Both the position numbers and the translations under genes were made by a program. A stretch of 64,000 nucleotides of DNA from Macrostomum lignano (taxonomy: Eukaryota), in the NCBI GenBank assembly GCA_002269645.1, contig NIVC01000599.1, positions 1 through 64,000 of the forward strand, read 5' to 3'. Numbering within the stretch: the first letter of the stretch is position 1; each line of letters opens with the position of its first letter. Below, one piece after another: positions 1 through 64,000 of the stretch. The notes below the pieces were generated by a model. That model ran no database searches and had not been told where the DNA came from. It saw nothing but the letters and a program-made list of their open reading frames with translations.

Positions 1-223
1 CATGTAAGTCGCTATTGCTGAGAGCAGTCACGTGACTACTATTCCGTCCAATAGCGACTTACGTGTATGTGTTGTCTAAATAGAAACGACCGAGTGAATC
101 CCAAGGTTGCGCCCAAGCCCAAGCATGTGATTAATCACCTGTTAGACATGATTTGTCCCCTGTTTCACCAAGACAGCATAATTTATCCTCCTGTCAGACA
201 AAACTAACAAACAGGCAGCTCAC

Positions 224-1225
224 CGTTTACAGATGGCCACCATATTGGGGTCGTGCAGGTAAATGCAGTTGTTGCCCGTCGCAGTGGCCGAAGCGGCAGT
301 AGAACACGCAGTAGATGCGCTTCTTACGCAGCCGAAGCTTCGCCCTGGCAACCAGAGTTCTGGTAGGAGAGATAAAGAGTTGAAAATACTAAAATAATGT
401 GCAGTTGACTCTTAGACGCTAAAACGACAGTAAGTTTCAGAACAAGTTGCCAAAAAGTCGTCAAAGAGTCGACAAACAACTCTGTTTAGCCTACTTAAGT
501 TAGTAGAAAGTTAAGCATAACGACTTTTGAGCGAGTCACGTGATGCACTCGCGACTTAAAAGACGTCTCTATATACATTCAAGCATTATGTACAGTCGTT
601 TGAGTCGTTAAAAAGCCACAAGAGTTGCCCCAGAGTCGCTAGGAGTTTCTGATGCTCACCTGGACCTTCGAATCGGATCCAGCGAGGCGGAGCCGTTGCT
701 GCTCTGCCGCTTCAGCAGCTGGCCGGCCGACCGTCGGTGAAGACTGAATTTCCCGGACGAGCCGCGGCGCAGCCTGCCGGAGGCCGCCTGACTCAACCTG
801 GCTCGATTGACCAGCTGTCGCCTTGGCTGCTGCTTTTTTTGCTGCTGCTGCTGCTGTTGCTGCAACTGCTTCTGACGCCGCTGCTGTTGCAGAAGCCGCA
901 ATTTCTGCTGCTCCTGCAAGCAGTTCTGCCTGGCCAGCAGCAGGTCCAAGTCTAAGCGAACCCGAGTGATCTTGCTGCGCAGCTGCCGCCTGTCCTCGGC
1001 TTGGTCGGCGCTGACAACTCGCTGAGGCGGCGGCGGCGGCGGCGGCGGCGGCGGGGGCGGAGCTGCTTGCTCAGAGTGGGTGGCCCGCTGCCGAGCCGAC
1101 AGCTGATCTTTCGCTGCCCGAATTTTCGCCTCCAACTGGGAGCGAAGATCCGTGATGCCGCTGAGCAGAGCTTGCTGCTGCTGTTGGTTAGCGGAGCTGC
1201 TTGAAGTTGAGCTGCTGCCTGGCAT
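224..1225 (-). CDS. ZC3H3: ZC3H3-like CCCH zinc-finger protein, first two visible exons (1225-660, 359-224); further exons lie beyond the window start; apparent frameshift in the first finger
   Basis: Donor AG|GTGAGC at 659, acceptor CTACCAG at 361-360, donor CG|GTGAG at 223. Spliced peptide ...LDPIRRSRTLVARAKLRLRKKRIYCVFYCRFGHC then (shifted frame) NCIYLHDPNMVAICKR resembles the ZC3H3 first finger as I recall it (YC..Y.RFG.C.....C.Y.HDP..VA.C.R). Exon 1 is Q/P-rich. Confidence 0.75.
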
Positions 1226-1851
1226 GCTGCAGTGTCATAGGATTTTGAGTTCACTCTATAGTGGGCACGTAAAGTGTTTATTTAAAAATCTTAATTGTAA
1301 GAAAGCTGGCAAACAATAGCATCTCTCCAAATCAGATTCTGTATTGGCTATTTCAACCCAGTTTCTTTCTAAGTCTTTATGCCATTTTAAAACCATAAGG
1401 CTAGGATAAATATCACTGGGGTTCAAATTTTAGGTTGCAAAATAAGAAATGTCAGATGTACCATAAACAAGACTTCTTTGGCTTTGTATACCAAAATAAA
1501 AGTTATAAGTCTATCAAAATTTGGTAAATGGGTCTTAAACTAGGCATAGGCATAGGCATAGGCATATAATAGAACAAGTTATTGAAACCTATGGATTTCG
1601 AAACCACTGAATTCTTATCTTGGGAAATGTTTTTGCATACATTCTTCAATATATCAACAAGTCATATTCAACTAAATCTTTTTAGGATAAAGATAAATGT
1701 GTTAAATTAAGTTTTGACTTGAAGCAAGCATTGATCTTGTTGGCTAAGGTGCTATATGGAATGATAAGCAACTCAACTTTTTTTCTTATCCTTACTTTCA
1801 ATTTTTATGTTAAATATCATCTTACTTTCTCTCTTCTTTTTCCTTTTATGT

Positions 1852-2670
1852 CAGAAAAGTTCCAGGACTGAGCCTACAGCTTGGCTTCTGGGTGCACTAT
1901 GAATTAGCGGTTTGTGGTAGGCTTTAGCAGCATATAACAGGTGCTTTGTCCTGCAATTTCAGCTAATCAACATTTTCGTGCGAACTTGTGCTAGGATTAA
2001 CGTTTGGCAAGTTCTCTAACAACCGTTGTGCCATGAGTACCAAGCAACGAATCAATCTGAAGTTCCTTGTTCGATTGGGGAAATCAGCCTCGGAAGCGCT
2101 TGAACTGCTGCAGCAAGTGTATGTGGCCAAAGCCATGTCTCGCTCCCATGTTTTTGAGTGGCTCAAGCAATTCAAAGAGGGGCGGGAGGAGGTCAAGGAC
2201 GACGCCAGGAGTGGAAGACCTTCAATGAGCAGGACGGAAGAAAATGTGGAGCGAGTGGCGATGTTGCTTTGTAGCGACCATCGGCTGACTGTTTGCTTGA
2301 TTGCAGCAAGTTGAGCTTGAATCAAGACAGCATTCATAAGATTCTGACTGAGGATCTGGGGATGCACAAGATTTGTGCCAAGATGGTTCCGAAGTTGCTG
2401 AGCGAGGACCAGAAAGAACGACGACTGCAGGTGTGCCAGGACATCCTTGAACGCATTGAAGCTGATCCAAGCTTATTGCATAGAGTGATTACTGGTGATG
2501 AGTCGTGGATTTTTGAGTACGACCCGGAGACCAAGCGGCAGAGTGGTGAATGGCGGCGACCAGGATCACCAAGACTAGTGAAGGCGCGACAATCGAGGTC
2601 AAAGGTCAAGCTCATGCTCATCACATTCTTTGATGTCAGAGGCATTGTGCACATGGAGTTCCTGCCAAAG
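1852..2670 (+). mobile_element. Mariner-family DNA transposon, 3'-truncated, one frameshift near 2300
   Basis: TIR-like CAGAAAAGTTCCAGGACT at ~1852. ORF from ATG 2034 (QRINLKFLVRLGKSASE...VFEWLKQFKEGREEVKDDARSGRP, HTH) continues in a second frame with KMVPKLL, ITGDESWIFEYDPETKRQS and KLMLITFFDVRGIVHMEFLP. Breaks off into a T-rich tract before the second catalytic D. Confidence 0.88.
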
Positions 2671-4359
2671 GTCACACCATCAATCAGCTCTGCTCATTTA
2701 TTTTTTCTTTACTTTTTTTCTTTTTCTTTTATTCTTTTTTCTCTGCTCTGTTTTGATCTTATTTCTCCTTATTTCTTTCTCCTCTTCTTTCTTTTCTCCT
2801 CTCTTTCCCCCTCTCATTAATAAACTAATTTGTATTAATAACAGTTCTAAATTAGATTAGGCCTACTACCCAGTGTTTATTATTAGTCCAATAAAGATAA
2901 TAATATAAAACTTAGCTAGCTTAGGCCATAGGGTAGGCCTTTATATAGCTATACTATTATTGATAGTATTAGTAGGCCCTAAGGTGGTTAAAGTCTAGTC
3001 TAGACTAAATAATTATATACTAAAATGAATATAACTAATTATTCTATTCAAATGTGAAATTATATTCTTTTTTCTAAGAAAGATATATCAAGTGTGATAT
3101 TTTTGAGAGATGTCAACTAAAAATTACCAATATAAAAGAAAAACAATATTATATAATATCTTATACTTATACATAGACTAATACTGGCAAATTGGCAATC
3201 AATATGATTATAGGCTAGGTAGGCTAGGCTAGGCCTAGGCACTGGATTAGGCCTAGGCTAGGGAATAGGCCTGGTATAATTTTTATGAATTTAATGGCAA
3301 CTGCACATAATTGGTCTAAGGCTAGGCCTAGCAAATGTCTAGATATTTTTATTTTATTTTGGTTGTAAATTGCATTCATTTTGTCGTTCGTGACTGATAA
3401 TAAATCGACACTCGTATGCTATAAAGAATTTTATAAACGCGCTCATGAATGAAAATTGAACACATATAAAGCATTTAAAAATAAAAAAATTCACTTTAAA
3501 TGCCGGCTGTGTTTTGAACTTCATTAAGGGAATAATCCAATATATATATTGTATTAATATTAGTATTTAATTTTTTGAGTCAAGGACTATTATGCTTAAC
3601 ATGACTGAAATAATCTGCTTACTTTATTATAATTGATGTAGTTCTAAGAAAGTAAGGTATTTAAAAATCATGATAATAAAACCCAGAAAACCACATGTTT
3701 ATGCTGTTGTCTTCTTTATTATAAAGAAAAGACTTTATTAGATGAATATGGCTAGAAAATCGAACAGGAAATTCCGTACTGAAACTTTTTACACCTGCAG
3801 TGGCTTCAATTGTATAGGTACATGCGCGGTCGTATGTACGCTTGAGTGCAGGCGCTTCGCAAGGGGGGGGACAGGAAGGACATGCCCCCCCCAGTAAAAG
3901 CTATGGGCCGGGGAGACATGCCAATGCTTTGCACCCCATCTTGTGTAACCCGTAGTGGTAATCAATAATTTTTCTTCAGGGCGCCAAAATGTAGCACGTT
4001 CGGCGCCAAAATAAGTGCCTGCGGCGCTAAAATGAGTACCTGCGGCGACAAAATGAGCGCTGACAAAACGATTCACAAGATAATAGAAATGTAGTAGGAA
4101 TTTAATTATTCATGTGCAATGCATGTACATGTACATGTTGAATTCTTGGCTTTGTCCCCACACCATAGTAGCCATGGCGACGCCCCTGCTTAAGTGCACG
4201 TCATGCATACATGTACATGTACATGTAGTTTGTACATCAAAGTTGTCCATTATAATTTTTTCGACTGCTTCGTTAGTATACACGATCGTTTGTGTTAGAC
4301 TCTTATATATAACTTTCATATAAGTAATCTAATCCAGATTTTTTCTAAATTCTTTCAAT

Positions 4360-5181
4360 TCACAGTTGGCAACAAATTACGCAGCCCCGCGTGCAGGTCA
4401 CAGTTAGAGCAGGGTGCGTCAGATGGCGCGCCGCAGAGCCTGAGAGCGGACGAAGTCCGCCCCGTTGGCAGTGTCGGGCGCCCCGGCGTCGCGTAGGAGA
4501 CAGTCCACGTACATGTATCGATGGGTCTGACCCCGCCTGAACGGGCCCTTGCAAGGTGAGCAGGACGTATTGAACAGGTTGGAGGCAGTAGCCCTCGGCC
4601 CGGATCGCGTGGCCCGCCAGTTGAAGTCGCCGTCGGCGCAGGATGATGGACGGGCGCTGCAGCTTGGCCCGATCGTACATGTACAGGGCCTCGGTCCCGA
4701 CGCTCTCGTCAGCTCGAAAGGCCGCATGGAGGAGCCCTGAGTGCGCCGAGTCCAGCTGCCGCTCTAGCGTAGCTGTTAGCGTCCATGTCTCAGCGTTGTA
4801 GAGCAGTAAGGGTTTCGACCAACGCCTGCCACAGCCGAGCCCTCTGGCGGTCCGGGCAGCGCTTCGGACTGTACAACGGCCCAGATCGAACGGAAGGCCT
4901 CCCGAACAAGTCCTCTGCGCCGCCGGAGCAGATCTTCCTCCACGTGAGGCACCAAACCTCCGAGGTAGGTGAACTGCTGGCAGCGTGCGAGCCTGGTCGT
5001 CTACCCGTCTGCGCCGCGGCAAGTCAGGTCCGCTGGGATGTCGGCCGGCACAGTCAGCACCTCGGTCTTCAGCGTTGTGACAACCAGACCGACGCTCGAT
5101 GCCACCTCGACCAGCCTGTCGATCTGGCGCTGGGCGCCTTCAACGGACGAGGACAGGGGGGCGAGGTCGTCAGCGTAGCCA
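4360..5181 (-). mobile_element. RTE-clade non-LTR retrotransposon, 3' part (YADD to C-terminus), frameshifted
   Basis: GYADDLAPLSSSVEGAQRQIDRLVEVASSVGL; LLYNAETWTLTATLERQLDSAHSGLL; RRRRLQLAGHAIR are typical of the RT thumb/C-terminus of RTE-like elements. Confidence 0.8.
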
Positions 5182-5608
5182 CCCCAGATGCCCGTATTGC
5201 GCAGGAATTGCGACTGATTGCAATCTGCTTGCAATTATTGACTTAATTACAAGCCACTTACTGCCTATTGTGAATATTGCAAGTCACTTGCGCAAGCTAA
5301 TTGCAAGCTTTATAATTATAAATTTAATGTAAATTTACTTAGAAAATTTTAACTCACTTATTCGGCCTTCTTTATAAATAAATGTGTTGTTTAGATGCAC
5401 ATTATATTGTAAAAAAATCATGACTGTGCTAAAATCATTCTAATATCTTGTTAAAGTAACTTTTCAAAATAATATTCGATAATTGCAATTCAATTGTAAG
5501 CCAATTACAAAAATTGCAATTCACTTGCAAGCAATTGTCAATACATGCGCAAGATCTGCACGCCACTTGCAATCAAGTCCCAATTATCGCAATTTCGGTC
5601 GCCTTGGG
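5182..5608. mobile_element. 427-bp non-autonomous insertion with CCC...GGG ends and 2-bp TSD (CMC/EnSpm-like)
   Basis: Flanked by CA (5180-81) and CA (5609-10). Removing it restores CTT GGC TAC GCT GAC GAC (L-G-Y-A-D-D) of the RT. Subterminal GCAATT/ATTGC motifs occur at both ends. Confidence 0.65.
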
Positions 5609-6500
5609 CAAGCACGCTTAGGCGCTTTTCGCCGTGGCGGCGACCGATGCGTCTGCGCAGCAGGAAGCCGTCGTCAGCCGAGGGGAGTGCGGTCCGAAGC
5701 ACCCAGTCCAGCAGCAGCACGAAGAGGAACGGCGCCAGCGTATCGCCCTGAAAAACTCCTGATGAAGTGTCGAACAGGTCAGACAGGCCGTCCGCCGTCA
5801 CCACAGCAGCTCGAGTGTTGCAATACAGCGCCATGACAGCGTCGATTAGCTGCTGGGGCACCCGGTAGGCTCGAAGAACAAATGGAAGCGCGGCTCTCAA
5901 CACCGAGTCAAACGCCTTTCGCAAGTCAACGAAGACAATGATCAGCGTAGACTGGCGGATGCGCGCCTCCTCGATGACACGGCGGAGTGCGAGGATCTGT
6001 GTCACTGTACCGCGTTGCGGCCGGAATCCGTTCTGCTCGTACCGCAGGTACGGGTCCAGCACCGACTGCAGACGATCGAGCAGCAGCCGGTTGAAGAGCT
6101 TCGCAGTGCAGGACATCAGTGAGATCCCGTGGTGGTCTTCTTTCCGCGTTGTCCCTGCCTTCTTCGGGATGGGAACAATGTGCACGACGGTCCACTCGGT
6201 GGGCACGGGGGCGCCGGCGAGCACGCGGTTCATGACGCCTGTGACCTGGGAGGCCACACCGCGCAGCCGCAGCGCTTCGACCGGAACTTCGTCGGGGCCG
6301 AGTGCCTTGCCGCCTGATGTTTTACGAGCGAACAGCACAACGTCCTCCGTGGTGACTGGGCTGGTGCAGAAGTCCTCCTCAGCTGGGAGCGGCGTGTCCA
6401 GTGGGAGCGCAAAGCTGGCGGGCAGCGGCGACGCGGGCGCGTTCACGATGCCGGCGAAGAATTGTCGCGCAATTCATTTCCTGCGTTTCTCCGGGGTGTC
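5609..6500 (-). mobile_element. RTE-clade retrotransposon RT domain, 5'-truncated (same copy as 4360-5181)
   Basis: KALGPDEVPVE, IVPIPKK, HGISLMSCTAKLFNRLLLDRL, EQNGFRPQRGT, VFVDLRKAFDSV, GVFQGDTLAPFLF. Confidence 0.88.
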
Positions 6501-8554
6501 GCCGGCACCCGGCAAATTGATATTGTCTACATTTGATATATTACTTGCGTACGGGACCCTACATGTGTACACACATGCATGTAACATATGTATTTAGCCA
6601 TACCACTTCCGACTGTCGATGCAAGATCGGTAGCAAGACCGTCATCTCAGATACTTTAAAAAATTACAGAACACTGACTTTTTCTGCTGTAGTTAGGCCG
6701 ACAACATGCAGTGTGCAGTGTTTTAGTTGTCCCTGATCGCATCAATGTATATAGAAAGGTACAAGTGTACATTAGGATGCCCCATGCATACTACTATTCA
6801 GACTCATCTCACCTGCCAAGCGACTCTAATGCAGCGACATTGCTACTATAATAGCAGCGCCAGTGCACGCATCCGAAGCATCAGCGAATGCCTTGCTTTG
6901 CTTGCAATTGTACAGCCCAAACCGGCAGCGAGCATGGGGGTAGGCAGAGGCGCTACACAAAACAAGGGTACCATAATAGCCTACCATGAATGACTGACGG
7001 TGAGATAAAAATGGTTGACAACATTGTTAAAAACTATGCAGTCTTTGCAAAATAAGCGCGCATATTCGCGAGGGACCTTGCATGAAGTTCGGCTTCATAT
7101 AGGCTGTAGCTATGTGCTGGGCGAGCGGCCCGAGAGCGAAGCGAGGTCTGTATTTTTCTGTCTATGCGAGAGCACAGAACCATCCAAGAGGTGACACAGT
7201 GTACCAGAGTGGAGAAAAAGCTGCGTTTTTCAACTTGAAACTGGGAAAAGAACGGTACAAGATATTGAGATGAGGAATACCGTCATTTGACTGCCAGTGA
7301 CATTTTAGTTTTAGCAGAGTACATTGTACATGTACATGTATAGGGGTTTGTGCCGTCGTCTTAATAGGGGTTTGTGCCCCCTTAATTTCTGGATCCGCCC
7401 ACAGGGGGTCTTCAAATCTCACCTGCATACAAACAAATATGGTTCTTAAATCCCGCCTGAGGCACTAAATAGCACTGGAATATCCACTGTGGCGATAATG
7501 CTATGGTGCTATTTAAGCTTGCCTGGGACGCTATAGAGTCAATTAACTGATAAAATGATCAGTGATGAAGCAATAAAACAGTTGACCTCGCAAGAGAAAT
7601 CCAAGCCTGATCCGTACCAGTGACCCAGCAGCCTATGGGGGCTGAACGCAGATTTTTAAGCTCAAGCGATTTCTCCAAAAACTTTGATCCAAATAATCTT
7701 AATTCGTAATACCGTACCCGTACGTCCAAGTGACCTAAGCCCACTTGTTCATACTCTACAACAGTCCGATCGGTCACTAAGCTTTCAATCTCAACTATTT
7801 ACTTTTAAATACACATTTTTTCAGTTTAAATGCAAAACGATTCAAAGGGCGTGCTTCATATTGTTGGACAGAAATCTTAAATTTACTCCAAAGCAGGCGC
7901 CCGCATCCAGCCGCGGTGTTTCCAGGGCGCGGCTTGCCTCGGGCCACTCCCTTCGGCAAAAGAAAGCAACCGCGTGCGAACTTGCAACCAGAATGGGCCA
8001 GACTTATCTAGACTATCTAGCCGCATCTGCGCCTCTCCCCTCTCCACTCGACCCGAGCAGATGCACCTTTTCCATACTGACGGGCGCGCAGACCAGTCGG
8101 CTTGGCTCGAGGAGCGGCCTCTACCATTGTGCCGAACACAATACCCCCCGCAATGGGGCTGGCCCGAGATGGAATTCTCCGTTGAATAATGCAGCTGTCC
8201 AGCCTCCGCCGCGCTTTTGTCGGATAAGATTAGGTCAGTCATGCAGCGAAAGGCTCGCCCAAATCTTTTGTCATATTTTATTTCTATTGCTTCTTTCATG
8301 CGAGTTTTTGCTCGCATTTCTCTACCCAGCAGCGTTTTATTATGCAGGCACCCGATCGGCGGCAACAGTTGCGGCCGAGATAGAGATGCGCTGTCGCGCT
8401 CGCACGAGAACAGAAATTGACAATCCCCCAGCCAATCCAGCTGGATCCAGCGGCTCTTAGCTTCATCAAGATAAAAATGCCCCGGGCACTGCCCAAGAAG
8501 ACACCTCACCGCTCTTGCACTACCCGATTCTGTCACTTCGCTCTTGAGCTCAAA

Positions 8555-9141
8555 ATGGAGGCATTCAAGGAAGCCTGGGTTGACATCGACTCCGAGCAGC
8601 GCGGCAAAATCGAGACCAGCGAGTTCGTGCGCTATCTGCAGACCAAGGGCCACGATGACGTCTTCATCGACAAGTGGCGCCAAGTGTTCGACGCCGATGA
8701 CGCTGGAGAGATCACCTTGGAGACCTACTGCGACGTGCTTGACATCCGGCCGGAAGAGCTGCAGAGCGCCAAATCGTTGTTGAACGACGTGAAATACGTG
8801 AGCGGCGACATGCCCATGGATTGGCAGGAGAAGGTTGTCAAGGTCACCAAGGATGTGCTGGCTATGCCGAATCTCAAGCTGAGCGTAAGTTTGCAAGCAG
8901 TTTAGGTCCCCATGCAGACACACCTCAGAACCCAACCATTGCAACGCGTCGATCCGCTGCAAAATTTCAGGACCTGTCCAAGCAAATCAAGATCGCCCTC
9001 GACAGAGCGTACGGAAACCTGTGGCACGTGATGGTGGCCTACGGCCAGTTCTCCTGCTACTTCGGCTTCCAGCCGGGCTTCTCCTACATCTTCAAGATCG
9101 GCAAGCAGGTCTTCATCGTGTTCAAGACGCCCCAGACCTAA
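8555..9141 (+). CDS. EF-hand + dynein-light-chain domain protein (tegumental allergen-like/TAL family); exons 8555-8884, 8971-9141; 166 aa
   Basis: AAAATGG start; EF-hand-like loops DIDSEQRGKIETSE and DADDAGEITLET; GT 8885/AG 8970 phase-0 intron; DLC-like C-terminus IKIALDRAYGNLWHVMVAYGQF...FKIGKQVFIVFKTP. Confidence 0.9.
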
Positions 9142-10834
9142 ATGCGGCAGAATTTGCGGACGAACAACACCTTAGAGAAGGGGGGCTGACTGAGTTCGAA
9201 TTTGGGAGAACTTTTTCGCACGGGCTTTTCCACTTCCGCTTTTTACTTACCCCTAGGAAAATTCCTACTTTAATCTCATTTCATTTAAAAATTAACTTCA
9301 GTTACTAGATTTTTTACTCGAATTCAGACAATTATCGAACTATTTCAACAGCAGCCATTAATTCAGTATTGTGATTAAATATATATCAAAGGGGGCATTG
9401 TCAGAATTTGCCAATTAAGTAAATGGTGGCTGTTGTGAGGCGTCATTTTTGGTTATTCAACTAATTTGCACGTACACTTATAGCTTTACTATTTTGAGTA
9501 TGCTAATTCTCTATAAATACTAAATAAAATCTAGTACTAAATAATCATAAAATAGACTTTTCCATTTTGTTTCTTTCTTTTCGAAAAAACTCCAAGAAAA
9601 TTCGACGAAAAGTTTTTAAAGTTCTTGACAGAAAATTCTAAAACCTGGAAAAATATGCTTCCGAGCTGAGCCCCGTACCGTGCGATGCCTCAAAGCTCGG
9701 ACCATAGCATAGCTTGAGGTTACTTGCCTATACATAAGCAGATGATGGGGTGTTTTCCATACAACCCCAGCATCAACCCAGCCCCATCTCTCCTCAGACT
9801 AGCGCAGGTCTCACAAAAAACGTGAGCAGGCATGCCGAGTATTAGTTAGCTATTTTCTTCGCAAGAGCTCAGCAACAATAGGCATGGCGTGAAGAACAGA
9901 CTGAGATGAATCTGTGCCTCTGGGGTTGGACGACAGTGTGTGGGTGCGTGCGCGGGTATTCGCACTGTTTTCTTATCAAAAAAGTTTTTAAGCTATCGTC
10001 TGAACCGATTAAACCCGACTGGAGTTCGGACGGCAAATTGTATTAAGCACAAATGTTGTATTTATGTGGCTAGTGCAGACTAATTTGTTGAAATTTAAGT
10101 GGGGTGAGCTGGAGCAGTATAACTGGTACGTGCATCTTACTCCTTTCCTACTCAACAAAGTTGCAACTATTGAGTTCAGTGCGAGGAAGTGACCAAGACT
10201 GTGAACGGGCAAGGTACAAACTATACCTCTGACTGGCAAACGTCGTACCAAAAAATGAGAGTGGAAAATGGGGCAGTTTCTACTGCAAATTAAATGCTGC
10301 TTCACCTCTTGCTCAGGTTGCACCTTATGGTTCAAGTCTGGGATATTAGTTTTATGTGAGGAAAATTGGTGGCATTTTGCTTATCAGATGTGAAATTTGA
10401 CCAACTCTGTTCACATCGGCTAGTTCACATTGGATATGCTAGCATCGCTAGCATCAGCTGGGGTCTCATGAGCTTAGCATACAAGATAGACTTTTCGAGC
10501 GAGTAAAGGAACTCACATTTAAATTTTTCAATGATTTGAAATTTCGAGCCTGTGAAGTTGTACTTGTAAGAAAAAATTCAGTCAGGGTTACATTAATTTG
10601 AAGATCAGGACTTCGGCCAGATAAACTGGATTCGCCTCCTACTCCAGCTGTCCATGACTTCACATTTATGTAATTCCATGCAAATTTACGAGTATTTATG
10701 CACCGTTTAGTACTTGCAGTAGCTGAAAACAAGCAGAAAATATAAAGAAAAAAAACTCCTCATTAAGAGAGTACGAGCTAGAAGTATAAAGCAATAATGA
10801 GTGATTGATGACCTGTTTGGCATCCAGATGTGCT

Positions 10835-11070
10835 TACCTTACCCATCTACCTACCTACCTATCTACCTACCTATCTATCTACCTACCTACCTACCTACCT
10901 ACCTACCTACCTATCAACCTATCAACCTATCAACCTATCTACCTATCAACCTATCAACCTATCAGCCTATCTACCTATCTACCTATCAACATATCTACCT
11001 ATCAACCTATCTACCTATCTACCTATCAACCTATCAACCTATCTACCTATCTACCTATTCACCTATCAAT
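10835..11070. repeat. ACCT/ATCT/ATCA tetranucleotide-based microsatellite
   Basis: Runs of CTACCTAC, CTATCTAC and CTATCAAC. Confidence 0.9.
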
Positions 11071-11553
11071 ACCTCTACAAAGATTTAGTTTCATAAAGGA
11101 TAAAAAGGACAAATGACTAATGAATGTTGACTGAAAAAACACTAAATAGCAGATGTTTCAGTGTGACTAATTGAAATTAAAATGACACTAATTTAGATAC
11201 TTTTATTCGAAATCATATAAACTTTGATGCACCTTAACAGCTACAGTTCAGTTTGAATTAGCCTGACTTGCTTTCCAGTTGTTTTTCTTTAGTTCTGCAC
11301 CGTCAGGGTAGACTTTGTACCGACTTTTATCAAAAGCACGAACTGGTCTGCATGCCCAGGCCTTCTGTTGACGTACGTTTTAGTACACTCTCCAGATAAC
11401 AACCTGTACAGCCTCTCTCATTCCTGTGTGCAAGCCGGGAACGGAGTGGGGTACCGAGATTCTATAGCTTTGTATCAACATATGTACATTGTTTCCTGCA
11501 TGGACCCTTTGCCTTAAGACAAAACTACAAGGAGTTCAAGAGAGACACTTTTC

Positions 11554-14500
11554 ATGCTTACTACAAAGTCCAGCGCAAGTTTCTATCGATTCAAAAAACA
11601 AGCGATGCAAATTATATTGAGCCGAATTTCGACTTCAGCACTGCCACTGCATGTGCCCAGGTGGATGGTGTGTGCTGCTCTTGGCGCAGCCGTTGTGTAC
11701 ATCTACGGCTCGTGGCCCTACAGGTACTGGAAGAAGCGCGGTGTGAAAGGCCCGACCATGGTGCCGATTCTTGGCGACATGCTCCGGTTTGTGAAGTTTG
11801 GCGGCTTCCGCCAGATGATGTTGGCCGATCTGCAGGAGTTCGGCCGGGTCTACGGCACCTACTTTATGCGCCGGCCAGTGCTGGTGGTGGCCGATCCGGA
11901 CATGCTGAAGCAGATCTGCATCAAGCGGTCGGAGAACTTCACAGACAGGGGCACATTGGGCAACGAGACCTATCCAATGGACAAGGGTATACTCACTCTC
12001 AAGGGTCAGGAATGGAAGCGGGTTAGAAGTCTGATGACTCCAGCGTTCAGTTCCGGCAAGATGAAGGTCATGTTCCCGCTGGTTGAGCAGAGCGCCCGGC
12101 AGCTCTGCGACAGCCTGCTGAAAGCAGAGGGCAGCGTTGTGGATGTGAAAGCCTACTTTACAAACTTCACAATGGACGCGGTGGCCTGCACACTGTTCGG
12201 CTTACAGATCAACACCCAGGAGAATCCCGAGAACGAGTTCAACCGGAACGGGAGCGAAATATTCAACTTTGACTTCCGCAACTGGAAGATCTGGCTGCTG
12301 TTTCTGCTGCCAGGCATTAGCGTGCCGCTTTTCAAGCGCTTCGGCATCAGCCTGTTCAAGCAAGCAAATCTGAACTTCTTTCAGGACGTGATCAGCCGCG
12401 CCCTGGTTGAACGCGAGGCCTCAGTCAACTGTGACGAGTACAGAGACTTCCTCGCTGCCATGGTGACAGCTAGACGCGAGGCGGAACAGCAGGGCGCCAA
12501 GGGTCTGTCGGAGCACGAGGTGCTGGCTCAGTCGCTAACACTGTTTTTGGCCGGTTTTGAGACCACATCCAGTGCGCTGCAGTTCATGGCCTTCTTTCTA
12601 GCCTGGAACACGGACTGCCAAGACCGGGCTTACAAAGAGGTGGCCGAAGCTAAGGCTCAGAATAGAGGCTCAATCACGTATAAGTGCCTGCAGGTTAGTT
12701 AAATCCGATGTATATGACATTACTATGCACGTCTATAGCTAAGCAGGTCTTGTCGCGACTGTCTTACGAGCGTAGTCATTTTTAGTTCTTCTTCACTTGT
12801 AGCTGTTTAGTCTGTTTTCTCTTCCTTAATTTCTGTCTAGATCAGTCGTGTTACTTTTTCTCGATCTCTTTCCCTCGCTGCCTTCTGATTGGCTCTTCGA
12901 TTTCGCCTCTTTCTTTCGCCTCCCTCTCTGTTTAGATGACCTATCTTGCTATTTTTTCTCTCTCCCTCGCTGTCTTCTGATTGGCTCTTCGATTTCGCCT
13001 CTTTCTTTCGCCTCCCTCTCTGTCTAGATGGCCAGTCTTGCTATTTTTTTCTCTCTCCCTCGCTGCCTTCTGATTGGCTGTTCAATATAGCCTCTCTTTC
13101 CTTCGTCGCGCACTCCACCCCTCCTAATTGTCTTATAGACACTTAGTTTTTTTAATCAATTATTTTCGATGCAATCACAATCAAAGCTTAAGTGTACGAA
13201 GTTTCAAATACTTTAAACTGTATAAAAAGTGCAGCTGAGAATAAGCAGGTAGTTAAGAGTAGTTTAGCGGTAACTAAGGTGCTTTAAGTTCTGCATGCCC
13301 AGGAGGTCAGATTGCTCAATATTCAGGTCAGATTGCTCAATATCCAGGAGGTCAGATTGCTCAATATCCAGGAGGTCAGATTGCTCAATATCCAGGAGGT
13401 CAGATTGCTCAATATCCAGGAGGTCAGATTGCTCAATATCCAGGAGGTCAGATTGCTCAATTTCCAGGAGGTCAGATTGCTCAATTTCCAGGAGGTCAGA
13501 TTGCTCAATATCCAGGAGGTCAGATTGCTCAATATCCAGGAGGTCAGATTGCTCAATATCCAGGAGGTCAGATTGCTCAATATCCAGGAGGTCAGATTGC
13601 TCAATATCCAGGAGGTCAGATTGCTCAATATCCAGGAGGTCAGATTGCTCAATTTCCAGGAGGTCAGATTGCTCAATATCCAGGAGGTCAGATTGCTCAA
13701 TATCCAGGAGGTCAGATTGCTCAATATCCAGGAGGTCAGATTGCTCAATATCCAGGAGGTCAGATTGCTCAATTTCCAGGAGGTCAGATTGCTCAATATC
13801 CAGGAGGTCAGATTGCTCAATATCCAGGAGGTCAGATTGCTCAATATCCAGGAGGTCAGATTGCTCAATTTCCAGGAGGTCAGATTGCTCAATATCCAGG
13901 AGGTCAGATTGCTCAATATCCAGGAGGTCAGATTGCTCAATATCCAGGAGGTCAGATTGCTCAATATCCAGGAGGTCAGATTGCTCAATTTCCAGGAGGT
14001 CAGATTGCTCAATATCCAGGAAGTCAGATTGCTCAATATCCAGGAGGTCAGATTGCTCAATATCCAGGAGGTCAGATTGCTCAATATCCAGGAGGTCAGA
14101 TTGCTCAATATCCAGGAGGTCAGATTGCTCAATATCCAGGAGGTCAGATTGCTCAATATCCAGGAGGTCAGATTGCTCAATTTCCAGGAGGTCAGATTGC
14201 TCAATATCCAGGAGGTCAGATTGCTCAATATCCAGGAGGTCAGATTGCTCAATATCCAGGAGGTCAGATTGCTCAATATCCAGGAGGTCAGATTGCTCAA
14301 TATCCAGGAGGTCAGATTGCTCAATATCCAGGAGGTCAGATTGCTCAATATCCAGGAGGTCAGATTGCTCAATTTCCAGGAGGTCAGATTGCTCAATATC
14401 CAGGAAGTCAGATTGCTCAATATCCAGGAGGTCAGATTGCTCAATATCCAGGAGGTCAGATTGCTCAATATCCAGGAGGTCAGATTGCTCAATATCCAGG

Positions 14501-16967
14501 AGGTCAGATTGCTCAATATCCAGGAGGTCAGATTGCTCAATATCCAGGAGGTCAGATTGCTCAATTTCCAGGAGGTCAGATTGCTCAATATCCAGGAGGT
14601 CAGATTGCTCAATATCCAGGAGGTCAGATTGCTCAATATCCAGGAGGTCAGATTGCTCAATATCCAGGAGGTCAGATTGCTCAATATCCAGGAGGTCAGA
14701 TTGCTCAATATCCAGGAGGTCAGATTGCTCAATATCCAGGAGGTCAGATTGCTCAATATCCAGGAGGTCAGATTGCTCAATATCCAGGAGGTCAGATTGC
14801 TCAATTTCCAGGAGGTCAGATTGCTCAATATCCAGGAGGTCAGATTGCTCAATATCCAGGAGGTCAGATTGCTCAATATCCAGGAGGTCAGATTGCTCAA
14901 TATCCAGGAGGTCAGATTGCTCAATATCCAGGAGGTCAGATTGCTCAATTTCCAGGAGGTCAGATTGCTCAATATCCAGGAGGTCAGATTGCTCAATATC
15001 CAGGAGGTCAGATTGCTCAATATCCAGGAGGTCAGATTGCTCAATATCCAGGAGGTCAGATTGCTCAATTTCCAGGAGGTCAGATTGCTCAAAATCCAGG
15101 AGGTCAGATTGCTCAATATCCAGGAGGTCAGATTGCTCAATATCCAGGAGGTCAGATTGCTCAATATCCAGGAGGTCAGATTGCTCAATTTCCAGGAGGT
15201 CAGATTGCTCAATATCCAGGAGGTCAGATTGCTCAATATCCAGGAGGTCAGATTGCTCAATATCCAGGAGGTCAGATTGCTCAATATCCAGGAGGTCAGA
15301 TTGCTCAATATCCAGGAGGTCAGGTTGCTCAATATCCAGGAGGTCAGATTGCTCAATATCCAGGAGGTCAGATTGCTCAATATCCAGGAGGTCAGATTGC
15401 TCAATATCCAGGAGGTCAGATTGCTCAATATCCAGGAGGTCAGATTGCTCAATATCCAGGAGGTCAGATTGCTCAATATCCAGGAGGTCAGATTGCTCAA
15501 TATCCAGGAGGTCAGATTGCTCAATTTCCAGGAGGTCAGATTGCTCAATATCCAGGAGGTCAGATTGCTCAATATCCAGGAGGTCAGATTGCTCAATTTC
15601 CAGGAGGTCAGATTGCTCAATATCCAGGAGGTCAGATTGCTCAATATCCAGGAGGTCAGATTGCTCAATATCCAGGAGGTCAGATTGCTCAATATCCAGG
15701 AGGTCAGATTGCTCAATATCCAGGAGGTCAGATTGCTCAATTTCCAGGAGGTCAGATTGCTCAATATCCAGGAGGTCAGATTGCTCAATATCCAGGAGGT
15801 CAGATTGCTCAATATCCAGGAAGTCAGATTGCTCAATATCCAGGAGGTCAGATTGCTCAATTTCCAGGAGGTCAGATTGCTCAATATCCAGGAGGTCAGA
15901 TTGCTCAATATCCAGGAGGTCAGATTGCTCAATATCCAGGAGGTCAGATTGCTCAATATCCAGGAGGTCAGATTGCTCAATATCCAGGAGGTCAGATTGC
16001 TCAATTTCCAGGAGGTCAGATTGCTCAATATCCAGGAGGTCAGATTGCTCAATATCCAGGAGGTCAGATTGCTCAATATCCAGGAGGTCAGATTGCTCAA
16101 TATCCAGGAGGTCAGATTGCTCAATATCCAGGAGGTCAGGTTGCTCAATATCCAGGAGGTCAGATTGCTCAATATCCAGGAGGTCAGATTGCTCAATATC
16201 CAGGAGGTCAGATTGCTCAATATCCAGGAGGTCAGATTGCTCAATATCCAGGAGGTCAGATTGCTCAATATCCAGGAGGTCAGATTGCTCAATATCCAGG
16301 AGGTCAGATTGCTCAATATCCAGGAGGTCAGATTGCTCAATATCCAGGAGGTCAGATTGCTCAATATCCAGGAGGTCAGATTGCTCAATGTCCAGAGGCA
16401 CAGTGTTCTGCATATCCAAGAGAGTGTTTTGTGTCCAGGGGAATGCTCAGAAGAACTCGCAGAGATTTCTGGGATTACAGAAGATTTTTTCTCTTCCTCA
16501 ATCACAACCCTATGCAGGGACTGACCTTTCTGAACCAGTGTCTGGACGAGACTCTGCGGCTGTGCCCTCCAGCTCTGTTTACTGACCGTGTCTGCACGGA
16601 GACCACCGTTATCAACGGCTACGAAGTCGAGAAAGGCGTAAACGTGCGAATCCCTATAGTGAGCATTGCGCACGACCCAGAAGCGTGGGAAAATCCCGAA
16701 GTTTTTAATCCCGACCGATTTGCGCGCGGCTCGACCGATGGTGCCGGGCTGGCTCACTTCCTGCCGTTCGGCATGGGGCCGCGCAGCTGCATCGGGATGC
16801 GCCTGGCCCAGATGGAGATCCGCAAGGCCATGGCGGAGCTGCTGCTGGCTGTGGAATTTCGCACCGCACCGGACACGAAACCGTACGAGCAGCTCGACTA
16901 CAAAGCGACAACAATTTCGGCTGTCAAAGAGCCAATAAAACTGCGAATCCTGTCCCGGAAAGCTTGA
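11554..16967 (+). CDS. Cytochrome P450, clan 3 (CYP3-like); exons 11554 (or ATG 11605)-12693 and 16518-16967
   Basis: N-terminal TM anchor, GPTMVPILG, WKRVRSLMTPAFSSGKMK, I-helix AGFETTSS, K-helix ETLR, FNPDRF, heme motif FLPFGMGPRSCIGMRLA. Phase-0 intron CAG|GTTAGT ... TATGCAG|GGA. Confidence 0.93.
12865..13090. repeat. ~80-bp degenerate tandem repeat (2-3 copies) in P450 intron, each with CTGATTGG
   Basis: CCCTCGCTG(C/T)CTTCTGATTGGCT recurs three times. Confidence 0.55.
13298..16390. repeat. 24-bp tandem array (CAGGAGGTCAGATTGCTCAATATC), about 129 near-identical copies, inside the P450 intron
   Basis: Exact 24-bp period with only a few recurring single-base variants (TAT>TTT, GGA>GAA, GAT>GGT, AAT>AAA). 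Confidence 0.97.
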
Positions 16968-17461
16968 ATTATGTGTGGTTTTTTTAAGCTTCTCGACTAA
17001 ACAACGAATGCATGTGCATACGAGTAAACCGTGTATTGCATTATGGTTTTATGTACCAGGTAGCTTCTAGTGATAAATTTTTGCTTATATATACTCCCCA
17101 CTGGGTTATATGACATGATTGAAAAGCTAAACACAACACAAGCTCTGTCCACTCTATACCCGTACACTCGTACATGTATGTAAGCAAGTCGTTTATAAAA
17201 TAGACAGCGTTGTTCATTTTTGAAAAATAAAAAAAGTAAAAACGTAAGAAGCGATCAGTTGCATATGAGCCTGTTTTGTTAGTTTATAGTTAATATGTGA
17301 AAGCTTTAAATGAAAAAACAAAAAAGACACAGTTCATTAGCAGGCACATAAAAAATGACGATTTACTCACCAAAAATAATTTCAACCGAGCTTTTTTGTA
17401 GAAAAATGTTCAACTCATAAACATAACATGCTTTGTTGCAGTTTTATAATTGTAAATGAAT

Positions 17462-18247
17462 TTAATAAATGTCGATGCAATGAAACTCGATCAAATACAC
17501 TGGCAAGGATTGAGCAGGATCATATACCGCAAACTCGCGGTACAAAAACCCTGTATTATTAAGATTCGCCATCTTGCCGAACAAAGAGTCATAGCCAGCT
17601 TCCAGCACATACTTTGCATTCAGGTGCCTTTCTTCTAAAGTCTTCGGCCAGGCTTTGCCAATATTGACGTAAGAGCCAATAACGAATTTCGTAGGGCCTT
17701 CATCACAATAGGCAAGAGCTTTCTGAATTGTTGGAGTAAAGTAAATTGCTGGTCCGAAAGACCCTTTTGAATCAGCGAGAAAGCCATTTGAGAATATTGA
17801 ATCGATATTGGCGGCACGCGTTCCATGAAAGAGCAGCAAAGGAAAGCATGGTGAATCGTGACGACTTTGCCAATGGAGTTCGAATCGCTCCTCAAGAGTC
17901 GGGTTTTTCACCTTCTTTATGCCCACGAGTTTCAGTGGGCACGAAGAAAGTTTGTCTTTAACTTCCCAGAAGTGAGGATCATCCTCAGACAAGCGCGAGA
18001 GTTCGTACGCTTGGTCACGCGGAGGCTGTGCATTCCTTTTTCTGCTTTTCGCCAAAGGTTCACCAGGGCTTTGCAACTTCTCATAACGCTTGCGAAAAGC
18101 GTCGGCCGTCACGTTTGCCCAGTGGCTTCCTAGCTGGTTGATAAATCGCTCTCGGACTCCACTCCAATTCACAACGGGTTTTGTGCATAACGCCACCAAT
18201 CGAAACAAGAGATCATCGAACTCACTGGTCCACTTGGTGTAGTCCAT
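17462..18247 (-). CDS. Intronless 261-aa protein: Myb/SANT-like N-terminus + PARP-family ADP-ribosyltransferase catalytic domain (H-Y-E)
   Basis: AAAATGG start with an in-frame stop just upstream. KWTSEFDDLLFRLV...NWSGV...FRKRYEKL; basic patch KSRKR; LLLFHGT, GSFGPAIYFT, AGYDSL, REFAVYDPAQSLPVYLIEF. Confidence 0.88.
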   Translation of the reverse strand: MDYTKWTSEFDDLLFRLVALCTKPVVNWSGVRERFINQLGSHWANVTADAFRKRYEKLQSPGEPLAKSRKRNAQPPRDQAYELSRLSEDDPHFWEVKDKLSSCPLKLVGIKKVKNPTLEERFELHWQSRHDSPCFPLLLFHGTRAANIDSIFSNGFLADSKGSFGPAIYFTPTIQKALAYCDEGPTKFVIGSYVNIGKAWPKTLEERHLNAKYVLEAGYDSLFGKMANLNNTGFLYREFAVYDPAQSLPVYLIEFHCIDIY

Positions 18248-18312
18248 TTTATACGACTACTTGTTTTGTTGCTGCAATATAATTATGGCATTTCACAGTC
18301 AGTTTAATCCTG

Positions 18313-18842
18313 GGGGGTCTTTCTCGAAAGCAATTTACGATCGACCATAGACGTAAGTTGGGTAAGCTACACTTACGGGTTGCTCGAAGGGCTCGCAAGT
18401 TAGCTATGCGTAAGATTGATCGCAACTTTACGAGTTCGTAACTTTGCGCAAAAGACTGTTTCTCGAAACGTTCGTATGTCTATGTTCTTTCGTAAGGTTG
18501 ATTTTAACCCTACGACTGCTCGGTATCAGTCGTAAGACACACTTAAGCACTAATCGCATAGTACGTGAAGCTTTAGTCAAGCCAAGTCAAGTTAAACTTT
18601 TTCGAAGGTGGGTCTTTCTCGAAAGCAACTTACGATAGACAAAGTAAAGATAGCTATTTACAGATTTATGACCATAGACATGCAACTTTTCGTTTCAGAT
18701 ACGACTTACGAACAGCGTAAGCCACGCAAAGTCTAAGTGAGTTTTGAGAAAGCGTCTTACGAGCAAACTTACGCTACACGTAAATTTCTTTCTTACGATC
18801 TAACTTACCATAGAACTTACGTGAGTTTCGAGAAACACCCCC
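18313..18842. mobile_element. PIF/Harbinger-like MITE (530 bp) with 3-bp CTG TSD
   Basis: Termini GGGGGTCTTTCTCGAAA / TTTCGAGAAACACCCCC; CTG at 18310-12 and 18843-45; empty site reads CCTGG; internal repeated CTTACG/CGTAAG motifs. Confidence 0.7.
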
Positions 18843-18921
18843 CTGGGCAGCAATAGCTCAATTTTGCTCAAGCAAGCTCAGACTGCCATAGAGAGACGGA
18901 TTTCATCCGAAGCCAGTGCTA

Positions 18922-19138
18922 CACCTTTTCACGTTCAATTTTGATCAAAGTCCAGTTCTAAAAAAACTAGCGGAAATTCAATTCAGACTGAGGATTATTT
19001 TGTATTTGGCTAAACCTTACTTCGGTTAGAATGTTTTGAGCTGGGGGTTAGACTGGGCCCCAGTCTAAATTGTCTGAATTGAATTTCCGCTAGTTTTCTT
19101 AGAACTGGACTTTGATCAAAATTGAACGTGAAAAGGTG
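18922..19138. mobile_element. 217-bp hairpin MITE with ~65-bp TIRs and TA TSD
   Basis: CACCTTTTCACGTTCAATTTTGATCAAAGTCCAGTTCTAA... mirrored at 19074-19138; TA on both sides. Confidence 0.75.
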
Positions 19139-19189
19139 TATTATGAGCGATTCAGAGAGCAGCGCAAGTTGCAAAACTTGTAAAGAGAC

Positions 19190-22100
19190 GGACAATTTTC
19201 TTCATTAATTTTATCCGCAAAAGACCACAACGAAAGATTTTCTGCCTTAACAGACAATATTTTCAACCAACATAAAGTTTTTTCCGCAGGTGGACAATTT
19301 TTGGCGCAAAAGAATAATTATTCCACTTACAGAAAATTGTATCCACACATGAAGATTCACTTGCAATAAATGTCTTTTAGTAGGCCTAGTCATTGTCCGT
19401 TTACGGACAAGATTATCCGCTGCCAGACAAAACTTCTCCGTTGTCGGAAAAATTTCTCCGTTGGTGGACAAACGTGTCCGTTTGCGGACAAAACTTCTCC
19501 AAAACTTCTCTGATGGTGGACAAAATTTCTCCGTTGGCGGACAAAATTTCTTCGTCGGCGAACAAAATTTTTCCGTTCGTGGACAAAGTTTGTCCGTTCG
19601 CGGAAAATATTTCTCTGTTGTCGGACAAAATTTCTCCGTTGGCGGACGAAATTGCTCCGTTGACGGACAAAACTTCTCCATTGCCGGACAAAATTTCTTC
19701 GTTGGAGGACAATATTTGTCCGTTGGCGGACAAAATGTCTCCGTTGACTGACAAAACTTCTCCGTTGGCGGACAAATTTCTTTGTTGGCGGACAATATTT
19801 GTCCGTTGGCGGACAAAATTTCTTCGTTGACGGACAAAACTTCTCCATTGGCGGACAATTTTCTCCGTTGGCGGACAAAACTTCTCTGATGGTGGACAAA
19901 ATTTCTCCGTCGGCGAACAAAATTTGTCCGTCCATGGACAAAGTTTGTCCGTTCGCGGAAAATATTTCTCTGTTGTCGGGCAAAATTTCTCCGTTGGCGG
20001 ACAAAATTTCTTCGTTGACGGACAAAACTTCTCCATTGGCGGACAAATTTCTTTGTTGGCGGACAATATTTGTCCGTTGGCGGACAAAATTTCTTCCTTG
20101 CGGACAAAACTTCTTCGTTGGCGGACAATTTTCTTTGTTGGCGGACAATTTTCTTCGATCGTGGACAATATTTGTCTGTTACAGACAAAACTTCTCCGTT
20201 GACGGACAAAATTTCTCCGTTGGCGGACAAAATTTCTCCGTTGGCGGACAAAATTTCTTCGTCGTCGAACAAAATTTGTCCGTCCATGGACAAAGTTTGT
20301 CCGTTCGCGGAAAATATTTGTCCGTAAGCGGACAAAATTTCTCCGTTGACGGACAAAACTTCTCCGTTGGCGGACAAATTTCTGTGCTGGCGGACAATAT
20401 TTGTCCGTTGGCGGACAAAACTTCTCCGTTGGTAGACATTTTTCTTTGTTGGCGGACAATTTTCTCCGTTGGCGGACAATATTTGTCCGTTGGCGGACAA
20501 AATTTCTTTGTTGACGGACAAAACTTGTCAGTTGGCGGACAAATTTCTGTGCTGGCGGACAATATTTGTCCGTTGGCGGACAAAACTTTTCCGTTGGTAG
20601 ACATTTTTCTCTGTTGGCGGACAATTTTCTCCGTTGGCGGACAATATTTGTCCGTTCGCGGACAAAATTTCTCCGTTGGCGGACAAAACTTCTCCGTTGG
20701 CGGACAATTTTCTACGTTTGCGGACAATATTTGTCCGTTGGCGGACAAAACTTTTCCGTTGGTAGACATTTTTCTCTGTTGGCGGACAATTTTCTCCGTT
20801 GGCGGACAATATTTGTCCGTTCGCGGACAAAACTTCTCCGTTGGCGAACAAAACTTTTCCGTTGGTAGACATTTTTCGTTTTTGGCGGACAATTTTCTTC
20901 GATCGCGGACAATATTTGTCCCTTACAGACAAAACTTCTCCGTTGACGGACAAAATTTCTCCGTTGGCGGACAATTTTCTCCGTTGGCGGACAAAATTTA
21001 TTCGTCGGCGAAAAAAATTTCTCCGTCCATGGACAAAGTTTGTCCGTTCGCGGAAAATATTTCTCTGTTGTCGGACAAAATTTCTCCGTTGACGGACGAA
21101 ACCTCTCCGTTGGCGGACAATTTTCTGTGTTGGCGGACAATTTTCTTCGATCGCGGACAATATTTGTCCGTTACAGACAAAACTTCTCCGTTGGTAGACA
21201 TTTTTCTTTGTTGGCGGACAATTTTCTCCGTTGGCGGACAATATTTGTCCGTTGGCGGACAAAATTTCTTTGTTGACGGACAAAACTTGTCAGTTGGCAT
21301 ACAAAGTTTGTCCGTTGGCGGACAACATTTCTTCCTTGGCGGACAAAATTTCTTCGTTGACGGACAAAACTTTTCCGTTGACGGACAAAAGTTCTCTGAT
21401 AGTGGACTAACCTTCTCCGTTGACGGACAAAACTTCTCCGTTGGCGGACAAAATTTCTCCGTTGACGGACAAAACTTCTCCGTTGACGGACAAAACTTCT
21501 CCGTTGGCGGACAAAATTTCTCCGTTGGCGGACAAAATTTCTTCGTTGACGGACAAAACTTCTCTGATGGTGGACAAAATTTCTCCGTCGGCGAACAAAA
21601 TTTGTCCGTCCATGGACAAAGTTTGTCCGTTCGCGGAAAATATTTCTCTGTTGTCGGGCAAAATTTCTCCGTTGGCGGACAAAATTTCTTCGTTGACGGA
21701 CAAAACTTCTCCATTGGCGGACAAATTTCTTTGTTGGCGGACAATATTTGTCCGTTGGCGGACAAAATTTCTTCCTTGCGGACAAAACTTCTTCGTTGGC
21801 GGACAATTTTCTTTGTTGGCGGACAATTTTCTTCGATCGTGGACAATATTTGTCTGTTACAGACAAAACTTCTCCGTTGACGGACAAAACTTCTCCGTTG
21901 GCGGACAAATTTCTGTGCTGGCGGACAATATTTGTCCGTTGGCGGACAAAACTTCTCCGTTGGTAGACATTTTTCTTTGTTGGCGGACAATTTTCTCCGT
22001 TGGCGGACAATATTTGTCCGTTGGCGGACAAAATTTCTTTGTTGACGGAAAAAAACTTGTCAGTTGGCGGACAAATTTCTGTGCTGGCGGACAATATTTG

Positions 22101-24700
22101 TCCGTTGGCGGACAAAACTTTTCCGTTGGTAGACATTTTTCTCTGTTGGCGGACAATTTTCTCCGTTGGCGGACAATATTTGTCCGTTCGCGGACAAAAT
22201 TTCTCCGTTGGCGGACAAAACTTCTCCGTTGGCGGACAATTTTCTCCGTTGGCGGACAATTTTCTACGTTTGCGGACAATATTTGTCCGTTGGCGGACAA
22301 AACTTTTCCGTTGGTGGACATTTTACTTTGTTGGCGGACAATTTTCTCCGTTGGCGGACAATATTTGTCCGTTCGCGGACAAAACTTCTCCGTTGGCGAA
22401 CAAAACTTTTCCGTTGGTAGACATTTTTCGTTTTTGGCGGACAATTTTCTTCGATCGCGGACAATATTTGTCCCTTACCGACAAAACTTCTCCGTTGACG
22501 GACAAAATTTCTCCGTTGGCGGACAAAATTTCTCCGTTGGCGGACAAAATTTCTTCGTCGTCGAACAAAATTTGTCCGTCCATGGACAAAGTTTGTCCGT
22601 TCGCGGAAAATATTTGTCCGTAAGCGGACAAAATTTCTCCGTTGACGGACAAAACTTCTCCGTTGGCGGACAAATTTCTGTGCTGGCGGACAATATTTGT
22701 CCGTTGGCGGACAAAACTTCTCCGTTGGTAGACATTTTTCTTTGTTGGCGGACAATTTTCTCCGTTGGCGGACAATATTTGTCCGTTGGCGGACAAAATT
22801 TCTTTGTTGACGGACAAAACTTGTCAGTTGGCGGACAAATTTCTGTGCTGGCGGACAATATTTGTCCGTTGGCGGACAAAACTTTTCCGTTGGTAGACAT
22901 TTTTCTCTGTTGGCGGACAATTTTCTCCGTTGGCGGACAATATTTGTCCGTTCGCGGACAAAATTTCTCCGTTGGCGGACAAAACTTCTCCGTTGGCGGA
23001 CAATTTTCTCCGTTGGCGGACAATTTTCTACGTTTGCGGACAAAATTTCTTCGTTGACGGACAAAACTTGTCCGTTGGCATACAAAGTTTGTCCGTTGGC
23101 GGACAAAATTTCTCCGTTGGCGGACAAAATTTCTCCGTTGGCGGACAATATTTGTCAGTTGGCGGACAAAACTTTTCTGTTGGTGGACATTTTACTTTGT
23201 TGGCGGACAATTTTCTCCGTTGGCGGACAATATTTGTTCATTATCGGACAAAATTTCTCTGGTGGCGGACAATTTTCTTCGTTTGCGGACAATATTTGTC
23301 GGTTGGCGGACAATATTTGTCGGTTGGCGGACAAAACTTTTCCGTTGGTAGACATTTTTCTTTGTGGGCGGACAATTTTCCTCGTTGGCGGACAAAGTTT
23401 GTCCGTTGGTGGACAAAATTTCTTCGTTGACGGACAAAACTTTTCCGTTGGCGGACAATTTTCTTTGTTGGCGGACAATATTTGTTCGTTGGCGGACAAA
23501 ACTTCTCCGTTGGCGGACAATTTTCTTTGTTGGCGGACAATTTTCTCCGTTGTCGGACAATATTTGTCCGTTTGCGGACAAAATTTCTCCGTTGGCGGAC
23601 AAAACTTCTCCGTTCGCGGACAAAATTTCACTGTTGACGGACAATTTTCTCCGTTGGCGGACAATTTTCTTCGTTGGTGGACAATATTTGTCCGTTGGCG
23701 GACAAAATTTCTCCGTTGGCGGACAAAATTTCTCCGTTGGCGGACAGTTTTTTCCGTTGGCGGACAATTTTCTTCGTTGGTGGACAATATTCGTCCGTTG
23801 GCGGACGAAATTTCTCCGTTGACGGACAAAACTTTTCTGTGGGCGGACAATTTTCTTTGTTGGCGGACAATTTTCTTCGTTGGCGGACAATATTTGTCCG
23901 TTGGCGGACAAAACTTTTCCGTTGGTGGACATTTTTCTTTGTAAGGGGACAATTTTCTCCGTTGGCGGACAATTTTTTTCCGTTGGCGGACAAAATTTCT
24001 CCGTTGGTGGACAATTTTCTTTGTTAAGGGACAATTTTCTCCGTTGGCGGACAATATTTGTTCATTGGCGGACAAAATTTCTCTGGTGGCGGATAATTTT
24101 CTTCGTTTGCGGACAATATTTGTCGGTTGGCGGACAAAACCTTTCCGTTGATAGACATTTTTCTTTGTGGGCGGACAGTTTTCCTCGTTGGCGGACAATA
24201 TTTGTCCGTTAACGGACAAAACTTCTCCGTTGACGGACAAAACTTCTCTGATGGTGGACAAAATTTCTCCGTTGGCGGAAAAAACTTCTCCGTTGGCGGA
24301 ATATTTTCTTTGTTGGGGGGACAATTTTTTCCGTTAGCGGACAATATTTGTCCGTTGGCGGACAAAATTTCTCCGTTAACGGACAAAATTTCTCCGTTTG
24401 CGGGCAAAACTTTTTCGTTGGCGGACAATTTTCTTCGTTGGCGGACAATATTTGTCCGTTGGCGGACAAAATTTCTTCATTGGCGGACAGAACTTCTTCC
24501 TTGGCGGACAGAACTTCTCCGTTGCTGGATAATTTTCTCCGTTGGCGGACAAAGTTTCTTCGTTGGCGAACAAAATTTGTTTGTTGGCGGACAAAGTTTG
24601 TCCGTTCGCGGAAAATATTTCTCTGTTGTCGGACAAAATTTCTCCGTTGGCGGACAAAACTTTCCCGTTGGCACACAGTATTTTTCCGTTGGCGAACAAA
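19190..24700. repeat. ~5.5-kb complex satellite, ~21-bp base unit (GGCGGACAAAATTTCTCCGTT) with higher-order blocks
   Basis: GGCGGACAA recurs throughout at about 21-bp spacing. The diagnostic block GTCCATGGACAAAGTTTGTCCGTTCGCGGAAAATATT recurs at ~19930, 20280, 21025, 21610 and 22580. Confidence 0.95.
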
Positions 24701-25625
24701 ACTCCGCTGCCCACCGCGGCTCCCCCAACAGCTCCGCTGCCCACCGCGGCTCCCCCAACAGCTCCGCTGCCCACCGCGGCTCCCCCAACAGATCCGCTGG
24801 CCACCGCGGCTCCCCCAACAGCTCCGCTGCCCACCGCGGCTCCCCCAACAGCTCCGCTGGCCACCGCGGCTCCCCCAACAGCTCCGCTGGCCACCGCGGC
24901 TCCCCCAACAGCTCCGCTGCCCACCGCGGCTCCCCAACAGCTCCGCTGCCCACCGCGGCTCCCCAACAGCTCCGCTGGCCACCGCGGCTCCCCCAACAGC
25001 TCCGCTGGCCACCGCGGCTCCCCCAACAGCTCCGCTGCCCACCGCGGCTCCCCCAACAGCTCCGCTGCCCACCGCGGCTCCCCCAACAGCTCCGCTGCCC
25101 ACCGCGGCTCCCCCAACAGCTCCGCTGCCCACCGCGGCTCCCCCAACAGCTCCGCTGCCCACCGCGGCTCCCCCAACAGCTCCGCTGGCCACCGCGGCTC
25201 CCCCAACAGCTCCGCTGGCCACCGCGGCTCCCCCAACAGCTCCGCTGCCCACCGCGGCTCCCCCAACAGCTCCGCTGCCCACCGCGGCTCCCCCAACAGC
25301 TCCGCTGCCACCGCGGCTCCCCAACAGCTCCGCTGCCCACCGCGGCTCCCCAACAGCTCCGCTGCCCACCGCGGCTCCCCCAACAGCTCCGCTGCCCACC
25401 GCGGCTCCCCCAACAGCTCCGCTGCCCACCGCGGCTCCCCCAACAGCTCCGCTGGCCACCGCGGCTCCCCCAACAGCTCCGCTGCCCACCGCGGCTCCCC
25501 CAACAGCTCCGCTGCTTGACGCCACTCCCCCAACAGCTCCGCTGCCCACCGCGGCTCCCCCAACAGCTCCGCTGCCCACCGCGGCTCCCCCAACAGTTCC
25601 GCTGCCTGCCGCCTCTTCCCCATCA
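24701..25625. repeat. 30-bp GC-rich tandem array (CCGCTGCCCACCGCGGCTCCCCCAACAGCT), about 30 copies
   Basis: Direct inspection; a few copies lack one C in a C-run; the last copies degenerate. Confidence 0.95.
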
Positions 25626-26599
25626 GCTCCGCCTCTATCAGGATTTTAGGGAATTTACCACCTATTCGTCTGATCGGGTGCACGTTGTACACCGACAAAA
25701 TAATGGTTAACATAATGGGACATGCAGTTATCAACAAAGCATTCTCTAGGAAGCTTGATCGGCACAAATAATTGGCACCAGACGTATTGCTTTTGACGAT
25801 GTAAGAGACTTGCGCCAATTCAAAAGGGACGCCATATGTTTCTCAAGCAACACCTGTGAAGCGAAGTCACGTGATTTTTATGAGTATTTCAAGACACAGC
25901 AGTGGCAGAAAGAAAGATTAAGGTGAAGGTTGTGAAGTGAGTTGTTTTTTATTCAGGCTAGTATTTTGCGTTGGTTTAGCTTACGCCTGTAGCAGAGAAA
26001 GTGGTCAAACTCGGGAAAGTGGAAGTTAAAAAATGACCCCGGTTGGCATTTATTGCATTTCATTATATCAAGAACTTTTATTGAAATGTTAGACCTACAT
26101 TCCTTGGTTCTAGCTCGTATGAGTGATCCAAAGATCAAATACTAAGTTTGCTGCTCAATCTGCTTTCCATATATACCTTGCTTGAGAAGCATATGGATCA
26201 GTGAGGAGTCTGGCTAGTCTCGTTTAGATCGTCAAAAGCAATACTACAGCATGGCATTTCAATGTATTTCAAGAGATTCAAACGGTTATTACGCTAGTAG
26301 CATTCAACAGCAGATTGGTTTCGGCGCCACGCAATGTAAAATTTTTGGCGCAATGTTACGTCAGTACATGCGGAAGTACTATATAGCTGTAATGCAAAAC
26401 AGCGGCAGTAGCTAAATATTGACACCCAATATTTAGCTACTGCCGCGTAATATTTTGCGAAAATATTACACGCAATAAATAGCATTGACACCAAACGGTA
26501 AAAAGTAAAACACAAGAAAAGTACACGGAATTAAAAGTAAATAGTTGGCTTGGTAGGTTCGGAATTAAATCAGTGAAACAGTAAGAAGCATAAACTTTT

Positions 26600-27478
26600 G
26601 AACCGTGAGTACGCGATATGCACCATCAACAACAACAACAAGGCAAACCGCCGGGGACTCAACAGAGTACAGTTCACAATGGAGGCGGTGTCAGATCAGT
26701 TTTCTCGGTGGGAGCTCTCTGAAGGCGGCAACAGCATTCCTGGCCGATCACCCCAGCATCATCCAGCAGGCAATCCGCGTAGCGGCTCGCCCGGCCGTAG
26801 CCTCGGGGCCAGGGGCCCTGCATCGTGAGTAGCAGGACGTCCTGCACTGGTTGAGAACAGTAAGCCTCCGCCGAATGGTGTGGCCCGCCAGTTGAAGTCT
26901 GCCTGCGGAGGTTCTCGCTAGGTCGTCGCAGCAGTCTGGCAGCGCGGCGTTCTACAGGACAACTCAGATGGAGCGGAAGGCAACCCAGGCCAGGCCCTGC
27001 GTCGCGCCAAGTCCTCCTGGACACTGGGCACAAGACTGCCGAGGTACGTGAAGCGCGTGCAGCGAGGTAGAGCCGCTGCACGATCGTCGGGCGTCCCAGC
27101 AGGTGATTTTGATAGGCAGCTCCGCAGGTACACACATCACCTGCGTCTTTTCGATGTTCACCGCTAGCCCGATCGATGCCGCAGCTGCCACAAGGCTGTC
27201 TAGCATGCGCTGGGCTCCCTCAGCCGTAGAGGCAAGCAGCGCCAGGCCGTCGGCGTAACCCAGGAGCGGCAGCCACTTCTCCAGATGGCGGCTGTTTGTT
27301 TGCAGGCACAGTAGGAAGCTGTCCTCATCTGTTGGCAGGGCCCTCCATAGCACCCTATCGAGCACCAACACGAAAAGGTAGGCCGCAAGCGTGTCGCCTT
27401 GCAGCACCCTGAGGTCGTGTTGAACAGGTCGGACAGTACGTCAGGTGCCACTACGGCGGCAAGGGTCTCCTGGTAGAG
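26600..27478 (-). mobile_element. Degenerate RTE-clade retrotransposon fragment (RT C-terminal half)
   Basis: LQGDTLAAYLFVLVLDRVL, LGYADGLALL (YADD>YADG), RFTYLGSLVPS, YNAALPDCCDDLA; several frameshifts; related to the 4360-6500 copy. Confidence 0.8.
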
Positions 27479-28849
27479 AGCTAACTATACTAGCCTATTT
27501 AATTACTTGTAATTTTATGTAATATTACTAGCCAATAAATATTTTTATATTTGATTTCATTGCAATAAAAAATTAATAAAAAATTCTCTATATTTATAAA
27601 ATTGTTGACTCAAAATTCTTTCTTGTTATTTCTCATAACTATAATTAATATTTCAAATATGTATATATTAGGAATTATTAATTTTTCTTGATTTGTAAAT
27701 AAAAAATTCCTCTGCAATTTCCAATATTTTGCACTTATTTTAAGTAAAATGAGTGCTTTTATGCGTTTTTGTGTTTCCATCAGTTTAGCCTGCTATTGGG
27801 CTATCTAGAAACTGCAGACTGACAGAATGCATTCTTTTCTTAGGGATATTCCCTAGTCGCCAGTTACATTGCCACAATGTTGTAATATAATGTTGCTGAA
27901 TTGTTGCCATCAATGTTGCCACAACAGATTATTTGTTGTGGCATTGTCAACATTGGCAATGTTGTAACAACATTGATACATCTTACTACTCTACTCTGAG
28001 TAGTGCAGCGAGAGTTGTGAATGAAATAAAGTAAGGCATAAAATTGTTAAACCAGAATTATTTTAGCTCTGAACATACCTGCTGTAGTGCTTTTCTAATT
28101 CAAAAGAATGGAAGCATGTTTTAAAATTTAAAATTAGTAATATATTTGAGGTTTAGTTATATTGATTTATAATAGCAAATTAAAGGCACCCAAACATTTT
28201 GCGGATAATAAAAATTTAAAATATTCTAAGATTGTCTTCTGTGAATATATTAAAAACAATTATTAACAACTTATATAAAATTGGTGAATGAATTTTGAGA
28301 AAAATATTTTGCAATTAGAATAAAATAAGTTGCCAGAAAATATAAAAATTTCTCAAAATTATCTTCTTGTCACAAAGTTTTTATAGCTCACTAGAAAGCT
28401 GCTCTAGCTTGTCATTTTCTCAGCTAATGCAGTCCAGGTTTTGCAATGTATATCAATCAGGGCATAGTGTAGATGCAGATGCTTGAAAACTACATCACTG
28501 ATGCTCGCGGGTGTGGGCTGCTTATGTGTAGACATCGTACAACACCTGATAATAGGAGATTGAATTAAAAATTATGAGTAAACTCAGGAAGCAAAACAGT
28601 GAAAAAATAGGTAAGTGTAGGCAGAAAAATGCTGCTATTTACTTTAAATAAGCTGAAGTAAAAGAAGACCAAGCTGATCAAAATACTTCTTGGTGATACC
28701 TTGCCACTTCCACTTGGCATGGAACACTACACGCTTGTTGAAAGTGTCTTGCTGAATAGTAGGCTACTTGCTTTTTGTTTAGATGTTATCCATATGACCA
28801 TTGTTATGATTTTGAAGAGAATAAACTCCTTCATGGTGAGCATGATGTC

Positions 28850-30240
28850 CAGCGATTCCACTGGGTTCTCAGCCCCGTCCAAGGCCGTCCGGTCTTTTAA
28901 TGACTGAGACCTTGACATTTTGTCGAGGGTGAGAGCCTTAACCACGCGTGAATTAGGCCGGGCGAGTGCCTTCTAACTCCGCGCAGTATTTGCGCCATTT
29001 GTCGACTTGGCTTTCCTGGTTTTACACTTAAAGTCGCGGATCGCGTCTTGATAGGCGGCTTGGTCAGCTGGGTCCTTGCTTTTGCAAGCTTTCCGTAGGA
29101 GGCACTTTGCCTTGCGCCGGAGGGATCCAAGCGCCGGGTGCCACCAGGGGGGCGGATTTTTTGCCTTTGTAGGCTTTAGGAGGACTGGAAGCCTCATGTG
29201 CCTCATGGCACTTCCTGACAGGTGGTTGGAGCGGCGGTAGTCAGCCGATCTGTCTGGCATTTCAGGGTTTCTGCGAAAGCCGTCCAGTCAGTGTTCCGGA
29301 CGTTCCTTTTCCACAGGATGTTGGGTTTGGCAAGAGGATCGAAAACGAACGAAGCGATGGTCAGACAGAGACTCTTCTTCGTCCCACACCTCCCAGTCCT
29401 TGACCAGAGGAGCCAAACCATGGGAGACGAGGGTTATGTCACGGGCCTCCGTCCATCGCCCGTTGTCAAAGGTGGGTGTTCCACCAATTTCGCAAAACTC
29501 AGTGTTGGTGGTGCAGATGTAAGCAAGGAGTTCCTCGCCTCTGCTGTTGGAAGTATTACTGCCCCAGTGGGTGTGGTGAGCGTTGACGTCGCCCGCCACC
29601 AGCAGCTCGAACCTACGGTTAGAGCAGTAGTCCACGAGGGAGATGAGGTTGGGTGGAACCGCGGGGCCATCGCCAGGGAAATAAATCGAGGCGATGATGA
29701 CCGTGCGGTTGGTGATTATGTGGTTGGGGGGGGGGGACTGAATGACACAGAGGTCTCTGTCAGAGAGGTCCTGTCTGTGCCAAGCTTTGAGATGGGTAGA
29801 CACGAACATGGCTGCTCTGGGGTTTTGGGGTGTCCTGAAAACAGTCAAAACCAGCAGGAATATTCGGAATCTTACCTTTCTTCGTCCAGGGCTCCTGGAG
29901 TAGGATAATGCCCGGTTTCACGAAGGTTGCCACCTGCATCAGGTTGGTCGAGGCCGCGATGCAGTGGTGTAGGTTTAGCTGCAGGATGTCTACTCCGGGG
30001 ATTCCACGGGTCCGCGCAGCTTCCTGTGCAGCGAGTTGTGCAGGAGAGCTGTCTCTTCTACCTCGCCGATGGCTCCAGGCTCCAGTTCCATGGGCTCCTC
30101 CAGGATGGTCTCCATGGTCGAGGGCGGGGCCGCCACCTGGGCGGCATTCTCGCTCTCGGCCCAGTTTTCCGGGGGGCGCAGTGGTGACACTGGGCTGGGG
30201 GTTGCTGCGGTTGTTGGCCTTGGTGGTGTCCAGCAGCTGC
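28850..30240 (-). mobile_element. R1/LOA-like non-LTR retrotransposon fragment: ORF1 tail + AP endonuclease of ORF2, truncated before RT
   Basis: ILQLNLHHC, ILLQEPW, IASIYFP, LVAGDVNAHHTHWGS, RGEELL, TPTF, SLSDHRFVRF, PPWWHPAL; frameshifted. Confidence 0.82.
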
Positions 30241-30289
30241 TTCGCGCGCTGAGTCAGACCAGAGCGGATAGTGGACTGCTGCTGGGCTT

Positions 30290-30960
30290 TGGTCAGAAGA
30301 ATTGCTCTCGTCTCCTCGACCAGCTCCTTGACCTTTATGGTGGACCGGCACACGGAGGAGAAGTGGTTTGCACGACCGCAGGCGCATGTTTTGCCGAATG
30401 CCGGGCACTTGCGCCGCTCATGCTGCTTCCCGCAGAAGCCGCAGTTGCGAGCCATCTTGGCTGGGCCTGCTGGTGCCTTGGCCCGGCATTGCAGGGCGTC
30501 GCCGGTCACAGGTACTGGCGCAGGTGCTGCTCGGCTAGTTCGTGTCGAGGTCAGGGCCGCGCCTGTCGCTTTGATGTCTCCGATGCTCGTCCTATCTGAA
30601 TTGCACAGTTCAGAGTCAACTTTGATTCCCGTAGAAATCTTTCTCGCAGAGCTGGGTCGCTGACACCGATGACGACCCGATCTCGGAAGATGCTGTTCTT
30701 GATCTCGTCGTTGTCAGGTATACTGTAGTTGCAGCGCTTCACGAGCTGGCGTAGAGAACCCACGAACTGGTCGAAGTCCTCCGCTTCTCCTTGCATTCTG
30801 GTGCGCAGCTGATAGCGTTCAAATATCTCGTTGGAGAGATGCTGGCAGTAGACATCAAACTTCTTGATCAAATCCTCGTTCTTTTTCACTTCCGCAGTAG
30901 GAAACGTGGCATAGACATCTTGCCCATCTGGTCCTAGAGCTGACTCGCTTCTCGAACATC
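30290..30960 (-). mobile_element. Ty3/Gypsy-type gag fragment with zinc knuckles
   Basis: FERYQLRTRMQGEAEDFDQFVGSLRQLVKRCNY, RDRVVIGVSDPALRERFLRESKLTL, CGFCGKQH...CPAFGKTCACGRANHFSSVC. Confidence 0.8.
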
Positions 30961-33900
30961 AGTAGCATCAACTCAAACGCCGACAAAAAGCAGAATTCGC
31001 AGGTAGAGGACCTTGCTTGCGCTTCGAAAACAGTGTACGCATCGTTAATAAATGCCTACAAGATGAGAGAAAAATATATATTTGAAATATTAATTATAGT
31101 TATGAGAAAAAACAAGAAAGAATTTTGAGTCAACAATTTTATAAATATAGAGAATTTTTTATTAATTTTTTTATTACAATGAAATCAAATATAAAAATTA
31201 ATACATACATAAAATTACAAGTAATTAAATAGGCTAGTATAGTCAATATTATTACTGTATGTTATACTTGTTATTCTTTTATAAAAGTATACTAAGTGCC
31301 TGTCTTATATAATTGAATTTAAATTTATTGGAAAAACACTATAGAATCTTAAATGGGTATTATGTTTATAATTTGACTTAATAGAAGCGAAGAGATATCA
31401 AAATAGAGGCTTCTAGCCAGTTGTAAAAAGCATCAAGCCAAGAAATACTAATTTTATTGCCTGTACTGATATTAACACTTTGACTGTGTGTTTCAAGACA
31501 TAATTGAAAAATATATCTAAACATATAGGAAGTAAAATTGCATAAAAGTCTTCATTATTAAGTATGGGCACAAAAATACCACACGACATATAAATATAAT
31601 GTATTTTTGTGCGCAAGTGCGCTACATGTTCTGCCTGCCACTTGCGCAATAAAGACTCGTAGTTCAAAATATTTTTTTCAAGTTTTTGCTTCGCATTAAA
31701 TAAATAGCTTAACAATCAACACAAAAGGGAATGCAAAAATGCTGATGAAAGTGATGAAATTTTACTTTGATAACTTTTTTAACAGGAAAATTTACTATTT
31801 TTCGACTCGGGAAACGCACTTAATTTCGTTCACCGCGGAGTTCAGCGGCAGTCATTCACCACCGGAATTTCACAAAAACCGTTCTCCTGCAGTTCAGGAG
31901 CAATGCGCAACGCTGAAATTTTATGCGCACGTCGAAATCTGCCTATATTTTGCTTTGAAATATTGCATGACAGGTTTTCAGCTCTCTGGAAGGATTTATT
32001 GGGTTCACCGCCGGTTCACCGCCGCTTCACCGCCAAAAAATATAACAAAAATCGCCCTCCTGATGTCCGCTGGCAACGCGCAGAGCCAAAAACTTGCGCT
32101 ATCGACTATATATTTTTTAAGCCTTAAAAATAAAGTTAAAAATCCGGTGAACCCAAGTGTCGGTGAAATCAGTAGTTAGTTGCATGCATGCCCACCCAAC
32201 GGGTCTGTATAAAAGCTGGCAACGGACACTGGCATACTGGCATCACTGGCAGCAGTGTACTAAAACAAATATTTTTCTAATGTTTATATTTAATAAAAGT
32301 CCAGTGTCAGTTTAACTAAAAGTGTATATATTTATTAATAAAATTTAAGATTTTATTGCAATTTTTAAAAATGTAATAAGCAAAATTCTAAATCATCAAT
32401 TTTTTAAATTTCCACTGGCATTTTGCATTGACTTCACATAATATGCATTTTATACGAGCTAATCAAATGACAATTAACTCCTTTTTATCGTTATCATTTT
32501 CTCGAGCCTCTCTATGAACTTCGTTTTTTGCACTCTGCCTTTGCTCCTATACGGCACAAAATTTAAATTTGTGTAAAATCATAAAATGAATTGCAATTTT
32601 TCAGTGAACAAAATATACAGTTCTTTCTTATCACTGAAAAGTGCGTGTCTTCAATTACTTAAGCCACTTTCCATTTTTACTACTAGTAGTATTACTAAAA
32701 CTGCTACATCTTTAACTGTATATATGTAACCTGTATGCATACTGCATTATGGCACATTGAGTGCATATATCCACCTTTGATTTCTTTCATATCAGCTTTG
32801 CATGTCTTAATACATTTAATTCTGTTGAACTCAGACGGTTATATCTGCCCTGATTTGTTGATTAACTCAGAGAATATCCGTCTTAGCCCCCATCTGGATG
32901 CATGACTGTAGGCTGTAACTCGGCCACAATATAAAATTTTATTTTATTAGGCCGTCTTTAATTCGAAGCAACATGTACACTTATTAGGTCAGTAAATGAT
33001 GTCTTAAAGTCAATTAATTGTTCTAGATAATTTTCAACACGACACACATACATGTATTGCATGAAAAAGTAATTCTATATACATACAGAGTAATTACATT
33101 ACTTCCTTTTACATGTATAGAAATTTTACTATGGTACCAGTTAACAAAAATTACAATGGTGGCGTAACGAAAATTGCAAGGTCGCAACAAAACGCCGATG
33201 CGAAGTTACCTACTAGTAGGGCACTGCGACTCTGTTTCCTTAAGCGACCTTCTGGTGACAACATCTGGATGTACACACATCTGGTTTTGGTTGCAGGCAA
33301 TCTTAGGCTATACTTGCCAGTTCCTTGTAATTCAGTAAGTATAAAAGTAGCATGGAAATGCAACTACCCAGCTTCATTTTTGTGAATTTTTAATGAGAAA
33401 ATACCAACTTTTTAATAATAATTTTTCCTATCAAGAAAATCCATTCATAATTCACCAAAAATTTACATGTCATCTTATGTTTATGTTTTTACTTAGTTTT
33501 TTTCTTGTCATGTCTACAGTTTTATTCCTTGATCCTTTATTTCATTTTTCATTACAAAGAGTTTGCATGGTTGTTGATTAAATATTTCTGTATTGTCTCA
33601 AAATAAAACAAATCTATGTGTATTTCAGCATCTAGTTTGCTTCTTCTGGGACTTTGACAACACAAAAATTTAGCAGGTAATGTTGCTTCTTGCTTATTTT
33701 AAATGTATTTTTGCTTTTATTTTTGGAAATTATGAATTTCTTTTTTTTTAAATTATATACCTCTTTTTCATGGTTGCAATTAATGTTTATATCGCCAAAT
33801 TTAATTGTTTCATAGTGCTTTCGTTCAAATATTGTGTGAGTTTTCACACATAAATTTTCAGTTATAAAGTATACGGCCGCCAAATCAATACTTCAAGAAG

Positions 33901-34279
33901 GATACTATAAAGTGCACCAAGGCTGATATATGCAAATAAAAAACATGATTGTGGGAGTGTACATTTCTTAGTCAAATCCTGAACAATGCAGCTATTTTAT
34001 GTCCAAGAAACAAGCTGTTGAAACCCGCGGATTTTGAACCCGGGGAATTCCAATCCCCGGAACTACTTTTGCATGTATTCTGAAATCTAAGGCCATACCC
34101 CATACACAAACAAATTAATAGTTAGTAGGATAGAGGTAGACATAAATTGGAGCACATTTGTGTAAAATTAGGTTTTGAGGCAAACGTTGATATTGTTTGC
34201 TGGAATGCTAGGGTACTCCACAGAATGCCAGGCAATGTCTGTCTGACTCTAAAACATGTATTGGCAAACTCTGGCCTCT

Positions 34280-34953
34280 CCCTGACTCTCCCTATGTCCC
34301 TTGGATCCTTTAAAATTTCTATCGTCTCTTCTGTTTCCTTTCTTCTTTCATCCCTCGTCTCTCGTCTCTCCTCTCTCTTCTCTCCTCTCTTCTTTCGTAT
34401 CTTCCCTCATCTCTCTTCTCTTTCATCTCTCTTATCTCATCTCTTCCCTATTCTTTTCTCTCTCCTCTCCTCTCTCCTTTCTACTTTTCGTTTTCTCTCT
34501 GCTCTCCTCTCTCCTCTCTACTCTTTCGTTTTCTCTCTCCTCTCCTCTCTCTTCTCTCCCCATCTTCTCTCGTCTCTTCCTTCTCCTCTCTATTCTTTTC
34601 TCTCTTCTCTTAACTCTCTCCTCTACTCTCTCATCTCTCCTCTCTACTCTTTCCTCTCTCTCTCCTCTCTCCCCTCTTCTCTCGTCTCTTCCCTCACCTC
34701 TTTCCTCTCTCTCTTTCCTCTCAGCTCTTTTCTTGTTTTATCTCTTCTCTCTCCCCTCGTCGCTCGTCTCTTCCCTCACCTCTTTCCTCTCTCTCTTTCC
34801 TCTCATCTCTTTTCTTGTTTTATCTCTTCTCTCTCCCCTCGTCGCTCGTCTCTTCCCTCACCTCTCTTCTCTCTCGTCCGCTCTTTCATCTCTCCTTTCT
34901 CTTCTTTTATATTTTCTCTCTTATCTCTTCTCGTTTATCTCTGCTCTGCGCTT

Positions 34954-35017
<64 letters not shown>

Positions 35018-35790
35018 CCCATCTCTCTTCTCCTCTCTACTCTCTCCCCTCTTCATTCTCCTGTTTCCTCTTCTCTCTCCTCTGTTCTCTCCACTCTCCC
35101 ATCTCTCGTCTGTTCATCTGCTCTCTCATCTGTCATCTTTACTCTCTTATACGTTCTCTCACTTATCTCCTCTGTACTCTTCTCTTTCACCTCTTCTCAC
35201 TCCTCTCTTTCCTTACTCCTCTCTTCTTTTCTTTTCCCTTTCTATACTCTCTCTCCTCTATTATCTTCTCTCGTCTCTCTGCACTCTCCTCTCACATTTT
35301 TCATCTCTCATCTCTTCTTTGATCTGTCTCATCTCTACAATCTCATCTCTTTCCTCTCTCCTCCTCTTCCTTTTACTCTCTCATCTCTCCTTTCTCCCCT
35401 CTTCTTACACCCCTCTCTTATCTCTATCTCTTCTCTTCTCACCCCTTCTCTCCCCCTCTTATCTCCTCTCTTTTCTATCCTTTCTACTCTCTCCTCTCTA
35501 ATCTCTCATCTCCTCTTGACCCTCTGTCATCTTCTTTCTGCTCTCTCATCTCTCATCTCTTCTCACTCTTCTCTACTCTCCTCTCATCGATCCTCTGTCT
35601 CATCTCTCCCCTCTTCTCACATTTACTCTTTCCTCTCCCTCCTTTCTCCCCTCCTCTCGCTTCTTCCTCCCTTCTTCTCTGCTCTCTCCTCACCACTTGT
35701 CTCTCCTCTTATCTTCCATGTTTTCTCTTATCCCCCTCTCGCCTCTCCTCTCTTCTAATAGTCTATTCCTTCTCCTTTCCACTCTCATCT
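34280..35790. repeat. 1.5-kb polypyrimidine (CT-rich) low-complexity tract including a pure (CT)n run at ~34958-35012
   Basis: Almost exclusively C/T on the + strand. Confidence 0.92.
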
Positions 35791-36479
35791 GGCCCGCACA
35801 TAAGCTGGATTCTTTATCTGGCTTTTAAAGTAAAAGTCTGCCCATTCCTGCTTGGAAAGCCAGTTTGTGGGACGTAGTAGTACTCTCATGGCTGTTCTCA
35901 TGCTTTGATCACGTCATTTTTCTTGCCAATTTGCAGCCCTGAAAGGAATTTGTGTATTTTCAGCTCCACTGCAGTCTGCATCAGTCTAACAACCAAGGAA
36001 AAAAGCATTTCTTAGGACATTTAAAATTTAAAGTACTTTTAAGAGAAACCTAAAATTTCCATGGTGTGACTAATTTAGTAGGGTTGCATTGCATCGCATC
36101 GCCTTTTCATAAATCTTTCGCTTTCACAAACCATGCTGGATAGTGGATTCCCTCGATTAGCCAATTGCCAATTGCCATCCACTGTTAAACTGCTGCAGAG
36201 TTTGCCAATACAGAGGGGAGGGCAGTGGTTAGAATTTCTCACTAAACTGTCATGGCTAAACGTAGCCTCTCCACTCTCGGGGTGCAGAGAAGGCTATAAA
36301 TAAAGTTATTCCAAAACACTGTACATTTGCTATGTACATTCAGTCCTATCGCCTGACCCTTCGTCTGGCTCTGGGGGAATGAGTGAGTGAGTGGCACAAA
36401 CAACAGAAAAAGCAGACAAACTTCACATGCTTACAGTTTCTTTTTCGGTTGAGTTAAAGAGTTGAAACTTTACATTTAG

Positions 36480-36970
36480 ACAGAGAATGGGTCAATCAAG
36501 AATTGTATCAAGTTTGAAGTCAATCGCTTTACGTGGAGCAAACTTATGGCAGCTGAAAGTTAGTCAATTTTGAAACCCTTTTACACATCTGGGCCCAGAT
36601 TGGGAAAGAGAGGCAGGCGGGTGGAGGTTGGGGTGGCTGTCTCGCTGAAAAAAGCAGACTAACTTTAGAAGTCAACAGCGCCGTTCGGGATTAACTTTGA
36701 AACTCGAAATTTTACACGATTGTGTCACAATAGTTGAAGATTGATTGTGTCAAATTTGAAGAGAATCGGTAAAAGTGGAACGGCGCTATGGAGGATTAAG
36801 TGAGAAAATCGCGCATTTTGAGAAGTTTTTTGTACTTTTAGGTAGGAAGACTTGAGTCTAGGAAATTAAAAGGTAGCCTAAGACATTTTCCGTAGTAAGT
36901 TCAGGGTGGGTGTAAAGTTTGGTGTAATTTGGTTGAGCGGTTTGGGAGTCCATAGCGAAGTAATTTGTCC

Positions 36971-37011
<41 letters not shown>

Positions 37012-37035
37012 GTTTTGATTTTTATAGGTAGAGAT
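36480..37035 (+). mobile_element. Possible Helentron/DINE-like non-autonomous element ending in (GACA)n ... ATAGGTAGAGAT
   Basis: (GACA)n at ~36972-37010 followed by TTTTATAGGTAGAGAT. The layout resembles Helitron-associated interspersed elements; the family assignment is inference only. Confidence 0.35.
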
Positions 37036-37568
37036 TTGTATCCTTGACTTTCAGTTTAGTTATTTTTATATTATCCTTGGTTTTTACTTGAACGAACCAC
37101 GAACGAATGTAGCATCCAAATATTTAGTATATGATCGAATGACTTCGGATGAAATGAAATCACCTTATTAAGTAAAATTAAGATTTATTAGTATATTAAT
37201 AAGTAAAAATCACAGATTTATACACTTTAAGTTCCGTTCATATACATACAAGCGTGCAATCATCAATTTGCATTTATACTTTTATAGCTTAGCTTTTATA
37301 CAATACGTAGCTTTTATATAATACTACGTGTACCTGGAATAAAATTTAGTGGCTATGAGTTGAATATTGAACCTTTTAGATATCAATAAAGCTAAAGTTT
37401 TATAGACAAATTTCTTAACAGCTAATGCATTAATTTGTAAAAAAACGACATAAATTGTGTTTAAAAAACATTGAGTTGTTAGTGAATTAAAATTTAATAA
37501 AACTTTTGTTTAACTACATTGATGCCAGTGATGCCAGTGCCAGCTTTTATACAGACCCCCCACCCGAC

Positions 37569-37832
37569 TAGGGATTGCAATCCCGGGATCCCGCATGTAT
37601 TGTATGTATTGTATAATTTGTATTGTATCACGATTCGAGAATCGAGAGTCACGTCACGATCACGACGCGCTCGAATGTTACCTGTGTAATGTATTTAAAA
37701 TACGAACATTTTGATATTTCCAGAAATTTCCTGGATATCACCCACTTTATCAAAAAAGTTTCCAATCCCGGGATCCCGGACACTTTTTGGTCTGAAGGAA
37801 TCCCGGGATTAGGGGCTCGGGATCCTAAATTG
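37569..37832. mobile_element. Probable hAT-like MITE remnant with repeated ATCCCGGGAT palindromes
   Basis: Begins TAGGGATTGCAATCCCGGGATCCCG; ATCCCGGGAT occurs three times; ends GGGATCCTA. Confidence 0.35.
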
Positions 37833-38939
37833 GTAGGATAGCCAGGCCTAGTGTTACAACAAAAAAGTTGATTTAATAGGCTACAATAGCATAGTCTGGA
37901 TCATGCTAAATACAAAAACCCCTACCTAAACAAAAACTAAATAATTATAGGCCTAAATGCATGCCAAAAAGATTTGAGTACATACCAAAACTCTCAAATC
38001 TAGGCCAGCTTTATGATAAAAAATGATGTTTTTGTGTGATAATAAATGATCATTTTTGTGTTGCATAAAAGACCCTTTTTGGCCAATACTTTGGTTGATT
38101 TTTTTTCATTTATAAATAGGCCTACTAATTGCAATATAAAATTTATATATACAAAAATTGTTTAAATGCTTTAATTAGGCCTATAAATTAAAAAAACAGT
38201 AAGCATGAAGTTTATGCTTATAGATGAACTTTTCTTTATTTTTTAACTTTAATACCAACTTTTTTGCATGATTTTAGAAAATTGCACTCTAGTCTAGGTA
38301 TGTATACACACAAATTTTAGGAGTAATTCATGCCAACTTTGCATGCCTAACTTTAGGGATGCAAGGCCAATATATACCTAATTTTTGGCATATATTATAT
38401 GATCTATAGTGTGATGTATAACTAGAAAAAATGATTAAACTTGGATAATAGGCAGTTGCACCTTGATCTCTTTAGGTAGACTTTAAAAAATCTAGCTAGG
38501 CCTAGGCCCTACCACAATCTTATTCCTTATATATATAGTATGAAATAGGTCCTTATCTAGTATTTAAGTCTTTAACTTAAAAGCTTCTTTGCATTTAAAG
38601 TAAAATCTTCTTAACATTAGTCTTCTCTAGTTATAAAGTAGGCCCTAGGCTAGGTATGAAAAATATCTATAACTATTGACTAAATTCATATTCTGTCTAA
38701 CTTCCCATAGCTATATTTATAGCTATAGTAAAAGATGCCACTTTTGATATGAACATTTTATTAAAAGGACTAAATAAATAGCAATTATATATATAATGTT
38801 ATATAAGATGTACAAGATCACTAATTTGCTAACCTTTTTTATAGTCAGGGAGAGATAAGTAAATATCAAAAATGACATGTAGAAAAGTAATTCTATGGCT
38901 TTTTGTCCTATTTCAATTATTGCAACTAAGGGGGCCATA

Positions 38940-39130
38940 GGCCATAGCCCAGTGGTAGCGCAGCTGCTCTGGTGTGCTAGCAACCCAGGCTCAATTCCAA
39001 GTGCAGTCACATTAATTTGGGGCTGAATTGGAATCTCGGCTTGGCTCTGCTCATGCAATTAATGGCCTTGAGAGCCAACCCCCCAAGGTGCAGTGAAGTG
39101 TACATGCCTAGGCCCTAATAATAATAATAA
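38940..39130 (+). mobile_element. tRNA-derived SINE-like element with (TAA)n tail
   Basis: A-box-like TAGCCCAGTGG, degenerate B-box GGCTCAATTCC, 3' TAATAATAATAATAAG. Confidence 0.5.
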
Positions 39131-39594
39131 GAATGATAATGATAAAGTTAGGGCTGCTGTACACTTCTGTATGAGTGTGTGCCTGCATATGTATCCGCGT
39201 GCTTGTATGCCTACTCAGGGGAGTTGGCAGAATGGGCAGTAATGCCTCTCGCCAATTGTGTAGAGATGTTCCGAAATTTCGATTTCGATTTCGATTTTCC
39301 GAAATTCGGATTTTTTTATGTGAGGGTTCCCCGACAGATATTCGCGACAGATATTTTCTCCTTCAATCGGATAATTCAAACAAAAAATGAATTTATGTTT
39401 CGGGATGCATTACTTACTCTGATGCCGTATTCAGCTTTAAAATTTTGTAGACAAAAATTTTATGTCTTAAAGAAAAAAATATTAGTACGAATACAAAGTG
39501 TGTCAAAACGAATTTTATCACACATTCCTTACAAAAAAATTCTCACGCCAAAGAACTTATGAAGTAACGGTAGCAATGAATTTTTTGTCAGTTT

Positions 39595-40421
39595 CTGACG
39601 CATGTCTCAACTTTGCAATGACACCTTAGACACATGTCCTACTTTTGTATTTCCTGGGATATCTGCTTCCAAAGTGTGCTTTCCGTGAGTCATTCATCAT
39701 CCGTACCAAGACCAACCAAAACTTTGACTTATCGCTCCGTCTCTATGCTTCAATCATTTGCTCTGAAACTTCTACCACTTCTTGACGCATGTCTCAGCTT
39801 TGCAGTGACACCTTAGACACATGTCCTACTTTTGTATTTCCCGGGATATCTGCTTCCAAAGTGTGCTTTCCGTGAGTCATTCATCATCCGTACCAAGACC
39901 AACCAAAACTTTGACTTATCGCTCCGTCTCTATGCTTCAATCATTTGCTCTGAAACTTCTACCACTTCTTGACGCATGTCTCAGCTTTGCAGTGACACCT
40001 TAGACACATGTCCTACTTTTGTATTTCCCGGGATATCTGCTTCCAAACTGTGCTTTCCGTGAGTCATTCATCATCCGTACCAAGACCAACCAAAACTTTG
40101 ACTTATCGCTCCGTCTCTATGCTTCAATCATTTGCTCTGAAACTTCTACCACTTCTTGACGCATGTCTCAGCTTTGCAGTGACACCTTAGACACATGTCC
40201 TACTTTTGTATTTCCCGGGATATCTGCTTCCAAAGTGTGCTTTCCGTGAGTCATTCATCATCCGTACCAAGACCAACCAAAACTTTGACTTATCGCTCCG
40301 TCTCTATGCTTCAATCATTTGCTCTGAAACTTCTACCACTTCTTGACGCATGTCTCAGCTTTGCAGTGACACCTTAGACACATGTCTGACTTTTGTATTT
40401 CCCGGGATATCTGCTTCCAAA
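39595..40421 (+). repeat. 187-bp tandem repeat, ~4.4 copies (left arm)
   Basis: Units start at 39634, 39821, 40008, 40195 and 40382 (partial). Confidence 0.97.
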
Positions 40422-40573
40422 TTGTGCGTTCCGTGGGTTATGTCTATATATCTCTCGCTGCGTCTTTTGCTCAAGCATACTACGAGTCTACGAGACACGC
40501 GATCAAACACATGATTGGTTTGCGTATTTCTCGAGATATTTTTTGAGCTCTTTGGTTTCAAAATGACACCTTT

Positions 40574-43377
40574 CCCAATCAAAAAGAAGTTGTCTTAAGA
40601 CGTCTTAGAATAGTCTTAAGATGGCTAAAGACACCTCAAGACAATTTCAAGATATCTTCCACTTTGCTTCCACAAGCTATCCTGATTAAGTTGTCTTGAA
40701 GATGACTTGAAATTGACTTTTATGAGATGTCTTGTTGAAGACATCTTTAAGACATCACCTTAAAGACTAAAAATTTACATAAACAACTGTTTCTACTGTA
40801 AGTAGGAAGTTTCAGATACAAATTTATCTAGATCGTTAAAATCAATAAAAAATAAAACAAGCAACTATTGTGACATTTATCAAAAAATTTTGTTGTATTG
40901 TAGTCTGTGGAAGGTGTGCCTATTATTAAAAATCCTTTACGCTTTTGGAGTGCAATTATATGCAATTTTTTGTATTGAGTCGTTGCAAACTCTGAGACAA
41001 AGTTTAACTACAACAGTTTTGATTGGAGTAAATATATTTACAAAATTCTAAACAGCAAAGCATTAAAAAAGACTAAGTTGCAATATATATCGGTGATGCT
41101 TTTGTTAAAAACAGCTAAAATCAATATGGCGGAACGACATTTTTAAAAAGGACTAAAAGACAACCTTGTTCACCGTGAAGGCCGCCTAATTCTCGAACAC
41201 TTGCTTCTATCTTTTGTAATAAGTTTCAATTTTTCATTGGCTGCTATAGCCTATATAGATTTCTGGTGTAAGCCCTACCCTAGATTTATCTTTACTTAAT
41301 GCGATAATGTATTACTATTCGTAATTCGTGATGATACATCTACTATCCTCAAATTAAACCTTCCTAGTAGTATTTTTTACTAATTCTTCCTTGGATAGCT
41401 TCTAGGATTGTATTTCATATTCTAGTGCCAGGTGCCAGCAACAAACCCAGATTGGCCAGAAATGTTTTTATGCAATAGGCAATAGGGATGCTATGTAACA
41501 TCCTGACTTAAAAATTACAATTTTAAATTGGACCTTGGATGCAATGTTTTTTTAGTTAGGCCTACTGCATATCTATTGCTATGCCTAGCACTAGTAAGCA
41601 CTAGTTAACTAATGCATAGTCATGTGTACATTTTAAGTTAGGCCTTAAAAGATTCCGGCATTAACTAGAGGCCCATGTACTAGGCCTAAAACTAAAAATA
41701 TATGTTTTATTTACTTCTAGCTTTTTAAAGTCAAAGTTTTATAGTTGTTGAATTGGCTTATTAGGCTATTTTGTTCTGTTGTAGGCCTCTTAGCCTTAGA
41801 TAGGCCCTAGGCCTAGCTTCTTCCTTAAGCCTAAATAGTTTTTGTTTTGATTTTTATGTCAAAAGTAATAAATAATTTCCATGAGCCTAGGGTATAGCTA
41901 GGTTTATTTTTTATATGTAGAGTGTATATATGCACTTTTAATTTAAAATTGCACCCAGAAATTGAAAATTGCAATTTAAGGACAGTCTTATAACCTGATT
42001 TTCTGTTAAACTTGAAGCCACATTTGCATTGCCCTAAATGGCTAAAATAAGAAAAATAAAAAATTGCACTTTGAGCCTTAAAATTACACTATAAAAATGA
42101 GTATAGAGTGCACTTTTGTACCTTGTCTCTGGCAAAAAAAGAAAACCTTGGCCTATAGGCCTTTATATATTGCTTCCTCTTTGCCTTTATTATTGGCTAA
42201 TGGCATATATATGATGTTTTCAATATATCAATATTTTGAATATTAGGCCTAGTCATTAGTGCATTTTTCTTGGCTAGGCCAATGAAAATTTAAATAAAAA
42301 ATAGATATAGCCTTATAATTTATTATTAGGCCTATATCACATTCAAAAATTGGATTAGGCCTAATAGAGAATAAATAGAGTTGGTATGCCTAGAAGTTTT
42401 ATATAAAATTGATATTCTAATCTTTTTATTTTGCTTTGAGATTAGGCCCTAAGCTTTAGCCTATGTATTTAAGCCTAAGGCAAAGTTATTGTATAATACA
42501 CTTGTGTGAATATATAGTAGGGGCCTAGGCAATTTATTTATTAGATTTTTAATGTATATTAGTATAATAATCTATTATTTATTATTTTTTGTTTTTTTAC
42601 TTATGAATTTCAAATTATTTCAGCCTAACAACCTATAAACTATAACCTTTATTAAACTTATCCTTTTCAGCCTTATCAAAACATGCTATCCATCATAGTG
42701 GAAGCTAACCTGGATCTTGAATCTTCCTGGATTGAGCCAATTCTAAACTAGTAGTTGGCTAGCAAAGGATCAATTTACAGCAAGTTTTCCACCAAGCAAT
42801 GAGCAACTTGGTCATTATTGCATTAACCAAGTATTTCTATGCAATGACTGGGTATGATGCATTATAAAATTATACACTTGCACTTGAGTATTTTTGCATT
42901 TTTATTTAGTGTATTTTAACTTGTTTTTGATTCACCATTTTATTGCTTCTGTGACTTTTAAACTGTGCCTTTTATAAAATGAAAATATAAATCATAAATT
43001 ACATTGAACCATGTTTAGAAGCCTACTAAATAGCTTCTCTTTCATATCAATATTGCCTGAAACGAAACAAAAGAGTGCTGTAATATTTTTAGTCATTTTT
43101 CTTTTAAACAACTGTGATTGCAATGGCAACAGCATTTCTTAAATGATCTTGGGCAAGATGTCTTCTGCAAGTCATCTGGAAGATGTCTTTAAGTAGATTT
43201 TAAGATGTCTTGAAGATGTCTGAAGACGTCTTCAAGTTATCTCTAAGTTGTCTACAAGTGTTGCAAGGAGCCAATTTTTAGACCGAATTAAGTCAATTGT
43301 AAGATGTCTTGAAGACATCTTTCTGTCTTATGCAAGACATCTTTAAGACATAATTAAGCCAACTTTTTTTGATCGGG
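40574..43377. mobile_element. 2.8-kb non-autonomous CCC-ended element with 2-bp TT TSD (CMC/EnSpm-like)
   Basis: CCCAATCAAAAAGAAGTT / AACTTTTTTTGATCGGG (16/18 complementary); TT both sides; dense subterminal GTCTT/AAGAC motifs at both ends; AT-rich interior with no long ORF. Confidence 0.75.
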
Positions 43378-44216
43378 TTAGATAGAGTCAGCTAGCTTTT
43401 GTGTTATTCCTGAACAATGTCTGTTTCTTGGCGAATCCGGTGGCGAAAAGTATATTGTCGACATAAGTTTTTTGTAAAGTATTACAAGCAGTTTCTCGAA
43501 ACAAAAAACAATAACTCATTAAGAACAACTGTATTTGTGTAAATGTCTTGTACTATGTATAGATTATTGCAGTTACTATCGTAGTTGAGGGGAAAGAACA
43601 AATGGTCGTATGAATAAAGTGAGTAGTTGCTCAAACTCGGCGAGATTCTCAAATCAGTATGAATAAAATGAGTGCGTCCTCCTGAGCAAGTGCTCAAAAT
43701 CAATTTCCCAAGAGTTACATGTAGTGCTCTCCCCGTGAGCAAATGCTCGGTGACTGAGTAGAGACTCGCTTCAGTATGAATAAACTCTGGTCATAAACGA
43801 TTGCAATTTGTCTTGAGATCTTGCTCAGCAAAAGTTGAGTCTCCTCTGTAGTAGACTCACTGGTTGAGCAGCATCCAGCCATGTCCCTAAGCGGCAAATA
43901 GCGTCTATGTCCCTACGCTATTGAACTCAAATTTATAGGCAACCCATAGGCTTTTTCGCACAAGTAACGAAAACCAGCGGTCGCACTTTACCTGTTACCG
44001 CCATACAAAAGTGGCCTATCTAGGGAATATAAGATCTATGATTCATATGAACATTGAGCAACTGCTCCAGATCAGAGCAGTTGCTCGAGTTCGAGCTTTT
44101 GCTCAATCTCAGAGTTTGAGGTGAAACTCGCCAGTTATTGCTCACTGTAGTCATACGGCCAAAATAAAGCTAGGAAATTTTAGGAAATGTAACTTTCATA
44201 TAAACAAACATAACCG

Positions 44217-47187
44217 TCAGCTGTCTAAATTAATGCATGTGACACACACCTTGTTGTTCTGGTCTTGTTGTCGAGTCCAGCAAGATTTGTGAAACCAGAA
44301 GAGGCACGATGGGCACTCGATCTGCAGATTTTATGCGGTATAGCTATGCCTCATACGCTCGTATATACTTACATGAATTACCTTAGTGCGTCCAAAAAGT
44401 TCTTAGACACCCCTCCTATCTCTGCACATGTTCAATCGATTTTTATAAAAATTGACAAAAACATGTACCTATATGTAATGAATTCAGTGCTAAAGTTTCA
44501 GCTTAATCGGGTTGACATAGCAAAAGAAATTGATCGTTTCTAAGGTACACTAAGGTGTTAATTTTCAACGTAACTTACCCACTCAATTGTACTCGTAGAA
44601 CGATTTCGACCCCGCGGCCGGGGTTCTTCTAAATGGCAACCGTGGCATGTGTTTTGCTCTGATTTTTCGTCAAAATTGGTTATTGCTGTCTTTATAATGC
44701 CTCGAGCAACGGACAGCTTTGGCTGCACATTAGGTATAATAGTGCACCTACCAAGCAATAAATTTCTTCCAAAGAGCGAAACAAAAACGCCGCAGGAGTC
44801 GGAGTCTATTTGCTGCGTGCAAATCCGATGGGAAACTGCGAAGCATTCCCTCTGGGAGTTTTCAATGAGTGGGCCAAGACATTCGTCGACATCTGACAAT
44901 AGGAGTAGCGCGCTGAAACCGTAAAACGAATTTTATAGATGCAGAGATTTGCATAAGGTGTAATAAAATAATTTTAGGCTTGGTACATTCCTTACTTCCA
45001 CTTTCTTGCTATTTCCTCCACTTCATTCTTTCTTCTTCCGCCAGTGCGCCTCATCGAGTCCAGTGAGTAGATTTTTTTCTCATCAAGAAGGATTGCTACG
45101 AGCCAAAAATGGCTCGGCGACAACATTGGAATCAGAATTTTTGTTATTTTCTAATTGTTGGATAGTGGTAAGAACAAAATGGATTGTATCGTTTCTTTAA
45201 TAATTAATATACGAGTAATTTGTATTTGCAATTGTACTTACGCTTCTTCCTGTCGCGTAGTTCTGCAAGGCTTCTTTTGTCGGAAGCAGAAGATTGTTTG
45301 GGTTGTCAATGACTGCATAAAAGTCGCTTTGCTTCATGACAACAGCGTCTTCGATTCCGCTAGCCACCGCAGCCAAATAGCCGTATACAACCTAATATGT
45401 TACAGCATACGTGTATGGTTACAAGAATGTGAAACGTACTTAGGGAATTTACTCAGATTACACAAAATTACGCTCACGGAGTAATCCAACCAACTAGATC
45501 CATCAAGAGTTGCTAGTTGATCATAAGTTACTATTGTGCCGTGAATATCTCGGAGAGTGACAAAATTAGGCTCCGGCTGTGTCGACTGCTGATTCTGAAA
45601 CTGTTGCTGCTGCCGTTCTGTCTGCTGCTGTTGCTGTTGTGGGGGCTGGTCATGTTGCTGTTTCTGAGACTGTTGCTGCTGCCGTTCTGTCTGCTGCTGT
45701 TGCTGTTGTGGGGGCTGGTCATGTTGCTGATTCTGAGACTGTTGCTGCTGCCGTTCTGTCTGCTGCTGTTGCTGTTGTGGGGGCTGGTCATGTTGCTGAT
45801 TCTGAGAGTGATAAATTATTTTTACAAAGTTCCTCGTTGTATACTTCGCTCGTCTTCTATCCCACTGCTCCTGCGCTCCTTCTGGAGTCATGGAATCGTG
45901 CTTTCTCTTTCGAGGGCAGAAAAATGGTCGAGACTTCGTTTTGTGGGCGATGTTTGCTTCTTTGATTCTGTCATGAATGAATTCTGCGTTGGATTTACAA
46001 AACATTGCGGGCGAAAGAGGCAGTTCCAGAGTTGATTTTATTTGTTTGATTATGGAAGCTAGGTAATTTAATTGCTCAGCAGAGTACATTACAACTCGAA
46101 GTGGCTCGCAGCATCTTTCTCTCACAATTCCAGGCAAATATGGGTGTGAGTAATCACGTTTCAGTCCTTCCTGCATGCGAATCAATTCTATAAAAACATC
46201 TTTGTGCAGTTTCTCCTTCCTCCGAGAGCTTTTCAATACCCTTTTAAGGACATTTCTTGATTTGCAGGAGTCAAAATTCATCGCGAGAACATGCATCATA
46301 TGTTTCTTTTCAAGCATGAGTTTCCGATGGGCTTCTGTAACACCTTTGCAAGAGTCGATTTTCCTTTTTAACAAAATTTCTTCTGCTTGAGTCGTTCTCC
46401 TAAACGTTGGCGATTCAGCTTCTTTGTGGTTATAAGTTCCCTCTGCATAAACCTTCCAAACCCATCTTTCTGAACACGTGGGTTGTTCTTTCATAATAAA
46501 AGTAAATTTGCGAAGGCACCCTTTAATTTTACACGCAGCCTTAACGGTCCAAAAATTGCTTTCCGCCTTCCGAGATCGAAGAGATTTAACGTGACAGTAA
46601 CCTCTCATGCGTAGACAGCAAGTCGAGATTCTACGCAGTGCTTTACAGAGGGCTTCGTTTAGGTTGGATTTCGAAAAGGAAAATTTACGCGTATTTTCTA
46701 GCTGCTTGAGGTCAACGGCTTTAATTTCTGCGGGTTCAAAATATATTTCTTGGGTATCTGTTTCTTGATCCAAAACTAAAAGGCTCTCTTTAGGAGGTGG
46801 TGTCTGGTGTCTCGACTCGTGCATATTATCTTCTTCTTCAATGCAAACTACCGTCCCAGAGCCTCCAGTTGAGGATGATGAGTTTTCAGTATCTGATGGA
46901 GCCCCTGACGACTGTAAGGGTACATGTACATGTACTGGTGTTGGAGGTGAACTGGGTGGACTGGGTGCTTGATTGGAATCCCGTCGAATCCAATTCCACA
47001 TAAGCAATCGATTGCGAACTGTGTTGCGTAGATTGAGTCTCGCTGACAATAATAAATAAATTGCTCCTGGCGAACGATAGTCTGTTGGAATGCCATGTTT
47101 TTTAACAGCCTCCAAAACGGCGGAACTAATCTGGAAAGTAACCAACAAACGCACAGAATAAAATGCGCGTTTCTTTAAGTCTACCAT
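44217..47187 (-). CDS. Transposon-encoded 817-aa protein: transposase-like N-terminal region + Q-rich repeat + Ulp1/SENP (C48) protease + PHD finger; exons 47187-45478, 45391-45242, 45150-44996, 44912-44579, 44321-44217
   Basis: All four introns are GT-AG and phases are consistent (2454 nt total). QLATLDGSSWLDYS|VVYGYL, PSHFWLV, IYSLDSM, QQIDSDSCGVFV (His/Asp/Gln/Cys). CHGC...EW|IECPSC..WFHKSC...CVTC is C4HC3. Confidence 0.82.
45590..45805 (-). repeat. Three 69-bp coding repeats (SQNQQHDQPPQQQQQQTERQQQQ)
   Basis: In frame within exon 1 of the transposon gene. Confidence 0.9.
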
Positions 47188-47817
47188 CGATCCTACATGT
47201 GGTAGACGTAGAGGCTACCCATACGGCAGTCAGCAACACGATATGTTATTTAACTTACCTCTTTCTTCGATGGGTAACAAGAACACGCAATAAACAATGT
47301 AAAAAGCAAGACTATAAGCTTCATACTGAAGTAGAGAATATATACTATTTTCCAATAATTAGTTTTTATAAATTCACCACATTTACGCAGACATTGACAA
47401 ACCAAAAAGGACAGAATTTTTTTGACAAGCGCGTGAACGATTCTGAAATTGAAAAACTTGACATTAACTTTGCATCCATATCCAAAGATCCACAAAATAC
47501 TGCTGCTGAATTTGCTATAAGAGGTGTGTACAGTTTCTTGCATTCCTAGAGTAATTTGCTTAAACGAGGACAGTTGGAATGTACAGCAACTTCTGTGTAC
47601 AGTTGTCAGTTGCAGAGAAACAAACAGCATTGATTATAGGAATAGCGCAAATTAGATGAGTGATGACTCAACATACTTAAGGTACCGATCAATGATAGCT
47701 AAAAAGTGCATTAGGAATTGACAAAACTTGCCAGTTGCAAAAATAAAGCATTAAAGACGTAGTATGAAGTCAAAGCCAGCAGACAATTGTTCTGACTGAA
47801 ACTGCAAAGTGCATAGA

Positions 47818-49772
47818 AAGCACACTTTGGAAGCAGATATCCCGGGAAATGCAAAAGTCAGACATGTGTCTAAGGTGTCACTGCAAAGCTGAGACATGCG
47901 TCAAGAAGTGGTAGAAGTTTCAGAGCAAATGATTGAAGCATAGAGACGGAGCAATAAGTCAAAGTTTTGGTTGGTCTTGGTACGGATGATGAATGACTCA
48001 CGGAAAGCACACTTTGGAAGCAGATATCCCGGGAAATACAAAAGTCAGACATGTGTCTAAGGTGTCACTGCAAAGCTGAGACATGCGTCAAGAAGTGGTA
48101 GAAGTTTCAGAGCAAATGATTGAAGCATAGAGACGGAGCAATAAGTCAAAGTTTTGGTTGGTCTTGGTACGGATGATGAATGACTCACGGAAAGCACACT
48201 TTGGAAGCAGATATCCCGGGAAATACAAAAGTCAGACATGTGTCTAAGGTGTCACTGCAAAGCTGAGACATGCGTCAAGAAGTGGTAGAAGTTTCAGAGC
48301 AAATGATTGAAGCATAGAGACGGAGCGATAAGTCAAAGTTTTGGTTGGTCTTGGTACGGATGATGAATGACTCACGGAAAGCACACTTTGGAAGCAGATA
48401 TCCCGGGAAATACAAAAGTCAGACATGTGTCTAAGGTGTCACTGCAAAGCTGAGACATGCGTCAAGAAGTGGTAGAAGTTTCAGAGCAAATGATTGAAGC
48501 ATAGAGACGGAGCGATAAGTCAAAGTTTTGGTTGGTCTTGGTACGAATGATGAATGACTCACGGAAAGCACACTTTGGAAGCAGATATCCCGGGAAATAC
48601 AAAAGTAGGACATGTGTCTAAGGTGTCACTGCAAAGCTGAGACATGCGTCAAGAAGTGGTAGAAGTTTCAGAGCAAATGATTGAAGCATAGAGACGGAGC
48701 GATAAGTCAAAGTTTTGGTTGGTCTTGGTACGGATGATGAATGACTCACGGAAAGCACACTTTGGAAGCAGATATCCCGGGAAATACAAAAGTCAGACAT
48801 GTGTCTAAGGTGTCACTGCAAAGCTGAGACATGCGTCAAGAAGTGGTAGAAGTTTCAGAGCAAATGATTGAAGCATAGAGACGGAGCGATAAGTCAAAGT
48901 TTTGGTTGGTCTTGGTACGGATGATGAATGACTCACGGAAAGCACACTTTGGAAGCAGATATCCCGGGAAATACAAAAGTCAGACATGTGTCTAAGGTGT
49001 CACTGCAAAGCTGAGACATGCGTCAAGAAGTGGTAGAAGTTTCAGAGCAAATGATTGAAGCATAGAGACGGAGCAATAAGTCAAAGTTTTGGTTGGTCTT
49101 GGTACGGATGATGAATGACTCACGGAAAGCACACTTTGGAAGCAGATATCCCGGGAAATACAAAAGTCAGACATGTGTCTAAGGTGTCACTGCAAAGCTG
49201 AGACATGCGTCAAGAAGTGGTAGAAGTTTCAGAGCAAATGATTGAAGCATAGAGACGGAGCGATAAGTCAAAGTTTTGGTTGGTCTTGGTACGAATGATG
49301 AATGACTCACGGAAAGCACACTTTGGAAGCAGATATCCCGGGAAATACAAAAGTAGGACATGTGTCTAAGGTGTCACTGCAAAGCTGAGACATGCGTCAA
49401 GAAGTGGTAGAAGTTTCAGAGCAAATGATTGAAGCATAGAGACGGAGCGATAAGTCAAAGTTTTGGTTGGTCTTGGTACGGATGATGAATGACTCACGGA
49501 AAGCACACTTTGGAAGCAGATATCCCGGGAAATACAAAAGTAGGACATGTGTCTAAGGTGTCACTGCAAAGCTGAGACATGCGTCAAGAAGTGGTAGAAG
49601 TTTCAGAGCAAATGATTGAAGCATAGAGACGGAGCGATAAGTCAAAGTTTTGGTTGGTCTTGGTACGGATGATGAATGACTCACGGAAAGCACACTTTGG
49701 AAGCAGATATCCCAGGAAATACAAAAGTAGGACATGTGTCTAAGGTGTCATTGCAAAGTTGAGACATGCGTC
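47818..49772 (-). repeat. 187-bp tandem repeat, ~10.4 copies, inverted relative to 39595-40421 (right arm)
   Basis: Ten identical-length 60-aa pseudo-ORFs at exact 187-bp steps from 47870 to 49735. Confidence 0.97.
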
Positions 49773-51020
49773 AGAAACTGACAAAAAATTCATTGCTACC
49801 GTTACTTCATAAGTTCTTTGGCGTGAGAATTTTTTTGTAAGGAATGTGTGATAAAATTCGTTTTGACACACTTTGTATTCGTACTAATATTTTTTTCTTT
49901 AAGACATAAAATTTTTGTCTACAAAATTTTAAAGCTGAATACGGCGTCAGAGTAAGTAATGCATCCCGAAACATAAATTCATTTTTTGTTTGAATTATCC
50001 GTTTGAAGGAGAAAATATCTGTCGCGAATATCTGTCGGGGAACCCTCACATATTTTTTTAGAGCAAATTTCGATTTCGAAAAAATTTCGGAAGTCAAAAT
50101 TTCGGAAGTGCCTACTTCCGAAATTTTTATCTAATTTTAGTTTTTTAGAACTTCGTTACTGTCTTTTATCGGTGATATTATACAGTTTTTACATGTAAAA
50201 CTTTTTGAATTTGTTAAAACTGTTCCATGCATGTAGGACATGTAACATGGTAGTTTGTACATGTGGAACTGTAAATTTTCGTAAATTTTGTTGCACTTTA
50301 AAGCTGCAAAAGCGTCTGCTGATATATTGCATATTTTTCGCATTTTACAGTATATATATGTACATTTACCGTACATGTACATGCATTATCGTTTACACGA
50401 TCTCAGTTATTGCTAGTCATGCAGTACTGATACATGTACATTTTAACTGTACATTTTATACATGTACAACTCAGTATACACCCTATACCCTACCGCCTAG
50501 ACGGATAAAGGCAGAGAAATTTGTTTTGTCTAGCAGGGAAAAGGCGCGCTTTGCTGCCGTGCTTTAATACCGTCTAGTAATATATGCAATATACGCGCCT
50601 TAGTCTTTCTTTTAAAGGCACTAGTTCAAATAAATTACTTAACATATTTACAGTATATGTAGTTTTCGCGTCGAAAAAAAAAATTTGCATTTAAAAGTGG
50701 CAATGAGGGATTCTACTTATTTAGTGGCCGAAAATAAACGAACTTCTGCTAAACATACATGTATTTTGTTTTGCATGAGCAGTAAATCGAAAGTAGAAAA
50801 GTGAGTGTCGGTTGTACTAAACTTTGTTTTTCTGAATTACGATTTCGGAAAATTTCGATTTCGATTTCGATTTCGACAGAAAATTCGCTTTCGGAACATC
50901 TCTACGACTACAATTGTGTGCCTATGTTGCTTAAAGTGTACCAGGGTGCATACAACCCCCCTGCCTCTAATAAAAAATCATTGCAACTATCATACATGTG
51001 CAACCCCCCTGATTTACACT

Positions 51021-51590
51021 GGCTATGCAACTTACTTTTTGACCAAAAATGCCACTTACCTGTGAAAGAAACCCTAAAGCAGAATTAATGCAATTTTGGG
51101 TAAATGGCAAGAGTAACTATAACTGTCTTATAAGGGCTAAATGCCTCGTCATCTAATTAGTACTACATCTATTCTTTGGGTTTGGGCATTTTTGCAACTT
51201 ACCCCTGGTCCTCCACAATTTACAGTGGCCAGATTGGCCAGGCTGGCCAGCAGTTGTGCATGTATGGCAACTATTACATTTGAAAAAATAGATAGTTTAG
51301 CTATATGATTGAATGGATTGTGCTGTCATATTATTGGATTAACACCATACATGCGCAATAGTTGGCCGAGTCGGCCGATCTGGCCGACTGATTTGGCGGC
51401 CAACCAAGGAAGTCGCAAAAATGCCCACCCAAAAAAATAACCAAGTAGTAGTACTAAGTAGCTGACGAGGCATTTTGGCCTTATAAGACAGTCATAGTTA
51501 CTCCTGCCGATTACCCAAAGTTGCATTAATTTTGCTTTAAGTTTTTTTACATATAAGTCGCATTTTTTGTTAAAACTAAGTCGCACGGCC
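51021..51590. mobile_element. ~570-bp MITE with ~130-bp imperfect TIRs
   Basis: GGCTATGCAACTTA...GTCTTATAAGGGCTAAATGCCTCGTCA mirrored by TGACGAGGCATTTTGGCCTTATAAGAC...TAAGTCGCACGGCC. Confidence 0.65.
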
Positions 51591-52274
51591 CACCGAATTT
51601 CAGAGGTTGCGCATGTATGATTAACACCACTTATTAGTCAAAGAAGTAATCATGACTCATGAGACTTGTAGTCTAGGTTTCATTTTTGTCATAAGCTTAT
51701 GCCATGACTTAGGCCTATCAAATTTAATTTTGGCATCCTAAATTTAGACCTTAGCTAAGATGCCAAAGTAACATCTTAATTTCTATGAGCTGGATAGTCA
51801 CATCAGTCATGTGATTGTCATGTGATTGATATCATATTTATTACTTTTTGGGATTCTTGTGATTTTAAGACTTCTATCAATTATCAAAGTCAAGTAATCC
51901 TATAAATATGGACATTTAAAATATTCAGGCTTATATATACATATGTATGTGTAAGTCAGGGTATACTTGTATAGACTTAGGTATAGATTTATGTTTACTA
52001 ATATCTAGACTTATGCATAGTATAGATTTTGGCAAGGGCAGATTTAGGGGCAGCCTGCCCCCTCCCCAAAAATAGCTTGATAGAACATATTGCACCCCCA
52101 AAAACCTAATTTTGTGCCCTTAAAATGCATTTTTGCACCCCCCCCTAAGCTTGATTTTTCTCCCACTATACATTTGCACCGGTACCCTCCAGATTTAAAA
52201 TTTGTGCCCCAAACTTGGACCACCCCCACACACAAAATTAAATTCTAGATCTACCACTGGACTTTGGTCTAAGT

Positions 52275-52410
52275 CAGGGGTCAGCAAACTTTTTTACCTC
52301 AAGGGCCAGATGAGATTGGAAAAGGGAGGGAATAGGAGATGAGAGATGAGATGAGGGGAGAGGAGAGAGGAAAGGGATGAGGGAGGCAGAGAAAAGAGAT
52401 GAGAGAAAAC
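52275..52410 (+). mobile_element. hAT (Charlie-like) terminal fragment followed by purine-rich tract
   Basis: CAGGGGTCAGCAAACTTTTTT...AAGGGCCAGAT is a typical hAT-Charlie terminus pattern. Confidence 0.45.
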
Positions 52411-52639
52411 TTGAATTAAGGTATAAACATTGCGCAGGCAGAATTGCTATTGTGAAGTTTCCAAGAATCCAAGGGCTAGATATTTACTTGATAGAAATAT
52501 GAGTACTGTAAGTAGCATATAAGAAGTTAAGCAAAGCATAAAGTGAAAGCAAATCTAACTGAAATTAGACATTTTTAATTAATTTAAATGAATCGATTTT
52601 TGTGAATAAAAAACTAAGGAATGAAATTGTAGCTGTTTG

Positions 52640-52911
52640 CATAAACTAAGCCAGTTATATTGGTTTGCAGCTAGTTGCCTAGCAACATAAACTAAGCCAG
52701 TTATATTGGTTTGCAGCTAGTTGCCTAGCAACATAAACTAAGCCAGTTATATTGGTTTGCAGCTAGTTGCCTAGCAACATAAACTAAGCCAGTTATATTG
52801 GTTTGCAGCTAGTTGCCTAGCAACATAAACTAAGCCAGTTATATTGGTTTGCAGCTAGTTGCCTAGCAACATAAACTAAGCCAGTTGGTTTGCAGCTAGT
52901 TGCGTAGCAAC
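52640..52911 (+). promoter_or_regulatory. 46-bp tandem repeat (6 copies), each carrying an RFX X-box-type motif, ending 11 bp before the GPR89 ATG
   Basis: GTTGCCTAGCAAC at 52674, 52720, 52766, 52812 and 52858; variant GTTGCGTAGCAAC at 52899. The repeat is certain; the regulatory role is inferred. Confidence 0.55.
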
Positions 52912-52922
52912 AAGATTCAGTC

Positions 52923-55071
52923 ATGACGGTTGGCTCCGATTCTGTAGTCATGCTGGCCTCCATGTGCGCCTTCTTCGCCCTTGGCTGGGTGTTCTTTCTC
53001 AAGCATTTGTTCCGCGACTACGAGGTCCGGCATTGGATTGTGCTGGTGTCCTTCTCTGTCACTTTCGCCTTGTCCTGCGGCATGTTCGAATTGATCATCT
53101 TCGAGATTGTCGGCCTGCTCGACCCGCTGTCCCGCCGGCTTTGGTGGCGGCTGTGCATTTTTGCTATGCTGATCTTGGTCATGGTGGTGCTGCCCTACTA
53201 CACCTGCTACTTTGCCATCTCATCGGCCAGCTTCCTGCCGCGCCGCCGGTCTGTCCGCTCCGCCCTGGCGCTGGCCTGCTGGCTCGGCTTCGTCTGGCTA
53301 TTCTGGCGTCTCGGCGACCCCTTCCCGATCCTGTCGCCCAACCATGGCATCTTCTCTCTGGAGCAGTGCATCGGCCGGGTCGGCGTCATCGGCGTGACCA
53401 TCATGGCGCTGCTGTCCGGCTTCGGCGCCGTCAACTACCCCTACAGCTGCATGCACGTCTTCGTCCGGCCCGTCACCCAGTCCGCCGTGCTGGGCATCGA
53501 GCGCCGCCTGTTGCAGACGCTGGACTTGGTGGCAGCCAAACGGCGTCGGGCCGCCCTGCTTCGTCGGGACGAGGCGCAGAGTCGGCAGGCATCCGGCTGG
53601 AGCCTGCCCTGGACGGCTGCCGCGGCCGCGGCCAGACGGTCTGGCCCAACAGCGGCCAGCGTCGAGTCCGAGGCGGCCAATCACGAGGAGCTGGGCAGGC
53701 AGCTGTTCTTGGAGTTGCACGAGTTGAAAACCGCGCAGGAGAGGGCAGCGCATAGCCGGACTCTGCAGGTACGGACTGAGGGGAAGGTGAAGACTAAAGA
53801 TGGCCAATGAGACTAAGACGGTAGCTCGCAGCAGGAAGGCTAGAGAGGATAGAGTGAGAGGTAACAGGATAGAGTAAAGTGAGAAGTAGACAGGGTGAGA
53901 TTGTTGAGTTGGAGCTAAATGATAGAGTAGAGTGAGGGTAACAGAAAGTTAGAAGGTAAAGCAGGCTTCAACTCAACAAGTGAGAGGCAGATAGGAAAGT
54001 GTAGAGTGAGAGGTAGACAGGAGAGTGTAGAGTGAGAGGTAGACAGGAGAGTAGAATAAGAGGTAGAAAGTAAATTGTAGAGTAAGCGGTAAAAAGTAGA
54101 GTGTAGAGGTAGAGGTAAACAGGAGAGTGTAGAGTGGGTGGTAGGCAGGTCAGTGTAGAGTGAGAGGTAGGCAGGTCAGTGTAGAGTTAGAGGTAGGCAG
54201 GTCAGTGTAGAGTGAGAGGTAGGCAGGTCAGTGTAGAGTTAAAGAGTAGATCCTGATTGATTCCGACAAAACGCAGGGCCGGTACTTCAACCTACTCGGC
54301 TGGGTGTTCTGCGCCTACTGCCTGTGGAAGCTGTGCTCCTGCACCATCAACATCGTGTTCAACAGGGTTGGCAAAGTGGACCCGGTGACCAGGGCGCTGC
54401 ACATTTGTGTCCAGCTGCTCGGGTTTCGTCTGGATGTACAGTTTTGGTCTCAGCAGGTGAGGGAGGCTGGGCGTCATCGTTTTTTATTTACCGTTGTTTG
54501 AAGCTTAATGGTAATTTAGGGTCGACTCTAACTTCTTAGCTGTGTGTCACATTCACTGAACTCCCATATTTCATTCACTGAAATCCAATATTTCATTCAC
54601 TGAAATCCCATATTTCATTCACTTCAATCCCATATTTCATTCACGGAACTCCCCATATTTCATTCACTGCAATCCCATATTTCATTCACTGAAATCCCAA
54701 ATTCCCATATTCAGGTGAGCTTCTGGCTCGTGGGCATCATGGCGGTGACCTCAATCCGGGGCCTGCTGCTGACTCTAACCAAGTTCTTCTTCGCCTTGGC
54801 GTCAACCCATAGCTCGAACATCATGGTGCTGCTGCTGGCCCAGGTCATGGGCATGTACTTTCTCAGCTCCGTTCTGCTGATGCGAATGAACATGCCCGCC
54901 GAGTACCGGCACATCATCACCCAGGTGCTTGGCGACCTGCAGTTTCACTTCTATCACCGCTGGTTCGATGTCATCTTCCTGCTGAGCGCCTCCTCGTCTA
55001 TCGCCTTCATCTGGGTGGCGCACAAGCAGACAGTTGGCAAATCAGAGCACGAATCCTTGCTGCTGAGGTGA
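52923..55071 (+). CDS. GPR89: Golgi pH regulator GPR89/GPHR; exons 52923-53768, 54277-54456, 54715-55071; 460 aa
   Basis: [101 protein letters not shown]. Two phase-0 GT-AG introns. Confidence 0.95.
54555..54710. repeat. ~22-bp tandem repeat (TTTCATTCACTGAAATCCCATA) in GPR89 intron 2
   Basis: About six degenerate copies. Confidence 0.8.
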
Positions 55072-56150
55072 CGCCGGCGCTCTGACCTTTGACCTTTGTT
55101 AGTACTTTCTATTCGCTAAGGGCGCGCTCTGGATCAATCTTTAAATAGAAATGTTTGGCTGTGTGCATTCTTAACATTATATTTACGTCAGCTGCGGTGT
55201 GCATTGGCAAGGTGTACATTCGCAACATCTATATTGTGCATAGATTGCCAAAAATATTGAATAATAACGTTCCTTTTTCTCAATACTGCATTGACAATTA
55301 TGTACATCTAGGCTATGTGTATATTCTCAATAGTTCATTGATTGTAGATGTACATTCTCAATAGTGCATTGATTGTAGATGTACATTAGCGGTGATGTAC
55401 ATTCTCAAAAGTACATTGATTGTAGATGTACATTAGCGGTGATGTACATTCTCAATAGTGCATTGATTATAGATGTACATCTAGGCTTATGTGTGCCTTC
55501 TGAGCCATGACTTTGTATTCTAGCTAGAACACATTGATCATTTTCCGGATCCCCTAGTGAATTTATAGATATGCAGAAAAAATGATGCTCCGATGTGCCA
55601 ATATAACGCACATAATTATTGGCCTTACTCAGATGGTAGATGTCGTGTATGTTTTTTGTTAACCTTAGTCCACATCAAAAGCATAATGTGTAATTGTTAA
55701 CTAGAAGATTTAATCTTTAAATTAAATACGTAACATGCTAATTGAAGGCCGAAGTTCGCGAGTTACTGAATTTGCGAATGTCAATTCAATGCTTATAAAT
55801 GACTTCCTCACTGTAAATTACAGACTAGAACTCTTTCAATATTTAAAGTCATTTCTTTGCTTGCCTACTCGTGAGCGAGTAGTAAAAAACTTCCTGATTT
55901 TCTGTTTATGTTCTTTCGGCTCATACAGTCTCCTCAGTGTGTGACACGGTTACAAGATGAACTAGATGTGTCACTCGCAATGAAATTTGTGAAAAAGAAG
56001 TGTCACTTAAATTTAATGTGTCATCGAAAAAATTCATTCCTCAGGGTTTGCAGCCCCAAGAGCATATGGGGTTAAGAATAAACAACAAGCATTAAACTCG
56101 ATGTACACAAGTGAACGCAAAGTGGACGAAACTCTGCCTAGAGGACAGGC

Positions 56151-56460
56151 CCAATCTAGCTCAGCCAATGAGAGAGCAGTAAGGAGAGAGGTCGAAATCA
56201 GACTGACAAAAGGGGGCAGGACCAATCTAGCTCAGCCAATGACAGAGCAGTAAGGAGAGAGGTCGAAATCAGACTGACAAAAGGGGGCAGGACCAATCTA
56301 GCTCAGCCAATGAGAGAGCAGTAAGGAGAGAGGTCGAAATCAGACTGACAAAAGGGGGCAGGACCAATCTAGCTCAGCCAATGAGAGAGCAGTAAGGAGA
56401 GAGGTCGAAATCAGACTGACGAAAGGGGGCAGGACCAATCTAGCTCAGCCAATGAGAGAG
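56151..56460. repeat. 71-bp tandem repeat, ~4.4 copies, two CCAAT per unit
   Basis: Units start at 56151, 56222, 56293, 56364 and 56435. Confidence 0.9.
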
Positions 56461-57197
56461 CTGTAAGGAAGCCCAACTGTTTATCGGCTAGGCGGGGGCT
56501 GTGGCGTGGCGCCACCCCGTTCTCTCTTGCTCGCTATGCAGACGCACTAGATTAGGATTTTTACGGTTTCCTGCAGTCTTCAGTCTTAAATTGAAGTCTT
56601 ATTAAATAATTTCGAGTCTGAAGCAGTCTGGAGTCTGCAAAACAGGATGAAGATGCTAATTTAACTTGTCTGCTTGTACAAGGCCAGAGGCGATTGTTGC
56701 TTATATTATTAATGGCGCAGCGAATTCATAATTCCAATTATTTGTCTATTATTATTTTCAAAAAGTAAGCGAAAATGTTTTATATTATTATCGTTATTTT
56801 TAATAATGGTAGGGTGGTAAACTCTAGATGAATATTTGTATATATTTAGATAGATAATGGTAATAATAGTGATCCATGCATGGCCATGCAAACTAAGTCT
56901 ATCTGTGCGGTTGGGCGGAATTTACCTGTTTAGTAAGGCAGGTGAACACAATGTGATAGCAGTCGGTGTGTCTGCCTGTGCATCTTCTACGTACTCATAA
57001 CATTATTCTGTCTTCTTCGCTATTTGGTTGGACGAATTTGTCTGCGTTATGGAATTTTCCTGCGTGTTATTAGGGTGCTAATTATATATGCTATGCAAGT
57101 TCTGGGCGCCCATGGTTAGGGATTCAGAGATGTTACTTAGCGAGAGTTCAGAGTTGGTCACACTGCCGCACTGGGTCTACTTAGGATAAGATATGGT

Positions 57198-57715
57198 TGC
57201 CATTTTGATCAGATGTGGGTTGGGATTTGCCATTTTGATCAGATGTGGGTTGGGATTTGCCATTTTGATCAGATGTGGGTTGGGATTTGCCAATTTAATT
57301 GACAGGGATAACTAAGAGGAGGTGCCATTTTGATTGAGGGGGACTGGGAGTGCCATTTTGATTGAGAGGGGGACTGGGAGTGCCATTTTGATTGAGAGGG
57401 GGACTGGGAGTGCCATTTTGATTGAGAGGGGGACTGGGAGTGCCATTTTGATTGAGAGGGAGACTGGGAGTGCCATTTTGATTTAGAGGAGGACTGGGAG
57501 TGCCATTTTGATTGAGAGGGGGACTGGGAGTGCCATTTTGATTGAGAGGGGGACTGGGAGTGCCATTTTGATTGAGAGGGAGACTGGGAGTGCCATTTTG
57601 ATTGAGAGGGGGACTGGGAGTGCCATTTTGATTGAGAGGGAGACTGGGAGTGCCATTTTGATTGAGAGGGAGACTGGGAGTGCCATTTTGATTGAGAGGG
57701 GGACTGGAGTGACAT
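57198..57715. repeat. Two adjacent 30-bp tandem arrays sharing the core TGCCATTTTGAT (16 copies in total)
   Basis: 3 copies of TGCCATTTTGATCAGATGTGGGTTGGGATT, then 13 of TGCCATTTTGATTGAGAGG(G/A)GACTGGGAG. Confidence 0.92.
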
Positions 57716-57819
57716 TTTTATAAGAGTCAATTTCTTCGATGTGTTGGATGTTATGGATGGATTTGAGAGAAAAGATTTTTTTCACGCTGAAATAAAATAC
57801 CTCGCTGAACTCATACATG

Positions 57820-60800
57820 TCATCGCATAGAGTGGGAAAAGTCAGAGATCGCCCTGCTGAGCAGTCGAATGCCCTCCGTAATAGTCGGAATCGTGCCGGA
57901 CAGAAACTTGTTCCACACCGCCTTGTTGCTTTTAAACTGCTGGCCAAGCAGGTCTTCAAGTACGTACATCAGCACCTTGTTCAGCGTCTGCGGTTCATTG
58001 TTGGGTGGTTGAACTAGTTGGTGCATGACGATCTAGTAACAGTACGACATACCGTATCGGGCCTCTTGATACTCGGCAACTAAGAACGTCAAGAACTTCA
58101 ACGGTTCCTGCCGAAACAGAATTGCATTGAAAATCTACTCTATCCACCAACTCACTATCTCAACCTACTCTACCTGCACCTACTCTTTCAACCCCTACTT
58201 TTTCTACCAACCTTCTTTATCTACAAAACATACTCTGTCTATCAATTTACTCTATCAACCTGCTCTGTCTATCAATTTACTCTATCAACCTGCTCTGTCT
58301 ATCAATTTACTCTATCAACCTGCTCTGTCTATCAATTTACTCTATCAACCTGCTCTGTCTATCAATTTACTCTATCAACCTGCTCTGTCTATCAATTTAC
58401 TCTATCAACCTGCTCTGTCTATCAATTTACTCTATCAACCTGCTCTGTCTATCAATTTACTCTATCAACCTGCTCTGTCTATCAATTTACTCTATCAACC
58501 TGCTCTGTATATCAACCTGCTCTGTCTATCAATTTACTCTATCAACCTGCTCTGTCTATCAATTTACTCTATCAACCTGCTCTGTCTATCAATTTACTCT
58601 ATCAACCTGCTCTGTCTATCAATTTACTCTACCAACCTGCTCTGTATATCAACCTGCTCTGTCTATCAATTTACTCTATCAACCTGCTCTGTCTATCAAT
58701 TTACTCTATCAACCTGCTCTGTCTATCAACCTGCTCTGTCTATCAATTTACTCTATCAACCTGCTCTGTCTATCAACCTGCTCTGTCTATCAATTTACTC
58801 TATCAACCTGCTCTGTCTATCAATTTACTCTATCAACCTGCTCTGTCTATCAATTTACTCTATCAACCTGCTCTGTCTATCAATTTACTCTATCAACCTG
58901 CTCTGTATATCAACCTGCTCTGTCTATCAATTTACTCTATCAACCTGCTCTGTCTATCAATTTACTCTATCAACCTGCTCTGTCTATCAATTTACTCTAT
59001 CAACCTGCTCTGTCTATCAACCTGCTCTGTCTATCAATTTACTCTATCAACCTGCTCTGTCTATCAATTTACTCTATCAACCTGCTCTGTCTATCAATTT
59101 ACTCTATCAACCTGCTCTGTCTATCAATTTACTCTATCAACCTGCTCTGTCTATCAACCTGCTCTGTCTATCAATTTACTCTATCAACCTGCTCTGTCTA
59201 TCAATTTACTCTATCAACCTGCTCTGTCTATCAACCTACTCTATCTACCAACCCTTTTTGTCTACCAACTTACTCTATCTATTAACCTACTCTACCAAGC
59301 TTTTCTTTCTATCAACCTACTCTATCTACCAACCTACTCTGTCTATCAACCTACTCTATCTACCAACCTGCTTTTTCTATCAATCTACTTTATCCATCAA
59401 CCTACTTTATCTATCAACCTACTCTGTCTACCAACTTACTCTGTCTATCAACCTACTCTATCTATCTATCAACCCACTGTCTACCAACCTACTCACGTCT
59501 ACCAACCTACTCTGCCTATCAACCTACTTTGTCTACCAACCTACTCACAGCAAAATTGTCCGTCCGGATGCCCCGTCGCCCATGCGAGCGGCCAATCTCG
59601 GTCAGCAGCTCCTCAGAGGACTGTCGGTCGCGCAAGTCGGCGATGACCGAGTCCAGCATGTTCACCACCCTACGGCCGTGTGTCCTCAACGCCGGGTCGC
59701 CGCGCAGCTGGTCGAGTGGCCTCTGGCGAAACTTCGAGAACAGCTCCTGCTCTTCGGGGTACAGCTCGAACAGTCTGGGAGGATTGAGTTTGAGACAGTG
59801 CCGGAGACGAATTGGTTTTGTTAGTCAAGAATCAGTACAGCGGCAAATTAGGAATAGTTGTAACCATGCAGCTCTGATTAAATTAGTCATCGGGTTGAAG
59901 GTCCCTAAGGTGCTGAATATCCAGAAGGCCCCAAAGGTCTCGAAAGTCCTGAAGGTCCCGTAGGTGCTGAACGTACTGAGGTTTTTGTTCTTGGGGTGGT
60001 AGCCTAGTGGTTAGAGCATCGGACTCACGATTGAAAGATCGGGGGTTCGATTCACGATCACACTAGGAACAATCTGTGTCCTTGAGTAAGACATTTAACT
60101 CTGCATTACTTTAATCCACCCAGCTGTAAAATGGGTGCCAGCATTAGCTGGGGTAATTGAGGATGTGTGTGGCGACCCCCCCCCCAGTCCTTGGACTGAA
60201 CAGCCGTAGTCGCAACCTTCAGATGCGCCGCGCAATAGCTGCGGCTGAGCTGTTGGTTGCACATCTGCCCAATTGGGGCAGGTGTAATCAATTATTATTA
60301 TCGAGTAAGGGGAGTGGATTGGCTGCATGGGCGAGGTCACGGAGTACAAAATGGGTGTTCCCCGAACTGCCTCTCCATGCATGTGCATGTCGAAGGTCGA
60401 AAAGGTTCCAAAGGTCTTGATAGAAAGTCCCAAAGATCCCAAAGGTTGCGAAGTTCCCGAAGGTCGATGATAAATGATTTGAACTTTTAGATGGTATGCA
60501 GATGGTAAAAGTCTATCAACCTGGAATCGTTAGTTAATAAATCGACTATCGCTGGGCAGTTTTGAATTTGAATTGTTCACGAATCTCAACCCGGAAAATT
60601 TGTTTAATTTGATTGTTTGTTAATTTGTTTGAGACTCGTTTTCGGTAGATAACTGCTCTATCAGTTATAGAACTACTGATGACTTCACAGTAAACCTCTG
60701 GGAAGCTATCTAGGATCTATAGAAAATCTGCTAAGTGACTCCATCTGCTCTAAAACTACTCTAAACCTACTCTATCTACTCAAAACCTACTTCATCTACC

Positions 60801-61224
60801 CAAAACCTACTCCACTGATACTCAATACCTACTCCATCTACCCAAAACCTACTCTATCTACTCGAATGCTACCCCACCTACCCAAAACCTACTCCATGTA
60901 ATCAAAATCTACTTCACCTACTCAAAACCTACTCAATCTACTCGTAAGCAACTATCTACTAAGAAATACTCAAAATCTACTTAAAACCTACTCCATCTAC
61001 TGAAAACCTACTCAATCTACTCAAAGTTGACTGAGATGCAGTGAGATACAGCGGCAGACTCACTTAATAAAGATTTTCTCTCCCAGCTGCTCCTTGTTGG
61101 CCATTGCGGCATGCCAGCCTTCGCTAACTACGCCAGTCTCCTGTATGCTCAGCAGCATCGCCATCGCGCGGGTTATCGATTCTCCAGCGCCCTTGTGGGG
61201 TGTGCGGCCGACTCCAGATTGCAT
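57820..61224 (-). CDS. Single-domain globin; exons 61224 (or ATG 61164)-61064, 59774-59549, 57987-57820; 164-184 aa
   Basis: Spliced: ...LSIQETGVVSEGWHAAMANKEQLGEKIFIK|LFELYPEEQELFSKF...LRTHGRRVVNMLDSVI...IGRSHGRRGIRTDNFA|TLNKVLMYVLEDLLGQQFKSNKAVWNKFL. A-helix W, CD1 F, E7 H and F8 H are present; introns at B12.2 and G7.0 with GTGAG donors. Confidence 0.9.
58130..59545. repeat. 30-bp minisatellite (TCTATCAATTTACTCTATCAACCTGCTCTG) with degenerate edges, globin intron 2
   Basis: Direct inspection; shorter variant units are interspersed. Confidence 0.93.
59993..60302 (+). mobile_element. tRNA-derived SINE with conserved central domain (CORE/Meta/V-type), in globin intron 1
   Basis: A box TAGCCTAGTGG, B box GGTTCGATTC, then GTGTCCTTGAGTAAGACATTTAAC and CCACCCAGCTGTAAAATGGG, and an ATTATTATTA tail. 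Confidence 0.75.
60755..61025. repeat. Degenerate CCTACTC(C/T)ATCTAC low-complexity repeat, globin intron 1
   Basis: Recurrent AAAACCTACTC..TCTAC motif. Confidence 0.7.
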
Positions 61225-61844
61225 GCCTATAGCAGCTCTATATGTATCTTCATCCGCAGCCAACCCCAGCCCCCGACCTGCTCAGCTCAGCCAAAGAGAG
61301 TCGGAACTAAGAAACTGGAGTAATGAACTCTTGCTCACGCGTAGTGCTCAGAATGACATCATATACTGATTATACATTTTACTGAAAATAAATGAGTTAT
61401 TCAGCTATAAAATCAAAGAGGTCTCAGTTTCATTTGCCCGATCTTTGCTATTCCCGGCTGTGGGTCCCGGGCCTGCACCTTTGGTTGAACTATAATGCCT
61501 CCAGCGCCGTCCCCAAACCCAAGCCAATGTGATCTCCGTCTGCTAAAAATGTATGACACTGGGAGCTGAGACGCTGCATGCCCTGTCGGACTAAAAAGGG
61601 AAACATCTGGGAAGGCATTTCATGTGTTTCAGTATTTGGGAAGAGCTGCCCACCCGTCAGTGGGGAGGCATGCAGTGATGCTGTCTTACGCTTCTCATGC
61701 CCCATCCCCGGGGATTGGAGCACTGCTATATATGGCGCTTATGAGCGGTGGCCGGACCGCAAATAAAGGAAGAGATTCAGATGTCGGATAGATGCATGCT
61801 GACCTACTCGAATTGAATTATTATTTTGTAGTTGTACTGTATGA

Positions 61845-62038
<194 letters not shown>

Positions 62039-62689
62039 CAGCAGCTACTTACGGCATTAAATGCAAAATGATACAGTACAGTAATATCCCTGAGCAGTCT
62101 TAGGGAATGTCTGAAACAGACTTCATGCTTCGAGCGTGTAAAAAATGCTTGCAGTTCACTGCGTCACGACCTGCTGGGGGCATTAAGCCGATAGAACCAG
62201 TGAAGCGAGAGCGTTGCTTCCATTGACCATTAATTCAGAATTTGTTTCGGAATTCCTTCTTCTATTTATGGTGCCTTGGCCTGCAGTTCCGACAGTTCAC
62301 ATTCATTTGCACGGCTTGTGCTCGAAAATTGGCCCAGGGATTGTCGTGCAATTCGCACCAATGAGGGCCAACCCCGACCCGGCACAGAGACTGTACATGC
62401 CTGACGAGTAGAAAGTCAAAGGGCCGCTGTACACCCTGAGTGAGCGTGTGCATGAGTGCGTGCCTGCGTACATTGACGCTCTAGCATGTCAGCTTGGGAG
62501 TCAGCGGTATGGGCAGAACTGCCGCCCCAGTAGTTGTGGGGCGATGTCGCCGAAAGTCAGGGCGGCCCGCAGCCCTTATGCAATTATTATATTGCACTAC
62601 TCGTAACACACTACTGATGACGCATAATCAGTGCGAGAGGGTCAGAAAAATGTCTGATTTATTTGTCACCCACTGGTTAGTTCTCTGCT

Positions 62690-63425
62690 ACTGCTCTATG
62701 CTCTCTGTTGTCTATGCTCTATGCTCTCTGTTATCTATGCTCTATGCTCTCTGTTGTCTATGCTCTATGCTCTCTGTTGTCTATGCTCTATGCTCTCTGT
62801 TGTCTATGCTCTATGCTCTATGCTCTCTGTTGTCTATGCTCTATGCTCTATGCTCTCTGTTGTCTATGCTCTATGCTCTATGCTCTCTGTTGTCTATGCT
62901 CTATGCTCTATGCTCTCTGTTGTCTATGCTCTATGCTCTATGCTCTCTGTTGTCTATGCTCTATGCTCTATGCTCTCTGTTGTCTATGCTCTATGCTCTA
63001 TGCTCTCTGTTATCTATGCTCTATGCTCTCTGTTATCTATGCTCTATGCTCTCTGTTGTCTATGCTCTATGCTCTCTGTTATCTATGCTCTATGCTCTCT
63101 GTTGTCTATGCTCTATGCTCTCTGTTGTCTATGCTCTATGCTCTCTGTTGTCTATGCTCTATGCTCTCTGTTGTCTATATGCTCTATGCTCTCTGTTGTC
63201 TATATGCTCTATGCTCTCTGTTGTCTATGCTCTATGCTCTCTGTTGTCTATGCTCTATGCTCTCTGTTGTCTATGCTCTATGCTCTCTGTTGTCTATATG
63301 CTCTATGCTCTCTGTTGTCTATGCTCTATGCTCTCTGTTGTCTATGCTCTATGCTCTCTGTTGTCTATGCTCTATGCTCTCTGTTGTCTATGCTCTATGC
63401 TCTCTGTTGTCTATATGCTCTATGC
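62690..63425. repeat. Compound minisatellite of TCTATGC and TCTCTGTT(G/A) modules
   Basis: Direct inspection. Confidence 0.95.
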
Positions 63426-64000
63426 CATAGACAGATACGGTCAAGAAAAGTCCGATTTCCAGAGAGCATGCCAAATGCACTGGCGATAGACTAATACTAA
63501 TATGCGTTCCTGACAGGCCTCCGGCTCATTTCCAAGAAATTCGTGAGCAGCATCGTTTTACTTCGATTGTCAATGAGCTCACTCAGGGTGCACATCGGCT
63601 GTTTTTTTGTTTTTTTCTCTCTAGTCTATTTTTCCCTAGTCGAAACTGAAAGCATCTACTTATGGGCTATACGCTGTCGTTGACTATATGAAGTCTGCAA
63701 CCTCTGACATCAAACTCTTATTCGCAGCAATGGCTCCGGTCGCGTTACGGCATTCAATCATATTTTGCATCGACAGGAAAGGAAATAACCCTGGCTGGGT
63801 GTCAGGCTTTGAGCATAATTAAGTGATTTATGATGAGTCTGGCTCTGTTTAACGGCTGGCGAATTTTTCATTACTTCACCTTTTTACAGTTACTAGCCAA
63901 AAGTGCAAGCACCTGAGCACCCAGAGATAGTGCTGGCCAGCATGACATTATATCCAGGATCCGTATTTTCGTGATTGATTCACAATTCTGTATCAGTTGT

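What the first reader, a model, noticed from the sequence alone, without database searches (positions are those of the whole stretch)
39318..50051. Foldback transposon whose inverted arms are built from nucleosome-sized tandem repeats
Seen: two near-identical inverted arms, each a ~280-bp unique terminus plus a 187-bp tandem array, enclose ~7.4 kb with one gene. ATTTTTTT is duplicated at both ends. Established: modular, tandem-repeat-built arms around an internal ORF is the foldback architecture (Drosophila FB-NOF), and 8-10-bp TSDs fit Mutator-type elements. Inference: this is a young, possibly undescribed foldback/MULE family. The arms differ by only a few SNPs and the outermost repeat unit carries the same private variants on both sides.
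Basis: partly seen in the sequence, partly recalled or inferred. Interest (0 to 1): 0.85.

Follow-up and report, generated by a model that had tools for sequence, protein, structure and literature searches.

The report
Deleted foldback Mutator-like transposon, flatworm
This is a real, recently inserted 10.7-kb foldback DNA transposon in the flatworm Macrostomum lignano; its arms are built from 187-bp tandem repeats, and its single gene is a transposase that has lost its catalytic core, which makes it a new member of a known kind, not a new kind.

Summary
The element spans 39318-50051. It ends in identical inverted termini (ATGTGAGGGTTCCCC...) and is flanked by an 8-bp duplication, ATTTTTTT. 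Each arm is a 278-bp unique end plus a 187-bp tandem array. The outermost units share three private variants.

The host is Macrostomum lignano. A roughly 93%-identical second locus lacks the whole region.

The single gene has 5 exons and encodes 817 aa. It is colinear with 1,000-1,350-aa uncharacterised animal proteins that carry a conserved D, D, CxxH, E core. An AlphaFold model of one of these proteins best matches the IS256-family transposase ISCth4, the bacterial relative of Mutator, by my recollection. The window's copy keeps the N-terminal zinc-finger region, a Ulp1-type protease and a PHD-like finger. It has lost about 380 aa holding all the catalytic residues, so it must be mobilised in trans.

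Three independent relatives also carry 174-209-bp arrays beside the transposase gene. One of them has arrays in both inverted arms.

The closest known elements are Tetris (Drosophila virilis), Tm1 (Meloidogyne) and FB-NOF. Repbase and Dfam, and copy number in the genome, could not be checked.

The parts
39310..39317 (.). Left copy of the 8-bp target-site duplication ATTTTTTT
39318..39595 (+). Left unique terminal domain (278 bp). It starts ATGTGAGGGTTCCCCGACAGATATTCGCGACAGATATT and holds one ATGTCTTAAAG motif at 39462.
39596..40441 (+). Left 187-bp tandem array: 4 full units plus a 98-bp partial inner unit
40574..43396 (.). AT-rich 2.8-kb inner segment. It is bounded by an imperfect inverted repeat (CCCAATCAAAAAGAAGTTGTCTTAAGAC and its partner) and by clusters of about 11-bp AAGATGTCTT motifs at 40586-40756 and 43155-43365. 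It is either a nested non-autonomous element or an inner binding-site domain.
44217..47187 (-). Gene of 5 exons: 45478-47187, 45242-45391, 44996-45150, 44579-44912, 44217-44321. The CDS is 2,454 nt and encodes 817 aa, with four GT..AG introns. It is a transposase derivative that lacks the DDE core.
46036..46797 (-). Region matched by the zinc-finger and pre-catalytic region of the relatives' transposases. All matches stop at 46036-46069, just before the first catalytic Asp.
45587..45807 (-). 69-bp coding minisatellite, 3.2 copies, encoding a Gln-rich linker at about the site of the deletion
44579..45560 (-). Ulp1-type (Peptidase_C48) protease domain spread over exons 1-4. His, Asp, Gln and Cys align with SENP5 and Ulp1.
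44217..44650 (-). PHD-like C4HC3 finger (CHGC...CPSC..H..C...CVTC) across exons 4-5. It falls below Pfam thresholds here but is significant at the same position in relatives.
47816..49773 (-). Right 187-bp tandem array: 10 full units plus an 88-bp partial inner unit, inverted relative to the left array
49774..50051 (-). Right unique terminal domain, the inverted copy of the left one with 2 mismatches
50052..50059 (.). Right copy of the 8-bp target-site duplication ATTTTTTT

Best explanation
This is a non-autonomous, internally deleted copy of a cut-and-paste DNA transposon with foldback architecture, in the genome of Macrostomum lignano. It belongs to an unannotated animal lineage of Mutator-like (MULE/IS256-type) transposons.

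Autonomous members of that lineage encode one large protein. It consists of an N-terminal head, a zinc-finger DNA-binding region, a DDE core with a CxxH motif, a C-terminal cysteine protease (Ulp1 type or USP type), and a PHD finger.

Shown here:
- The element inserted with an 8-bp staggered cut, giving the TSD ATTTTTTT.
- Each arm is a 278-bp unique end plus a 187-bp array.
- The arrays predate the current copy-number difference, because their outer and inner boundary units match between the arms.
- The gene keeps the DNA-binding region, the Ulp1 domain and the PHD-like finger. It has lost about 380 aa holding both Asp residues, the CxxH motif and the Glu.

Inferred:
- The copy is mobilised in trans by a full-length relative.
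- The deletion arose by abortive gap repair.
- Array length drifts by unequal exchange or slippage, and the arms are kept alike by recency or gene conversion.
- The repeats, and the ATGTCTT-type motifs they share with the termini, act as extra transposase-binding sites.
- The truncated protein could compete for those sites, as a KP-like repressor does.
For: Structure:
- Arms, arrays, termini and TSD are established.

Host and absence elsewhere:
- The Golgi pH regulator exon is 100% identical to M. lignano BOX15_Mlig020911g1.
- The second locus, NIVC01000019.1, joins window position 38928 directly to 51289.

Gene model:
- Five exons, 817 aa, canonical splice sites.
- The C-terminus matches Peptidase_C48 at 24.4 bits against a cutoff of 20.7, and SENP5 at E=1e-3 with His, Asp, Gln and Cys aligned.

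Relatives:
- An exhaustive HMMER search with aa 150-455 found 66 proteins, the best at 2e-19.
- Their alignment conserves D in 46/49, D in 43/44, C..H in 42/43 and 42/44, and E in 34/35 sequences.
- The AlphaFold model of one relative has pLDDT above 90 over most of residues 180-790.
- Its best Foldseek hits are ISCth4, the IS256-family transposase (E=3e-4, probability 0.99). These rank ahead of Hermes and RAG1.
- Two of 52 relatives give faint Pfam MULE hits.

The deletion:
- Alignment with P0136 is colinear: window protein 35-86 with P0136 23-75, 187-377 with 250-436, and 552-797 with 966-1188. The core between them is missing.
- tblastn finds no core anywhere in the window.

Family habit:
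- L002 and L009 carry a 186-187-bp array of about 15 units, followed by a 354-bp unique end.
- L005 carries a 174-bp array of 9.9 units.
- L011 has inverted arms, 97% identical over 695 bp, holding repeats of about 200 bp around a full 1,251-aa ORF.

Literature:
- Mutator transposases with Ulp1 and PHD are reported in hydra and lancelet (PMC2836005).
- Foldback MULEs with 8-10-bp TSDs are described as Tm1 (PMC3169594).
- Arms of about 220-bp repeats with 8-9-bp TSDs are described as Tetris (PMC4079207).
Against: - Only one copy was seen. No second insertion, clean empty site or autonomous M. lignano copy could be looked for.
- The second locus lacks a larger 12.4-kb block, not just the element.
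- The Mutator assignment rests on relatives only 25-34% identical, a structure prediction with low TM-scores (0.15 and 0.32), and sub-threshold Pfam MULE hits. Hermes (hAT) is the next structural match, and 8 bp is also the classic hAT TSD.
- The WRKY-like fold of the zinc-finger region is not significant.
- No TIRs or TSDs could be defined for most relatives.
- The array units of different lineages share no sequence similarity, so the shared habit could be convergence or chance.
Confidence: 0.78

Rival explanations
1. The element is a foldback transposon of the hAT or P superfamily (Galileo-like), not of Mutator.
For: An 8-bp TSD is typical of hAT and close to P (my knowledge; PMC12730594 states the 8 bp for hAT). 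Hermes is the second-best structural match, at E=3e-3. Galileo shows that foldback arms occur in the P superfamily (PMC3573991, PMC4079207).
Against: The IS256-family ISCth4 chains are the top five structural hits, at probability 0.98-0.99. No hAT dimerisation domain, BED, THAP or P-element Pfam domain appears in any of the 52 relatives, and the only transposase families to appear are MULE (2 members) and DDE_Tnp_1_5 (1), all faint. The relatives' motif TN..VENWF...K resembles, from my memory, the MULE catalytic-Glu motif. A profile search of the PDB found no hAT or P match.
Confidence: 0.12
2. The structure is a one-off inverted duplication or an assembly artefact around a satellite array, with an unrelated host gene in the middle. 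On this reading it is not a mobile element.
For: Only one copy was seen. The M. lignano genome is rich in tandem repeats and duplications (PMC5730564). The window is full of minisatellites.
Against: The identical 20-mer termini abut an exact 8-bp direct repeat. The inner and outer array boundaries match between the arms. The enclosed gene is a transposase derivative. Independent relatives have the same layout of gene, array and unique end, one of them with both inverted arms. The region is missing at the second locus.
Confidence: 0.04
3. The 817-aa gene is a domesticated or functional derivative and not just debris. One possibility is a DNA-binding Ulp1/PHD repressor of the family, like a KP element. 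On this reading the copy persists because of that function.
For: The 5-exon frame is intact, with canonical introns, although it carries a large in-frame deletion. The Ulp1 catalytic residues are retained. The DNA-binding region is retained.
Against: An intact frame is equally expected for a very young deletion derivative. No orthologue or paralogue was found in protein databases that include M. lignano annotations. No expression data were available.
Confidence: 0.15

Closest known systems
Tetris (and its MITE partner DAIBAM), a foldback transposon of Drosophila virilis and D. americana (PMC4079207)
   Same: The arm design is almost the same: an outer unique flanking domain, then a variable number of long tandem repeats (about 220 bp there, 187 bp here), then an inner boundary. 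TSDs are 8-9 bp. Repeat number differs between copies and alleles. The element is non-autonomous.
   Different: Tetris has no ORF and its transposase is unknown. This element keeps a truncated transposase gene, which ties the architecture to a specific transposase lineage. The host phylum differs (Platyhelminthes). There is no evidence here that the 187-bp unit has spread as satellite DNA.
Tm1, a Mutator/Foldback family of root-knot nematodes (PMC3169594)
   Same: Composite TIRs contain tandem repeats and have unequal numbers of units in the two arms. TSDs are 8-10 bp. The transposase is Mutator-type. Many copies are non-autonomous.
   Different: Tm1 repeats are about 14 bp, not 187 bp. Its transposase is 496 aa and of the Phantom subclass, with no Ulp1 or PHD reported. 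Its termini are asymmetric.
Drosophila FB / FB-NOF (the original Foldback element)
   Same: Long inverted arms made of tandem repeats enclose an optional coding middle region. Arm length varies. (From my knowledge, and from citations in PMC3169594 and PMC4079207.)
   Different: From memory, FB repeats are short (10-31 bp) and the TSD is 9 bp. No relative from Drosophila appeared among the named hits, so homology with the NOF protein was not shown.
Animal and plant MuDR/MULE transposons whose transposase carries a Ulp1 protease with or without PHD (hydra, lancelet, KI-MULEs of plants; PMC2836005)
   Same: A C-terminal Ulp1 (C48) domain followed by a PHD finger is fused to, or encoded with, a Mutator-type transposase.
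   Different: Foldback arms of nucleosome-length repeats are not reported for these elements in the paper read. Direct homology to those Repbase entries could not be tested.
Galileo (P superfamily, Drosophila buzzatii group; PMC3573991)
   Same: It has long, internally repetitive TIRs. The repeats carry extra transposase-binding sites, which serves as a model for what the 187-bp units may do.
   Different: Galileo has a P-type THAP transposase and, from memory, 7-bp TSDs. No THAP or P-type domain was found here.

Membership tests
Foldback-type transposons (structural class) | Long terminal inverted repeats made of several domains, including tandem repeats | tested here: met
   Each arm is a 278-bp unique end plus a 187-bp array. 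The arms are 99% complementary.
Foldback-type transposons (structural class) | A variable or unequal number of repeat units in the two arms | tested here: met
   4.5 versus 10.5 units, with matching boundary units.
Foldback-type transposons (structural class) | Target-site duplication showing transposase-mediated insertion | tested here: met
   ATTTTTTT abuts both termini.
Foldback-type transposons (structural class) | Multiple dispersed copies in the genome | not testable with these tools
   No M. lignano genome could be searched. There is only one copy in the window. The exact-protein look-up found nothing.
Mutator / MULE superfamily | DDE transposase with a CxxH motif between the second Asp and the Glu | tested here: not met
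   The core is absent from this copy, because it has been deleted. It is present and conserved in the full-length relatives: D 46/49, D 43/44, C..H 42/43 and 42/44, E 34/35.
Mutator / MULE superfamily | Sequence match to the Pfam MULE domain (PF10551) above threshold | tested here: not met
   Relatives give only faint hits, E=0.03-0.13 in 2 of 52, below the 27.6-bit cutoff.
Mutator / MULE superfamily | Catalytic fold closest to IS256/Mutator-type transposases | tested here: inconclusive
   The model of relative P0127 has ISCth4 (IS256 family) as its top five hits, best E=3e-4 and probability 0.99. TM-scores are low, and Hermes and RAG1 follow closely.
Mutator / MULE superfamily | TSD of 8-10 bp | tested here: met
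   8 bp. The range is taken from PMC3169594.
Mutator / MULE superfamily | N-terminal WRKY-GCM1 or FLYWCH-type zinc-finger DNA-binding domain | tested here: inconclusive
   The model of window aa 150-455 has a four-stranded sheet with conserved Cys and His. WRKY domains are among the top Foldseek hits, but only at E=0.16-0.9.
hAT superfamily | hAT C-terminal dimerisation domain, BED finger and 8-bp TSD | tested here: not met
   The TSD fits, but no hAT or BED Pfam domain is found in the window protein or in the 52 relatives. Hermes is only the second structural match.
Zisupton / KDZ | KDZ-type transposase and 8-bp TSD | tested here: not met
   The 8-bp TSD fits (PMC12730594), but no KDZ family appears in the Pfam scans of the relatives.
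P superfamily (Galileo-like foldback) | THAP DNA-binding domain and P-type transposase | tested here: not met
   No THAP or P-element Pfam hit.
Peptidase C48 (Ulp1/SENP) - C-terminal domain of the gene | Pfam PF02902 above the gathering score, and His-Asp-Cys with the oxyanion Gln | tested here: met
   24.4 bits against a cutoff of 20.7. The alignment to SENP5 (9gnn) at E=1e-3 has H, D, QQ and C aligned.

The most novel reading that the evidence does not exclude
The element and its relatives define an undescribed Mutator-like clade that spans several animal phyla. Known members come from a flatworm, a holothurian, a fish and unnamed marine eukaryotes. The clade's transposase is fused to a deSUMOylase or deubiquitinase and a PHD finger. 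Its terminal arms are habitually built from 170-210-bp, nucleosome-length tandem repeats. On this reading the repeats are a working part of the transposon, either as amplified binding sites or as chromatin phasing, and a recurrent seed of satellite DNA.
Probability: 0.25. Interest if true: 0.7.

Novelty: new member of a known kind. Interest (0 to 1): 0.5.

Why it matters
- It gives M. lignano, a regeneration and transgenesis model with a repeat-rich genome, a candidate recently active cut-and-paste family. An autonomous partner should exist.
- It links a Tetris-like arm design to a specific transposase lineage, through the remnant gene this copy keeps. The autonomous partner of Tetris is still unknown.
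- Four independent lineages of one transposase family carry 174-209-bp arrays next to the gene. This hints that nucleosome-length repeats in transposon arms may be a heritable design and not an accident. That bears on how satellite DNA is born from mobile elements.
- The whole transposase family is currently unannotated. Pfam finds only PHD and protease domains in it. Some members sit in bacterial genome bins (MAGs).

Tried and rejected
- Word-indexed protein searches, with the whole 817-aa protein and with a version lacking the Gln-rich stretch, found nothing. The low-complexity linker probably swamped the first search.
- The exact look-up of the 595-aa ORF found no record.
- Pfam on the whole protein missed the protease. 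It was found only when the C-terminal part was scanned alone.
- Rfam and ARAGORN found nothing in the window.
- A profile search of PDB sequences found nothing relevant.
- Foldseek against viral structures found nothing.
- I suspected Zisupton/KDZ because of the 8-bp TSD and my memory of a protease domain. I dropped the idea because no KDZ Pfam signal appeared, and no paper in the library links Zisupton with Ulp1.
- No TIRs could be found around the relatives' genes in L002, L003 and L005.
- The two ~158-bp repeats in L006 are unrelated to each other.
- The repeat units of the window, L009 and L005 share no similarity above shuffled controls.
- The second locus, L001, is not a clean empty site. 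It lacks 38929-51288, a composite of several insertions.
- A literature search for M. lignano satellites gave nothing usable.
Full report
**1. The observation**

The repeat finder reports inverted arms at 39317-40441 and 48928-50052, 1,125 nt at 99% complementarity. A ladder of register-shifted matches accompanies them, as expected for tandem arrays.

Tandem Repeats Finder gives two 187-bp arrays:
- 39596-40435, 4.5 copies, 98% matches.
- 47816-49773, 10.5 copies, 99% matches.

The 20-mer ATGTGAGGGTTCCCCGACAG occurs only at 39318-39337 (+) and 50032-50051 (-), with 0 expected by chance. ATTTTTTT sits directly outside both termini, at 39310-39317 and 50052-50059. It occurs only 19 times on both strands of the window. 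The element is therefore 39318-50051, 10,734 bp, with an 8-bp target-site duplication.

Dividing the arrays into units from the outside inwards shows:
- The unique ends differ at 2 of 279 positions.
- The outermost units on both sides share three private variants: 15G>A, 23G>A and 60C>T.
- The innermost partial units, 98 bp and 88 bp, both carry 44-45 CT>TG.
- The middle units differ in number and pattern.

The arms were therefore symmetrical at some earlier time and have since changed in copy number. The one correction is that the arms are unequal in length.

**2. Host and local context**

An exon at 52923-53810 encodes the N-terminal part of a Golgi pH regulator. It is 100% identical to Macrostomum lignano BOX15_Mlig020911g1.

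That protein's contig is NIVC01000019.1 of assembly GCA_002269645.1, fetched as L001. It is a second version of this locus at about 93% nucleotide identity. M. lignano is known to carry large duplicated blocks (PMC5730564).

In L001, window position 38928 is joined directly to 51289. The missing 12.4 kb contains the foldback element plus flanking material:
- A SINE-like stretch with an (AAT)n tail at 38929 to about 39150.
- A sequence rich in TTCGAAAT motifs that forms its own inverted repeat, about 39255-39308 against 50838-50915, read directly from the sequence printed.

The element is therefore nested inside other insertions that arose after the two loci diverged. This fits a recent arrival, but it is not a clean empty site.

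**3. The gene**

The minus strand carries a 595-aa ORF. It continues through four GT..AG introns of 86, 91, 83 and 257 bp into four further exons. The CDS is 2,454 nt and encodes 817 aa.

The C-terminal 281 aa match Pfam Peptidase_C48 above the curated cutoff, 24.4 bits against 20.7. They also match human SENP5 at E=1e-3, with the catalytic His, Asp and Cys and the Gln aligned.

A C4HC3 PHD-like finger follows. It is weak in this protein, but relatives have a significant PHD finger at the same position.

A 69-bp minisatellite of 3.2 copies encodes a Gln-rich linker.

**4. Relatives of the N-terminal part**

Word-indexed searches found nothing. An exhaustive HMMER search with aa 150-455 found 66 proteins, the best at 2e-19 and 34% identity. 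Many are 700-1,350 aa long.

All named members are 'uncharacterized'. Their sources are:
- a loach, Triplophysa rosa;
- the sea cucumber Holothuria leucospilota;
- contigs binned as a Sedimenticola MAG;
- unnamed ENA, JGI and Logan contigs.

Pfam recognises only PHD (7 of 52), UCH (3), Peptidase_C48 (1) and a faint MULE signal (2 of 52, E=0.03-0.13).

The alignment shows a classic catalytic signature:

| Motif | Residue conservation |
|---|---|
| LYLDATGS | Asp in 46/49 |
| ETDFSWA | Asp in 43/44 |
| H.C..H | Cys in 42/43, His in 42/44 |
| TN..VENWF...K | Glu in 34/35 |

I predicted the structure of relative P0127 using this alignment. The model is confident, with pLDDT above 90 over most of residues 180-790. 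Its best PDB matches are:
- ISCth4 transposase chains, the top five hits, best E=3e-4 and probability 0.99;
- then Hermes (hAT), E=3e-3;
- then RAG1, E=9e-3.

ISCth4 belongs to the IS256 family, which is the bacterial relative of eukaryotic Mutator elements. That relationship is my own knowledge and was not tested here.

The model of the window's own N-terminal region has a four-stranded sheet with conserved Cys and His. It brings up WRKY domains only at non-significant scores.

Taken together, the family is best read as a deep-branching Mutator-like lineage. A hAT-like placement is not excluded.

**5. The window's copy has lost its catalytic core**

BLASTP against P0136 is the clearest comparison. 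P0136 is 1,212 aa and has the full layout: head, zinc finger, core, Ulp1 and PHD. The alignment gives colinear blocks:

| Window protein | P0136 | E-value |
|---|---|---|
| 35-86 | 23-75 | 0.004 |
| 187-377 | 250-436 | 9e-13 |
| 426-450 | 813-836 | weak |
| 552-797 | 966-1188 | 1e-8 |

About 380 residues of P0136, holding both Asp residues, CxxH and the Glu, have no counterpart. tblastn with all relatives shows that every match stops at window 46036-46069, just before the first Asp. No core fragment exists anywhere in the 64 kb.

The copy is thus an internally deleted, non-autonomous derivative whose reading frame is still open.

**6. Architecture in relatives**

I fetched loci for eight lineages of relatives.

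- L002 and L009 are two copies of one family from two JGI samples, 99% identical. The 1,212-aa ORF is followed 570 bp downstream by a 186-187-bp array of about 15 units, then by a 354-bp unique stretch. After that stretch the two copies diverge (...GCTCGGTGAG|), which marks the terminus.
- L005 has a 174-bp array of 9.9 units, 2.3 kb downstream of a 1,009-aa ORF.
- L011 has a full 1,251-aa ORF flanked by inverted arms, 6736-7430 and 16773-17455. They are 97% identical over 695 bp, and the right arm is cut off by the contig end. Each arm holds 198-209-bp tandem repeats, 2.8 and 4.1 units. This looks like an autonomous foldback element of the same family. Its left arm starts TGTGAAGTTGG, which resembles the window's ATGTGAGGGTT. 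That resemblance is only suggestive.
- L003/L004, L007 and L012 show no such arrays. The repeats in L006 and L008 are weak or unrelated.

Units from different lineages share no sequence similarity.

Counting the window, four of nine independent lineages carry long arrays of nucleosome-like period next to the transposase gene. This is a suggestive family habit, not a proven one.

**7. Short motifs**

AGATGTCTT occurs 8 times in the window, always inside the element. The occurrences form two clusters, 40586-40756 and 43155-43365. The clusters, together with an imperfect inverted repeat, bound a 2.8-kb AT-rich segment at 40574-43396.

The same motif core, ATGTCTTAAAG, occurs once in each unique terminus, at 39462 and 49900. 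CATGTCT occurs twice per 187-bp unit, as the sequence shows directly.

These may be transposase-binding sites. Alternatively, the 2.8-kb segment may be a nested non-autonomous element. I could not decide between the two.

**8. How it most likely works**

Shown:
- insertion with an 8-bp TSD;
- modular inverted arms;
- arrays older than their current copy numbers;
- a gene that keeps the DNA-binding, Ulp1 and PHD parts but not the catalytic core.

Inferred:
- mobilisation in trans by a full-length family member in the same genome;
- origin of the deletion by interrupted gap repair after excision, as in Ac/Ds, P and Mu systems (my knowledge);
- array expansion and contraction by unequal exchange or slippage, as documented for Tetris alleles (PMC4079207);
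- the repeats acting as additional binding sites, as shown for Galileo and proposed for Tetris (PMC4079207);
- possible repressor-like action of the truncated protein (speculative).

The role of the Ulp1 domain is unknown. Involvement in SUMO- or ubiquitin-dependent repair or silencing has been proposed for other transposons (PMC2836005).

**9. Comparison with known elements, and novelty**

The arm design is that of Tetris: a flanking domain plus tandem repeats of about 220 bp, 8-9-bp TSDs, and no ORF (PMC4079207).

The combination of Mutator-type transposase and foldback arms is that of Tm1, which has 14-bp repeats and 8-10-bp TSDs (PMC3169594).

The Ulp1-plus-PHD fusion is reported for Mutator transposases of hydra and lancelet (PMC2836005).

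The finding is therefore a new member of a known kind, in a new phylum. Two features are of some interest:
- The remnant gene links this arm design to a transposase lineage.
- That lineage, unannotated in public resources, may carry nucleosome-length arrays as a habit.

I could not consult Repbase or Dfam, and I could not count copies in the genome.

Noticed in passing
window 38929-51288 versus L001 8680-8682: The ~93%-identical second M. lignano locus (NIVC01000019.1) lacks a 12.4-kb block. The block contains the foldback element plus about 1.6 kb of other inserted sequence, so the region is a nest of insertions that arose after the two loci diverged.
   Followed up: partly
window 38929-39150: A SINE-like insertion. 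It has pol III A-box-like and B-box-like motifs (TAGCCCAGTGGTAGCGC, GGCTCAATTCC) and an (AAT)n-type tail, and it is absent from L001. Neither ARAGORN nor Rfam recognises a tRNA here.
   Followed up: partly
window 39255-39308 and 50838-50915: The foldback element sits inside another repeat, rich in TTCGAAAT/TTCCGAAATT motifs. That repeat forms its own inverted repeat (..GTAGAGATGTTCCGAAATTTCGATTTCGA.. and its complement) about 0.8 kb from the right end. It is probably an older MITE-like host element.
   Followed up: no
window 40574-43396: A 2.8-kb AT-rich segment inside the element. It is bounded by an imperfect inverted repeat and by clusters of the 11-bp motif AAGATGTCTT. The motif is found nowhere else in the window except once in each unique terminus.
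   Followed up: partly
window 11554-16967: A cytochrome P450 gene (Pfam p450, E=1.5e-50). Its intron holds a 3.1-kb minisatellite of 129 copies of a 24-bp unit, at 13299-16395. The same array is shorter in L001.
   Followed up: partly
window 19500-25632: A 5.2-kb array with 21-bp and 103-bp periods (76-78% matches) is followed directly by a 30-bp GC-rich array of 31 copies. Together they create many spurious long ORFs in all frames.
   Followed up: no
window 17462-18247 (-): An intronless 261-aa ORF with a PARP catalytic domain (Pfam PARP, E=9e-17), lying between the P450 gene and the satellite block.
   Followed up: no
window 2293-2820, 5538-6446, 26964-27407, 29288-29848: Fragments of other mobile elements: a mariner-type transposase piece (Transposase_1), two reverse-transcriptase pieces (RVT_1), and an endonuclease-reverse transcriptase domain from a non-LTR retrotransposon.
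   Followed up: partly
L011 6736-7430 and 16773-17455: A relative with a full 1,251-aa transposase ORF. It is flanked by inverted arms, 97% identical, made of 198-209-bp tandem repeats. It is an apparently autonomous foldback element from an unnamed eukaryote (ENA ERZ26222911).
   Followed up: partly
L002 14208-17497, L009 8599-11832, L005 8962-10689: Other relatives carry 186-187-bp arrays (about 15 units) and a 174-bp array (9.9 units) just downstream of the transposase gene. In L002 and L009 a 354-bp unique end follows. The period matches the window's, but the sequence does not.
   Followed up: yes
proteins P0144 and P0167: Two members of this eukaryotic transposase family are deposited as proteins of a 'Sedimenticola sp.' MAG. 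Those contigs are probably host (invertebrate) contamination of a bacterial bin.
   Followed up: no
relatives P0126 and others: Some relatives end in a USP/UCH-type protease signature (Pfam UCH in 3 members) and not in Ulp1. The family appears to have swapped the type of C-terminal cysteine protease.
   Followed up: no
window 34325-35585: A 1.3-kb stretch of degenerate (TC)n / TCTCTTC repeats with extreme strand skew (GC skew -0.65 in 34001-36000).
   Followed up: no

Follow-up and report, generated by a model that had tools for sequence, protein, structure and literature searches.

A foldback element with a single gene

The 64-kb window (the whole stretch of Macrostomum lignano DNA that was analysed, 64,000 nt) carries a 10.7-kb foldback element at 39318-50051 that holds a single gene, and its parts are given here from left to right.

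39310..39317, no strand: left target-site duplication (TSD), ATTTTTTT, 8 bp, identical to 50052-50059 directly outside the inverted termini
39318..40441, plus strand: left arm, a 278-bp terminal unique segment (tip ATGTGAGGGTTCCCCGACAG) and then 4.5 units of 187 bp (39596-40435; TRF)
40442..44216, no strand: AT-rich interior of ~3.8 kb, its GC content about 31%, lacking any ORF that reaches 90 aa
47187-45478, 45391-45242, 45150-44996, 44912-44579 and 44321-44217, minus strand: exons 1-5 of the gene, with all introns GT..AG and homology spanning the junctions
47816..50051, minus strand: right arm, 10.5 units of 187 bp (47816-49773) in the opposite orientation to those of the left arm, and then a 278-bp terminal segment
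50052..50059, no strand: right TSD, ATTTTTTT, read directly

The two arms, of 1124 and 2236 nt, form an inverted repeat of 1125 nt that is 99% complementary, and their terminal 278-bp segments carry 2 differences; judged by this 99% identity between arms, the copy is young. Because ATTTTTTT is of low complexity, the TSD counts as moderate evidence. The 187-bp unit is nucleosome-sized. Inspection of the interior revealed short AAGATGTCTT/AAGACATCTT motifs grouped in two places (40686-40755 and 43155-43351), and no match to the transposase family described below was found there in any frame.

Splicing the exons of the minus-strand gene (47187..44217) gave a coding sequence of 2454 nt, that is 817 codons and a TGA, which exactly reproduced the five-exon open frame proposed by the first-pass annotation. 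Alignment with relatives revealed homology continuing through 4 of 4 exon junctions, such that a split codon at the exon 3/4 junction supplies the N of an invariant 'WN.F' motif and the exon 4/5 junction rebuilds the invariant 'W-x-x-C-x2-C' of a PHD finger. Because homology crosses them, the junctions are supported beyond splice consensus. The motifs by which the protein can be read fall at aa 219-224 (CKIKGC), 351-373 (GIVRERCCEPLRVVMYSAEQL), 631-636 (PSHFW), 648-653 (SLDSM), 705-713 (QQIDSDSCG) and 761-812 (the C4HC3 finger).

A transposase head joined directly to a Ulp1-PHD tail

Along the 817-aa protein, we distinguished the following segments.

46963..47130, minus strand: N-terminal helical motif 'YRSPGAIY...RNTVRNRLLMWNWIRRD', aa 20-75, common to full-length family members
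46027..46770, minus strand: transposase head, aa 140-387, with a zinc-finger module, a helical linker and the 'LPGIVRERCCEPLRVVMYSAEQL' strand pair
46018..46026, minus strand: deletion junction, aa 388-390 (E-L-P), where two profile domains abut in the protein
45811..46017, minus strand: post-core basic tail, aa 391-459 (profile positions 675-771), predicted disordered (AF2)
45587..45807, minus strand: Q-rich linker with an in-frame 69-bp (23-codon) tandem repeat in 3.2 copies (TRF, 98% matches; direct-repeat family D1)
44681..45567, minus strand: Ulp1/SENP-type cysteine protease, aa 541-749, exons 1-4 (Pfam C48, SENP5 and Ulp1 profile match)
45103-45120, 45052-45069 and 44789-44815, minus strand: motifs with the Ulp1 catalytic residues His634, Asp651, and Gln705/706 plus Cys712, respectively, aligned with SENP5/Ulp1
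44235..44647, minus strand: C4HC3 PHD finger, aa 761-812, exons 4-5 (C-x2-C-x21-C-x2-C-x4-H-x2-C-x11-C-x2-C)

The N-terminus, which the first-pass annotation had taken to be transposase-type, aligned over aa 100-387 with family profile positions 74-352 (E 2e-46), and an exhaustive phmmer search returned 66 homologues (best 5e-19), every one of them matching over aa ~180-385. Nearly all long phmmer matches continue from here into a conserved core whose D, D, CxxH and E-x6-K are invariant; in relatives, the 'LPGIVRERCCEPLRVVMYSAEQL' strand pair lies just before the first catalytic D. Homology thus identifies the N-terminus as a non-catalytic transposase head, made of zinc finger and helices, from a DDE family for which Pfam has no model. 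Within the head, the zinc-finger module is four-stranded with ligands C191, C219-x4-C224 and H254; 16 of 21 conserved family columns are identical, all Zn ligands among what is kept, and AF2 modelled the window protein's head with pLDDT 80-97, so that the retained head is predicted to fold and looks intact. Upstream, the N-terminal helical motif matched P0002 at aa 29-71 (iE 5.5e-5, phmmer), aligned also with P0003 and P0012, and was modelled as helices (pLDDT 76-87). Ranked by probability, the best fold match of the head finger was the AtWRKY1 domain (probability 0.57, E 0.56), and the Pfam FLYWCH, FAR1 and WRKY models did not match the finger in either the window protein or the full-length family members; a WRKY-like similarity in the models is thus only suggestive.

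Directly after the head, the profile alignment showed one clean in-frame gap in which the junction replaces profile positions 353-674 (322 positions), and with them D1 (LYLDATGS), D2 (ETDFSWA), the CxxH, an alpha-helical insertion and the E (N..VENWF..VK). The RNase-H-type D, D, E triad is therefore absent from the window protein, and no core remnants were found anywhere in the 64-kb window. An in-frame loss of the core near 46050 had been suspected from the letters alone, and alignment with longer family members both located what is missing and placed the junction at 46018-46026. We conclude from the alignment that the whole catalytic core was removed by a single in-frame deletion, which has a 1-in-3 chance of staying in frame, and that the DNA-binding head was thereby joined directly to the tail. 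Because the core is absent, the product cannot cut or join DNA. Past the junction, profile positions 675-771 align to aa 391-518, with correspondences such as 'LSPAMFCKSN...' to the family's 'LRPgkFIRk...' and 'EQWDRRRAKY' to 'E.WGKk.RAkY'. Three apparent small remnants of the core in a patchy MAFFT alignment ('ELPLSP'~'LDATGS', 'AEFIHD'~'AEMICN' and 'SRPFFCP'~'NPYFCP') were rejected, as the profile alignment puts these residues in the post-core tail.

The tail was evaluated in the window copy by sequence and in the relative P0009 by its model. A Pfam search with the whole 817-aa protein missed Ulp1 entirely, while the C-terminal part alone matched Peptidase_C48 (PF02902) at E 2.7e-5 (24.5 bits, cut-off 20.7) and SENP5 at E 1e-3 with H, D, Q and C aligned. 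A profile of four fused proteins searched against PDB found Ulp1 (1euv) at E 3.4e-10, and the AF2 model of P0009 matched the Ulp1 fold 2hkp at E 2e-6, with NEDP1/DEN1 and bacterial CE-clan deubiquitinases also among its fold matches. The catalytic residues that the first-pass annotation had called intact (H634, D651, Q705/706 and C712) align throughout, the D being N in two relatives, and the domain is a predicted deSUMOylase that is apparently intact. The PHD finger likewise proved complete in its ligand spacing, all 8 ligands being invariant in the four fused proteins. The four-sequence profile matched PHD fingers of KAT6A, DPF3 and KDM5B in PDB at E 5e-4 to 2e-2 (KAT6A and DPF3 at E 5e-4 to 3e-3), and single-sequence matches were weak, with PF16866 (PHD_4) at E 0.011 and PF00628 at E 0.077, both below cut-off. 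PHD fingers read histone H3 tails, and this one is a putative histone reader.

The full-length family and its placement

Three full-length relatives (P0009, P0019 and P0012; 995-1212 aa) share both the head and the Ulp1-PHD tail with the window protein but have ~340 extra residues between them, in the order helical motif, zinc finger, helical linker, D-D-(CxxH)-E core, basic tail, Ulp1 and PHD. Core residues are close to invariant across the family (D 49/53, D 44/44, C..H 39/39, E 30/30); in P0009 numbering these include C392..H395 and E585, with K592 invariant seven residues after the E, and the AF2 model of P0009 is confident over residues 31-630. The Ulp1-PHD module itself is conserved at 23-25% identity across the fused subfamily, with ligands and catalytic residues invariant apart from the D that two relatives replace by N, and Pfam further revealed PHD fingers in 9 of 30 family members, either N- or C-terminal, and UCH in 2 of 30. 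By this domain order, Ulp1(+PHD) is part of the family's full-length transposase and no special acquisition of the window copy. A Mya arenaria gene model with both UCH and Ulp1 (P0049: head, UCH and Ulp1, without D1 and D2) was considered as a parallel core-less lineage and rejected, since it keeps the E motif and its breakpoints differ; it either arose in an event of its own or reflects faulty gene prediction.

The family was found only by exhaustive phmmer. Word-indexed protein searches with the full protein, its first 461 aa and an alignment of five sequences returned 0, 0 and 1 match, respectively, the first of them, capped at 8000 candidates, probably being swamped by Q-rich and other low-complexity words. 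No relatives were found in the viral or metagenome contigs searched, nor did the TIR tip of the window element occur in the genome contigs. Going by the homologues that phmmer returned, the family is widespread in animals, its named members coming from a fish and a clam. An independent full-length relative at the element level (L002, the same locus as L003), with its end defined by comparison with the diverged copy L004, has a one-sided 186-bp array beside one terminus, 13-14-nt TIRs and an 8-bp TSD.

To place the family among transposon superfamilies, we combined fold, motif pattern and element architecture, which together make an assignment to Mutator, and to Rehavkus within it, fairly probable. 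Among the best 50 PDB fold matches of the P0009 model, ISCth4, of the IS256 family that is the bacterial kin of Mutator, was the sole transposase (E 7.9e-5), listed three times, with Hermes and other hAT structures absent. The NOF/MULE-type likeness suggested by the first-pass annotation was supported by fold, where ISCth4/IS256 is the best solved match, and by element architecture; it did not carry over to sequence, where links were negative or marginal: the Pfam MULE model (PF10551) reached 1 of 30 full-length members at E 0.13, NCBIfam IS256 models gave no match to the family, and a PDB sequence search with the family core gave none.

It is rather unlikely that the family lies outside Mutator, whether in hAT, in Zisupton/KDZ or in a superfamily of its own, although several observations would suit such a position. 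An 8-bp TSD was seen in two independent elements (the window element and L002) and is typical of hAT while also falling at the lower end of the 8-11 bp of the Mutator superfamily; the TIRs of L002 are short; Pfam MULE had no significant match; and a hAT-annotated viral protein in BFVD was matched, more weakly than ISCth4, at E 1.7e-3. The family has both a CxxH after the second D and a K seven residues after the E, motifs that are not unique to Mutator, the CxxH being common to hAT, P, Kolobok and Mutator. In addition, 8 bp is the TSD length of Zisupton (PMC12730594), which, being common to hAT as well, does not discriminate, and Rehavkus is tabulated at 9 bp (PMC6446971). It speaks against a position outside Mutator that neither a hAT dimerisation domain nor a BED finger was found by Pfam in the 30 family members, that the fold matches hold ISCth4 and no hAT structure, and that the KDZ model PF18758, though able to detect metazoan Zisupton (PMC9297572), matched 0 of 30 full-length members at E<=10, a result that gives the KDZ/Zisupton alternative no support. 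The 'TN..VE..F..VK' pattern (K at E+7) and the C-x4-C...H beta-sheet finger moreover suit Mutator/IS256, and the PHD finger together with foldback arms bearing subterminal arrays suits Rehavkus (PMC6446971; 10.1101/2024.12.02.626372).

Origin and role of the core-less copy, and known counterparts

Structurally, we read the locus as a foldback element whose transposase-Ulp1-PHD fusion has lost its core by deletion, at a probability of about 0.85. A single deletion, a young copy and the finding that the head was joined directly to the Ulp1-PHD tail in 0 of the 66 proteins returned by exhaustive phmmer make a defective deletion derivative the plainest reading. Because the 8-bp TSD and 99% identical arms coexist with a product that has no catalysis, they point to mobilisation in trans, unless the deletion arose after insertion. 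A full-length relative would then have mobilised the element via the shared arms; alternatively, the deletion could have been made in place, post-insertion, by interrupted gap repair. Most likely, in our view, the copy is young and non-autonomous, a deletion derivative that was mobilised in trans.

If the gene is expressed, its head would still recognise the family termini and the 187-bp arrays, to which the protein would bring an apparently intact deSUMOylase and histone-reader module, and its most likely effect would be competition with active transposase, as KP competes in the case of the P element, a KP-like effect that we would guess at by analogy. By such analogies a KP-like repressor or an anti-silencing role is possible for the window protein, and that it is a working regulator on its own 187-bp arrays, as a SUMO-stripping anti-silencer or a KP-like titrator of transposase, we consider improbable. 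The intact frame with all catalytic and ligand residues fits a functional protein and a young dead copy equally. The latter, a pseudogene that is not expressed or yields an unstable product and whose open frame reflects the insertion's youth, is on the whole unlikely but a serious contender: the 99% identical arms leave little time for decay, a single deletion will preserve the frame one time in three, nothing in the 10.7-kb element apart from this gene is coding, its interior including 3.8 kb of non-coding DNA, and the 69-bp triplication within the linker is recent. Set against a dead copy, every splice site and the promoter-proximal side remain intact, confident folding is predicted for the head, and all Ulp1 catalytic and PHD ligand residues are kept. 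At the other extreme, core loss could be a specialisation that produced a selected anti-silencing factor, whose head binds the 187-bp arrays while its PHD finger reads histones and its Ulp1 desumoylates silencers. Every part needed for this is present and looks intact, ubiquitin/SUMO-type proteases recur in the family (UCH in 2 of 30; UCH with Ulp1 in Mya arenaria), the conservation of Ulp1-PHD across the fused subfamily indicates that selection acts on the module as such in full-length transposases, and there is a Mutator-type precedent in VANC of VANDAL, a sequence-specific anti-silencing protein with targets that form tandem repeats (PMC5735166). However, such a role would belong to the full-length transposase and not specially to the window copy, the truncation is one deletion in a young copy, and 0 of 66 direct head-tail fusions argues against an established truncated lineage, so we hold selected specialisation to be very improbable.

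As a defective deletion derivative, the window locus would be an ordinary, trans-dependent copy of a foldback Mutator-like transposon, and what it documents is a DDE family with an 8-bp TSD and ~186-bp arrays that goes unrecognised by sequence in Pfam, NCBIfam and solved structures. Because SUMOylation is central to animal transposon silencing, a transposase-borne deSUMOylase is a testable counter-defence candidate; if the regulatory reading were true, the family's Ulp1-PHD tail would be a built-in counter-defence against SUMO-dependent silencing, and the core-less protein an animal counterpart of plant VANC or P-element KP. The natural core-less allele also uncouples DNA targeting and the tail from catalysis and could be used directly as a reagent, and the arms illustrate how such elements carry tandem repeats of nucleosome length and vary them, which is relevant to the origin of satellite DNA.

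Several known systems resemble parts of this element. In Kaonashi/KI-MULEs and other plant MULEs with ULP1-like genes (Hoen et al. 2006; van Leeuwen et al. 2007, cited in PMC2836005), a Mutator-type element is likewise associated with a Ulp1-family protease; the ULP-like gene there is typically captured or separate, rather than a conserved C-terminal domain of the transposase, with neither PHD fusion nor foldback architecture. VANC of Arabidopsis VANDAL, also from a Mutator-like element, counters silencing by acting on non-coding tandem repeats within that element (Hosaka et al. 2017, PMC5735166), which is how the anti-silencing idea would work here, but it is a separate ORF with no Ulp1 or PHD, acts on plant DNA methylation and is not homologous to the window protein. 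KP of the Drosophila P family, and deletion derivatives such as Ds from Ac, parallel the in-frame internal deletion and mobilisation in trans. KP keeps an N-terminal site-specific DNA-binding domain and has lost catalysis, as the window protein appears to have done by sequence and model; it differs in belonging to the P/THAP superfamily and in that its repression is experimental, whereas the window protein is known from sequence and also keeps two enzymatic/reader domains downstream of the deletion.

Closer still in domain content, MuDR-type transposases of Hydra magnipapillata and Branchiostoma floridae, and Ginger1, carry a C-terminal Ulp1, some of them with PHD (Bao, Kapitonov & Jurka 2010, PMC2836005), so that fusion of Ulp1(+PHD) to MuDR-type transposases is already known from lancelet and Hydra. 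They share with our family Ulp1 followed by PHD at the C-terminus of an animal cut-and-paste DDE transposase; they differ in being full-length, the window copy's DDE core being deleted, and Ginger1 has an unrelated, retroviral-type integrase core. Rehavkus elements are transposons of the foldback type that have a PHD finger and subterminal tandem repeats of variable make-up (bioRxiv 10.1101/2024.12.02.626372; PMC6446971). Compared with these published descriptions, the window element and its family agree in having one transposase gene, a core that is most IS256/Mutator-like by fold and that the standard Pfam MULE model misses, 4.5 and 10.5 copies of the 187-bp unit in the inverted arms, and a C-terminal PHD finger. 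The window element departs from them in its TSD (8 bp in both elements versus the tabulated 9) and in the window copy's lack of a catalytic core. Membership in Rehavkus would fit this combination, and the window element belongs, as a defective copy, to a type of element that is already known, and is not a new system.

Gene model and the missing catalytic core

The five-exon gene of the window protein proposed in the first-pass annotation was reproduced exactly, with 817 codons followed by TGA and introns that are all GT..AG.

Gene of the window protein
Exons 47187-45478, 45391-45242, 45150-44996, 44912-44579 and 44321-44217, minus strand

Relatives with uninterrupted frames align straight over every junction. 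An invariant W-N-x-F motif gets its N from the codon that exons 3 and 4 share, and in the PHD finger the invariant W-x-x-C-x2-C is rebuilt where exon 4 meets exon 5. The predicted splicing is therefore supported by homology over the junctions, beyond consensus splice sites. A strong acceptor-like site (GTTACTTTCCAG, then ATT; at about 47132, within window 47125-47187, minus strand) lies 19 codons past the proposed ATG, and homology to the relatives' N-termini starts there; coding may in fact begin in an exon further upstream, and the annotated start may fall in an intron.

Neither Pfam nor a word-indexed protein search found a match in the N-terminal half of the window protein. An exhaustive phmmer search of residues 1-461 against 1.84 billion representatives revealed 66 proteins at E<=1e-3 (best 5e-19), all matching over residues ~180-385, with named members that include Triplophysa rosa (fish) and Mya arenaria (clam) proteins. 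Nearly all long matches have the head region running directly into a conserved block with D, D, CxxH and E invariants. These matches form a DDE transposase family, one for which Pfam, NCBIfam and PDB give no sequence relative.

Conserved catalytic motifs of the transposase family
LYLDATGS: first D, conserved in 49 of 53
ETDFSWA: second D, conserved in 44 of 44
CxxH: C and H, conserved in 39 of 39
N..VENWF..VK: E, conserved in 30 of 30, with K at E+7 invariant

The head retained in the window protein looks intact, with residues 140-385 modelled at pLDDT 80-97 (AF2) and all zinc ligands plus 16 of 21 conserved family columns kept.

Three full-length relatives, P0009 (995 aa), P0019 (1010 aa) and P0012 (1212 aa), each match the window protein twice, over its head (residues 160-376) and its tail (residues 384-804), and carry ~340 extra residues, the DDE core, between head and Ulp1-PHD tail. 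Because they match both parts, the transposase-Ulp1-PHD fusion counts as the normal full-length form in one subfamily. When aligned to a family profile HMM built from 30 full-length members, the window protein resolved into two abutting domains (profile positions 74-352 at residues 100-387, E 2e-46; positions 675-771 at residues 391-518), with positions 353-674, which hold both aspartates, the CxxH, the helical insertion and the glutamate, reduced to the three residues E-L-P (nt 46018-46026). Scattered core remnants in a MAFFT alignment were rejected, as the profile alignment puts those residues in the post-core tail ('LSPAMFCKSN...' = 'LRPgkFIRk...'), which indicates that one clean deletion, in frame, took out the core. 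The rest of the 64-kb window showed no core-like sequence. Separately, P0019 and P0012, two of the three full-length relatives with the Ulp1-PHD tail, carry N instead of the first catalytic D (LNATGS).

The Ulp1-PHD tail and the transposase superfamily

We consider the predicted Ulp1 and PHD domains of the window protein sound because several comparisons agree. Pfam missed Ulp1 when the whole protein was searched, and Peptidase_C48 exceeded its curated cut-off with the C-terminal part alone (E 2.7e-5, 24.5 bits versus 20.7). Human SENP5 aligned over the entire catalytic domain (E 1e-3), its H, D, Q and C falling opposite those of the window protein. A tail profile of the window protein and three relatives matched yeast Ulp1 (3.4e-10) and SENP5 (1.3e-9), and its last 55 positions matched KAT6A, DPF3 and KDM5B PHD fingers (5e-4 to 2e-2). 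None of the eight C4HC3 ligands varies among the four fused proteins, nor do the catalytic H, Q and C. The substrate is presumably SUMO rather than NEDD8 or ubiquitin, and the PHD finger presumably binds histones. P0009 and P0012 carry N, not D, at the Ulp1 catalytic Asp position.

The profile and phmmer matches, with the family's D, D, CxxH and E, bear out the transposase-like N-terminus described in the first-pass annotation; its Ulp1/SENP catalytic residues agree with Pfam, SENP5 and the four-protein profile, and its complete C4HC3 PHD finger agrees with that profile. The in-frame loss of a DDE core that it proposed likewise matches the two abutting profile domains, and the longer family members in which that core was to be sought have it between head and tail.

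Beyond these fusions, two further proteins, family members or more distant kin, bear other ubiquitin-like-protease modules: a Mya arenaria protein (P0049, WAR14967.1) carries UCH and Ulp1 after a partly deleted core, and an 814-aa ENA protein (P0067) shows, by eye, a papain-like H...C pattern at its C-terminal end, where no Pfam family was found; this suggests a transposase family repeatedly associated with deubiquitinase/deSUMOylase domains. The best viral structural match of a full-length relative was an uncharacterised bracovirus protein (O92526, Chelonus inanitus bracovirus; E 9e-12, 689 columns, BFVD), and a polydnavirus genome may thus carry a family member, a possible route for horizontal transfer.

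As to superfamily, the P0009 model is confident across residues 31-630 (AF2); in PDB comparisons its tail resembles Ulp1/SENP structures (E 2e-6), and its core resembles ISCth4 (IS256 family; three entries, E 7.9e-5 to 1.6e-3), the sole transposase among the 50 best matches. Within the Mutator superfamily, IS256 forms the bacterial branch. Also consistent with Mutator/IS256 are the family's 'TN..VE..F..VK' motif with K at E+7, the CxxH, and a four-stranded C-x4-C...H finger whose best-probability fold match is a WRKY domain at a non-significant E of 0.56. Against or neutral to this assignment are Pfam MULE, which matched 1 of 30 family members weakly (E 0.13), a weak match to a hAT-annotated pandoravirus protein (E 1.7e-3, BFVD) and the 8-bp target duplication. 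The KDZ/Zisupton domain PF18758, by which metazoan Zisupton is detected (PMC9297572), matched 0 of 30 members. We put the odds that the family is Mutator-like at roughly two in three. Transposases that end in Ulp1 with PHD were reported in 2010 for MuDR-type elements of Hydra and Branchiostoma and for Ginger1 (PMC2836005).

The window element and its surroundings

The window protein gene is enclosed by an inverted-repeat structure whose TIR tip is ATGTGAGGGTTCCCCGACAG and whose 278-bp terminal segments differ at 2 positions between the arms.

The window element and a full-length relative
39310-39317 and 50052-50059: target duplication, 8-bp direct repeat ATTTTTTT, flanking both arms
39318-40441: left arm, 278-bp terminal unique segment, then 4.5 copies of a 187-bp unit
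47816-50051: right arm, 278-bp terminal unique segment and 10.5 copies of the 187-bp unit
478-17348 of JGI metagenome contig Ga0558716_16351 (L002): element of ~16.9 kb, ends set by comparison with a diverged copy (L004)

The remaining interior of the window element comprises 3.8 kb of AT-rich, non-coding sequence. It contains short, partly palindromic motifs (AAGATGTCTT / AAGACATCTT, 11-bp spacing) in two clusters, at 40686-40755 and 43155-43351, 2.4 kb apart, and a related GAC(G/A)CATGTC sub-repeat occurs twice per 187-bp unit. These motifs may serve as binding sites for proteins or mark the termini of a small element nested here, and the sub-repeat is a candidate target of the window protein's head. 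The L002 element encodes an intronless transposase-Ulp1-PHD ORF (1212 aa, 10001-13639) and has TIRs of 13-14 nt, an 8-bp target duplication GCAATATC and an array in which a 186-bp unit is repeated ~15 times (14208-17143), adjoining the terminus on the downstream side of the gene. The two units are near-equal in length without sequence similarity, and both approximate one nucleosome repeat. The fit to Rehavkus is imperfect because its target duplication is tabulated as 9 bp (PMC6446971) versus 8 bp in the window element.

The window is chromosomal DNA of a eukaryote, probably an animal. Its host genes are a cytochrome P450, a PARP-domain ORF, a Golgi pH regulator and one for an EF-hand protein, and it also contains LINE debris, mariner debris and many tandem arrays.

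Other features of the window
11554-12702 and 16431-16967: cytochrome P450, two exons whose Pfam p450 matches (E 1.5e-50 and 3.9e-39) cover consecutive stretches of the profile
13299-16395 (~3.1 kb): P450 intron satellite, 129 copies of a 24-bp unit, 98% matches
17465-18247, minus strand: intronless PARP catalytic-domain ORF, 261 aa, Pfam E 8.9e-17, just downstream of the P450 gene
19500-25632: ~5.2 kb of 21-bp (103-bp higher-order) repeat, then directly 31 copies of a GC-rich 30-bp repeat

The 24-bp satellite generates spurious ORFs of >1000 codons in four frames, and the repeats at 19500-25632 together generate numerous long artefactual ORFs on both strands. ATTTCGA / CCGAAATTTCGG motifs are abundant on both insertion flanks (39270-39309 and 50060-50130), and the element apparently landed within another short repetitive or palindromic sequence.

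Origin and possible action

The window protein is without a catalytic core, and the ends of its element are intact, nearly identical and bounded by a target duplication. A full-length relative from the family may have mobilised the element in trans; alternatively, the core may have been lost in place, when gap repair following excision was interrupted. The window protein, if expressed, would still bind family termini and arrays via its head.

From this architecture the first-pass annotation had suggested an anti-silencing factor, an idea for which VANC, encoded by Mutator-like VANDAL elements, provides a precedent, its targets forming tandem repeats (PMC5735166). A selected product of this kind has to be set against a single deletion, with a one in three chance of being in frame, a window copy that is young, and a head joined directly to the tail in 0 of the 66 proteins from the exhaustive search; these observations favour an accidental derivative over a selected product. 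A counter-silencing role, if the Ulp1-PHD tail has one, would belong to the full-length transposase. Architecture and in-frame core loss thus stand, on profile alignment and full-length relatives, and the proposed function is speculative.

The interest of the locus lies chiefly in a poorly catalogued transposase family and in a testable tie between a SUMO protease carried on a transposase and the silencing of transposons through SUMO. How the window protein might act is best compared with KP, the P-element repressor, which has an in-frame internal deletion, keeps its DNA-binding domain and competes with transposase. Unlike KP, the competitor here would also bear an apparently intact deSUMOylase and PHD finger.
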